A DNA stretch of 64,000 bases from NCBI RefSeq assembly GCF_036971445.1, contig NC_091471.1:191518001-191582000 (forward strand), written 5' to 3'. The position numbers and the translations under genes are program-made. The notes below the pieces were generated by a model. That model was not told where the DNA came from, searched no databases, and saw nothing but the letters and a program-made list of their open reading frames with translations. Source of the stretch: Narcine bancroftii. Its lineage: Eukaryota. Numbering within the stretch: position 1 is the first letter of the stretch; each line of letters opens with the position of its first letter. This document shows positions 1 through 64,000 of the stretch, in pieces.

Positions 1-1189
1 TGGAAACATTGCTACTGTGTCTTTCTTAAAAACAGATAAATCACATGATACGATCTTCATAGGGGTGATGATATGACATCAGCAATTATTGTCCCAACTC
101 ATAGTACATATGCAACATGATGCAATTGCAATGCACCTTTCTCTATGATGAAACCCATGTTATGATTGCAAAGTACAGCATGAAGTCTTACAAGATAACT
201 GAGATTTGGCTGAATAAAATGAATTACTTTTCATGCCGGAATTAACAGCTTGGGATGTTTTGCTTTATTTAAACATTTCTTCTTTTATCTTAGAAATTTA
301 CTTGAGAGATTTCTATGCTTGTACTTGGATTTCACATTCACTTCAGGAGTTGCAACTAAACTGAGCCAATTTCCAGCCCTGGACGACTTGAAACATGGGA
401 GTTCATCCAAGTAGTGTGGTCAGGCTTCTTCAGTCATGGTCAGCTGATCTCGTACAGGACATGGAAAGATGGTGATTAATATCTGCTGCTAAGAAATACG
501 GCATGTATTCTAAAACAGCGCAAATGACATCACCAGTTATGCGCAGGACAATGCCAGCAGAGTGGAGTTATTGGAAACCATACACACCACATCATGATGT
601 CCAGGAGATTTTAATTCCTGAGCTTCATCTGCATGCGTGGAATCAGTCTCTCACTCAAGCTCTACTGAGATTGATCAGAGTTGAAGCAACCGGAAACTGT
701 AATTGAGTGACTATAATTAGAATAAATGGTTGAAAGTGGAGTCCGTTGGTAGGGTGAGAATTTTCAGGATCAATGGGTTCAAAGATTATCTTGGTGTGTT
801 TTTTTCCCAAGTCAGCAAATCTCATCAAACAAAGAAAGAACAATCAAAATAAAGTTAATTTTCGAACTGTGTTTGGTCATGGCAGATTGCTTTCAAGTAT
901 GGGCTAGGAAAGCTACCTTATAGGCCACAGCTAAGAATATAGCTGTCTGTCCTCTTGCTTCTTGAAAAGAATAGGTTAATTTTAAGACCTGCTAGAAGTT
1001 GTCAAGATTATAGGGCATTCACCATAGGGCACTTTTATCTGTTTACATGTCCAGCTACCATTTTGTGTTAACTTTTGTATCTGTCATAGGAAGGTAACAT
1101 CTTCCTGAAGCTAGGAACCTAAAATAGATGGCGGTCCAGTAAAACTAGAATTTCATGAGCCACCTCCATATCATTGAGTCCTTCCAGCC

Positions 1190-1420
1190 ATGACAGGGCA
1201 TGTAGTAGCAACTGCTTCAGTTTTGCAAGCATTTTTCTCCAACCTCCCAAAGCATACAGGTTGGTTGGTTAATTGGTCCTCGTGCATTTAGGTGAGTGAC
1301 CTGGGAATGTGGGAGTGGGGGGAATCAATAGGCATGTGGGACAATAAAATGTGTAAGTGTACAGTTAATGTAAAAACAGGTGTTTTATGATTAGATTGTC
1401 TTGGTGGACCAAAGGGTATA
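1190..1420 (+). mobile_element. Degraded V-SINE-like remnant
   Basis: Contains CTCCCAAAG..CAGGTTGGTTGGTTAATTGG (V-domain-like) and a GGACCAAAGGG tail; cut off by the CR1 that follows. Confidence 0.4.
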
Positions 1421-1423
1421 TAA

Positions 1424-4231
1424 CTGAAATTCATATATTTTAATGCCAGGAGTATTGTAAAAAAGGTGGATGTGCTGAAGGTGTGGATTGATACTTGGAA
1501 GTATGATGTGGTAGCGATTAGTGAGACATGGTTGCAGGAGGGATGTGATTGGCAGCTGAATATCCCTGGGTTTCGTTGCTTTAGGTGTGATAGAGTCGGA
1601 GGGGCAAGAGGAGGTAGTGTTGCATTGCTTGTCAGGGAGAATATTACAGCGGTGCTTAGGCAGGATAGATTAGAGGGCTCGTCCACGGAGGCTATTTGGG
1701 TGGAACTGAGGAGTGGGAAAGAAGAGGTTACACTTGTAGGGGTGTATTATAGACCACCCGGAGGGGACCGAGACCTAGAGGAGCAAATCTGTAGGGAGAT
1801 AGTGGATATTTGTGATAAGCACAGGGTTGTAATTATGGGAGATTTTAATTTTCCACATATAGATTGGGAAACACATTCTGTGAAAGGACTGGATGGGTTA
1901 GAGTTTGTGAAATGTGTGCAAGATAGTTTTTTACAACAATATGTAGAGGTGCCGACCAGAGAAGGACCAGTGTTAAATCTACTGTTGGCAAATGGGATGG
2001 GTCAAGTGACGGAGGTTAGTGTTGGCGAGCACTTCGGGTGCAGTGATCATAATGCCATCAGCTTCAATGTCATTATGGAAAGAGATAAGTCAGGGCCAAG
2101 GGTTGAGGTTTTTGATTGGGGAAAAGCTAGATTTGAGGAGATGCGAAAGGACTTACAGGGTGTGCATTGGGACAATTTGTTTTATAGGCAGTATGTAGTA
2201 GAGAGATGGAAGTCTTTTAAAGATCAGATTTTGAGAGTGCAAAAGCTTTATGTTCCTGTTAGGTTAAAAGGAGGGGCAAAAGGTTTGAGAGAGCCGTGGT
2301 TTTCAAGGAATATTGGAAACTTGGTTCAAAGAAAAAGGGAGGTGTACATTAGGTTTAAGAAGCATGGAATTAAGGAGATGTTTGAAAAATACATTGAATG
2401 CAAGAGGAATCTTAAGAGAGGAATTAGGAAAGCTAAAAGAAGGTATGAGGAGACTATAGCAAGCAGGGTGAAAATTAATCCAAAAGGGTTCTACAAATAT
2501 GTTAATGGTAAAAGGAAAGTGAGAGACAAAATTGGTCCCTTAGAGATTCAGAGCGGAAAACTGTGTGTGGAGCCTAGAGATATGGGGGAGATATTGAACA
2601 GTTTCTTTTCTTCGGTATTCACCAAGGAGAAGGATATTGGGATATGTGAGATAAAAAAAGCAAATTGGGTAAATATGGAGAATATAGTGATTATGAAAGA
2701 TGTAGTGTTAGGGCTTTTGAGGAATATAAAGGTGGATAAGTCTCCAGGACCAGACGGGATCTTCCCCAGGACATTGAGAGAAGTAAAGGAGGAAATAGCA
2801 GAGGCTCTGACGGTAATTTTCCAAATGTCATTAGAGATGGGGATAGTGCCGGAGGATTGGCGTATTGCGCATGTGGTTCCGTTATTTAAAAAGGGTTCAA
2901 GGAGGAAGCCTGGAAATTATCGGCCAGTAAGTTTGACATCTGTGGTTAGGTAAATTAATGGAGAAAGTTCTTAGAGATAGTACTTATAAATATCTGGATA
3001 GACAGGGTCTGATCAGGAGCACTCAACATGGATTTGTGGGCGGAAGGTCCTGTTTGACCAATCTGATTGAATTTTTTGAAGAGGTGACTAGGAATGTGGA
3101 TGAGGGTAGCGCAGTGGATGTTGTCTATATGGACTTCAGTAAGGCTTTCGATAAGGTACCACATGGAAGGTTAGTTAGGAAGGTGCAGTCTTTAGGTATA
3201 AATTTTGAGATAGTCAAATGGATTGAACATTGGCTGAAAGGGAGAGGCCAGAGAGTGGTAGTGGAAATTGTCTGTCAGGTTGGAGGCCGGTGACCAGTGG
3301 TGTGCCTCAGCGATTTGTATTGGGCCCATTGTTGTTCGTTATATACATTAATGATCTAGATGATGGGGTGGTGAATTGGATTAGTAAATATGCAGACGAT
3401 ACAAAGATAGGTGGAATAGTGGATAATGAAGAAGGTTTTCAAGGATTGCAGAGGGATTTGGGCTGCTTAGAAAAGTGGGCTGAAAAATGGCAGATGGAAT
3501 TTAATGCTGATAAGTGTGAGGTGCTTCATTTTGGTAAGAAGAATCAGAACAGGACATACGTAGTAAATGGGACAGCATTGATGAATACAGAAGAGCAGAA
3601 GGATTTAGGAGTAACGGTACATCATTCCCTGAAGGTAGAAACTCATGTGAATAGGATGGTGAAGAAGGCTTTTAGTATGCTGGCCTTTATCAATCATTGC
3701 ATGGAATATAGGAGTTGGGAAGTGATGTTGAGATTGTATAATGCGTTGGTGCGGCCTAATTTAGAGTTCTGTGTGCAGTTCTGGTCGCCTAATTATAGGA
3801 AGGATATAAACAGAGTGGAGAGAGTGCAGAGAAGATTTACCAGAATGTTACCTGGGTTTAAGCATCTAGAGTACAGGGAGAGATTGAGCAGATTAGGTCT
3901 TTATTCTTTGGAGCGTAGAAGGTTGAGAGGGGATTTGATAGAGGTATTTAAGATTATGAAAGGGATGGACAGAGTGGATGTGGATAGACTATTTCCGTTA
4001 AGAGTAGGAGAGATTGAAACAAGAGGACATAAGTTAAGAGTTAAGGGGCAGAGGTTTAGAGGTAACATGAGGGGGAACTTCTTTACTCAGAGAGTGGTAG
4101 GTGTGTGGAACGAGCTTCCAGGAGAAATAGTGCGGCAGAGTCAATTTTATTATTTAAGAAAAAGCTGGACAGGTATATGGATTAGAAGAAGGTGGAGGAT
4201 TATGGTCATTGTGCAGGTAGGTGGGACTTGA
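1424..4231 (+). pseudogene. CR1 ORF2 (APE endonuclease + reverse transcriptase), frameshifted
   Basis: ORFs 1466-2953, 2958-3293 and 3230-4231 join into one ORF2 across frameshifts near 2945, 3265 and 4130. Confidence 0.9.
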
Positions 4232-4312
4232 GATGAGTGTTTGGTTCGGTGCGGACTAGAAGGGCCTAATGGCCTGTTTCCGTGCTGTAATTGTTATGTC
4301 ATGTTATGTTAT
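1424..4312 (+). mobile_element. CR1-clade LINE, 5'-truncated at the start of ORF2
   Basis: APE motifs (FNARS, ISETW, GVYYRPP, MGDFN, SDHN), RT motifs (KSPGPDG, NYRPVSLTS, DFSKAFD, GVPQ, YADD), CR1 C-terminus (LERRRLRGDLIEVFKI, TRGH), 3' UTR GGCCTGTTTCCGTGCTGT and (TGTTA)n tail. Confidence 0.95.
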
Positions 4313-4974
4313 AATGTTTAATGGCTGGAGATTTTTAAGTCACATGATTCACAACAGCATTCATGCACCCACAAAATAAAAACTTTCCTTTCATCAATAA
4401 CCAATTAGATGGTTATCAAGGTCCAGAAAATATAATCCGTTGATGTTCGTTTTTCACAGTATACTTCAAAGATGCACACATTCATACCTGACCCATCTCC
4501 AGCCATATCAGTAATCTTTCAAAGTAATAAATCAGTCTTCTTTTAGCCTCTAATTACATGAATAATAACTAAAGGATCATTCTCCTAAATACTGCAAACA
4601 CTGTGGCAAAAATAAAGCAGCAATCTTCCACAGATATGGATGCAGTTCAGATTTTGGGGCTATCAACTACTTCTTTCACCTTTTACACAGTTATTGAAGG
4701 TCAGACTTCAATGGAACTAAATTGATTATTCGTGCTCTGGGCAAACTCGAATTGAAACTAGGCACTACAGTGGGAATACAGTTAGCAAAAGCTTGTTATT
4801 AATTAAAAGCTAGACATACCATTCACTGCTTGTAAGCCTTAAAGGTTTTTCTAATCTCTAGTAGTAATTGAAATTACTACCATCTTTTTTTTGTACAGGC
4901 TTATACAGTCCCTGATGATACTTGACGGCTGACTTCAGCAATGCTTTTGCTTTTGAAAAGGCACCACGCTAAAT

Positions 4975-5180
4975 TTGTCCAGCAATTGGGACCTGGGTTC
5001 AAATCCCATGCTGTCTGTAAGGAGTTGTACATTTTCACTGTGTCTGCGTGGGTTTCCTCTGGGGGCTCTGGTTTCTTCCCACCGTTCAAAATTTACTGGG
5101 TATTGTAGGCTAATTGGGTGGCATCGGCTCGTGGACAAAAATGGCCTGTTACTGTGCTGTATGTCTAACTTTAAATTTAA
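4975..5180 (+). mobile_element. tRNA-derived V-type SINE (main window family)
   Basis: B-box GGGTTCAAATCC, core CTGTCTGTAAGGAG..GTGGGTTTCCTC..CTCTGGTTTC, tail GGCCTGTTACTGTGCTGTATGTCTAA; same family recurs at about 8 loci. Confidence 0.8.
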
Positions 5181-5420
5181 AACACAGAAATGCTGGAGGA
5201 ACTCAGCTGTTCTCTCACCATCCATAGGATATAAAGATACTACCAATGTTTGAGGTCTGAGCCCTTCCTCAAGTTACGAGTGAAGAAATATAGCATCTGA
5301 ATTAAATACTGGGAAAAGCAAGGGGAAAAATGGGAGAGGGGAGGAGTACAGAAGAACAGACAAAAGGCATTAATTGCATATGATAAGAGGAAAGGTGAGA
5401 ATTGGCTGGAGTGGACTCTA
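5181..5420 (-). mobile_element. Penelope-like element terminal repeat fragment
   Basis: TGCTGGAGGAACTCAGC..CATCCATAGG motif, matching the termini attached to GIY-YIG relics at 51980-52066 and 61910-62000. Confidence 0.6.
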
Positions 5421-6599
5421 GGAATTATTCTGGAGGGTTTAAGAGTAAGAATGGATTGAAAAGGTAGTTGGGGTTATCAATTATTGGGCATGGCGGTGGA
5501 GATTTGGTGGAGAAGGTGGAATCAATAAATCTTGGAATTTCAAATGATCAGTTTATTCTCAAGAATACATTTTGAAAGAGAAGTCAGAACAGATGGAGTC
5601 TTAGATCAGTGACAACATTATAGCCACAATCTCCTGGCAATGACCTTCATCAATTAGAACCTGGACCAGATCATTCACATCCACGCACAATTACCAATAT
5701 TGGGAAATCTCACACACCAGATCTTACAACATGCATAGCCACCACATTACTCCAATATGGAATTCAATATTCATTTACACAGTTCTACGAGGAAGAGAAG
5801 ATGATTCCCAATTGGAGGCAGCAGGAAATATATTAAAAGAGGAGGGCCTTCATTTTCTAATTCCCCTGGAATGGACAATGTTGGCCAATTTGCAAAATAC
5901 TGCTACTGAGTTTGTCACCATCAATGGTGATGACCAGCCAAGAAATTCACCCTGCGTGATTTAAAGGTTAGAGTGTGAAGGCAGTGTTCCAATACGTATA
6001 ATCACTTTGTAGCTAAGATTTGGAAATTTGGAAATTTGGAAATTTGGAAATGGGAGGCACAGGAGCCAGAAGTTATCACCAGAAGTTATCTCATAAAAGG
6101 TCTGCTGGCAGGAATTCAATGGCTGTGATGTGTTATGCAATTGAACAATGGATCCTTTTTGCGCAAGAAGGCTTGTGATCAAATTAAGGCAGCATGAAGC
6201 AGTGTGACATCAATTAGCAGAAAGGTTTTATATGGAGCATCAAGATTGTATGGGTAGTCATTTCAACGTATGTAGAGCATTGAATGGATCCTGTCAGAAT
6301 ATTCATTGTAGATCGATTGTATTCAATCACTGTCCATAGGAGGCAACATGGACTCATTTTCTTGACAGCAGTTAGTCTGGATCAGATACTAGTGAGTATC
6401 GGGGATCTTACTACTCCTGCAATCTGTGGTCTAACAAATGTCCTCTTAAAAACCCTTTGCAGTTATGGCTTACACCTAAGAATACTCCTCCTCCTCATGA
6501 ACCTTATAGTCTCTCATTCTTCCAGGAGTGTCTAATGCCAAAGGAAGCCTCCCCCACACTAATCCCCCCACCCCCCAACATACACTCGGCTAGTGATTA

Positions 6600-6965
6600 T
6601 GCACAGATTTTTGAAACCATAAAAATGCTTGATAGGCATGCCATCCACTGGTGGATGTGTATAAGTGTATACCATGATAAGTGTATACCATCTACAAAAT
6701 GCATTGTAGTAATTTGTCCAGGCTGCTCCAATGGCACGACCCAAACCTGTGGTCTTCACCGCCAAGGAATATAGCAGCATGTGAATGGGAGCATCACGAT
6801 CTGCAGGTTCCCCTCCAAGTCATCTTCACCATTCCTTAATGTTTCTCCATCTCAATCTGAAAACTCTGGGAATATCCAAAAACACTACAGTGATTCAACA
6901 AAACAGCTCACCACCACATACACCAAGGACAATAAGAGAAGGCAATAATTACTGGCCTTTCTAGT
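6600..6965 (+). mobile_element. Old LINE 3' end (CR1/L2 group)
   Basis: ACCATCTACAA..TGCA, GTTCCCCTCCAAGTCA, CAGCTCACCACCAC..GGCAATAA resemble a common chondrichthyan LINE tail; recognised by eye only. Confidence 0.4.
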
Positions 6966-7516
6966 GAGGAAGGAAGGAGCAAATAAACAAATCAGGCATC
7001 ATTTTGCTAACTTAATAGGACATAATGTAAATGATTGCTCGCAATATTTTGCTCCCAATTTGGAATATGAAGTTTCCTTATCACTGACCCTGATCTTTTG
7101 TTTTCTCACCAAATGGTTCTCTAACCGTCAAGGTTTAAAATACTTCAAATGACCAAATTATTTGAAAAGCTAAGAAGAAGCCATTGATCAAAAACCATTA
7201 ACATTTTAACACTCTCATAACAATTTTCAGTTATTTCTGTGATGTGGCAATAACATATTGCATTCAATAAAAACTGCAAACATAAACTCTGTTAATGGTA
7301 AATTTGGTTGTTCACAGTTAATGATTTGCAATAAATTAGCATTATTAATAGTTTAAATTTATACATTTGAATGAAATGTAACCTGGTAACTAGATCCTAT
7401 TTAAATGCAGCTACAAATCAGCGGGCCACATCAAGTGGATGTAAATATTTAATGCACACCTCCTGCTGTTATTTGCGATGACTAAAAATACATGTTGCAG
7501 CAATTTTTAGCACATA

Positions 7517-8505
7517 CCGTATTGATGGCATGTAAGACCCACTTTTATCCCCCCACCAAAAATCGCTCAAAAATACCCACCAGGTCTTAAGATGTTAAAT
7601 TGAAATTAGGATGAAAATGGTGAGTAATGTCGACAGTGATCATTGTTGCTGTGTGACTCACTAGCATCTCTTATGTGGACCCGCTCTCTCCCAGGGGTCC
7701 GCTGTTGGTACCCACACAGATCTCCTCACTCCGCTCCCCCGACAGCCCGCCACCGGTCCCCACCCTGATCCCATTGCTCCACTCCACCCACAACAGTGTA
7801 CCACCAGTCCCCAAACTGATCCCAGCACTATGCTCCCCACCCTCTCCCTGGAGAGAGCGGAGCAGTGGGACCAATGTGGGAACAAACAGCAGGCCGCTGG
7901 GAGAAAGCGGGGCAGTGAGACCAGCATGGGGACCAACAGCGGGCAACCAAGAGAGAGCAGAACAGCAGGGCCAGCGCACAGACCAAAAGCAGCAGCTGGT
8001 TTTTATAAAATGATTTTCTTTTTAATTTTTAAATCAAATTTAGACCTATAGTACTGTAACAGGCCAATTCAGCCTGATGCGTCACCTGATTTACATCCCA
8101 TTAACCTACACCCCCGGAACGATTTTGAAGGGTGGGAGGAAACCAGAGCCCTCGAAGAAAACCCACACAGACACAAGGAGAATGTACAAACTATTTACAG
8201 ACAACATGGGATTCAAATACTAGGTCCCGCCAGATCGCTGCTACTGTCAAAGTGTTGCACAGACACGATGCCAACCATGCTACCCTATTCCTACTTGAGC
8301 TGAGCTGTTTTTGTTTTCTCTTATAAATTACAGCAGTATTAATATTAAAAAAATCCATGTTGTCCAAGTTGCATGTTCTCTCGAAGTATTTTTTCTGCTA
8401 TACTGTAGCTACATATTTCAATAGCAGTCAATACTTACCCATAAATACACAAAAATTTTTTTTTTTAATTCCTTGCTGAAATGAGGGCTCTTATATGCCA
8501 ATGCT
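7517..8505. mobile_element. Non-autonomous pogo/Tigger-like DNA transposon with GC-rich palindromic core
   Basis: Left end TA|CCGTATT..GGCATGTAAGAC; decayed inverted end TCTTATATGCCA near 8490; internal inverted repeats 7680-7990; SINE inserted inside. Confidence 0.5.
8035..8290 (-). mobile_element. tRNA-derived V-type SINE
   Basis: Reverse complement of the family core (GGGAGGAAACCAGAG..GAAAACCCACACAGAC..GAATGTACAAACT..TTACAGACA). Confidence 0.8.
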
Positions 8506-8904
8506 ACCCTGAAACCCCACACCTAACCTTAACCCTAAGGTATGAATACAAGGTCACACACTATGAAGACAATAAACGTACCCCAGGACATATCAAAATG
8601 CACAAGTACTAGAAAGGAAATAAGACACTGATCCCACTAAGAAACAGGCACAGTGTAATGAAAGCTGGGCCAACCAAAGGTGGCACAGAACCTCTGAGAG
8701 AGGAGACCACTGAACGCAAGAGGGATGATTATCCTGCTGCTCTCATATTGACAAACTAACCTGAACTTTAACCCTAGATTTGACACTAGGTCTGCCAGAT
8801 TGTGAGCAAGCTGGTCTATGGGTTTTTCCTCAAGACTCCTCAGTTTGAACAGTCTGAAGCCCACCACCCCACTCCCTCACTGATAGCCCACCAAAGATAG
8901 GTAG

Positions 8905-8970
8905 TGGTGATTAGTAAGGGATTACTTAAGGTGGTATGTGAGTGGAAAGAAAAAGCTTGAAATTCACTTA
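8905..8970. mobile_element. Half copy of hAT MITE (same family as 12330-12468)
   Basis: GTAAGGGATTACTTAAGGTGGTATGTGAGTGGAAA matches the arm of the 12330-12468 palindrome. Confidence 0.55.
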
Positions 8971-9115
8971 TTTTAATCAATAATTGCAGTAGATTTTACC
9001 ACACTTTTATAAACTGTGTGCATATTAAAAAAAAAGTGTACATGTATTTTCCAACCCAGAGGCTATTAATAATGGAAAAATCCACGAATGATGTGTAAAA
9101 ATCATATATGATTGT

Positions 9116-10263
9116 TTTTTTTTCTTTGGCTTGGCTTCGCGGACGAAGATTTATGGAGGGGGTAAAAAGTCCACGTCAGCTGCAGGCTCGTTTGTGGCTG
9201 ACAAGTCCGATGCGGGACAGGCAGACACGATTGCAGCGGTTGTAAGGGAAAATTGGTTGGTTGGGGTTGGGTGTTGGGTTTTTCCTCCTTTGCCTTTTGT
9301 CAGTGAGGTGGGCTCTGCGGTCTTCTTCAAAGGAAGTTGCTGCCCGCCAAACTGTGAGGCGCCAAGATGCACGGTTTGAGGCGTTATCAGCCCACTGGCG
9401 GTGGTCAATGTGGCAGGCACCAAGAGATTTCTTTAGGCAGTCCTTGTACCTTTTCTTTGGTGCACCTCTGTCACGGTGGCCAGTGGGGAGCTCGCCATAT
9501 AACACGATCTTGGGAAGGCGATGGTCCTCCATTCTGGAGACGTGACCCATCCAGCGCAGCTGGATCTTCAGCAGCGTGGACTCGATGCTGTCGACCTCTG
9601 CCATCTCGAGTACTTTGACGCTTGGGGTGTAAGCGCTCCAATGGATGTTGAGGATGGAGCGGAGACAACGCTGGTGGAAGCGTTCTAGGAGCCGTAGGTG
9701 GTGCCGGTAGAGGACCCATGATTCGGAGCCGAACAGGAGTGTGGGTATGACAACGGCTCTGTATACGCTTATCTTTGTGAGGTTTTTCAGTTGGTTGTTT
9801 TTCCAGACTCTTTTGTGTAGTCTTCCAATGGCGCTATTTGCCTTGGCGAGTCTGTTGTCTATCTCATTGTCGATCCTTGCATCTGATGAAATGGTGCAGC
9901 CGAGATAGGTAAACTGGTTGACCGTTTTGAGTTTTGTGTGCCCGATGGAGATGTGGGGGGGCTGGTAGTCATGGTGGGGAGCTGGCTGATGGAGGACCTC
10001 AGTTTTCTTCAGGCTGACTTCCAGGCCAAACATTTTGGCAGTTTCCGCAAAGCAGGATGTCAAGCGCTGAAGAGCTGGCTCTGAATGGGCAACTAAAGCG
10101 GCATCATCTGCAAAGAGTAGTTCACGGACAAGTTTCTCTTGTGTCTTGGTGTGAGCTTGCAGGCGCCTCAGATTGAAGAGACTGCCATCCGTGCAGTACC
10201 GGATGTAAACAGCGTCTTCATTGTTGGGGTCTTTCATGGCTTGGTTCAGCATATATGATGAAC
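9116..10263 (-). mobile_element. RTE-clade LINE, 5'-truncated copy 1
   Basis: ORF 9176-10252 with LLFADD RT motif and C-terminal CxRxCxSRIGLxSH; 13-bp TSD CATATATGATTGT at 9103-9115 and 10264-10276. Confidence 0.95.
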
Positions 10264-10653
10264 CATATATGATTGTAGTGCAGCTATAAATGTACTGCTC
10301 AGAAATCTAAATTGTTGTAAATTAATATTCTTAACTACCCAATCCCAGATTGGAGAAAAAAGTGAGAGTATTTCATGGAGGCTGTTCTATTTTAAAGGGG
10401 AAAATAGTAAACGTTCACATTTAGATTGCATTCATCACATCTTTTTATCGCATCAAAAAATCCAATAGAAATTTTCATAATTTGACATACAAAAGCCAAG
10501 ATTCCACAAACAGCATCAACTGAGCTGCAAGTTAATTCTATTTTGTTTGATAAAGGGTTGTTGAGCAGAATCCCATTGTCTTAAATCAATTTGAATATCC
10601 AACATTTACAGTGTCAATGTGGATTATTGGGTAGGATACTTGCCTCTGACTCA

Positions 10654-11392
10654 AGGCCATTTCATGTCAGGCCTCCGCCTGGAGGACGGCTACAAGAGTG
10701 GATCGAAAACTTAAAACATCTTTCAGACAGCAACCCTAAAAGGCTGCTCCAGCATCCCAGTCATATCAAGAGGTGCCTCGTAGTGCCTTCCAGAGCCGAT
10801 GGAGCCGGGGCAATTGGTACCATAGCGCCACCTCTCTTAATATGCGGCAGAGCAATGGCTGTCCCTACCCATAATCCCCCATGCAGCTGGAACCCCTCTT
10901 TGTTTCCCAGAACAGTTCCAGCTGTGTGAGGAATTATGGGTAGGGAAGACAGCCATTGCTCTGCCATGTTTTGAGCTGCAGAGAGCGGCTCCCGCCGACC
11001 TCTTCTGCCCTATCGGATCCTGCTGGCCCCCGCTGCCCCAACAGCTCCAGGTAGCCCCTGCTGCCCCACCGGCTCCCGCTGCCCTGATGGCTCCTGCCGG
11101 CCCCCGCTGTTGCACCGGCTTCCGCCAGCCCCCGCTGTCTGACGGCCCGCTGCCCCTGCCTTGAGGGATGTCTGGAGGGAGAGGGGTGAGTGGGGAGATG
11201 GATCGTGGGCAGCGGCTGTACATTCAGGTAAGGCGGCAGAGTGCAGCGCTCCACCGATTATCCTTCCCAGAAAAGGGTTAGAATTGGTGCCTCAGAGCCG
11301 GCCATGGCGCTTTCAGAAAGCTACCTCTTTGAGCGTAAGGGCAAAGAACCTCCGCCTTTACGGTCAGGTGTTTACCCTGCTTGAAAGTGGCT
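10654..11392. mobile_element. PIF/Harbinger-type MITE, GC-rich
   Basis: Termini AGGCCATTTCA / TGAAAGTGGCT, 3-bp TSD TCA (10651-10653, 11393-11395), internal hairpin 10846-10965. Confidence 0.6.
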
Positions 11393-11639
11393 TCAGACAG
11401 AAGATTGTGGAGAAGTGAATATAAAAATCTAGGATGCTGCAGCAGGGAGGACATTTATTTCCAAAAATATACTTTATTCACAATAAATAATTTACAAAAC
11501 CAAAAAAAAGAGTTTTACATTTTTTCTCAATACACCGTTACCACCACTGTAGCACCTTGTCATTTCTACATGTTGTCATTAGACACACTTTTCCTAGACA
11601 AAAATTACTGACAAACAAGAAAAGAGTTAAAGTCTTTTT

Positions 11640-11945
11640 ATACTCAAGGAGGAATGCAGTGCTAATGTGGGCACTTTTATTGTGAAAATAAGGCCTTATC
11701 TGATCCTTCACAAGGATGTAAGAAAATAAAACACTATTTTTGAAGGGAGTTATCCTGTTAGGTTCAGACCCATATTTAATGTTGAACCAATATCATGAAA
11801 AGAGATTATTTTGATCTTTTTTGCATTGATGTTTGTGAGAGCCTTTTGAGTTCAAGTTGGCTCCTGCATTTCCTGATTCACATCTGTAACCCTCAAGCAT
11901 TGTGGGATGCCTTGAAGGTCACGACATGAATGTCCCCTTCTTCCT
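11640..11945 (+). mobile_element. Deu-domain SINE relic (SacSINE1/AmnSINE1-like)
   Basis: GGGAGTT..ATATTTA..AACCAA..AGATTAT..CATTG.TGTTTGTG.GAGC..TTGGCT.C.GCATTTCCT resembles the Deu domain as recalled; not aligned computationally. Confidence 0.55.
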
Positions 11946-12329
11946 TTCCTGACCATACAGATGGACCATATTTTTTAGCATACCACAAAGCTGCACTAGT
12001 TCAGCCCCAAAATGAGGTGCCAGTCTATGACAAATCTGGTATTGGGTTTGTCCCACAACCTTCTAAAGGGTAGAGTGCTGCCAACTAAACCTAATGGATG
12101 GTGAGCTGAAAGTAGATGTGCCTGAGCCCAACATGCATTGATATCTGGAGGAGGTTGCTAGATACACCATGTTGGAATATTCTAAAACCGAAAATAGTTG
12201 CCTACGTCTGAGTCCACTGCATTGAAAATTTACTATTTCAATTGGTTTGGAAAATGGAGGGAGACCCCAGAGATCCTCTCCGCCACTCTTTTTGTCCTGT
12301 GGATTGACCACCAATCTGATACTCTACAG

Positions 12330-12468
12330 TAGTGATTCTCCACTTTTTTTTCCACTCACATACTACCTTAAGTAATCCCTTACTATCCATCCTGTGCCTT
12401 AGCACTTGGTAGGGAATTAGTTAAGGTGGTAGGTGAGTGGGGGGAAAAAAAACAGTTGAGATCCACTG
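12330..12468. mobile_element. hAT (Charlie-type) palindromic MITE
   Basis: Termini TAGTGATTCTCCAC / GTTGAGATCCACTG; 8-bp TSD CTCTACAG (12322-12329) / CTCTACGG (12469-12476); whole element folds back. Confidence 0.8.
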
Positions 12469-12699
12469 CTCTACGGCAACTGTACCAGACCGTGATGGAG
12501 CTGGCCAGGATGCTCTCGAAAGAACATCTGTAGAAAATTGAGAGGATGATGGCCTGTAACCTTGCTCGCCTTCCTGAAAAATGACTAGATGTTGTGTATC
12601 CAGGATAGGCCGCTTCTTAAGTGGAAGGGCATCCATTATTCCAGTGATTCTCAATATCTCTTGGCCAGTGGCACTGACATCTACCCTAATGAAATGCAT

Positions 12700-13690
12700 T
12701 GTGATGTTAGTATTGGAGTGAATCAACTCATATCTCAGGAAGGACCTGGACCTACTCCAGTTTGCCTATCATCACAGCATATGTCATCTCACTGGTCCAC
12801 CGGTCTGCATTAGATCACAAGATGATCCTTCAAGACAGAACAGTGTTCTACACCATCATACTAGCAAATCTCATGACCAAGATAAAGGAATTTGGACTAT
12901 GACCATCCCTCTGAACCAGATCCTCAATTTCCTCATCGGCAGTCCCCCATCAGTGCAGAATGGTAAACATCACCTCCTCTTAATTGACCATCAACATAGG
13001 AGTAACCCATGACTGCCTGCTTACTTCCCTGCTCGATTCCCTCTCCATCTATGACTGAAGACAGGTTCAGCTTCAATTCAATTTATAAATTTGCTGTCGA
13101 CATCACCAGGATTGGTTGAATAACTAGAAATGATGAATCGGAATGCAGGATGGCAATTGTGAATCTTTTTGGGTGGTGCCAGAACATCAATATGGCTCTC
13201 AGCTTCACTAGGACCAAGGATCTTATTGTTAATTTTTCAGAAGGACCACATACCTTCCTTCATTAATTGGACAGAGATGGAGGGAGACAGTATCTTCAAG
13301 TTCCTGCGAATGCATATTTTAGAAGAACCAGCACAATGAGGCAACAATGAAGAAACACCAATGGCTCTACTATCTAAGGAGTTTGAGGAGATAGGACCTC
13401 CCATCCATTGCCGATACCCATGCGAGGCCCCACCTCAAGGAGACAACCATCATTGTAAAGGACCCCCATCACCCTGATCACAATCTGTTTTCACGATTAC
13501 CTTTGAGCAGAAGGTACAGAACTCTGAAGATCAGCACCTCAAGGTTCAGGAAAATGTTCTTTCCAACAGCTGTCAGATTCTTGAACCTTCCCTTGTTTCA
13601 CTAATCATAGAGAGCTCTGACAGCACAAAAGGACTATCTGCACTATTATGTCACATTTTTTGCACTAGAATGACTGTGACTATCAGATAC
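12700..13690 (+). mobile_element. Rex1/Babar-like LINE relic (old)
   Basis: Decayed RT segments (DLLQFAY, IYKFAVDIT, WCQNIN, KDPHHP) with many stops. Confidence 0.65.
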
Positions 13691-15495
13691 CTCAAGGCTG
13701 TGTGCTCAGCCCACTCCTATTCACGCTAATGACCCACGACTGCATTGCCAGATCCAGCTCCAACAATGTCATCATGTTTGCAGATAACACAACAGTCGTT
13801 GGCCGCTGCAGAAAAAATGATGAGTCACACTCTAGAGAAGAGGTGGAAAATATCATGAAATGATGCAAGGGTAACAACCTGAATCTCAACATGGACAAGG
13901 TGAAGGAGTTGATCGTGGACTTCAGGAGAACCAAGAACGAGCACCTTCCACTACACATCAGCAACTATGTAATAGAGAGAGTGCAGAGCACCAAGTTCCT
14001 TGAAGTTCACTTAACTAGTGATCTATTGTGGAGATTCAACATCTTCACACTTGCCAAGAAGGTACAACAGCAATTGCACTTCCTGAGAAGAATGAAGCAG
14101 ATAAGGCTACCAGCCACCAATATGTCAACCTTCTATAGATGCTCTATCAAGAGCATACTGGCCAGCTGCATCACCATGTGGAATGGTTGCTATAGAGAAA
14201 TGGATTGGAAATCAATCCACAGGACCATAAAAATGGCAGAGATGATCACTGGAGTCTTCCTCCCCCCCCTCCCCCCATCATCATTGACATGATCTACCAA
14301 GATCATTGTCTGGAGGGCGCACAAAATCATTGAGGACCCCTTCCATCCTGCACCCAGCATCTTTCAGCTGCTCCCCTCGGAGAAGAGATACAGGAGTTTC
14401 AGAGCCAGCATGACTAGGATGAGGAACAGCTTCTACCCATGGGCAGTGAAAATGCCGTACAACCAAAGGAACTGGTCACACTAATCATCTGAGATTTTCA
14501 TTTGTACAAAGCAATATTTATTTATTTATTTTTATAAACAAAATACTTGTCCTGAATATGTACTATTTGTCTGTATATCTGAGTTTCTCATCATGAAACA
14601 ATATTTATGTATTTATTTGTATAGTTGAAATACTTGTCCTGCATATGTATTGTTTGCCTGTATGTGTGTTATGTCTGGTTGTATGCCTGCATGTTTTGCT
14701 CTGAGGACCTGTTGTGTGTGGAGGAAGTGTGGCCTCCCTGCCTGTCTGGAACGTGCATATTGTGAATGGTCACATGTCTGCCCCATCTGGAACCTATTCA
14801 GATGTGACATCACCTGTCCATTAAGGTTGGACCCCAGCCACCCATTAGTGCACACCTTGCCATTGGCTAATTTAAATCAGTGGGGTTATTATTAGCTAGA
14901 AGCACGGATTAAAACCGTATATAGAACCAGCACATGGTACATTCTTTCTCTCTGCTTTATGGTCTAAGACCTGGACTCTGCTCCATGCTAGGTCACTACT
15001 GTGGATGTCGCTGGAAGGGTTGCAGGTAAGGTGTGCTCTATACTGAAGCTGAGCCATGGTATTGTGATAGATCGATACTTTCAGTAACATATGTAAGAGT
15101 CCCTGTTTATACTGTGTGAGCGGGGTTGAATATAGGTTTACTATCGTCGGCGTACAACTGATTTCTGAGGTGAATATCTATATCGTCACTTACGTGAAAT
15201 AGTGTGTGTAGCGTGTGAGCAGGTCAATTATAAGTCTACTGTTATTGGAGTCTAACTGATATCCAAGGTGAATGCCTGTTCATGAATTAGTAATTATGCA
15301 CCATTTAACATTCTTCCTCTATTTGTTTCCCCTGTGTTAATGAAGGTTATGTGTGATTGAAACTCTTGTGTCCAGACTCATCTCTCTGTGAACCCACTGA
15401 ACCTGATACTCTTCCCAACGTGACAGGGCTGGAGAACACTGTTTCCTTGGGTTATACTTGTACACTCTGATGACAATAAACTTGACTTGATTTGA
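13691..15495 (+). mobile_element. Rex1/Babar-like LINE 3' half, interrupted by a solo LTR
   Basis: PQGCVLSPLLFTLMTHDC, MFADNTTVVG, KELIVDFRR; the 3' UTR resumes after 15430 and ends AATAAACTTGACTTGA. Confidence 0.8.
14710..15425 (+). mobile_element. Solo LTR (716 bp)
   Basis: TG...CA ends; splits the Rex1 UTR (GAGGACC|GGAGAAC, intact in the 33760-33960 copy); decayed 5-bp TSD GGACC/GGGCT; CCATTGG and TATATA promoter-like motifs. Confidence 0.65.
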
Positions 15496-15659
15496 AATGT
15501 AAAAACTGGAGGATAACTGGGGAAAGGACACAACCATGCGAGGACTAAGGGGTGAATTATGTTTGAAGTCAGAGGAAGTGGATCAGTGTCAAAGCCAATG
15601 GGGGGCTTTTGCAGGCATTACCACCCGTAAACAAGCTATTATGACCCACCAACCCATGT

Positions 15660-16012
15660 TAGCATGGCCAGATGTCTGGTTTTAGGCTAAACAGCTGTCC
15701 TCCATTTGTGGCATCCTGGGCCATGTTTCTTGCACACAGGTGCTAATTCCAGCTGACGCATGTGCAATGGATTGGAGTACCAGGGCCACCAGCATCACAT
15801 CCCCCTCCCTCTAACAGAAGTAATGCTAGTGGCCCCGGTACTCCAATCCACTGTGTATTTCCCAGCTGGCACTAGTGTCTGCACGCACTAAGAAACATGG
15901 CCTATGGATGCCAGGATGCCTCATTTAACATGGTAAGTGCCTCCCCAACCCCCCTCCCAACACATTGCTGAATGAGTTTTTGTACAGCAAATTGTGCCAC
16001 CCTGTTACCCTA
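15660..16012. mobile_element. Probable hAT-Tip100-type MITE with ~200-bp foldback
   Basis: Left end TAGCATGGCCAGATGTC, right end TGTTACCCTA; inverted arms across 15709-15913; no TSD seen. Confidence 0.45.
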
Positions 16013-16074
16013 ATGTCCTCAGTTAAGACTTGTTCTGGCACCGACCCTGAAGAGGATGAGGTATAGAAGAGGTT

Positions 16075-16300
16075 TTTTAATTTATACAATCAGCACAGTA
16101 ACAGGCTATTTTGGTCCATGCTGCCCAATTTACACTCCATTAATCTACACCCCAGGTACGTTTAGAAGGGTGGGAGGAAACCAGAGCCTACTGCTAAAAC
16201 CCACACAGATATGGGGAGAATGTACAAACTCCTTACAGATAGTTGTCCCATCCAGATCTCTGGGATTGCACTAACCAACTATGCCAACTGTGCCACCCAA
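16075..16300 (-). mobile_element. tRNA-derived V-type SINE
   Basis: Family core in reverse (GGGTGGGAGGAAACCAGAGC..GGGGAGAATGTACAAACTCCTTACAGA). Confidence 0.75.
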
Positions 16301-16309
16301 CAGTATAGA

Positions 16310-16700
16310 ATATTAGAGCAGGGAAATGATGCTCAGGCTTTATAAGGCACTGGTGAGACCTCATTTGGTGTATTGCAAGCAATTTTGCGCTCTTCATTTA
16401 AGAAAGGATGTGCTGACTTTGGAGAGGGTTTAGAGGAGGTTCACAACGATTATGCTGAAAATGAAAAAGCTATCATATGAGGAATGTCTGATACCTCTTG
16501 TCCTTTACTTGTTGGAATTTTGGATTACTTTGTACCAGCATTCACCAAGATAAATCGCATGGTGAAGAGTAAGTGCAGTGTTGGGTGTGATAATGTATCA
16601 GGGCACTTTGAGATCAAGAAAAAAGTGGTGCTAGGTCTTTTGAAAACTATTAAGAAGGATAATTTCCCAAGGCTGTATGGAATATATCTCAGTTAATCAA
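16310..16700 (+). mobile_element. Old CR1 fragments
   Basis: MMLRLYKALVRPHL..LERV and a second piece (AFTK..VLGLLKTIKKDNFPR) homologous to CR1 ORF2. Confidence 0.6.
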
Positions 16701-17068
16701 GAATGTCTGCAGACACTGTGATTCTAGTTTAATGCTCAGAAGTGCTGGTGAAACTCAGCATGTCACGTGGCATTCATAAGAAGCAAAGATATATAACCAA
16801 CAATTATGGGCCTGAGTCCTTTGTCAAGGAAGAAGCAAAAAGCAGACAGGCACCTGAATAAAAAGGTGGAAGAGGGGGTAGGGCGAGGAGCACAGGCCAA
16901 CAGGCAAGAGGTAATAGATGGATATAGGTGAGTGTAAAGGTTAAAACCTGTTGTTTTTAATTTTGTGCCTGTCTCTTTAAGAGAATTATTGTTTGGGAAA
17001 TTATCCTTCTTAATAGTTTTCAAAAGACCTAGCACCACTTTTTTCTTGATCTCAAAGTGCCCTGATAC
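16595..17068. repeat. Perfect 76-bp inverted duplication
   Basis: 16595-16670 is the exact reverse complement of 16993-17068 (checked base by base). Confidence 0.95.
16705..16935 (-). mobile_element. Penelope-like terminal repeat fragment
   Basis: AAGTGCTGGTGAAACTCAGCA.. motif shared with the other Penelope termini. Confidence 0.6.
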
Positions 17069-17429
17069 CATAAAGCTTGATGAAATATGTCATAATATGT
17101 CATAATATCCGCCCAGGCTAATGGCTTGCCCTTTCATTCTACAAGATGTGAAGGAATCGTGAGCATGAGAATTTTTTCTTTGAACCTGTGTCTCTTTAAA
17201 GTTTGTGTATTGCTTTAAAAGCTTTTGTATCTCTTTCAGCTAGTATCTCTACATATGTTTGTATCATACAGTAAATACTTTGTTATTCATCATTATGAAA
17301 GACAATCTGAAGCTATGTAAAATGTTTATCTGTTTATCCATTTTATCAACAAATTAAAAGTACATAAAATAGCAGCCCCAGAGTTTGATTTGTTGGATAA
17401 AACAGATCTAAATTTGAGATATCGCAGCT

Positions 17430-18105
17430 CATACTTTGGAAGATGATACTCTGAAATTTGGATATGTTAGAATAAGGAAAGAGTCCTCTATAGTGGGAGA
17501 GGGCAGAAGAGACAAAAACTGAGGGAGGGGTAGCTCTCTGAATGGAAAGGGAAGAGTGTTGAGCGTTGAAGGAAAGGAGACGGGGTAGGGAAAGCGGCAG
17601 TGACAGGGGAAGGGTGAAATGGAAACCGGAGAAGTTGATGTTAATGCCATCTGGTTGGAGAGCCATATTGGGTCCCATTCCTCCAATTGTGGGTGGCTTT
17701 GGTTTGGCAGTGCATGGATAGACATGTTGGTGTGGGAATGGAGCATGGTATTTAAAAGGTTGGCCACTGGAAGGTTCCCGCTATTGCAGTGGAGAGAGTT
17801 AAGCACTAATGAAAAATCTCCCAGTTGGCATCTGGTTTCTTTAACTTACAGGAGGCCACAACAAAACCACCAGATGTAGTAGATAACACCTGCAGATTAA
17901 CAAGTGGAGTGTTGCTTCACTTGGAAGGACTGTTTGGAGTCCCGAATGGTGGTGAAGGAAGAAGCATAGGTGCAAGTGTAGCATTATAGGCATATACAGG
18001 GTTAGGTGCCAAGGGGACGATTAGTTGGAAGGGATGAGTGTAGTGGTTCTGGAAGAAGGTGGAGAAAGGAGTAAAGGGAAGATGTGTCTTATTGAGGGAT
18101 CATGT
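17430..18105 (-). mobile_element. Penelope-like element relic (GIY-YIG endonuclease region)
   Basis: Minus-strand translation KQSFQVKQHSTC..VIYYI..CGLL..ETR..LPVAN..HSHTNMS, typical of the PLE GIY-YIG domain. Confidence 0.75.
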
Positions 18106-19118
18106 TTGAAAAAAGAGTGAGTGTCTGGAATGGGTTGTCAAAGTTAATGGTGGAAGCAGAAATGATTGTAATGTTTAAGAAGCTTTTGTATAGATACATG
18201 AATGTACAGGGAATATAGGATATGTTTCATGTGCGAGCATGAGCTTAATTTGGGCACCATGTTCAGCACAGATATTGTGAGCCAAAGAGCCTGTTCCATT
18301 TCTATGTTTGAATTGTGATTACTACCCCCAAAATTATCACCCACTGAAAACACAAAGTGAAAATTAATTTAAAAAAATTCTTCAAATGGAGCCCTTTTTC
18401 TCGATGGACTTTCTGTGTAGTTGCCCCAAAAAAACCTTGCTTGGATATACTTTACAAATTCCTTCCCATTTAAAATCCCTCATACTGAAGGACAGTTGAA
18501 ACCACCCCCCCAACAATTGTGCTTCTTTTGCTTTTATACTTCTCTTGCAATTTGTCTAAGCATCTGTTGTTGCTGACTGCTGGGAAGTCTTTAAAATAGT
18601 CCTAGCTGAGCGTTAAGTTCTACCTTACTTGTCTTCCAAGGCATCCTCCCTGTGTACTGCATTGTTATTTCCCCCTAATCAATATTACAATGCTCCTCCT
18701 CATTTCTCTCCCTATCCATCATGCATAAAACTTCACCTTGAATCGTTGAACTGCCAGTGCCTTAATTCAAACATATTTTTGAGATTAGAATAATTTTGCT
18801 TAGTAATAATATTTCTGCATCAGGGTAATGGACAAATTATGCAGGCTGTGACCAATGGTTCTAAAGAGTATTTCTGTATTAATTTGTAAGTCTTGGATAA
18901 TGTGTTCCCACAATAATTTCAGGACAAACTGTGGAACAGATGTTTTAAAAGAAAATAATCCCAAAGATTCTGCCTCTGCATTTTTGTGCCTGGCAGACAA
19001 AGGGCAGAATTGGAGTTGCCAGATTGTGGATTCATTAGTAAATGATTTAAGTTAAAGATTTAATAAATGATTTTATAATTTAGGACTTTTAAAATTATTT
19101 TTAGTAATATTAATAGTC

Positions 19119-19386
19119 TGCGGCAGCGCACATCCTCATGGTCAACCGGCCCTGCTTGTATCGCCATGTGGCAGGGCAGCCATGGGGAAATGGCATCGTC
19201 AGAGGTTTCTCTCTGACTCCAGCATCCCTTCCAGCGCATGCCCTGGGCAGCGATTATGAGGCCACAATTCACCAGGTTGACTGAACTCATGCTACCCTTA
19301 AAGGGACGTGCTGAATTTGAATAAAAACAGTCGTTAACGACCCTCAACATGGTGGCTGTGTTTCTTCCACTGCTCACACCACCACA
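19119..19386 (+). mobile_element. Solo LTR of the Gypsy family at 44380-48063
   Basis: 268 bp, TG...CA, reverse complement of the LTRs at 44380-44646 and 47797-48063; AATAAA near 19320. Confidence 0.9.
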
Positions 19387-19399
19387 CTCCTGCCAATTC

Positions 19400-21560
19400 A
19401 GGGTTCAGATTTGACTCTTGAGATTCTTTTTCTCTGCAGGTGAGGCAGAATTACCACTTATTGGTAGTGCAAAAAAAACTGTACACAACATACACATGTA
19501 AACAAATAAAGAAATGTAAACACACTGACAGTGCAATATAGAGAGGAAATTAAAAAAAAGTGCAAAAATAAGAGTCCTTAAATAAGTCTGTGATTGAGTT
19601 TATTGTTGAGGAGTCTGATTATGGAAGGGTAGCAGCTATACCTGACCTGGTGCTATGAGTCCTGTGGCATCCACACACTCTTTTCTGATGGTTGCAGAGA
19701 GAGTAGAGCACATGCTAGGTGGTGTGGATCCTTAATGATTGCTTCTGCTCTCTGACAGCTGCGTTCTCTGTAGATGTTCTCAATGGTCGGGAGTGTTTTG
19801 CATGTGATGTCCTGGGCTGTGTCCACTACCTTTTGCAAGGCTTTTCGACTGAGGTATTAGAATCCCCATACTAGGCCATGATGCAGCTGATCAGCACATT
19901 TTCCACCACACGTCTGTAGAAATTTGCCAGGGATTCTGATGTCATATTAAATCTCCACAAACTTCTGAGGAAGTAGAGGTGCTGACATTCTTTCTTCGTG
20001 CATTTGTTCATTGGGTTTAGGAAAAATCCTCCAAGATAGTAACTCCCAAGAACATAAGTGTGCTTTCCCTCTCCACCTCTGATTTCCCCCATGATCATTG
20101 GATCATATATATCTGGTTTTCTCTTCCTGAAGTCAGCAACCAGCTCATTGATTTTGGTAACGTTCATTGCGAGGTTGTTGTTGGTGCACCATTCTGCCAA
20201 GCTTTCTATCTCCCTCCCATATGCTGACTCAATGCCCCTTTTTATACAACCCACTACTATGGGATTGTCAGCAAATTTGTGGTGGTGATGGTGTTGCCAA
20301 ACCGAGTCACACAGCCATAGGTGTAAGGTGAGTCGAGCAGGGTGCTAAGAACACAGCCCTGTGGTGCTCCAGTACTGATGAAGATGGTGGAGACCACTGT
20401 TTGTGGTCTGGAGGTGAGGAAATCAAGAATACAATTATACAGTGGGATGTTGATAAAATCACAACAGGGTGGGGGGAATGAGGAAGTTGGCTAAACTGTA
20501 GGTAGACCTAGGGGCTCGTATAGTGTAGTCAGGCTTTGCAACATGATAGGAAAACAGTAGAAGAAATAAATTAGCAAAAAGCTGACACACAAAATATGTC
20601 AGAGCAATGAAGATGGCAGCAACATCTGAGAGAACAATAGAGCACTAATCACCTGCGCTGACTGGCACCCTGAGACTTTGCATATGCGAGAAAGTAGCTA
20701 CAGTATGGATAACCTGTGGTCATATGATTGGTAAAATATTATACAGCAAGCATACTAACTCAGAGATACTTTGTATATGTGAGGAACTAATTGAATATTA
20801 AATATTAAAAGATGAAGTCTTTTATGACTGGTGTAACATTATACAGTATGCTATGGATCAGGATAAAAGAAAATGTATTATAGCTGTTCGGGGGGACTTT
20901 TGTCACCGACTCCAGAAATGGCATTTCAGTACTAGTGGTGAATGAAAGTGACCCGATCTGCAGATTAACAAATGATCCAACGAAGACTCTAGTTGAAGTC
21001 AGAAATTTCGTGCGAGCACCCTGTGGACCTGGAATCCATGGGGTGGGGGGGGGGGGGTTTGAGACCCAGGTCTTGGAGTTTGCAATTAGCTTTAAGGGGA
21101 TGGTGGTGTTAAATTCCAAATGTTAGTTAATAAGGAATATCCTGGTGTATGTATCTTTGTTGTCCAGGTGTTCCAGAGCTTTGTGCAGAGCCAGTGAGAT
21201 GGCATCCATCATAGACCTGTTGCTATGATAGGTGAATTGGAACAGATCCATGTTGCCGCTCAGGCAGGAGCTGATGTGCCAGCCTTTCAAAACAATTCAT
21301 TGCTGTTTATATAAGTGCTACTGGTCAATAGTCATTTAGGCAGGTTACTACACTCTTCTTGGGCACTGATACGATTGATGCCTGTTTGAAACAGGAGGGT
21401 ACCACACCCTGCCAGAGTGAGATATTGAAGATATCCATGAATTCACTGGCAAGCTAGTCAGCACAGAATTTTAATACTCGGCTGGGTACTCCACCTGGAC
21501 CAGATGTTTTCCTCAGATTCACTTTCCTGAAGGCAGTCTGCAGGTGATCCTCTAATATGG
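19400..21560 (-). mobile_element. Rex1/Babar-like LINE relic, interrupted by a solo LTR
   Basis: Minus-strand PQGCVLSTL, AEWCTNNNL, ELVADFRK, IIKDPHH; continuity TGGG|..GAGACCCAGG across the insertion. Confidence 0.8.
20448..21038 (+). mobile_element. Solo LTR (591 bp), ERV-like
   Basis: TG...CA ends, 5-bp TSD TGGGA/TGGGG, ATTGG box and GATAAAA..TGTTCGGGG arrangement; interrupts Rex1. Confidence 0.6.
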
Positions 21561-21814
21561 ACAGGAGAGGATCACTAATGCCTTTCAATACATTCAATGT
21601 CTGTTGATGTCTTTGGCTGTGCAATTATAGCAGAGAACAGGATGGTGCCTGATGTAAAATCTAATTAGAAAGCAAGAAATCAACTAATAGAAAGGTAATA
21701 AGGAAACATTTAAAAGGAGTGTTTGAGGAAAGATCATTTAACTTAGAAATCTGATATGGGAACATTCAGTGCAGTGCAGTGGAAAGCTGATTCTTTATTT
21801 GGAATAAAACGATG

Positions 21815-22326
21815 AGCGTGCAAAGAAGGTTTACAGAGGATGCAAAGGTTTACAAAAATGTTGCTTGGATTGCAGTATCTTGAGTTTGGAGAAAGATTGA
21901 GTAGACTGGGACTTTATTCACCAGAGTGTAGATGGTTGAGAGGGGATTTGATAGAGGTATTTAAAATTATGAAGGGAATAGATAGAGTAGATTTGAATAG
22001 GCTCTTTCCCCTGAAGGTAGGGGAGATTGGAACAAGGGGTCATAAGTTAAGGGTTAGGGGGCAAAACTTTAGGAGTAATATAAGAGGATAGTTCTTCACT
22101 CAGAGAATGGTGGCTGAGTGGAATGATCTAATGGAAGAAGTAGTTGTGGCAGGGACAATCCTGTCATTTAAGAGGAGGTTAGATGAGTAAATGGATGTGA
22201 GGGGGTTGGAGGATTATAGGCAAGGGAGAGGGTAGGTGGAACTAGTGGAGTTTCACGTAAAACGCTGCAGACTAGAAGGGCCGATATCGCCTGTTTCCAT
22301 ACTGTAAATGTTTATATGGTTATATG
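21815..22326 (+). mobile_element. CR1 3' fragment
   Basis: QRFTKML..LRGDLIEVFKIMKG..TRGHKL; tail GCCTGTTTCC..(TATATGG)n. Confidence 0.85.
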
Positions 22327-23102
22327 GAAATGTAGATGGTCCTTGAGACTCTGGTTTCCAGTGCATGTGGATGCTCATTCAGTACCTGATGTTTAGACTG
22401 GCAATAAAATGTCATTTTTGCTTGTGAAATGTTTATTTCAAGTGGCTCAGGTGAAGTTCACTGCTACTTCTATATTTTACATCTCCTTACAAAGGATACT
22501 GCCATGTTTATTCCAATGGGTGACCTGTAAAAGCTGGATCAAGACAACAAGAGTCAGAGGCAGGACAGAGACATGCACCAGGACTTAAAGAAGGAAGAGA
22601 AGAGATTACATTTGTGGATTTAATCCCATGTGAGTTTAAGGAGCCGATCAACAGTGATTAATCTATGCTATAATTCTCCCATGGTTGCTGATGGCAACAG
22701 CAGGCAGGTCACTGTTGCTTTCTAATCAAGGCAAATGATGTGTTATTTTCTGTAGTAGATGCTATTGGGATCATTTATGAACATTACAGACTTCCCAAGA
22801 TTCCAGGAATAAAAGATTGCACATGAAGTGCTCCAGCCTCTGCTTCAGAACCCAGTCTCCTTATGAATAGCTTTCACGTGTCCCTCTAAATCAGCTGCTC
22901 AGTGTCCCAGGATAGGAATGGGGGGGTTGGCTTTTCACACTTGACAATTCTTCACTGGGACACTGAATGCTTTCACACTTGCTAGTAGCTATCCTGGTTC
23001 TACCTTCAATTGGAAGTGCCAGATGACACAAAATGTAGCAGTGACGTTATCTCATTCTGTACAATGGCGGGCATCAGACAGATCACATTGGATGTCCTGA
23101 AG

Positions 23103-24530
23103 ATGTTTGAATCTATCCCTTGGCAATCAGGTCTTATCAACCTCCTTATCTGCAAATTGGTGCAAAGAGTAACTGGTTCTTAAAAAAAACAGTGGACATC
23201 TGAACTTAGGTGGCAGAATTTTAATGATATCTTGCATATAACCTCTGAAGTGTTTGAGGAGGAGAGTGTGGCCGAGCTGAGAGTCCGATGTTTTTAAAAA
23301 AAAAATGTGGTATCTTGAAAGAGTATATAATAGCAGAAGGATGTGGAAGAGGGAGACCCCTCAAGGACCTGTATTCTGTCTTTGAAAAATACAATGATGA
23401 CCAGTGGCTTAGGAATCTATGAATGTCTTATGCTATGTTTGATTTCATTGCTGGGATACTGGGGCCACACCTGAGGCTTAAGATCATGAAATTCATAAGT
23501 CCACTGGAACCCCGGGTCAGACTTGCAACTGCCTTGTGGTCGTATGGCACTCCTGGAGCATATCATTCTGTCAGTGTTCTTTTTGGAGTTGGTATCTCCA
23601 CTGTATTCACAGTGGTCAAGCAGGTGTCCGCAGTGGTGAAAAAGAACCTCATGCCACGTTTCTTAGGGCTGCTGTCTGGGAGTGTCTTCAGGAGACAATG
23701 GAGGCATTTGAAAGAAGGGGTGGTTATTCAATGTGTGCTGGTGCCATTGATGGCACACATATGCCCATATGCCACAATCAAAAAGGGTGGCACTTCATTG
23801 TTCTGCAAGTTGTTGTCAACTACAACTAATAAAGTTGATATTTCCATTAATTTCAGTTTTCCTCACCTGAAAATGTAAGCATTCTGTTATCTAGCTTTCA
23901 CCCTCTGTATTTCCCTCTTCACAGATGTGTATGTGGGTTGGCCAGGTCGCACCCATGATGCTCGCATTCTTATCAACTCTCCCATTTACAGAATGGCCAA
24001 TGATGCAGGCAGTCATCTATGCCCCAGTGACATAATTGAAAATGGCAAAGCGTAATGATGCTTTAACATGTACATGTTATCATCTAAAGTGTTCGATGTG
24101 ACACATGATATTGGTGAGTTGACACTGCCATTTTTCCATTCTTCTCTGAGTCACCCATACATTCTCAATGATGCTATCACAGACATCCAGAAATGTTGGT
24201 GTGGAAATACCTGCACAGTTGGTTGGGGACCCTACCTACCCACTGAGAAAATGACTGATGAAGGGATTCATGCAACATCACCACTTTGATCACAGCTAAG
24301 CACACATTCATCTTCAGTCTGATCTCTGCCAGAATGGTTGGGGAGAATGTCTCAAAGGATGCTGGAGGGGCCTGTCGAAATGATTAGATATTGATACCAC
24401 CTTGGTGTCAGAGGTTGTTGTTGTCTTCTGTACCTTGCATAATAACTGTGAGCTTAACAAGGAGGTCTTCCTGGAAGAGTGGCAGCGTGAAGCCTCTGAT
24501 CTCCCTCCACCATATGTGATGCCATTATGA
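23103..24530 (+). pseudogene. Harbinger DDE transposase (HARBI1-like family), intron-containing, disrupted
   Basis: RLATALW..G..Y..V..LFGVGISTV, GAIDGTH, VGWPGRTHDARIL, LVGD, LKGCWR, CTLHNNCE; acceptors TTCACAG (~23923) and TCACAG (~24182); start approximate. Confidence 0.85.
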
Positions 24531-24899
24531 TAGTCCTGTGTGGGATTGAAGATAATAACTGACTCATTTCCATTCAAAGTAAATAAAACTGTATTGCTTG
24601 TCTTGGAACATAATGCAACTGTAAAATCTAAACTTTATAATAAAACCTGTTTAATAACCGTTGGAACATCATGTGCAACCATTGTGTAAACATGGACAAA
24701 AAAATTGTGAGTAAAAATGGTGCAAGAATTTTCTTCAATAAAACTCTAACATTTGGAGGAAACATCTTTGGCATCTCTTAACTCTCAAAAACCTTTAACT
24801 TTAGTTCAACACCATGCAGAATATTTAAATGGAACAACTTCAGCAATGAACACATGTGAAACTTTTCATTGGGTATCTCCATCCTCTTTTTCCAGCAGG

Positions 24900-26259
24900 T
24901 GAGTGGAGGAGTTGGGATAATGGCCAATGAGGGGGTGTTTAGCTGAACCCTCAGCATCAACCATGAGAAACCAAGAGTGCCTCGTTTGAGGTGGGGTGAT
25001 AACGGTTGGCCCATAGGGAGGGTTCAGTATTGGAGCTGGATGATAGCAGTGGGAGGGGGAAGGTTGTGTAGGGTGATAAGAGGGAGGAGAATGGAATGGG
25101 GAGTGTTGACGGAGATGCAAGGAGGGAGGGATATGCAATAAGGCTTGTGGCATCATGGTGGCAGATGATGGTTGGAATGAGGGGGAATCTGGTGAGGGGG
25201 GGGAGGCAGGAGGCCTGCCGCTGGAGGAAGGAGACTGAATGGTGGAGAGCCAAGGTTGGACTCCATAATTACACAATGGATGAAGCCTTATGTCAGTTAT
25301 CAACAGTGCGAATCCATCATTTTCAGCCTGTTGGTGGCAGGTTTCTGATTTGCACTCTGTTGCTCCTGCATTATCCCCCTGCAACATCTCTGCATGTCTT
25401 TCCCTTCAGTGCTATTTTCTTTCCTGTTCAATCATGTCTATTTCCAATATAAGCCTATGCATCACAACTGCCTCCTCCTGCCTCTCTGTGGGCTTATGTT
25501 TCCGCCTCCTGGACAGCGGTGAGGCACATATGTAAATTAAATGCCACATCTTGACCATTGATTCAAACCAGAAGTGACATTGGGGGAAAAAATAAATTAA
25601 GGGTCTTACCATCTCCCAGTACAGCAGGTAGTGTGATTCCTGTGGTTTTTTTTTTGCCTGTTGACTGGTCAGTTGCAGTCTGCTGGTCAGCTGAAGTAGT
25701 GCCGGGGATGAGGCAGAGGGAGAGGCTGAGGTACTGGTGGGGGTGGGAGGGAGAGAATGTACTAGGAGTGGATGAGGGACAGGGGTGGTTGATGGATATG
25801 TGACAGACGAGGTACAAGGGGCATCCAGTTCCTGCATCTCAACTTCCTCCTTCTCCTCCTCCTCCTGCTCCTCCTCCTCAGTTTGCAAACTAGATTCAAG
25901 GGATTGCACAGCAGTCCCACTCCTAGCCTGCAGGTTGCCTACAAGGGTGAGTCATGTAGCTTGCCTGCTTGTACCCCATATGTCATATGCCAGGTTAAAA
26001 TGAGGCCAGTCCCAACAGTCTGCACTACTCCTCCCATTATGGTCCATGACCTGGTGAAGCCTCCTTTTTAATGTCTTTAACTTGTTAATGACCTGTTTTT
26101 TTTGTATCTCTGATATCCCATTCCCCTGAGCTTTGATTTAATGCCCTCATAAAATCATCCATCTTTAATTGTGCCCATTAATTCATATCCAGTTCCCTCC
26201 TCCAGGCTTCGGGTGAGGAGTTGTTGCACCTCCCTATCTCCCCAGTTTGCAGAAGACAT
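24900..26259 (-). pseudogene. Harbinger Myb/SANT-like (trihelix) DNA-binding protein, disrupted
   Basis: MSSANWGDREVQQLL..KQVINKLKTLKRR..WPHF..IWG, then acidic and Pro/Ser-rich tracts; donor GTAAGA at 25609; 3' end approximate. Confidence 0.75.
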
Positions 26260-26804
26260 TTTTAAATTTTTTGTTTGTGTAAATGACTCTTTTCACCGGT
26301 TTAAACTCTTTTTAAAGTCACACCAAATAACATCTGATTAAAAAAAAATCAATTTTTAAATAGCTCTCTCCACCTGCCTGCTATTTCAATATAATACTGA
26401 CTTCACAGGAGGAATGGAGGAGGTGTGTCTGCGTTACCTTCGGTCTCCAGCACTTCTACAGCACACTTCCCTCAGGGTTTAACATGCTCACGCAAAAATA
26501 GCATTATTTAAATCCCACAATGCAATTGTTCATTCTACACTTACAAAATTGCACCAGGGGTCAAGGCAGTCAATCCCCGTCGTGAGATGACATGATCGGA
26601 CGCTGGCATTGAGAAGATGCCAATTGGCCAATTGGCTGTTAATTCCTGGGACCACTTGCAAGTGTGAAAGGGCCATTTATAGTAGGGAGAAAAAAAGCAA
26701 TTGTAACGATAGAGATTCTCCACCTTTACTTTGCTTCACTTACCTTCATAAAAGGTCAGAAGACGGATTGACTGCTTGAACTCGCTCTATCTTCCATCCA
26801 CCTA

Positions 26805-27229
26805 GGGGGGTACGCTCAGAGGTGGAGTGAAATCACTCCACCTTCTGCATATAAGGATTGCCGCTGAAAGTGGTTCCAAACAGGAATTTAAGATGATTGA
26901 AATCTTGCTGACAGCCCAATTCCCCACTGTGCTGTCAGAGTGGCCGGTGGAGCTGTCAGGCTGCGCTCGCTCATGCCACCCTGCTCACTCAAGCCAGTCC
27001 CTCACTGCGCTCTCTTACACCACCCACACCTGATGGGGCTGTAAGGCAGCGGCATGGTGTGGAGGGACTGTCAGGCAGTGGGATGGTGGGGCTTGTGCAA
27101 GGTGGCTACTGCTGTGCTGCACATCCCACCCACTTTTGCTCTGAAAAGCCGACACACTGCTCTGGGCTAGATACATTTAAAAAAAAACCTGAGCGGGCAA
27201 TAATGCGGTTTTTGTGCATAAAAACCCCC
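26805..27229. mobile_element. Possible MITE
   Basis: TA|GGGGG...CCCCC|TA ends, GC-rich interior, hairpin AGGTGGAGTGA-AA-TCACTCCACCT. Confidence 0.35.
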
Positions 27230-27399
27230 TATGAGTCACTGAACACACAAGTTATAACCAACCATGAAAATAAATCATTCATAGGAAATTATATATTTTT
27301 TTTTACGGAGAATTTTATGACTTTTATTCTTAGCCATTCCAAATGCCTTTCATGTTATAGGTGCCACACTGCTTAAGGGATACATTTTGCTTAATTAAA

Positions 27400-27646
27400 C
27401 TTAAATTTAGACATACAGTATGGTAACAGGCCCTTTCATCCAAAGATCCTGTAGTGCCCAATTTCACCCAATTGGCCTACATCCCCCATAAATTTTGAAG
27501 AGTGGGAGGAAACCAGAGGACCTGAAGAAAACCCACTCAGACATGGGGAGAACGTACAAAGATTTTACAGACTGCAGCGGATTAGAATCCTGGTCGATGG
27601 CACCGTAACAGTGTTGCACTAACCGCTATTCGAACCATACTGCCCG
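27400..27646 (-). mobile_element. tRNA-derived V-type SINE, full length
   Basis: Head TAGCGGTTAGTGCAACACTGTTAC on the minus strand, family core, (TAAATT) tail. Confidence 0.85.
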
Positions 27647-27653
27647 CAAAAAG

Positions 27654-27744
27654 CGACTTCAGTGGGACTCAAACCCCTAACCTTTGAATAGCTGAAACAC
27701 CCATCTAGAGAAGGCCAACACATTTTCCAGTGCACCACAGAGTT
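27654..27744 (-). pseudogene. Intron-containing tRNA-Arg(TCT) pseudogene
   Basis: Minus strand: 37-nt 5' half AACTCTGTGGTGCACTGG..TTGGCCTTCTC, 18-nt intron, 36-nt 3' half ATTCAAAGGTT..GAGTCCCAC..GTCG, then CTTTTT; colinear with vertebrate tRNA-Arg-TCT, about 17/73 mismatches by hand. Confidence 0.75.
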
Positions 27745-28702
27745 CACTGTACTCAGTGATGATAGCTGACTATCATTTTTATTATTGGCATCAGACTACC
27801 AGGAACCTTGCAGAAAGTAATGACACAGCTCCCCAATCTATCCTGCTCCAAGCATATTCTGCAGTATCTCTAGAGAAGTTTCTACATCTCTGCTGCCTAC
27901 TACACAAGCCACAAACTGCACTTGAGAATCTCCAACAGGAGTCGGAGAATGAACTGGAGGGGAAATCGTCCATCAGTGGCAGAGTTCGAGGATTCTGACA
28001 GGCTGTGCTCACTCCAGGCCTTCTTTCAGCCCCATGAACACTGCACAGAGATTGAGGGGGGGAAACACAGGCTGCTGCTACACAAACAAATAGTGCAATT
28101 CATTTGCCAAGGGTCAAAGGAGAAATAGTGGTATTTTGTCTTTCGTATACAGTAAGCCTCCTACGCCACAAACATTGACTGCAGTGAACTATGCAGTGAT
28201 CATATACAAACTGATGGTTGCTGGTCAATGTCTCATCCATGAGCAGAAATGCGATGAGTCATGTATGCATCATCACTGAGCAAAGGAGGTTGTTAGCATG
28301 TCTCTTTAACCTTTCAAGAGTCCACAAATGTGAGTGCTACTAACAGCTACTTAACTGCCGCTGCTTCATAGTAAATAAGATGAATAGCAGATGACCATTT
28401 TGTCAAAAGTAACCTGTGGTAATGCTCATTTATCAGCATTACAAAGATAAATTATTTACTCTTATTAAGGGCAATCTTAAAAATAGCAACGGGTGTGAAT
28501 GAAGTGTAAACACCTGAGAAAAATGTAACGTCAATCTACAAAGTAATTCATCTACTCATGAAGGTTGGAATCCACAATTGCTTGATTTGTACTAGATCAC
28601 ATAGCTGGATAGGTGTGCTAATTGATGTTTTTTTCTCCACAAATTATTCCGAAAAAAAATAGCATACTTCACTGCGGTGTGTCCCGATGTGGTCGTTTAT
28701 AC

Positions 28703-28952
28703 AGGGCACTTTCACACAGCCTTCCTGTGTGGTGGAGTTTGTCAGTAGAGGGCGGGATCGTCGTATCCATTAAGCTTGTTTCTTACGGAGTGGCTGCGGT
28801 CATTTTATACTGCAGCCGCTCCGTAAAAATGTGTAGGGGTCCCAGTGGAAAATTTACAGGATGGAATTTACATAATAAATTCCGCCTCGATGTTTTTATG
28901 CAGCTACTGAAGAGCAGAGATTTTCTGCTCCATGGCTGTGTAAAATATTCTC
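28703..28952. mobile_element. Harbinger-type MITE
   Basis: Termini GGGCACTTTCACACAGCC / GGCTGTGTAAAATATTC; internal hairpin TTACGGAGTGGCTGC..GCAGCCGCTCCGTAA. Confidence 0.55.
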
Positions 28953-29089
28953 TCAAAAAATGTCAGCTGAAGAATCAGCATCCAAAGTTGCAGTCCTATC
29001 CTGAACCAATGGTAACTGCAATGTCAACATTGCACGTAGCTTGGACTTTTTCATCCATGCCGATCACTTCATAAACAGAGGTGAGTGAT

Positions 29090-29217
29090 CTATCTGTAAG
29101 GAGTTTGTACGTTCTGACCATAACTGCATGGGTTACCTCCGTGTGCATCAGTTCTCTTCAAAATGTATGGGGGTTGTAGGTTAATTGGGTGGCGATGGCT
29201 TATGGTCTGGAAGGGCC
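29090..29217 (+). mobile_element. Partial V-type SINE
   Basis: CTGTAAGGAGTTTGTACGTTCT..TAGGTTAATTGGG..GAAGGGCC, truncated at the start of the direct repeat. Confidence 0.6.
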
Positions 29218-29730
29218 TCATCAGGCTAAATACTCTGTCACACATGACAATAAAAGAATTTTGAATCCTGAATCTTGAATCTTATTCCCTGATTTATTTT
29301 CTTTTTGGATCCTCTGCCCTTTGTCCAAAAGCTAATGCTGCATGTCTAAAAAAAAAGATATAATTTCAATACTGCTCCCATTGATAGGAGATCATGTCTG
29401 GAAGAGAAGATCACCTACGCAGACATCTAATCTAATAAACTGTTTCACCTAACTGGAGGCATCATTCACAAGATAGCAAAATGAACTGGATCCCTACATT
29501 TTGCAAGATGGGTACAGGATAATCAAAAGAATCAGTTTTAACCATTGCAAGTCCATTTGCTCTCTCCATATGCTACATTGTTGACTCTCAGAATCAGAAT
29601 CAGTTATTGCCGTGAACATGGTCACAAAATTTGTTGGTCTGTGTGGCTACAGAGACTATGGGAGCCCTGGAGTGACTCTGAGTGTCTAAATGCATCTAAA
29701 TGCAGATTAAATGCAATTTTGCATAATATT

Positions 29731-30739
29731 ACTTGTCTGTGAACTACTCTTTGCAGACGATGCCGCTTTAGTTGCCCATTCAGAGCCAGCTCTTCAGTGC
29801 TTGACGTCCTGTTTTGCGGAAACTGCCAAAATGTTTGGCCTGGAAGTCAGCCTGAAGAAAACTGAGGTCCTCCATCAGCCAACTCCCCACCATGACTATC
29901 AGCCCCCCCACATCTCCATCGGGCACACAAAACTCAAAATGGTCAACCAGGTTACCTATCTCGGCTGCACCATTTCATCGCATGCAAGGATCGACAACGA
30001 GATAGACAACAGACTCGCCAAGGCAAATAGCGCCTTTGGAAGACTACACAAAAGAGTCTGGAAAAACAACCAACTGAAAAACCTCACAAAGATTAGCGTA
30101 TACAGAGCCGTTTTCATACCCACACTCCTGTTCGGCTCCGAATCATGGGTCCTTTACCGGTATCACCTACGGCTCCTAGAACGCTTCCACCAGCGTTGTC
30201 TCCGCTCCATCCTCAACCTTCATTGGAGCAACTTCATCTCCAATATCGAAGTACTCGAGATGGCAGAGGCCGACAGCATCGAATCCACGCTGCGTTGGGT
30301 AGGTCACGTCTCCAGAATGGAGGACCATCGCCTTCCCAAGATCGTGTTATATGGCGAGCTCTCCACTGGCCACCGAGACAGAGGTGCACCAAAGAAGAGG
30401 TACAAGGACTGCCTAAAGAAAGCTCTTGGTGCCTGCCACATTGACCATCGCCAGTGGGCTGATATCGCCTCAAACCATGCATCTTGGCACCTCGCAGTTC
30501 GGCGGGCAGCAACCTCCTTTGAAGAAGACTGCAGAGCCCACCTCACTGTCAAAAGACAAAGGAGGAAAAACCCAACACCCAACCCCAACCAAGCAATTTT
30601 CCCTTGCAACCACTGCAACCGTGTCTGCCTGTCCCGCATCGGACTTGTCAGCCACAAACGAGCCTGCAGCTGACGTGGACATGACCCCTCCATTAATCTT
30701 CGTCCGTGAAGCCAAACCAAAAGAAAGAAAAAAAAAGAA
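29731..30739 (+). mobile_element. RTE-clade LINE, 5'-truncated copy 2 (more diverged)
   Basis: ORF 29711-30673 with LLFADD; 15-bp in-frame deletion (LLKIQLR to LR); tail GCCAAACCAAAAGAAAG; no TSD found. Confidence 0.95.
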
Positions 30740-30757
30740 CCTCTGTTTTAGTTCATG

Positions 30758-31052
30758 TGTTACAGAGTCCAGAGGACCCCATAAACCAGCAGCAATAAAT
30801 ATGCACCACCACACAGGGTTTCTTAAACAAAAGTAGTTTCAAATTATAATTGAACACGAAAACAGAATTAAACTTTAACTTTTAACTTAACCTACTTACT
30901 TTACCTACCTAACCCACTTAATCCCCCCTCTAATACTAAGCGCAGGTGTGTGTAATGTATATTTAAATTAGAAAAGTTCTTTGATTTACAGTCCAATCTC
31001 ACTGGTTGCAGGCAATTCTTGTACTATGCACAGAAGTTAGCATTAACAAAGT
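30758..31052. mobile_element. Truncated LTR-like fragment
   Basis: Begins TGTTACA like the LTR at 53638 and shares CACACAGGG; other end missing. Confidence 0.45.
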
Positions 31053-31689
31053 TCATCAGGCTAAATACTCTGTCACACATGACAATAAAATAATTTTGAA
31101 TTCTGAATCTTGAATCTTATTCCCTGATTTGTTTTTTTTGGATCCTCTGCCCTTTATCCAAAAGCTAATTATATCGGGATCAATATTTTCACGGTGCTTC
31201 CTACAAGGTGATATGATGCTTACAATTCTACACTTATAATCTGGTAGATTTGTTTGCTAACATTCAAATGTTGATTATTCTTTGCATGAAAGGAAAGTTT
31301 ATTTTTTCTCTCTCTTATTAGCTTGAACCTGAAACTAATTCAATCAAATTACATGGTTAGTTCAATAATCTGCTAATCTAATAGACCACATTACAGATAT
31401 GAGTTAAAATCCCGCCATCACCAGTGTGAGAAATTAATAATTCTTGTATTTTATGATAAATGTACTGCACTGACTGCTGAATGTCAATGAAAAGCCAAAG
31501 GATTCACTCAAGCACTTTATACAAGGAGATGAAGCACATATGCTTTACGAAGAGACAATGCCAGACTGAAGAATGTTAACTTCAACTTCTGCATATCAAG
31601 CACATCATTCAAAATGTGTGCTAAACAAGTCAACAAGTCACATGATGTACTGTGTGCACAGGTAACAGAGCTAAAAAAAACATATTTAC

Positions 31690-31880
31690 ATAGCACCATT
31701 CACCATTTTGGGAGACACAAAGAACTTAACTCGAGAGTAAAATTGTCATTTTTGTAAACCAGGAAATATATTAATAGGAAGTGCCCATGTAAGCAACATG
31801 TGATAAATACAAAATGTGCTGACAAAGTTATAAATATTGGCCAGGAACCCAGATGACAGCCTTGAACAGGCCTACAAATT
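31690..31880 (-). mobile_element. Deu-domain SINE relic
   Basis: AAATATTGGCCAGGA.CCCAG and AGCAA..TGTGATAA resemble the reverse complement of the Deu domain. Confidence 0.45.
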
Positions 31881-33759
31881 GACACAAGGTTGAGAGCATT
31901 GCAGCTGACAAATAAAGCACAACAAAAGATTTATGAAAAATTCTGGAAAACTGAAGAATTTGTAAACTGGCAGCTCATGAAATAGTTCCATAGAACAATC
32001 AGAAAGATTTAGAGGATTATTATTTATAGTTAATGGCAATGGCCAATGTCTCCATGGCAAAGGTGAACTTTGATAAAAATTAATCATCCAACCCCAAATA
32101 TCAGAGGAAGGCTGCACCATGTGAGGATTTTGGAGGAAGAATACCATGCATATTCACATCTGTCTTTGAATTGGGACCCCCTGCTCTTTCCTTCTCTAGG
32201 AACCATGCACAGGGGAATGCACAGCAGCTGAATATTAAAGTGGGGAAGAGTATGGCAAATGGAAGCTATTACGAGGCATTTCATTTTAGTGGGACTACCA
32301 CTTTAAGGGCAAGTATAGACTGGGACCATTCGCAACTGTGGAGAGAACTGAGTTTGGCGGCAACTATGACAGCATGTACCCCCTTCACTCATTAAATCCA
32401 CGGAAAAACATGGGCCCAAATTTCTAACCACAACTGTCTCTGATGTCCTTCAATTACTCACTAAATCCCTCTGTATTCTGTGTCCACTCACAATATCTAT
32501 TGCTGCAAAACAATTATAAATGTCCCAGGGGTAAGTATCTGCAGCAGTGCTCCCCGATTAGTGGATTGCTTCCATACAATTGCCAAGCCTAAATAATAGA
32601 GCACTCAGAATTTGACTAGAACTCTGCATTTTCATCCAGGGCGAGAAAGCCTGGCCAGTAATTATTTAGACTTCATTGGGGTTGTGATCACAATATTGGA
32701 TTTTTTCCCCCCCTTTTGTATCACTGGAATTGTATCGGTGTCTTTAAGTTTGGTCACAAATAAAGCCTCATCAGATACATTGGAATTCAACATTACAAAC
32801 TGTGTATAGTTCAACTGATGTATCAAAAATGCTAAACAACAGCAGATGCTATCACTAAGGTTGATTTCAATCTTGTAAAATGATTCCATATAAAAGTAAG
32901 CTAAAGCAGTAAAAATGACAACAACTGTAGAAAGTAATCTCCTCTTATGAGTGGCATCATAACATGAATACGGGACAAGGTACTGAATTCTTCAATGTGA
33001 AAAAAATAATCAACTATCCTATACGTGGCCCAAGATCTATTCGAGTATGAGATTTGCCAGAGCTAGTAATTAAGTATTAGTATTGAAATTTGAATTGTGT
33101 AATATAACAGTGTGCCAAATAAACATTGCCTTTATGGACGTCATGCAACAGATAATTATTTTAATTTATATTTTTACTTACTTGTAAAATATAAATACAA
33201 AGTGATTTAATCATTTCAATTAAATAAAAAACAAGTATGTTTTAAAATGCTAACATGTAATTAATCTTTAAAAATGTGGGTCACTATACAACGTTTCATT
33301 TAACCTGGGTACCATGGCCCTCATAATGAGAAACATTAACTCCACGTATTTACATGGCCGTTAAAAATAAATTAAATATGAAAACGGCAGTACAAATAAT
33401 CTCTCCATGATATGTGCATTGTATTTGAATTCCATCTCAATTTTTCCATAGCCTATGCAAGCCAGACATTGACATAGCAACCGTCAGTCCTTATTCTGCA
33501 ATTGTTTTAGAAAATTTGATATTTCTTCAAAATTTTATTGAATTCTGAATCTTAAGTTAACATTATTTCAAAAGATTAGTGTTCAAATTATGTTCTCATT
33601 CTTCCTGCTCAATCCCAGGAAACATGGAATTCAATACCCCCATGATAACTTATTTCCATTTTTTAAAACTTCTAGCCCAATCTATCATATGTTAGAAGAA
33701 CTTGGATTGATGCCGAATGAGAAACTTTGGCAGACTTGCGTATGAGTTGCAGATGTTAT

Positions 33760-34170
33760 TTGAATCAAGTCAAATCAAGTTTATTGTCATATGATTGTCA
33801 ACCCTATGGAATAGGATTCTCTGGTCCTCAGAGCAAAACATACAACCAAACATAACACACATAAAAACAAACAATACGTATTCAGGACAAGTATTTCATC
33901 TCTACAAATAAATACATAAATTTTATTTTGTACATATGAGAGTCTCAGATGGTTACTGTGAGGAGTTCCTTTGGGTGTTCAGCATTCTCACTGCCTGTGA
34001 GAAGAAGCTGTTCCTCAGCCTGGTGGCGCTGGCTGTAATACTCCTGGATCTCTTTTCCAATGGGAGCAGCTGAAAGATGCTGTGAGCAGGATGGAAGGGG
34101 TCATCGATGATTTTGAGTGCCCTCTTCAGACAGTGATCCTGGTAGATCACATTAATGGACGGGACTCCCC
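33760..34170 (-). mobile_element. Rex1/Babar-like LINE 3' end
   Basis: IIDDPFHPAHSIFQLLP..RLRNSFF; UTR homologous to 14460-14709. Confidence 0.75.
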
Positions 34171-35428
34171 TGTGAACAACTTGTGGTGCAAGGCCAAGGT
34201 AGGTACATGACCGGAACTGCTCCCCGCCTCCCCCTCCCCACCCCACCTCAGCCTCCGAGTCATGCAAGAAGGCAACTAATTGGATATGATGCTCTACAAA
34301 ACAGTCTATTGGGAAGACAGTCTGTCTCGATCCATTCTAGTTTCCCAGACAACCATCAGAGGAGCTGACAGGCAGGGCTTCAGACATCTCTCAGTGCCAA
34401 ACCCAATGGGCCATTGATATGCGCAGGCTTTAAACAATCAAGGGAAACCGATTCAGCATTACCATTCCACTGGATCATAAAATATTTAGGATGTTGTTCC
34501 TTGGCCTTGTAGGGACTGGAATATACCAGCTGGAGCAGATGGAGAAACATGTCATGATGCATGAATTTGTGTGCCGTGGTGTAAATTATATGTAACAGGT
34601 ACATAAACTGCGGTGGACGAACGTCTGTTAGGAGTTGGTCTTAAACCCTGCATATTCTCCTGAAGATAATGGATATAACCTGACAGTTCATAGAGCTTAA
34701 TCCCAATGCATGCTCAAAAAGTTCACCAGGTAGAGTTAGTGTGGTGCTATACACTAATCCTGCAGCCGAATATGCAAGATCCTCTTTTATAGCTGTGTGC
34801 ACGCCAAGAAGAACAATGGGAAAACACTCACTCCAAAGAGATACATCACCCCCTGCCATTAACATAGCTTCAAACGTTCCACAAGGCCATTAGATTGTGG
34901 ATGGTAGGCTGTAGCAGATCTGCCCAGCAGATCCATGAGAGCTCAAAAATGCATTGATTCAAACTGAGCCCCTTGATTCATGGTAATAATGTTTGGGACA
35001 CCAATAAAAGGATCTCAACGATCAATGAAAGCCTGAGTGGCAATCTCCACAGAGATGTTGGATACAAGGATTGCCTCCTGCTATCTGGTAACTTGGTCCT
35101 CACACATGAGTAGATAAGTGAATCCTCTCAGTGGAAGGAGCAGACTGACCAAATCCAAGTGCACATGAGCTAAACGAGCATCTGGAACAGAAAAATCTCC
35201 AAGCCTGGACTTTGTATGTCTCAAGACTTCTGAATGCTGACATTACAAACAAGTCCTTGCCCATGATCCAACATCCTGGTTGACATGAGGCCAAGTAAAA
35301 CGATCATCATCAACCTCACCGGTGGTTTTGTGCTTGGGTAGGGCATTATGGAAGGCCATGAAAACCTCCCGCTGCATTGTCATGGGTACAAAATTCCTTG
35401 GTTGATCTCTAGAAAAGTCACACACTAG

Positions 35429-35695
35429 TAGAAGTACAGTTGGTGTAGCGGTTAGTGCAACACCATTACAGCGCCAGTGATCAGGACCAGATTTGGGTTT
35501 GAATCCTACACTGTCTGTAAGGAATTTATATGTTCTCCCCATGTTTGTGTGGGTTTTCTCTGGGGGCTCCGGTTTCCTCCCGCTGTTCAAAACATACCAG
35601 GGGTATAGGTTAATGGGTTGTAAATTGGGTGGCATGGACTCGTGGGTCGAGATGGCCTGCTACTATGCTGTATATCTAAATTTTTTTTTAAAATT
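35429..35695 (+). mobile_element. tRNA-derived V-type SINE, full length
   Basis: A-box TAGCGGTTAG, B-box GGTTTGAATCC, family core; decayed TSD AGTCACACACTAG / AGTCTCTCACTAG. Confidence 0.85.
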
Positions 35696-36277
35696 AGTCT
35701 CTCACTAGAGTCGTCTAGGCATACATCTTTTAGGTGAAGACCTGTGTTGATCTGTCAGCACTGAATGAGATCAGGATCATTGAGCTGCACCTGAGCCATC
35801 TTCATGAAATCAATGACCGCTGTCATGTGTAAGGCATCAATGTTTCATCTGGACTGGGCTTCAGACACCAAATTTGCCTTCATTTCGATGTGCTGTATAT
35901 CTGAGGAAATTTGCAGAATGAAATCCAAGTGTTATATCTCATGGGTTGAATAATGGTGTTTGCTTCTACCCATAGTATATGTAAGCAGTCCATGGTCAGT
36001 GTAAATGGTAAAAACTCATCCTTCCAACCAGAATCAGAAATGCCGCACTGTGAGGTAGATTGCCAGGAGCTCGTGCCCGAGAATACTATATTTTGACTGA
36101 GCTGGTTACAATTTGGCTGAAAAGAACACAAGAGTCTCCAATGTCCCACCTATGTGTTTTTTTTTGCTCTAAAACAGCTCCCACTGAACTCTCAGAGGCA
36201 TTGATAGTGAGAGAGAGGAGAGCATTGGGCTTCTGATGCACAAGCATTGTAGCTTCCACAAGGGTAGCCTTCACCTC

Positions 36278-37099
36278 TGTGGTAAATCACTGTAATGTAT
36301 AATTATCTGGTCAAGCATGCCTATTGGCTGGTTGCACTTGTGCCCCCCTCACCACCCCCCCCCCCCCGCCCCACAGGCTCCGGTATAAAGGTAACTATTT
36401 CACAGCCCCCTGCAACTCAGTGCAGTTCAACCAAACTGTAGGGATATGCTATTCTCAATTGAATTAAAGCCTATTGATTTCTCTTCAATTGTCTCCTGAG
36501 TATTTGATGCTGCTGGTGGAACGCTTCCACCAGCGTTGTCTCCGCTCCATCCTCAACATCCATTGGAGCGCTTACACCCCTAACGTCGAAGTACTCGAGA
36601 TGGCAGAGGTCGACAGCATCGAGTCCACGCTGCTGAAGATCCAGCTGCGCTGGATGGGTCACGTCTCCAGAATGGAGGACCATCGCCTTCCCAAGATCGT
36701 GTTATATGGCGAGCTCTCCACTGGCCACCGTGACAGAGGTGCACCAAAGAAAAGGTACAAGGACTGCCTAAAGAAATCTCTTGGTGCCTGCCACATTGAC
36801 CACCGCCAGTGGGCTGATAACGCCTCAAACCGTGCATCTTGGCGCCTCACAGTTTGGCGGGCAGCAACCTCCTTTGAAGAAGACCGCAGAGCCCACCTCA
36901 CTGACAAAAGGCAAAGGAGGAAAAACCCAACACCCAACCCCAACCAACAAATTTTCCCTTGCAACCGCTGCAATCGTGTCTGCCTGTCCCGCATCGGACT
37001 TGTCAGCCACAAACGAGCCTGCAGCTGACGTGGACTTTTTACCCCCTCCATAAATCTTCGTCCGCGAAGCCAAGCCAAAGAAGATTTGATGCTGCATCA
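36278..37099 (+). mobile_element. Solo LTR (~240 bp net) containing an RTE insertion
   Basis: TG...CA; perfect 5-bp TSD ACCTC (36273-36277, 37100-37104); ATTGG, TATAAA and ATTAAA motifs. Confidence 0.85.
36514..37083 (+). mobile_element. RTE-clade LINE, 5'-truncated copy 3
   Basis: ORF to ..SHKRACS*; 12-bp TSD ATTTGATGCTGC (36502-36513, 37084-37095). Confidence 0.95.
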
Positions 37100-38871
37100 A
37101 CCTCATTGAAAGCACGGATGGTATTGTTGCCCTAATGCAATGGCTTTTTAGAAGCTGACTTATCTGACCTATAAAGTAAGTTGATCAGGGGCAAGAGGGA
37201 TGCAGGACTATGGCTGACTTTTCTACTGCCGGGCCTTGTTCAGCATAATTCTAATTAGGCTGGAAATGAGGAGGACGTCCTTGGATAGAGTTCTCCTCAC
37301 CTCAGCTGTGACTATGCAGGGAGCCTGTTCAACAGGGGGACATGGAGCTTTCTTTGGGGTCATCAAGTTCTTTCCATAAAACCGTGCATATATCTCAGTA
37401 GCTTTGCTGATTGTTCCAGATCATTCAAATGTGGATTTTTTTTCAGATGAAGGATTTTTTTTTCCTAACAGCTGACATCAACAAAAAGTTAGGGTTCTGA
37501 TTCTCCCTAATAGTTAAGTGCAGGAAAAACCTTCTCTTGCATTTGGAGCTGCCATCTATCTCATACAATCTTACATTTGTTTAGAGATCAAATAAAGCAG
37601 GAAGCTGTTCCTGCCAAGAAACATGTGCCTCCTTTACCCAAGATTGCAAGATGTTCCTCAAATATAAACAAGAGAACAGATGATATTTTCCCATTGATAA
37701 CCTGAACCATTGGAATTCTTCATTATTTTGATACCATGGAGATTACTACTCCTGGATTGGATAGTCTTTTGCATTAGTCTAGAGGGATAGCACCAGACTT
37801 CTGGATGTCCATCAAGTTATCTTCATGAGGAGAATATAGGACTAAATAAATTTGGATGATCTGGCAAAATTCAGGTATAAAATCTCTTATAATTTTGGAT
37901 TAATTTTTCAGAGAACATCAGTTGGACTCAATCACTATGGAAACTTCCCATAAACTTTGCAGTTATTTAGGTATGTGCTTGTACCTGAGTTAATATTCTG
38001 GTTGTTCCATTATTATGCATGAAAATTATCAAGGGATTCATGATGACAGTCTGCAGTATACCATTCTTTTGCATTTATGTGATGCAGTCTCATGTGGTAG
38101 AGATTATTTTTTCAAAACATAGCAAGAGAAAGACTACATATACATTAATAACTCTGGGACAATGATCATTCCAAACAAACACAGTATGATGATATAAAAA
38201 GTTCACCGTTTCAAGAATCAAGGAGTAGTCGTAAATGACAAGCAACTTATTCCAGAAAAAGACATAATTTGAAAAAGTTGAAAGTTCAGAGTTTATTGTC
38301 AGAGTGCCAAGGTAGAGTGAAAGGTTTGCTTTGCATGCTATCCAGCAAGTCAACACATATATGAGTATGGCAAATAGAAGGCAGCACAGAGTGCAGAGAT
38401 TGCGAAGAACAGAGCAAGGGCAACATTATTTTATGAGCGTGAGGTTGTTGAGGAGTCTGATAGCATCAGGAAAGAAAGTGTCCTCGAATCTGGTGGTGCG
38501 TGACCTAACAGTTATGAATCTTTTTGCTGGGAGGAGGAAAAAGTATGGCTTGGATGAGATGAGTCTTTTAATATGTTTGCTGCTTTAACGGTGCAACAGA
38601 ACATCTAGATGGAATTGATGGAAAGGATGGGAGATTATGTGATAATCTGAACTGTGTGTACAATGGTAATTTTGACTATTTCTTCATAACAGTTTATTAA
38701 TGCTTCCTCTCAGAATGGAAAACCGCATAAATTACAATTGAAACATGCATTTGCATTACGCTTTAAACTGAGAAAAAATGTTCTAAGTGGTTGTTCAGGA
38801 ACATGAGTAGAAGAAAAACTAAAACCAAATAAAGAAGGATATTTGGACAGGAGATAGGTTTTAAAAGGGTC

Positions 38872-39591
38872 TGTAATGGAAGATTCTAACCTGTTTTTTT
38901 AAACTTGCAGCTCTGGGTCCTGCAAGGCTGAGAACCTGCTTGTGTTTTAGAATCAGCAGACATAAGCTAAATTCCACCAAGGGGCCATAGATGCTGTTAT
39001 CTGACGAAAGGACATCTGTGTAACAAGAACATTTAATCTTCCTGTTTGTTTTGGTCACAGACTGTCAGAGGCCTAGCCTTGATGCAAAATAAACCATTGT
39101 ATTCAAAGTGATAAGCTGAAAATTGTGTTATTCGTTAGAAGCCTAGCATGCTAGCTTGCTTGCTTATCTTTCTTGCTGTGCTGGGAATAGGTGCTTGGGT
39201 AAGCAGTTTTTGGGTAATATAAGCCATGATCCCGCTTCTGAAGTTTGAGCCTCTCCCAGAGGTGGCAACATCTCTCAGCAAGAAGAAGAATTTCTGGAGT
39301 CCAGCTAACGTCCCGGTCAGGGGAGGTGGAGAAGCTGCTACCAGCGCCCTGACAACCAACTACAAGTGTGCAGTCGTTGCCTCGCTTCGGCAGTTGGGAC
39401 CAGTCCAAGCGTTGATAAATATAGTTGGGAAGGGCTTGCATATTGTAGTGTGAAATCAGCTTTTGAATTTGTAATAAACATTTGTATAATCTGAACTGCT
39501 CTCGGTGTGTGTGTCTATTTTCTTTCGGTAGCTCAAACACTGTGACCAATCTAAAATGAACAAAATGAGAGGTATAAGTTTACCCAAGACA
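38872..39591 (+). mobile_element. Solo LTR (720 bp), ERV-like
   Basis: TGTAATG...AAGACA; perfect 5-bp TSD GGGTC (38867-38871, 39592-39596); TATAAG at ~39217 and AATAAA at ~39473. Confidence 0.85.
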
Positions 39592-39797
39592 GGGTCTTAA
39601 AAGAGAAAGCTGTAAAGAGTTAGTGAGGCTCAGGGATATAGTGCAGGTGGCTAGAACTTTAAAATCTGAAAACAAAACTACAAATAGCACACCAAAGGAG
39701 TAAGTGGTTTCATAAGAATCCAGGACTGGATGAACTCAAACCTTCAGGGCCATGTAAGAATGAAGGAGGATCATGGGAAAGAGAAGGAAAGTATTTT

Positions 39798-40130
39798 AAT
39801 GCAATACACAAAAAGTGCTGGAGAAACTCGGCAGGTCACACACCATCCAGAGAAAGTAAAAGTGACCAATGTTTCAGACTGGGCCCTTCATCAGGGAAAG
39901 CAAAAACAAGTAGATGCTGAATAAAATGGTTGGGTGGGGGGGGGGGGAGGAGAAAGTGCTAGGGAGGAACACAGACTAATAGGTAAGTGGTCATGGGTGC
40001 ATACAGGAGAGGGGTACCTCTCTGATAGGAGAGGGAAGGTAAGGAGGATGTGGGGAGCTGGAGGAAGTGAGATAGAGATGTTGGATAAGTTAGTGATTGG
40101 GAGGTATTTAGCAGAAATTGATTTAAGATG
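39798..40130 (-). mobile_element. Penelope-like terminal repeat
   Basis: AAGTGCTGGAGAAACTC..GTTTCAGACTGGGCCCTTCATCAGG followed by a purine-rich tract. Confidence 0.65.
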
Positions 40131-40764
40131 ACTTTAGACCTGAGGTTCCTTTTAGCTAGAAGTTACATTTGGACCAATCTGTTCTTGGCTCTGCCCCTGA
40201 TGTCTACGTTGGTGTGAGAATTGGAAGTGAGAAACAACCTGTAGGTCAGCTGCCAGCATTATTGACCTCCTGCACTGATGTGGAACTGAGCAGATGTGAT
40301 GCATTTGTAGCTCAGCAAACCACTTTGCTTTACATCATCCAGAACTGTAATTACATGACCTCTTCCAGAAGAGCTACACCACTGAGATTGCCTGATCCTG
40401 TTAGATTTGCCCAGTTATGCCCTTGTCATAAATAGTTGTCCAATTCCAACCTAATGAATTACTATCCACCAGTGCATGCTCATTGATTTCTCATCAAAAG
40501 ATGCAAAGTGTCACCAGTAGTGCTATTAGATTTTAATTGCTAATACATGCACAGTGATCGATAATTTGGATTTCATCAGGGCCACTCAGTACCAGGCCTT
40601 CTGTTAGCTTTGGTTCAAAACTGAGTGAAATAGTCAGATTCCAAAGATAAGGTTGGAATAATGGCTCTTGAAATCAAGACTGAAGTTAGACAAGAAAAAG
40701 TGCAGATTCAGATGACCTTGTATTCATCATAAGGTCAGAAATGGCAATGTTTGATGATGATTCA

Positions 40765-41188
40765 TTGGGACTTTATTCATTGGAACGCAGACGAATGAGA
40801 AGGGACTTGATAGAGGTATTTAAAATTATGAAAGGAATAGATCGACTAGACATAAACAGACTCTTTCCCCTGAGGGCAGGGGAGGTTGGAATAAGAGGAC
40901 ATGAGTTAAGGGTAAGGGGGCAAAAGTTCAGGAGAAATATTAGAGGAGGCTTTTTCACTCAGCAAGTGATGGCAGAATGGAATGATCTTCCAAATGAGAT
41001 AGTTGCGGCAGGGTCCCTTCTGTCATTTAAGAGAAGGTTGGATGTGTACATGGAGGTGAGGGGGTTGGAGGGTTACGGGCAGAGAGTGGGAGGGTTGAGC
41101 TAGTGGAGTTTGTTCTAGTGAACCGGGGTAAACTCAAAGGCCCGACATGGCCTGTTTCCATGCCGTAAATGGTTATATGGTTATATGA
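40765..41188 (+). mobile_element. CR1 3' fragment
   Basis: LGLYSLERRRMRRDLIEVFKIMKG..FFTQ..WNDLP; (TTATATGG)n tail; same subfamily as 21815-22326. Confidence 0.85.
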
Positions 41189-41284
41189 ATTGAATAATTT
41201 CTTCAGGGTAGGCATCTCTCAAAGAGACATCGTAGTGGAGCAGTGAAATGGAGTTAAACAGGAATATCTGCCGATGTCAGGGTC

Positions 41285-41480
41285 GAGTGCAGCACACTGG
41301 AGGAATGCGGAAGATTATGTAGCATCCACAGGAAGTAAAAGGCAATCAGCATTTTGGGTTTTAGGCTGCAAATGAGATTCCTGATGAAGGGCTCAGATCC
41401 TAAATGTTGATTACCTTTTACTTCCAATCAATTCTGTATGGCCTGCTGAGTTTATCCAGCACCTTTGTGTATTGCAGAAT
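41285..41480. repeat. Inverted pair of Penelope terminal repeats
   Basis: GGAAGTAAAAGGCAATCAGCATTT versus AAATGTTGATTACCTTTTACTTCC, plus outer arms. Confidence 0.6.
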
Positions 41481-44379
41481 TTCAATGAACATGTTTTCAA
41501 GGTGCTTGTTAAAACTAAAATCAATGAGACTCATGGGGAAACTCTCTACTAGTTGAAGTATTTTCCAGCTGTGGGAAATGGAGATTGCAAATGATATCAT
41601 TATAAGGTCTTCCCCAGGGCAGTGTCATTAGCTCATCTGTCTTCACTTGCTTCGTCAATTACCTTCTATCTATTATAAGGTCAGAAATGACAATATCCAC
41701 TGATGATTCCATAATATTCACCCAAAGCTATCTGCATCTGCACAAATTATGAAATTGTCCATGCCACATCCAACAAGTCCTAGGCAATGTTCAGGCCTGG
41801 GCTGAGAAGAGTCAAGTAATATTTTGTCTTAAATATTTTGTCCTAAATATACAACACTATGACATCCCTGACAAACAGGAACCAAACTTCAGTTCAATCA
41901 TATTTCTGTAATCAAATCCTCTACTTTGATGAAAAACATAACTAGATGTACTTAGATAATCTGAGTTCCATAGCCATAAGAACAGGCCAGAGAGTCAGCG
42001 TTCTGTGGTGAAAGACTCATCACCTGAGTCCCCAGAGACATTCCATTACTTAAAAGGCAAATGTCAGAAATGTGAAGGTGTGACAGCTACTCGACTAGAT
42101 TTCAGGACTCAATAAAGGACTCAACCATCTGCCTGGCATCTGTCCTCTAACCTAATCACTCTCTTATTTCTACTACAGTGTGTGTCATATAGGGAATAAA
42201 AAAACAAGACTGCTCTTGGAGCATCTCCTAGAAGTGAAATTTCTACCATCTGAAAGGATAAGACCACCGATGCATGGGAATGGCATCGCCTATATTCTCT
42301 ATTACAAGGCACACACTACTGTGGCCTCTCAAATGACTGCAAGAAATTACAGAAAGTTTTAAACATCATGTAAACAGTCTTCCCCTTCATCAAATCTGTT
42401 CATACCTCCTGCTGATACATCTACCTGAATCTCAAGATTTAACAACTGTTTAGTTCCTACTGTTATCAGACTCTTCAATGGGTTTCGCACTGGCAAAAGA
42501 TGGTGTCTGTGCACTGTTCTCCCTATCCTGCACTATGTTTTTGTACTTTTCTCTAAACCCTGCAATATTGACATTGTAACACTACTCCTGATACTGTTGT
42601 CATTTTTAAATTTGTTTTTGTTTAATTGTTTTGTTATTGCACTATCTGCTGTATGAGTTGACTTACCTGGTTAGCACCTGAAACGAAGCTTTTTACTGTA
42701 TCTCAGCACAAATGACAATAAAACAATTCAAAAATTGTATTTGTTCTTCTTCACAGAGATTTGTAACCTATGCGGCAAACTGTGGAAATGCATTCACAAT
42801 GTGAACTGCTGCAGTTAACATTGGTAACTTGCCACCACATTCTTTAAGGCAGATAGGGATGTTAACGTTATTAAGAATACCAATGTTTAATAAACAAATA
42901 AGATCTGAAATTAGGACTTTCAAAAATACAGTTGAGGTGAAGTCATGAATTTGGAAGAGGACAGCAGAAGATAAGGGAGAGAGTTATCATGGATTGTAAT
43001 TTGCAAAAGGGGTCAAGTTGCTTGTTTCGAGGAGTTAGATGATGGCAGATTTGAAAGCGAATGGGTGAGAAACTGACAAGGAGAAACATTTACATTGTTA
43101 AGGTGGCAAAGGAAATAGGTTTGTGAAGACAATTTTACATAAAATAAATGCAGAGATAAGAATTTTGAAAATGCTGAGAGAAACGTCATTTAACATTACC
43201 TGCATTAAATGAGTTGCAGCCTGTTGTAATAAGGTTAAAATTGAATCAGATTTAATGGTCATAAATTGTCAGTCTATGACACTATCTGGTTCAATGCACA
43301 TGCCACCTCGAACAAATTCAATCTTATTGTCAATGAATTGTCTTTGCAGTCATTCCACCATCCATGCTACACTGCAACCATCTATCATTGTAAAGTCAGA
43401 TGCTAAATCTCTCATGGCAGGAATATCAATACCTTCATGCCAAGGTTCTCTGTTATGAACATTATTTTTGTATTCAAAGCATTGGCCAAAGGTGGCTGCA
43501 GTTCAGCCACAGATTTTCACTGCCTTTGTTGTTTTCTAAAGATGCTATTGAGTATCCGACTTTTTGGCTGTGGCTGATTGGAATGAAGCTTCCACTGGAT
43601 GAATTGACTGAATCTAATTCAGTCCTGCATTCTGGCCTAAGTGATATGTTTAATTAGGATGTGCTTTGGATTCAGAATTCCACATAGACTAAATTATAAT
43701 GGTAACAGGCTCTGGGATACATGTTAGTGATACTTTTATTGCGATATTTTTGCTGTTAATGAAAACTATCCATCAGAGACCTGCAGATGTCTACTCAACA
43801 AACCTGTCAAGCTTGGACAATAGAGTAGCTTGCGAGAAATGAATGCACTTTGAATGACAGCCTCCATCATGAGCACGACTCCAAGCTGGAATTGATGCCA
43901 TCAGCAATGTCAAATAATCCATTTAATTTGGTGGAAACATCCACGGTGACAACATGATTCCAAAAAGAAGCACAGAAATGGCCTTGTGTAATTGATCAGC
44001 TCAATCCATCAGTTAAACTTATGGAAGAGGTGGAGGGTGATGTTGCAGAGAGATTTTCAAATCTTTCAAAGGACCTAGGAAGAGATATAGACATTTCAAC
44101 CCTTCATGTCTTAGGCCGTAGTTTATTATGTCTAAGTTCAATAACCTTTTGATACATTTTATCGATATAATCTATTGAATTCAAATTTGAATGTCATAGT
44201 TCACATAGTTTCAATTTTTTTTTTGTTTTAGGAATGTTTCAAGAATGTCACTATACTTTTTGGGAAAATATATCTAAATTTCCACCAGGAATGGCTATAA
44301 AAGGAAACAATTTCAAATTGACCCTAAATTTATTAATTGTTTTAAACACTTCAAAATAATTTATTTCAAAATTGTCAAT

Positions 44380-44646
44380 TGTGGCGGTGTGAGCAGTGGA
44401 AGAAACACAGCCACCACGTTGAGGGGCGTTAACGATAGTTTTTATTCAAATTCAGCACGCCCCTTTAAGGGCAGCATGAGCTCAGTCACCTGGTGCATTG
44501 TGACATCATAATCGCTGCCCAGGGTGGGCGCTGGAAGGGATGCTGGAGTCAGAGAGAAACCTCTGATGACACCATTTCCCCATGGCTGCCCCGCAACATG
44601 GCAATATAAGCAGGGCCGGTTCACCATGAGGATGTGCGCCGCCACA
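44380..44646 (-). repeat. Gypsy 3' LTR
   Basis: TGTGGCGG...CCGCCACA; about 90% identical to 47797-48063 by manual count. Confidence 0.95.
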
Positions 44647-44689
44647 CAACACGCACCAGAACCGGATACACGTCCTGTCATTTTGGCGG

Positions 44690-47600
44690 CCGGCCCCGGC
44701 ACTTGGGTGCGGCTGTCTGGACTGGCTGTGATAAGTTCAGATGGGCCGCCTTCAGGCGGTTCACCATAAAAAGTTCTTCCTCCCCCCAACGTCCGGGGTG
44801 AAGGTTCCGCAGGACCGGTGCAAGACTTTGTATGGCCCCTCATACGGTCACTGTAGCAGTGCACCTTGTGGTCCCTTCCGCATGAAAACGAACTGGGCCG
44901 AGTCGAGCTCTTTGGGGAGATGAAACGGACAAGTGCAGTGGCATGTCGGGGGTGGGGTAACTAGGGAGGTCAGTCACCTGCGTAGGTCCACCAGCAAGTT
45001 TTTGTTGGTAGCTGTGGTGTTAGGGTTTGAGCCAAAAAACTCACCCAGCAGGGTAAGAGGTGCACCATAGACCATCTCCACTGCTGAAGCCAGCAGGTCC
45101 TACTTGGGTGCCGTCATAATCCCGAGGATGACCCAGGGTAGTAGTTCGTCCGCCAGTCTGGTCTAGAGAGCCTGGTCATAAGCGATGCCTTCAAGTGCCT
45201 GTGGAAACCTCTCCACCAACCCGTTGGACTGCGGGTGGTATGCTGTGGTGTTGTGGAGCTTGATCCCCCAGGAGCTTCACCATCTGAGTCCATAGGGCAG
45301 ACATGAACTGCGCCCCTCTGTCGCTAGTGATGTGCGCTGGGACTCTGAAATGGGTGATCCATTGGGTAACCAGAGTCCTGGCGTACGTCTTTGTGGAGGC
45401 CTCCTTAAGCGGGATGGCCTCCTTGTGGCCAGATTCACCACCGTGAGGAGGTAACGAGCCTCCTTGGACACCAGCAGGGGCCCGATGACATCAACGTGGA
45501 TGTGTTGGAATCTGCAAACCACAGGGTCGAAGTTCTGGTTGGGGGCTCATGTGTGTCGCTGGATCTTGGAGGTCTGGCATCAGGTACAGTTCCTGGCCAG
45601 TTCTTCCACCTCCTTTTTCAGCCCGTGCCACACAAATGGCTCCACAATCATCCGCACAGTTGTCTTTGCCTCTGGGTGAGCGAGGTCATGGATCAGACTG
45701 AAGACTTTTGCCCTCCAGTGCGGCTGGGCACCCAGGCAGCTTTGAGTTTGAGGCCCGAGATGGCGGTCTGCAAGGTCTGTGTCTCCGCATCATTCCTCTG
45801 TACCTGAGCCAGTTTCTTGTAATCCAAGCCAGGCGCGAGATCGTTGATGGCTGGATGGAAGAGCACATCCACAACTACATTGTCCTTGCTGGCCCTGTGC
45901 CAGATGTCGGTCGTGAACTCAGACACATAAGAGAGGTGACACTGCTGTCTGGTTGACCACGGATCCTTGGCCATCGCCAGTGCTTGAGTGAGGGGCTTGT
46001 GATCTGTGAAGGCTGTGAATGACCTGCCCTCGAGGAAGTAGCGGAAATGGCAGATGGACAAATACAGTGCCAAGAGCTCCCGGTCGAAAGCGTTGTATTT
46101 GAGCTCAGGCAGGGGCAGCTACTTGCTGCAAAAAACTAGCGGGCTCCATTTTCCATCGAGCCACTGTTCCAGAACCACCCCCACCCCTCCCCCCCCCCCC
46201 CACTGCTGTAGCTGAGGTGTCCATAAAAAGTGCCAAGTGCACCTCCGGCATCGGATATACCGGAATATGTTGGTATCCCCGCATGAGGTCCACTTTGGAG
46301 AAGATGCATGCGCCGTGGAGGTTGGCGGAGAAATCCTGTATGTGGGGCACCGGGTACTTGTCGGGAGTGGTTGTGTCATTCAACTGACAGTAGTCCCCAC
46401 ATGGTCTCCAGCTCCCAGACGATTTTGGGAGCATATGGAGCAGTGATGCCCAGGCGCTGTTTGAGCGCTGGACAATTCCCAGTTCCTGGAGCCTGGAGAA
46501 CTCCTCCTTTGACTGCTGGAGCTTCTCAGGCAGCAGCCATCTAGGTCTAGCATGCAGCAGGGGGCCCTGTATGGAGATGTGGTGAAAGACCCCATGCTAG
46601 GGCAGGGCAGTGTTGAACTGTGGCTCTAAGATGGCGGTGAATTCGTGGAGGATCTAATTGAACTCGTCCCTGGTGGCAGCTACGGTGGCAATTTCGGGCC
46701 TGCGGGCTTCTGCTGTGTCCAGTTGGGTGGAGTGGAACATTCGGGCATTGACCAGCCTTTTGCCCTTCATGTCAACCAGTAGGCCGTGAGCTCTGAGGAA
46801 GTTGGCCCCTAACAGCGCGGTGCCCACAGAGGCTAGGATGATCCTCCAGTGGAACCTTTCCTTCCTGTTCTGGATCTGTGCCCTGCGGGTGCTGTAGGAC
46901 CTGAGGTGAAGCCATTGGCCACCCGCAGGCTTGGACCTCGAGATCGGGTGCGAGTCTCTAATGCTGTGGGGGAAAGGATTCTGAGCTCAGCCCCTGTGTC
47001 CACCAGGAATTGGCGGCTTATAGGTCTGTCCATCATATGAAGGAGGCTGTTTGTGTGGCCAGCTGTCGCAGCCATCAATGGCGGCTGGTTTGGTCATTTC
47101 CCTGAAAGCCGCAGGGCTGGCAGCACTTACGGGCTTGTGCTGCCCAGTGCTGGTGGGAGAAACACCAGGTCGACTGGCCCTCCTCTGGCTTCATCTTGGG
47201 AGCGGCTTGCAGTCGGCTGGCTCCTGGACATGCCACCTGGTTGAGGGCTGCCTCGTTCTCCCTCTTCATGTGCCAGAGGGCATCCGCATGGTCTGCTGCT
47301 CTCCTTGGGTTCGAGAAGTCTTCATCTGAGGAGCAGCTGGATGTCCTCCGGCATCTGTTCCAGGAATATCTGGCGGAAGAGAAAACAAGGCTTGTGGTCT
47401 TCCGCCAGGGCCAGCATTTCGTCCATCAACGCTGACAGACTACGGTCCCCAAATCCATCTAGGTGAAGGAGCGTGGAAGCCAATTGCTGGGGAGTTAGCC
47501 CAAAAGTTCCAAGCAGCAGGTCTTTGAGGGCAGTGAACTTGCCCGTAGCTGGGAGGTGGTGGATGATGTCGTCCACCCTCACTGTCATATCTTGGTCCAG

Positions 47601-47750
47601 AGCACTCATGACATGATAGAACATCATGGTGTCTGAGGAGATGTTGCGGAGTTGAAATTGTGCTTCCACCTGCCCAAACCACCTTCTGGGTTGGTGGGTC
47701 CAAAAGGGGGAAAGCTTGATAGAGACAACATTAACCCCTTCTGTATCCAT
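44690..47750 (-). pseudogene. Gypsy gag-pol, disrupted
   Basis: gag SIKLSPFW..WFGQVEAQF; protease FLVDTGAE; RT start WRPCGDY..FSKVDL; RNase H FTDHKPL; integrase RFQHIHVDVIGPL; frameshifts and stops throughout. Confidence 0.9.
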
Positions 47751-47781
47751 GGTGTTTTGAGTCCAGAAAAACATCTGGGCT

Positions 47782-47795
47782 CGTCGGGGTCACCA
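47782..47795 (-). promoter_or_regulatory. Primer-binding site for tRNA-Trp
   Basis: Minus strand TGGTGACCCCGACG, 1 nt after the 5' LTR, complementary to the 3' end of vertebrate tRNA-Trp. Confidence 0.9.
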
Positions 47796-47796
47796 C

Positions 47797-48063
47797 TGTG
47801 GCGGTGTAAGCAGTGAGAGAAACACAGCGACCATGTTGAGGGTCGTTAACGACAGTTTTTATTCAAATTCAGCGTCCCCTTATAAGGGCAGCATGAGCTC
47901 AGTCACCTGGTGCATTGTGACATAATAATCGCTGCCCAGGGTGGGCGCTGGAAGGGATGCTGGAGTCAGAGAGAAACCTCTGACGACACCATTTCCCCAT
48001 GGCTGCTCTGCCACGTGGCGATACAAGTGGGCCTGGTTCGCCATGAGGATGTGTGCCGCCACA
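47797..48063 (-). repeat. Gypsy 5' LTR
   Basis: TG...CA, adjacent to the PBS. Confidence 0.95.
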
Positions 48064-48204
48064 CTACATTCATTAGAATAAAAGCTTACTATATGAAACC
48101 ATTTCTTACAATTCAAAACTTTAGTCCCTTTGAATCAATATTTCATTCCATCAGAGACCATTATATCTTTCCCCAGGTCTGAAACTATATGAAGGAAAGT
48201 GATA

Positions 48205-48830
48205 CACAGAACATATAGCATAGAACACTACAGCACAGAACCAGAAGGAACAGGATTACAGCCCATGATGTCTGTATAGAACATGATGCTCAAAATTCAC
48301 TGAAACATTCCTGCTTCTACATGATGCCTATCCTTTGATTTCCTGCATATTCATGTGTCTATCTAGAAACTTCTTAAATGCTACTGTCATATATGCTTCC
48401 ACCACTACCCACAGCAGCCCATTCCAGGCACCTATAACTCTTTGTGTAAATAACCTATCCTACATGTCATCTGTAAACTCGCCTTTGGTTCATTTCAAAT
48501 GCATGTTTTATATTATGTGTGATATTTTACCCTGGGACAAAAATTCTGTCTACCCTATCAATGCCACACCTAATTTTCTAAATTTTGATCAGCCTCCCCT
48601 CAGCCTCCAATGTACCAGAGGAAACAAACCAAATTTGTCCAATCTCTCAAACCTTCTACTCCAGGTAGCATCCTGGTAAATTTCTTCTGTACCCTTTCCA
48701 AAATCTCCACATCCTTCCTATATGGATGCAACCAGAATTGCACACCATAACCCAAATCCATCCCATACTCTCATATTCCATGCCCCACACAATTAAAACA
48801 GCATGACATTTACAACCCTATCTACTAGTG
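48205..48830 (-). mobile_element. Old CR1 3' fragment
   Basis: CATAGAACACTACAGCACAGAA tail and reverse-strand CR1 C-terminal remnants. Confidence 0.65.
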
Positions 48831-49044
48831 TGACCTCTGTCAAAGAGGTGAGACATTTGATTCAGATTAGGATCCAAGAGTCATCTCTGTAATATAACAT
48901 CAGGCCGCATAATGCAAAAATACCAAAGCTATTCCACTGCCTGCCTTTCTAGTCAACTTGTCATGGACTGCACTATTTTAATGTGACTGTTTTCCTTGCA
49001 TTATGGTAACTATGTGTGTGTATTTACAATATTTATGATTTTTT

Positions 49045-49285
49045 TTTAAATTTAGAGATACAGCATGCTAATAGGCCCTTCCAGCACACAGGAGTGCACC
49101 ACCCAATTACACCCAAATGACCCATCAATCTACAAACCCTATTTGGAATGTGGAAGGAAACTTAAGCACCTGGAGGAAATCCATGTGGACATGGGGAGAA
49201 TGTACGAACACCTTACAAAGCTGGATTCGAATACAGGTTGCTAGCTCTATAATAGCATTGTGCTAATTTCTCTGCTCACCGTGCT
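49045..49285 (-). mobile_element. tRNA-derived V-type SINE
   Basis: Family core in reverse with GGATTCGAA B-box. Confidence 0.75.
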
Positions 49286-49749
49286 GGTTATTATATATGA
49301 TCTATGTCTTTATATTCTCTTTTAAATTTAATCTAATGCATAATATTATAGTTGCTTTGTTTAAAGAAAAAAAAACCTGTTCAGCTGCAGCAAGTAAAAC
49401 TTTTGGTCGATACATGCAGTTTACAATGTATATGACAGGAAACTCATTATCATTATTCTTCAAAAGCCACTACTTAACTACTAAAACACATTCACTGTCA
49501 ATCCATAACTCAAGACAATTAAATATACCAACAGCATTTCTTGTGCAAAGTTACACTGCATCACACACAACAGAAAGATATCATACCAATTTTACTACTT
49601 AATTTGCTGTATCTTTACTGATCCAACTGATTAATTGATACTGCCATTTCTTATAATATTTATGTTGACAAATCTTTTAAGATGTAAGTAACAGATGAGT
49701 TGAGGACATCAGTAAATGGGCTGAATTTGAATTGGAATTACTATGTTTG

Positions 49750-50850
49750 CTTCGGCTAATTCATGGACAGAAGGCAACAAATGGGAATAAATGGGTCAAT
49801 TATGGGTTCTGAGACGACTGCAAGTGGGATGTCACAGGAATTGGTGCAAGGGGCCTCAACTATTTATCATTCTGATTAATGCTTTGAAAGACAGGATGAG
49901 GTATCTTTCCAGGATTGATGATTCATGCAAAACTAAATGTCAGTGTGGGTAGTGAAGAGGATGTAGAAAGTTGTCTGGAAGTTTTAAATAGGCTGAATGA
50001 GTGGTTGAGGACATGGCTGTTGGAATGTGATATGGAGGCATTCAATTTGATCGAAAAACTGGAAAGACTACATATTTTTCAAATGTGAAGAGATTGAAAG
50101 TTATTGCCATTTAGAGGACCTAAGTATTCTTGTGCATAAATCATCTAAGGTTAAAGTTTGGAACAACCAGCAAAATGCTGAAATGTCTTTAAGCTGAAAC
50201 ATTAACTCTGTTTCTTTTTTTCACAGATATTTCCTGATTTGCTGGGTGTTTGCAACATTTTCTATTTTCATATCAGAGATCTGGAGTTTTTTGTTGGTCT
50301 TTATTGAAACAGGATTTGGGTATAAGGGTATAGATGTCTTACCACTGTTACATAGGGACCTCATGAGACTGGACCTGGAATAACAGGTATCACCTCACCC
50401 AAGAAAGTGTAGAATTATGACACAGAGAATTCAATGAGGACTTGCCAGACAGATTCCCGGTTTCTATTTTTGAGGAAAGTTTTGGAAGATTTGGCTTTTT
50501 TGAAATAGTTTAGAGTAGGGAACATTGAACATTCTTCAGGGACTTAACAGGGATATTAGTTCCCCAAGCTGAGGAGTCTACAACCAAAGATTACAGACTT
50601 AAAATAAGGGATCAACCATTAGGATGTGAAGAACTTTCTTCAGGCAGAGAAGAGTGAATCTTTGGAATGCACTATTCAAGAGGGTTTGTAATGTTCAGTC
50701 ACTGTGTATGTTGTGGGCAGATAGTGATTAGTATTTTGCATTTTATGTGAATCAAAGGAAATGGAGCTAGAATTGGAAAATGGCACTGATGTAAAAGATC
50801 AGCCTCAATCTTACTGAAAGGTAAACAAAATTCACGAAAGTCTGAAATAT
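49750..50850 (+). mobile_element. Old CR1 RT relic
   Basis: Decayed SGMSQELV..LFII.IN..EWLRTWLL..RLDLE segments with many disruptions. Confidence 0.6.
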
Positions 50851-50889
50851 AGGATTCTGCACAGTCTAAATTCAAAACAGAAGGTTTTA

Positions 50890-52066
50890 GAAAAATGGTT
50901 TCTACCGCCAACAACAGGATTTCACCTCCCTCCCTTAGTGATTGGTCTCTCCATGACTTCCTCACCCACTAAATCATTTTTTCCAATTGCCTCCCATTCC
51001 CAGTACCAACACCTGTGACCTCAAGAAATGCTGGACTTGCTCCTACATCATCTCTCTCACCTCCAACAGTACTTCGAAATGAAACAGCACTTCAATTGTG
51101 AATCTGCGGGATAATTGACTGCATCCAGTGCTCAGTGTGGCCTTTGTAACAGCAATGATTTACCACAGCTTACAAACAAATTTAAAAATACACTCACTCG
51201 TTTATTTTACAGCACCATGAAGTTGACTTTCTTTATTAACTACTAGGCACAAAATTGCATTTTTTAACTCCCCAAACACCACCCAGCCAAACTTCACTGA
51301 CCTTCTCATTGGCTCACTGCCACCCGGGTGATATTGATGCTCTCAATATTCTCCTTCTGTTTCTGAGATCCATCACTTGTATAGTAATGCTTAACACACC
51401 CGCGCATGCACACTATTACTCCCACGTGTTGCTTCATGCACGTCATCAGCAGTAATCGTGGCACCTTCCCTACATCAGGGAGGCTGGACACAGAGTGAAG
51501 GAACACTTTGTTGAGCACCTCTTTTCTGTTTGCTGCAACAGCAGGAATCTCCCAATGGCCAACCACTTCAATTCTAAAACCCATTCCCACACTGAACTGT
51601 CTGTCATGGCCTCATGTACTGTCAGATTGAAGTCATGTGTAAATTGGAAGAATTTACAACAGGCAGCACCAATCTTGACTTCTCCCGTTTCTGTTAACCA
51701 TCTCCCCCATTCTCTCACTTTCCTCATTCCTCTGACATTTTTCCTTCCCTTCACTTTCCACTGCCTATCACCCACACCTTCTTACTCCAGCTCCCCACCC
51801 CATTCCCTACTTTTGTCCTAACCAAGGGCATATATCTCAGCTCTCTTCCCCCTCCTCATCACCTATCAGTTCCTTTTTATTTCCCCTCCCACATTAATCT
51901 GCCTCTCCTTCCCTTCCGCTTCAGCCTTCAGCTCCTGCCCACCCACACCTTATTTGTGTGTTTGCTTAATTTTTGACATTCCTGATCAAGGGTTCCACTC
52001 CAAAATATTAACTATTATTTCCATGGACACAACATTATCTGCTGAGCTGCTCCAGCACTTTTGTGA
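50890..52066 (+). mobile_element. Penelope-like relic (GIY-YIG + terminal repeat), interrupted by a solo LTR
   Basis: MKQHFNCES..CIQC..CGL|PYIRE..FVEHL..LPMANHFNS..HSH; ends with the shared terminal repeat. Confidence 0.75.
51145..51463 (-). mobile_element. Solo LTR (319 bp)
   Basis: TGTAACA...GTGGCA; perfect 4-bp TSD CCTT (51141-51144, 51464-51467); removing it restores the Penelope motif. Confidence 0.75.
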
Positions 52067-53637
52067 GAGAATTCTGTCTGGATTTTAACACCTCATAATG
52101 TTCAACTTTCATTGAAGATAAGATCAGCTCAATAATAATAACAAAACATTTTAATGCCAACATTTATTGTCCATCTTTAGTTCACTCGTGATACATAAAT
52201 ATCATTCTTGCAAAAGGGAATTGTGTAAGAAGTTCCAGGATTTAGACTCTCCAATAGTGACTTGCTAGGTGACCGGTACACATTTGTAATCTTTATCTAT
52301 CTTAATAGAGGAGATATGATACAACTGAATGGTTTTACAGATTACAGTCAGGACTCATCCACATCATTGCTAGACTGGAGTCATACATTAACTAGGCTTG
52401 GGAAGAGCAGAAGATCTCCCTTCTTGAACAACATCAATGTAAGTGATGGGGTTTTCCAACAATCTGATAATTTCATGCTTAGTATACCCTGTTTTAATTT
52501 GTTTAATTATTTTTATCTGAATTAGACTTCTCACTGTTGCCATCAAGGGATAGGATGTCATGTTTCTGTAATGTTAATTAGGGAAAATGGCTCATTAGTC
52601 TGGCAACTTAATCAACATGAAAATACATTATCACAAACAAACAATAAAATCTTTAAACTGTTCCTTGTTAATTTAGCTTTACATTAAAATTTCCTTTCTG
52701 TAATTTTTAGTAGTCAGAATCAACAATATTTTTGGGTTCTTACCTAACTTAGTTACAAATTAAATTTAGAGGCATTCTATAATAGGTAGATTATTCTCAT
52801 ATTTACTTGAGAGCTGTACACTAGTAGCCAATTCAATTATATTTCAAATGATGCTATTTAAATGCAAGTACAGCTTTGAGACTTCAAATTATAATGGTCA
52901 ACAGATCATTAACCTTCACATTCAGCACCAAAATTAATCATTTAAATTTAAATTATATGGAAAAAAAAATTGTAATCTAAAATCACAAGCAATTCTTAAA
53001 CTTTCCTGTGGAATATAAACAGAATATTTTATAGGCATAAATAATACTTGTTTCATGCTTCCAAAAGCCGACAATGATGTCCAGTCATTTTCTAGATTCA
53101 TCCCATTGGGCCATAAAATTACTTCCCACTTTTTTTAAAAAGATTAATTCATAGAAATTTATACAAAACAGTTCACGTTCAAATTCTTTTTATCCCATAC
53201 AGTATACCAATATGCAGTGGCTGTTTTGTGAGCAGTCCAGTAGACATTTCATTCACAATACAAGGAAGAAACAGGACAAAAGTTAAAAAAAAAAGTGTAG
53301 AGTTACAGAGAGAGAATACTTGTTATGGAGCAAAGGCAACATAATGTTACTATTTTGGGCTTCAGTCAGGAGTGTTAAAGAGAAATTGTCCTTGAATCTG
53401 ATAGTGCCTGATCTCGTACTCATGATGGGATGGCAATGAGAGATTCTGGCAGGGTATGATGAGATTTTAATTGGTTGACTGGTTTTCCAAGGAAATAGGT
53501 GAATTTGATGGAAGGGAAGTGATGACCTAAACTACATTCACAACTGTAGCAGTTTCTTATGACTTGGGTGTGAAGGCGTCCCCATACAACGCAGTGATGT
53601 ACCTGATAGTATGCATTCAGTATGCACCTGTGGAAGT

Positions 53638-55418
53638 TGTTACAAGATCAAACCTGGAACCACAAAGAAGGCATATCACACAGGGGTAAAGATGAACAAT
53701 TACTTTATTAACAAAAAAATTCACCTTCAAACTTTAGTTCAAAATCTCCCCCTTTTATAACAATGCCCACTGGTTACTATGCAAATCTCTATAACAGTGT
53801 AAAACTAATAAATTCCCCAGCCTAAATATAACATATTTAATCAAAGTTTAAGCTACACTTCCAACCAGCCCACAGAAACACTTCTTTTCTTTGGCTTGGC
53901 TTCGCGGACGAAGATTTATGGAGGGGGTAAAAAGTCCACGTCAGCTGCAGGCTCGTTTGTGGCTGACAAGTCCGATGCGGGACAGGCAGACACGATTGCA
54001 GCGGTTGCAAGGGAAAATTTGTTGGTTGGGGTTGGGTGTTGGGTTTTTCCTCCTTTGCCTTTTGTCAGTGAGGTGGGCTCTGCGGTCTTCTTCAAAGGAG
54101 GTTGCTGCCCGCCAAACTGTGAGGCGCCAAGATGCACGGTTTGAGGCGTTATCAGCCCACTGGCGGTGGTCAATGTGGCAGGCACCAAGAGATTTCTTTA
54201 GGCAGTCCTTGTACCTTTTCTTTGGTGCACCTCTGTCACGGTGGCCAGTGGAGAGCTCGCCATATAACACAATCTTGGGAAGGCGATGGTCCTCCATTCT
54301 GGAGACGTGACCCATCCAGCGCAGCTGGATCTTCAGCAGCGTGGACTCGATGCTGTCGACCTCTGCCATCTCGAGTACTTCGACGTTAGGGGTGTAAGCG
54401 CTCCAATGGATGTTGAGGATGGAGCGGAGACAACGCTGGTGGAAGCGTTCTAGGAGCCGTAGGTGGTGCCGGTAGAGGACCCATGATTCGGAGCCGAACA
54501 GGAGTGTGGGTATGACAACGGCTCTGTATACGCTTATCTTTGTGAGATTTTTCAGTCTCTTCAATCTGAGGCGCCTGCAAGCTCACACCAAGACACAAGA
54601 GAAACTTGTCCGTGAACTACTCTTTGCAGATGATGCTGCTTTAGTTGCCCATTCAGAGCCAGCTCTTCAGCGCTTGACGTCCTGCTTTGCGGAAACTGCC
54701 AAAATGTTTGGCCTGGAAGTCAGCCTGAAGAAAACTGAGGTCCTCCATCAGCCAGCTCCCCACCATGACTACCAGCCCCCCCACATCTCCATCGGGCACA
54801 CAAAACTCAAAACGGTCAACCAGTTTACCTATCTCGGCTGCACCATTTCATCAGATGCAAGGATCGACAATGAGATAGACAACAGACTCGCCAAGGCAAA
54901 TAGCGCCTTTGGAAGACTACACAAAAGAGTCTGGAAAAACAACAGAAACACTTAGACACAAAACAAACACAAAACTCACAAAAACTTCGATCTCAACTGA
55001 AGCAAAGATCATAAACAAAATTCAGTTTGTTTGGTAAACTGAACCCAAAATATCTTTGCGAGAGAGAGAGAAAGCACAAAATTCAAAATTGTCTTGTGTT
55101 GCTTGCAGAGAGAGGAACAACTGGCTTGGTCTGGATCCTTCTGACTGCCTTCGGAATGTTCATCCTTTTTGAAATCCCAACATTCTAAACTGCCCTCCAG
55201 ACCATGACTCATGCTCTGGGCCTTCTTCTACTCCACAGCACCCCCAGTGGTGGTTTATCATCCAAGTCCAGAAATTTTTAGATAATTTTCTGCACAATCT
55301 CATTCCGTCTCCCACTCTCTCAGCAGTCCACCTTCACCTTGGCTCTCTAAGGCAAACTGTCACTTTTTAACATAAAACCTCTCAATACATAGGCCAATAC
55401 ACACAGAACTCTGTAACA
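53638..55418. mobile_element. Solo LTR (~710 bp net) containing an RTE insertion
   Basis: TGTTACA...TGTAACA termini; 4-bp TSD AAGT/AATT; sits in a minus-strand Rex1-like relic. Confidence 0.75.
53884..54941 (-). mobile_element. RTE-clade LINE copy 4 with 5' inversion
   Basis: 3' part on minus (53884-54556), 5' part on plus (54553-54941); 12-bp TSD ACAGAAACACTT (53872-53883, 54942-54953). Confidence 0.97.
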
Positions 55419-56229
55419 AATTTGTTAAGTGATGCTAATGACATGCCAACTTTTTCAGGTTTCTGAGCAAGTTGAGGTGCTGAGCAAGGTTCCCTCTAAT
55501 TTTTAGTAGTCAGTGTGCATAAAAATCTTAGGTTGTGCAAATTTTTTTCCAGTGACAAAAGTATGTGTGGACTGAATGCTTGTGCAAATGTAAACTTGAA
55601 ATTGTTCTAAGATAATTTTTGGCACATCTTTCATAACTAGGAAAACTGTATTGGCATGTTTTAATATAACACAAGTATGATTAACTATTTGTTTAACCAC
55701 CTAACTAGTTAACAAAAACAGCTAAGAGATTATTTTCAATATTTATTACATTATTTTAGGTAATTAACCTTTTGTGTGCACATTCATTTCCTTTGTGCAC
55801 TGGATGCAAAATGTGTGTGCGCAAAGTCATAATGTGCTGATGTGCTTTTTTAGGCTATTGCATTAATATGAGTGGATCAAAACAATATCCTAGAGAGGTT
55901 TACCCACAGGAACGTAAAGATATCTACAATTTCCACTTCAGCACCATTAATTCAAGAAGGAGATAAGGAGCATTACACTCTGGTCTGCCAGGGTAGGAAA
56001 TAGCTTTCCCATCCTGGCAGACCACAGGTGTAAGATTGATGAAGAGCATCCTTGTAATCTTAGGTCTCTTATAAATGAAACTGGGTAAATTACCCCAGAA
56101 TGCTTATACATATTTATTTTGTATTACTTTTTTATGCATGTGTTTGTTGTATGTGTGCACACCATGGTCCAGAGAAATGCTGTTCTGTCTGGTTGTGTAA
56201 GTACATCCAGATGATTATCTGCTTGAACT

Positions 56230-57180
56230 TAAACTTGATACAGACTGGGGAGTGAGCTCTATCCTCTCCTGGAAGTCTGAAACCAGCTCTTTGGCCTTAC
56301 TGATATTGAGGGAGAGGTCTTGTCACCAAGCCACAAGTTCTTCTATCTCTTTTCTCTATTCTGTTTCATCATTGTTAGAGATTCTGCCTGTGTTGGTGGG
56401 ATCATCCATGAATGAGATGGGTCGGTTAGTTTAGTTGGTCTTACAGAGCCAGAGATCTGGACTGGAATCTGGTACAGACTGTACCCCTCATGTCTATATG
56501 GATTTCCATCAGCTGTGCTGGTTTCCTCTCATCCTTCAAAATGTATGGGGATTGTTGATAAATTGGGATATATGGGGCTGAAGGGCCTGTATGTCTATTT
56601 TTTTTTAATGAATGGATTTGCAACTGTATTTGTCCATGCAGTCATGGGTCTACAATGAGTATTGTAGAGGACTAAGTACACAGACCTGTTGAGGATGATC
56701 ATGGGAGAAGGTGCTGCCACCTATCCTCACTGAATATGGCCTGTGAGATAGAAAATCATGGATCTAATTGCAGAGAGGTTTACAAGGTCACATGGCTTGG
56801 GTTGAAAGTGAAGATGCCGATGATAAATAATAATATAATGTAGGTTTCATTGATATCCCAGTATTCCAGGGATGAGTGTGGAGCCAGGTGAGATGCAAAG
56901 TGGAGTAGGTCAAGGGTGACATGCAGGATGGAATAAATATGAGCCATGATCAATGTTTCAAATTGCTTCATGATGGCAGATATCAGAGCCCACAGCCAAT
57001 AGTTATTTAGGTCCATATTGTGTCAGGAATACACCTAATAAATTCTACCCCGTCACTGCATTTTGCTTTGGCACTGGATTCATAGTGGCCTTCTGAAGCA
57101 AGTAGGAACTTCAGGCTGTTGGAGAGAAAAATTCAAGATGTCTGTGAATAAAGCCACCAGTATCTGCACACATGCAGACA
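56230..57180 (-). mobile_element. Rex1/Babar-like relic with a SINE inside (~56420-56615)
   Basis: Minus-strand LNNY..ALISAIMKQFE..LDLLHFA; SINE core on the plus strand. Confidence 0.6.
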
Positions 57181-57556
57181 CAGATCTGCTAAGGGATGGA
57201 GGTGGCCCAGCAACACTTATTTAGCTAGTCAAGCCCATGGTAACAGAAAAAATGGTCCAAGATCACACAGGGCTCATTTAGGTCCCATTTATATGAAGAG
57301 CAAGGGTCTTTGCCTCTACCACTTTTGAGTTATTTCAAGCTTTCAGTTATCCTTTGAATCCTTCCAACTCTCCTCTCATGTCTTTACCAATAATCTGAAA
57401 TAATATCCCTTAAGTATTGACCTTACTGCTAAGGTTAACAAATTCTTCCTATGCACAATATCTAATTAAAGCCTAAGCAAATGTGCGTCCAAACATCCTG
57501 AAGACTGAGAGCCAAGGGTGAAAGGTCTTCAACTTGAAATTCTACCTGTTTGTCTT

Positions 57557-57993
57557 TTTTTAAAATATTTTATTTTAAAACACTCAAGCAAATATATACA
57601 AACAAAATAAGGCATTTTCTTATCACACAATATAATATGATAAGAATAAAGTATTTTCCCACTTTTCCCCAGATATTAAATAAACCACAGAGGAAAAAAA
57701 TAAAATAAAATTAAAATCTAAAAATTAAAACACATCAAGTGTATCACAACCTTAATTCAGTCTCTTCTTTATTTATTTGTCAGAATGGTTTGTCTTAATT
57801 ATTTTCCTTGGGGGGCATATAGATCATATCTGTGCACCGATGTGCCTCAGGCATGGCTGCCACACTTCAATGAAGTTTCATAGTTCTTTCTCAAGTTATA
57901 CTTAATTTTCTCTAGGGGAATGCAACTTTGTATTTCCATTCTCCATCGCATAATACTCAGTTGGACTTCCATGCAACGGCTATTCACTTCCTG
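57557..57993 (-). mobile_element. Fish-type L1 3' fragment
   Basis: Minus-strand IAVAWKS..RWRMEIQSCIPLEKIKY..FIEVWQP, AT-rich UTR with AATAAA and A-tail; flanked by TTGTCT inside a Penelope terminus. Confidence 0.6.
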
Positions 57994-60519
57994 GTTGTCT
58001 GTTCTCTTTCAATAGATGCTGCCTGTCCTAGTGAGTTTCACCAACATTTTCTGTTTTCATTGCAGCAAATGTTCCTCCACAATGACAACTTGACTCTTAT
58101 CCTCTATACTCTAAGCTATAGCCAAAAGATGGGCTTATCAATTTAACAGGCTGAATCATATTTTTTCCACAATCCTCAATGTATAAAAATAATAAAAGCA
58201 CTGCAAGCTTCCTCTTTAAATATTGACTCTGAAATTCCAAAGTTTTGCTTGGATCAGTCTGTGAGTTGATATTTAAGACATAGCATTAATCCAAGAGTTT
58301 CCTATTCCACTTCAGTTCCGTGAAGAGGATATATTTGTGCAAGAGAGAGTTCTTAACCAAGAAAAGGATGAGTTCATTCATCCTTCAAGAAGGCATCAAC
58401 TTATTAAATGTAAACCAATATAGTTAGATCACCACCAGACCAATTTTTGCACTGAATTCTGAAAGGTTAATTTTTGCATTTCATCATTATTTTAGATCGA
58501 ATTTCTTCACTTTGTCTTGTATTCTTTCATTTGGCAATTTACCTATCTTTATTTTTGAGGCATCAGCTTCATTTGGCAACAAAATCTTTGGTTTTATTGA
58601 AATGTCCAAAATTAACTGAAGGTGAATGTGCAAAGTTACTAAGGACGATAGCCAGAGATTTCCCTGAATTTGCTAAAGCCAAGCTCCATGGAAATTTCCC
58701 TTGTTCGCTGGCAATAGATCTTGATATTGATTCTAGCTAATTTTGGGAAGTAGACATAATAGAATTACAAATATTCTCCACCCTAGTGAGACTATCTCAA
58801 ACATAAAGCAACATTTTTGAAACACTAAATTGTTCATACATTGCTTTCTTCTTATTTTCTATTTTGCCACACCAAATCTGAAAGCATCTTTGGAATATAT
58901 GCACATTGGTGTTGATTGCCTTTTGTGTTCTATGGGATGTAGATGAAGCGTCATGTAGCTGCCACCCACACTATGTTGTTCTGCTTTGTGGTTAAGTGTT
59001 TTTTGATGTTTCCACCAAAGAGAGCATTGCACACTGCTGCCAGATCTGCCATCTGCCATACGTTTCTCAAGGGGTTTCACAGTTCCTGCCGATATGATTG
59101 ATGTTCTGCTGGCATTCTTCCTTTTGTGGAAGGATCTATCCTCTTCAGCCAAAAGCTTCAGTCAGTCACATTGTGTTATTCTTCCAGTATTTCATCCTGT
59201 GAAAGCAAAACAGTGTTCAAGCAACACTTGCCAGATATGACAGCATTGCAGAAATAAAAGACCAGATACCTTGGGACATTCTTCAAGTGGGAAGATGTTG
59301 CTTGTGTACATCACTATGAAAGCCAGAGAACAATTTTGTTGCTTAAAAGGTTTCAAGGAATTATTGAAGAGCCCTACGATCCATCACACAATATATTTGA
59401 CCTACAAGGAGGTGCATGAGCATCAAAATCAGGATGGACAGGATGGGAAATACCTCCTTCCCACAGGCTGAATCCTTTAACCTTGGGTCTCTTATATATG
59501 AAACAAGTATATGATTCCAAAATATTTATGTGCATTAATTTTATATTATATTTTAATGTCTATACAGTATGCAATTTTAATGTGCTGTGTATTATGTGTG
59601 TTATGTGAACACTGTGGTCCAGAGAAAAGTTTCATCTGGTTGTGTATGTACAGTCAGATGATAATAAACTTGAACCTGAACTTGAAGTGGGAGATGGGGA
59701 GATAATCAAAGCAGAATAGAACCACAGACAACTTGTTTGTGTTTCAATGTTGCTTTGTTCAAATTAAATGTATTCTCTGTAGGTCTGGCCACAGAACCTT
59801 TTGTGGTTTGCTATAGAAACAGTAAACAAATTAAAGCTTTAAAAGAGAGAAAATCATAATTTATCATAAACAGTTTTCTAACATCAAAGGAGAAATCAAA
59901 TGCAAATGAGTGATTGCTTTAAGAACATTCAGTGCCTAATATTAAAACACAATTTTTAAATATAATTAATCTCCAGGAAGATACTCTAGTAGTAGTAATT
60001 TATTTATATAGTGCATTTAACACAATGCATGTTGATCCAAAGCACAAGGTCAAGTTGAGCCTTTCCTGTCATTGGCCTATTGACATATTGTGTCCAGAAA
60101 CCTCATGAACACACCTAACAAATTCCACTCCATCTCTTCACTCTATAAGATAGTGCCAATATTAGGAAGGATAAAATCATTCATTAGAGCAAACATTATT
60201 TTGGTACCTTTCAAGAATCGGCCTTTGCTCTGGTCCTCAAAGTCTCTATTACTTTTAAAGGGTCTATAGCCCAATAATGTTATTACCACATATATGTTCC
60301 TGACTTCCACCCACATGTAAACCTTTTTTAAAAATACGGGCTGTTTTTTTTTAAATTAGCTAGCTGCTTCTGTTATTCCATATCTTCTGAAAATGTTTGC
60401 ATTTCTATAACTAATGCTCCTATCTTGTAAAAATGCTTTAGAAATAATGGGAGAATTTGTGTCAGATTTCCAGAATTCAGTCTTCTGTACCCTAGGGTGT
60501 CCTTGTTTATACTTCCTTG

Positions 60520-62005
60520 AACAAAGAGAATAAATCTGTCTACAATACTCCACTACATCTGCTTCCAAAACAAGGCCTTCTGGGATATCCTCCTTCTGCA
60601 AATATTGTGGCTTCTACTGCCATCAAAAGCCCACAACCATATCTCCTCTTTTTTCCACACATCTTCCTGGCTCCTTCTCCACCTGTGAACAACACAACAA
60701 GGACAGGGGTTCCCATCATCCTTAACTTCCACCCCAAATTAGGCTCCGCAACAAACTTATCATTGTCTGAAATTTCGACCACCTACATTAGGATCCCACC
60801 AGTAGACAAACTTCTTCTTCTCCCCTCTCCACATTCCATAGGGACCAGTCCCTCTGCTATTTCCTCATCCACACATCCTTTCCCATCAATCACCTCCTGG
60901 GTACTTACCTCTGTTACCGCAGGAAATGGCTCACTTAGACTTACAGCTCCTCCCTCAACACTATTCAGAATGCAAAAAATAATCCTTCCAAGTGAAACAA
61001 CACTTCACTTGTGAATCTGCAAGGATCATTTACTGCATCCAGTGCTATGTTAGTAACTTTGCTCTGTCTGCTGTATCAGCAAGGACGTCCCAGTGGCCAA
61101 CCATTTCAATTCCACACCCACTGCCTAGTCTCATGAACTGTCAAGTTGAGTCCATCCTCTGCAGTTCCTCCAACATAAGAAGTGACCTTATGTTGGAGAA
61201 ACCTCCAACATTATGAGGAAGCACAAAGGAGGGAGATAAATCAGCTGGTTAAGTAGTGTCACAACAATAAACTTGCATTCAACATTAGCAAAACTAAGGA
61301 ACTGATTGTGGAATTCAGGAGGGGGAAATTAGGAGAACACAAACCAAACCTCATCACATGGATAGGGCCAAGAACATAAGTTCCTGGGTGTCAACATCTC
61401 TGAGGATCTGCCCTGGGGCCTCTAAGTCAATGCAATCATGAAGAAGGCTCACCAGCAGCTATACATTGTGAGAAATTTTGTATGTCACCAAAGACTCTTG
61501 TAAATTTCTATAAGTGTACTGTGGAGAACAATCTGTCTGGTTGCATTACTTCCTGGTATGGAGGTGCCAATGCACAAGACAGGAAGAGTCTACAGAGAGT
61601 TGTGAACTTGGCCAGCGTGATAATGGGCATCGGACTTCATCCCTTAAGGACATACATAAGAGGTGATGCCACAAAAAAGCAGCCGCTGTACTTAAGGACC
61701 CTCATCAATATTGATTTCTTCAACTACCATTAACTTCTCCCCCTGGTCTCTCTCTCTCTCTCTCTCCCTTATCCCTCCATCTCCCTTCCTCCCATTCTCC
61801 ACTCTTCTCCAATCAGAGAGCTACCTGCCCTCTCCCCATCACTTCTCAGCTTCTTTATCCTCTACTCTCCAACCTGTATCCACCTAGACCTGCTGCCTGA
61901 TTTTCAGCACCTGAAGAAAGGCTCATGTCTGAAATATCAAATGCTTTTTTACTTCCTATGGATGCTGCATGACCTGTTGAATTTACCTTTGCAGCACTCT
62001 GTAAA
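60520..62005 (+). mobile_element. Penelope-like relic interrupted by a Rex1-like fragment
   Basis: VPIILNFHP, VKQHFTCES..IIYCIQC, VANHFNS; terminal repeat at 61910-62000. Confidence 0.7.
61205..61730 (+). mobile_element. Rex1/Babar-like fragment
   Basis: KTKELIVEFR, KFLGVNISEDL, NFYKCTVENNLSGCITSWYG. Confidence 0.7.
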
Positions 62006-63248
62006 TTTCAATCATATCTGTTGCAATAAACATCAAAATCTAAAATCTTTCCTGATTACTACATGTAACTATAAACACTCTATTTCATTCCCTCGGGTTT
62101 CTTTCCATTATTACATTTCAGAGCCTCCCTCTATTTAAGGAATAAGGTGTTTTATTATATGCTTTAAAATTGGAAGGCCTTACAATTTTTCACTTTCTGT
62201 TGTATCTGCCAACTCTTTTACCTAACTTCTTCCGACAAAAATGTTCACAGTGACATCTTGTCCACCTGCCATATCTCAGGAACCACCTTTCAACAATGAC
62301 AGTCATTGCCTTATGATTAACCAACTCAGTCTATGTAGACAAGGGTTTTTGAAGATTAAGACTTTAGACATGGTATAAAAGGTATGGTAACCATGTGAGT
62401 CTGATCCCTGCTCTCATACAGCATATGTTTCTGAGACTTGGACTACTGACAGCAGGCATCACAAGGCATTATGAAAATATATTTCTCATGCTATATTTAT
62501 AAAAATCATTCAAGTTCATGGGAAGGATAAGTAACCCTATCCAAGGCCAACATCTCTAGCATTGTGGTCCAAGTTATTCTCAGCCAGCTACAAAGGAAGA
62601 CCAAGTTCCCCACAGGTCCGAGATTGGTCTCTTGATATTGACACTCTTTCAGAGTTCAACCTTGGGTGAAAAGGATTTAAATTTTCCTTGAAAATATTCC
62701 TAGTTAGAGTGTTGATTTGAAACTGTTTCTTGGAATCCCTGGCTCAAGTTCAGTGAAGGTGGAGAAGGAGCATCTGGGATGACATTGAGAATCTTGAGGC
62801 CATAACTCAAGAACAGATAGAAGTCCTGCATAAGTAGAAGAAATTTCATATCACTTCACAAACTGCCCACCCATCTGCCCCTTTGGCTACATTACACCCT
62901 ATCTGTGGAAGAGTCTGTGGTTATCACATAAACAAATCTGGAGCAGAAGCAAATTTAGATATCAGATTTATTGTCAGAGTACATACATGACATCTCATAT
63001 AACCCTGAGATTCTTTTTTCCTGTGGGTGTGGTAATTGGTAGTGCAAGAAACAAACTGTATACAGCATAAAACATGTAAACAAAGAACAATAAAGTAATC
63101 CTGGATGACTGCCTTAGAAGAAAAAGGAGCTAATGGCTTTTCACGGTCTTTGCATCCCCTTTTTACTTGTTAACCTACTTTATATCATAAGCAAATATGA
63201 CTACAGTAAACTCCCTCCTTTTATCAAAATCACTGATATAGATGGTAA

Positions 63249-63450
63249 ATTGGATAGCACAGGTATTAGAGTATTGGTTATGTAAACCCAGGAATCATGA
63301 GTTCGTTCCTCACTGGGGCCTCGTTTCTGTGAAGGGCTCTAGAGAAAATGGAGACTCTCTATCTTCCTTAAGGTAGACAAAGTTAAAGAATTTCATGCAT
63401 CTTACATTCTAAATGTAGTAGTATGTGACAACAGTGGAACCTCTACATTT
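63249..63450 (+). mobile_element. SINE-like element with tRNA-Thr(TGT)-derived head
   Basis: ATAGCACAGG..TTAGAG..TGGT..TGTAAACC.AGG..GAGTTC..CTC.CTGGGGCCT is colinear with vertebrate tRNA-Thr-TGT; followed by a body and a TATGTGACAA tail. Confidence 0.55.
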
Positions 63451-63882
63451 ATCTTTAAATAGCTGAAGCCCTAGCACACATTCCAATGACACCCATGTGT
63501 GACAGAATGTCAACTTAAAATACCCCATTTTTCCTAAACCTGTTTTATGCCAGAATGTTACAGGTGTTTGATGGTAATTTTTAAAATTTGAGATTGATTG
63601 ATTCTGTTTACCATTTTTGGCATGAAGTGAATTGGGGAAAATTAGCTATCTGAAGTTAGGATAAACCTCAAATTTTATTTTACTGAACAGTGAAATTGTG
63701 GTTAAGGATGTTAACTGATATAGCCCTATTCCTATATTACTTCAGATTTTTCAGTATTTGTACACTGTATTGAATAAACTAGAGCACTAGGCTGAATAAG
63801 CCATGACCCTAACTCTAATCCTAAACACAAAAACTGCAGAAGCTAAAGCTAAAAAAAACTCGCTGTGTTTTCAAATTCAACA

Positions 63883-63967
63883 GGTTGAGCAGCATCAGTG
63901 GAAGAAAAGGTGTGGTCGATATTTTAGGCCGACATTGTTTTGTCTTTTCCACTGATGCTGCTCAACC
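63883..63967. repeat. Hairpin with perfect 21-bp arms (inverted Penelope termini)
   Basis: GGTTGAGCAGCATCAGTGGAA (63883-63903) / TTCCACTGATGCTGCTCAACC (63947-63967). Confidence 0.9.
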
Positions 63968-64000
63968 CGCTGAGTTCCTCCTAAAGATCGGGTTCCACTC

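What the first reader, a model, noticed from the sequence alone, without database searches (positions are those of the whole stretch)
53872..54953. Twin-priming 5' inversion in an RTE-clade LINE
Seen: one insertion with a perfect 12-bp TSD. The 3' part is on minus and the 5' part (~390 bp) is inverted. The inverted piece ends at ..GGAAAAACAAC next to the TSD, which in copy 1 lies 2-4 nt upstream of where the non-inverted piece starts (ACTGAAAA). The internal junction shares a 4-nt microhomology CAGT (54553-54556), and the first AC of the TSD matches the element. Established: this geometry defines twin priming, best described for mammalian L1. Inference: an RTE-clade element in a non-mammalian vertebrate uses the same pathway.
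Basis: partly seen in the sequence, partly recalled or inferred. Interest (0 to 1): 0.7.

Follow-up and report, generated by a model that had tools for sequence, protein, structure and literature searches.

The report
Twin-primed inversions in a ray RTE
A young 1.06-kb copy of a single-gene jumping element in a cartilaginous fish sits with its front 391 bases flipped inside one clean insertion scar, and 7 of 75 sampled copies of its family are flipped the same way, likely by the "twin priming" route described mainly for mammalian L1.

Summary
There is one insertion with a perfect 12-bp TSD. The 3' part lies on minus, the front 391 bp are inverted, 2-4 nt are lost at the breakpoint, and the junction shares 4 nt. 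Nine of nine paralogues of the host solo LTR carry the site once. The element is a young single-ORF APE-RT LINE with the RTE-type Tn-TA target signature; the host is likely a ray.

The inversion is a family habit: 7 of 75 copies in 1.4 Mb of arbitrarily placed blocks, and 28 of 196 resolved copies overall. Inverted copies show twin-priming hallmarks:
- a TSD in 24 of 28 (20 of 11-12 bp), against 45 of 168 truncated copies;
- primer-end microhomology of 2 nt or more in 17 of 24;
- breakpoints within 35 nt in 22 of 28;
- no non-inverted part under 553 nt.

Read support for the junction was inconclusive. Eight literature searches found no report of RTE inversions, but the key papers of 2001, 2008 and 2009 were not held. 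This scan has already noted the same thing many times, in this genome and in others. Verdict: a known mechanism in another LINE clade.

The parts
53872..53883 (.). 12-bp TSD next to the element's 3' tail (first-nick side); reads AAGTGTTTCTGT in element sense
   Evidence: paralogues carry the site once
53884..53892 (-). short A/G-rich 3' tail (...AAAGAAAAG) after GCCAAGCC; no poly(A)
   Evidence: same tail type across the family
53884..54556 (-). non-inverted 3' part (reference nt 2587-3259, counted from L071:3187): end of the ORF and 3' UTR; inferred first cDNA
   Evidence: 5 differences from L071 in 670 nt
54553..54556 (.). inversion junction with 4-nt microhomology CAGT (ACTG in element sense)
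54553..54943 (+). inverted 5' part, 391 bp (reference nt 2194-2584), RT-domain coding sequence; inferred second cDNA
   Evidence: 1 difference from L071 in 391 nt
54942..54953 (.). 12-bp TSD at the element's 5' side (inferred second primer); its first two bases AC are shared with the element
54954..54967 (-). RTE-type Tn-TA target signature: T at -1 (54954) and TTT at -12 to -14 (54965-54967) before the A that starts the TSD
   Evidence: family-wide profile; signature described in PMC13295347 (passages)
53638..53883 (.). left part of the host repeat, a solo LTR of about 0.7 kb beginning TGTTACA
54942..55418 (.). right part of the host solo LTR, ending TGTAACA; its 4-bp flanks match 3 of 4 here and 4 of 4 in L009

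Best explanation
This is one TSD-bounded insertion of a young single-ORF RTE-type LINE whose front 391 bases are inverted, likely made by twin priming, and such inversions recur across the family. Inferred steps: (1) The endonuclease nicks at T|A about one helical turn from a T run, and reverse transcription starts on the A/G-rich tail. (2) The other strand is cut 12 nt away before the first cDNA is finished. (3) The freed 12-nt 3' overhang pairs with the same RNA by its last two bases just ahead of the first cDNA, and primes a second cDNA of 391 nt. (4) The two cDNA ends anneal through 4 nt and are repaired. Shown directly: the structure, the single pre-insertion site in paralogues, the microhomologies and the family statistics. 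Inferred: the order of events and the priming itself.
For: Locus. Family frequency: 7 of 75 resolved copies in 28 arbitrarily placed 50-kb blocks are inverted (9.3%, 95% CI 3.8-18.3%); 7 of 43 among copies whose non-inverted part is 550 nt or longer; 6 of 25 among TSD-bearing copies. In the two 3'-end search sets, 17 of 87 copies are inverted, focal copy excluded. TSDs: an exact TSD of 9 bp or more in 24 of 28 inverted against 45 of 168 truncated copies (p=4e-9); 23 of 27 against 34 of 112 when length-matched and without the focal copy (p=3e-7). TSD length is 11-12 bp in 20 of 24 against 16 of 45. Primer-end microhomology of 2 nt or more in 17 of 24 (null 0.16, p=3e-9). Junction microhomology of 2 nt or more in 15 of 27 (L206 left out as it lies in the tandem leader; p=3e-6). 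The two pieces meet within 35 nt on the RNA in 22 of 28, against about 1.7% by chance. The inverted piece starts upstream of the non-inverted start in 28 of 28. The non-inverted part is under 550 nt in 0 of 26 inverted against 55 of 144 truncated copies (the length-selected set left out). Both classes share the same target signature.
Against: No read bridged the junction (inconclusive) and no allele without the insertion was seen at this locus. The first 16 blocks held only 1 inverted copy in 39, so the frequency is loosely bounded. Six of 28 inversions have large gaps (125-2363 nt). One (L077, 15 nt) is nearly all an inverted duplication and fits fold-back as well. Four of 28 have no exact TSD of 9 bp or more, and 6 of 24 have no primer-end microhomology. 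The 9-of-12 match between this TSD and the RNA at the breakpoint (p=0.008) is not general: only 3 of 24 copies reach p<0.1 and the median p is 0.57. With this copy's own C>T variant the match is 8 of 12.
Confidence: 0.88

Rival explanations
1. Host-repair route: the first cDNA stops, and a repair polymerase (snap-back or templated end joining) copies element sequence in the opposite direction before joining it to the target.
For: Snap-back junctions to antisense sequence are described for R2-driven insertions (PMC11371274, passages). L077 is a 15-nt near-complete inverted duplication, L177 has 16 extra nt at the junction, and 12 of 28 inversions overlap the non-inverted part by 1-23 nt.
Against: Snap-back can only copy what the first cDNA already holds. 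Here the 391-nt piece lies wholly upstream of the non-inverted start, and in 28 of 28 copies the inverted piece starts upstream of it. Short duplications are also part of L1 twin priming (17%, median 22 bp; 10.1101/2024.08.27.596794, passage).
Confidence: 0.06
2. A collinear 5'-truncated copy inserted first, and its front part was inverted later by recombination or repair.
For: No intermediate allele could be looked for. Microhomology at both ends would also fit end joining.
Against: One breakpoint would have to fall exactly at the TSD edge and leave the TSD intact, here and in 23 other copies. Inverted copies keep TSDs more often than truncated ones, not less. There are no inverted repeats at the breakpoints beyond 2-4 nt.
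Confidence: 0.03
3. Two independent insertions in opposite orientation at one site.
For: The family is dense (about 54 copies per Mb) and regenerates its own T|A target.
Against: The inverted piece has no 3' end or tail and no TSD of its own. It ends 2-4 nt from where the other piece begins on the RNA; 22 of 28 do so within 35 nt.
Confidence: 0.01
4. Assembly artefact in a high-copy repeat.
For: The junction was not confirmed in reads.
Against: An assembler would not create a 12-bp duplication carrying a locus-private base, a Tn-TA signature, and the same pattern at 27 other loci with different breakpoints.
Confidence: 0.02

Closest known systems
5'-inverted (twin-primed) mammalian L1 insertions. 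Model of Ostertag and Kazazian 2001 (not held; read as described in PMC2912911, passages and section 8, and in 10.1101/2024.08.27.596794, passages)
   Same: [quoted passage not shown] 30.9% of TSD-flanked human and chimpanzee L1 are inverted, against 6 of 25 TSD-bearing copies here (different TSD thresholds).
   Different: A single ORF with no separate ORF1 seen in the reference copy; no poly(A) tail; Tn-TA target instead of TT|AAAA; TSD of 11-12 bp instead of about 15; protein as far from L1 ORF2p as from R2; cartilaginous-fish host.
RTE-clade LINEs (Bov-B and relatives), as described in PMC6007223 (abstract, section 14, part 2 of section 11) and PMC13295347 (passages)
   Same: TSD peak of 10-12 bp, TSD starting with A after a T, T run about one helical turn upstream, A-containing microsatellite-like tail.
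   Different: Neither paper mentions inversions in its main text. The T run here sits at -12 to -14 rather than about -10. The closest named proteins are from amphioxus, a sea urchin and a carp (70-79% identity), not Bov-B.
One 5'-inverted zebrafish Nimb-2_DR insert in DT40 cells (PMC4245944, passages)
   Same: A non-L1 LINE with about 12-bp TSDs giving a 5' inversion.
   Different: A single engineered event in cell culture; here it is a recurrent genomic feature.
Snap-back 5' junctions of R2-mediated insertions (PMC11371274, passages)
   Same: Antisense element sequence at the 5' junction.
   Different: Snap-back copies cDNA already made; here the inverted piece comes from upstream RNA.

Membership tests
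Twin-primed 5'-inverted LINE insertion | Single insertion bounded by one TSD at an endonuclease site | tested here: met
   12 of 12 TSD, single site in 9 of 9 paralogues, Tn-TA signature
Twin-primed 5'-inverted LINE insertion | 3' part with tail in sense; 5' part of the same RNA inverted and abutting the 5' TSD | tested here: met
Twin-primed 5'-inverted LINE insertion | Breakpoints adjacent on the RNA (short deletion or duplication) | tested here: met
   2-4 nt lost here; within 35 nt in 22 of 28
Twin-primed 5'-inverted LINE insertion | Complementarity between the 3' end of the second-strand overhang and the RNA at the priming point | tested here: met
   2 nt here, weak on its own; 2 nt or more in 17 of 24 family copies, p=3e-9
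Twin-primed 5'-inverted LINE insertion | Microhomology at the junction of the two cDNAs | tested here: met
   4 nt here; 2 nt or more in 15 of 27
Twin-primed 5'-inverted LINE insertion | Structure present in raw molecules, with an empty allele at the locus | tested here: inconclusive
   Only short Logan unitigs; no listed record bridged the junction
Twin-primed 5'-inverted LINE insertion | Second cDNA made by the element's RT from the second-strand end | not testable with these tools
   needs a retrotransposition assay
RTE clade | Single ORF with APE endonuclease and RT, about 3.3 kb | tested here: met
   L071: open frame of 1150 codons (1066 aa region used); only Pfam Exo_endo_phos, Exo_endo_phos_2 and RVT_1 hit. 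The single-ORF criterion itself is recalled.
RTE clade | TSD peak of 10-12 bp and Tn-TA insertion signature | tested here: met
   Of 62 TSDs of 9-15 bp: T at -1 in 56, A at +1 in 57, T at -13 in 51; criterion from PMC6007223 and PMC13295347
RTE clade | Microsatellite-like 3' tail instead of poly(A) | tested here: met
   tails of AAG / AAAG units
RTE clade | RT phylogeny groups with named RTE elements | not testable with these tools
   No named RTE reference was returned or 61
L1 clade | Close ORF2p similarity, separate ORF1, poly(A) tail | tested here: not met
   69 bits to L1 ORF2p against 72 bits to an R2-type protein; no poly(A)

The most novel reading that the evidence does not exclude
An ORF1-less, non-poly(A) RTE LINE twin-primes at a rate approaching L1's (about 10% of all copies, about a quarter of TSD-bearing ones), leaving on the order of 10,000-30,000 inverted copies in one genome. 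The rate would then be set by an unprocessed 11-12 nt target overhang and a minimum first-cDNA length of about 550 nt, not by anything specific to L1 or to mammalian cells, and this would not yet be in print.
Probability: 0.5. Interest if true: 0.65.

Novelty: new member of a known kind. Interest (0 to 1): 0.5.

Why it matters
The literature read here treats 5' inversion as nearly confined to L1. PMC4245944 found it only for L1 in human cells, apart from one Nimb-2 insert. It proposed that a long overhang must reach the RT before host processing does. This family fits that proposal in a distant clade: inverted copies keep 11-12 bp TSDs, while most truncated copies have short TSDs or none. If the single-ORF anatomy holds, ORF1p and a poly(A) tail are not needed for twin priming. 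With about 180,000 copies extrapolated, the family would give a large natural data set on the timing of second-strand cleavage, an open step of LINE integration. The locus itself is a dead fragment with no sign of function.

Tried and rejected
Reads: two read-laying runs had only Logan unitigs and did not bridge the junction. The 'opposite strands 54556-54943' joint is simply the ordinary collinear family, not support for this locus.

Extended pairing: the TSD matches the RNA 9 of 12 exactly at the start of the non-inverted piece, the best of 1130 positions. This suggested annealing there followed by a slip over one CAAC unit. It is not general and is kept only as a possibility for this copy.

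Statistics: the first null for primer microhomology (0.08) was too low and was redone at 0.16. The first junction count (10 of 28) was thrown off by variants near the anchors and was redone.

Sampling: one genome search returned nothing. The first reference lacked the 5' leader and missed inversions such as blk166, L064 and L206; it was extended. The set is selected for long collinear copies and is not used for frequency.

Literature: PMC1716264, Kojima and Okada 2009, Ichiyanagi and Okada 2008, Ostertag and Kazazian 2001 and one further recalled id were not held. PMC5389967 and PMC3747384 name twin priming or inversion only in their reference lists. PMC13320814 has no passage on it. PMC2837659 and PMC4476161 (passages) treat twin priming for L1 only. 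The ESM Atlas and PDB gave no clade name. No supplements were read.

Full report
Observation. The region 53872-54953 is as described. The 12-mer ACAGAAACACTT stands at 53872-53883 and 54942-54953. Between the two copies, 53882-54556 is collinear with window copy 1 (9117-9791, 98.5%), element sense on minus. 54553-54943 matches the adjoining part of copy 1 on the opposite strand (391 bp, 99.2%). The pieces share CAGT at 54553-54556. The inverted piece ends 2 nt before the non-inverted start if the AC shared with the TSD is counted as element, and 4 nt if not. The two halves differ from the intact copy L071 at 5 of 670 and 1 of 391 positions, so the insertion is young.

Single event. The flanks are two halves of a repeat of about 0.7 kb with TG...CA ends, a solo LTR by its termini and 4-bp flanks. 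Nine of nine paralogues examined (of 40 hits listed) run straight through and carry the site once. All nine read A at position 8, where both TSD copies here read C. The duplication was therefore made from this locus's own target. Swapping flanks between copies gives a TSD of 9 bp or more in 1 of 600 trials. Reads were inconclusive: only Logan unitigs were available, and none listed bridged the junction.

The element. L071 holds a full-length copy with one open frame of 1150 codons carrying APE endonuclease and RT, preceded by a GC-rich tandem leader. It scores alike against L1 ORF2p and R2 proteins (about 59-72 bits), so it is not L1-like. Its nearest named relatives are from amphioxus, a sea urchin and a carp. 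Among 62 TSDs of 9-15 bp, T precedes the TSD in 56, A starts it in 57, and T stands at -13 in 51. That is the Tn-TA signature described for RTE-clade LINEs (PMC13295347, passages; PMC6007223, abstract and sections). The 10-12 bp TSD peak also fits RTE (PMC4245944, passage). A tree with named references could not be built. All named homologues of another LINE ORF in the window (1424-2950) are from cartilaginous fishes, the best from rays.

Family survey: sample. I took 28 blocks of 50 kb at round coordinates on large contigs. I added the hits of two 3'-end searches (extended), the 30 loci (selected for long collinear copies), and the window with 80 kb of flank. After de-duplication there were 200 3'-anchored copies. 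Four ran off a locus edge and were dropped (one of them, L030, is inverted), leaving 196, of which 28 are inverted, including the focal copy. Inversions shorter than 13 nt are missed by design.

Family survey: frequency. In the blocks, 7 of 75 copies are inverted (9.3%, CI 3.8-18.3%): 3 of 28 at 98% identity or more and 4 of 47 below. That is 7 of 43 among copies of 550 nt or longer and 6 of 25 among TSD-bearing copies. The first 16 blocks gave only 1 of 39. The two search sets gave 17 of 87 without the focal copy; when length-matched, this is not significantly different from the blocks (p=0.25). A density of 54 per Mb extrapolates to about 180,000 copies.

Hallmarks. Exact TSDs of 9 bp or more occur in 24 of 28 inverted and 45 of 168 truncated copies. 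A further 25 of the 123 remaining truncated copies have signature-anchored TSDs of 6-8 bp (chance 1.5%). TSD length is 11-12 bp in 20 of 24 inverted against 16 of 45 truncated copies. Primer-end microhomology of 2 nt or more occurs in 17 of 24, and junction microhomology of 2 nt or more in 15 of 27. Breakpoint gaps lie within 35 nt in 22 of 28; 12 are overlaps and six gaps are 125-2363 nt. No inverted copy has a non-inverted part under 553 nt, whereas 55 of 144 truncated copies are under 550 nt. For this copy the TSD also matches the RNA 9 of 12 at the breakpoint, but this is not general.

Mechanism (inferred). The first nick is at T|A, with priming on the A/G-rich tail. A second nick 12 nt away follows while the first cDNA is still growing. 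The intact overhang pairs internally by its last bases and primes a second cDNA, and the two cDNA ends then anneal through a few bases. The length floor suggests that the second cut or priming happens only after about 550 nt of first-strand synthesis. The TSD contrast suggests that inversion needs an unprocessed overhang, as PMC4245944 (passages) proposed for L1. Snap-back cannot supply sequence upstream of the first cDNA's end and fits at most L077. Later inversion, double insertion and misassembly fail on the TSD and breakpoint data.

Known context. 30.9% of TSD-flanked human and chimpanzee L1 are inverted (PMC2912911, section 8). In tumours, 66% of inverted L1 carry deletions and 17% duplications (10.1101/2024.08.27.596794, passage). 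PMC4245944 saw inversions only for L1 in human cells, plus one Nimb-2 insert. Eight searches found no report of RTE inversions. The library lacks most subscription papers, including the 2001, 2008 and 2009 papers most likely to bear on this, and no supplements were read, so absence from print is not shown.

Earlier scan notes. Notes of this scan report the same pattern many times in this genome (33 notes fit the look-up, one giving about one copy in six) and in other genomes. They are unchecked and are not counted as support.

Verdict. The feature is real, likely twin-primed, and a recurrent property of this RTE-type family. It is a known mechanism in another clade and host. Interest 0.5.

Noticed in passing
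window 9117-10258 (-), 29731-30729 (+), 36519-37082 (+): Three more copies of the family, all plain 5'-truncated; 13-bp and 12-bp TSDs on the first and third, none found on the older 92% copy.
   Followed up: yes
L071:2270-3190; L072: The full-length element has a GC-rich leader of about 169-bp tandem monomers, and a 15-bp tandem repeat at the start of the ORF whose copy number differs widely between L071 and L072.
   Followed up: partly
L071:3188-6385: The protein is 70-79% identical to proteins named from amphioxus, a sea urchin and a carp, which hints at horizontal transfer among aquatic animals; not tested.
   Followed up: no
L064, L206, block L166-L170: Inverted pieces drawn from the 5' leader or UTR with gaps of 259-2363 nt, so full-length RNA was the template even for short copies.
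   Followed up: partly
L055, L063, L075, L189, L025: Truncated copies with long duplications (20 to more than 30 bp) instead of the usual 11-12 bp.
   Followed up: no
L177, L077, L176, block L091-L095: A 16-nt insert at an inversion junction, a 15-nt fold-back-like inversion, and 10-13 nt extras between TSD and element that may be inversions too short to call.
   Followed up: partly
window 53638-55418: The host is a high-copy solo LTR of about 0.7 kb (961 first-look candidates) with 4-bp flanking duplications; family not identified.
   Followed up: partly
window 1424-2950 (+): A 509-codon open frame of another LINE (endonuclease region; the CR1-like label is recalled), with homologues in rays and sharks.
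   Followed up: partly
window 16595-17068: A perfect 76-bp inverted repeat with 322 nt between the arms.
   Followed up: no
L096-L100, L106-L109, L116-L120: Blocks of long degenerate tandem sequence with no RTE copy.
   Followed up: no
L187, L188; L005, L006: Identical locus pairs 9-17 kb apart, probably local duplications; L187 and L188 were counted once.
   Followed up: no
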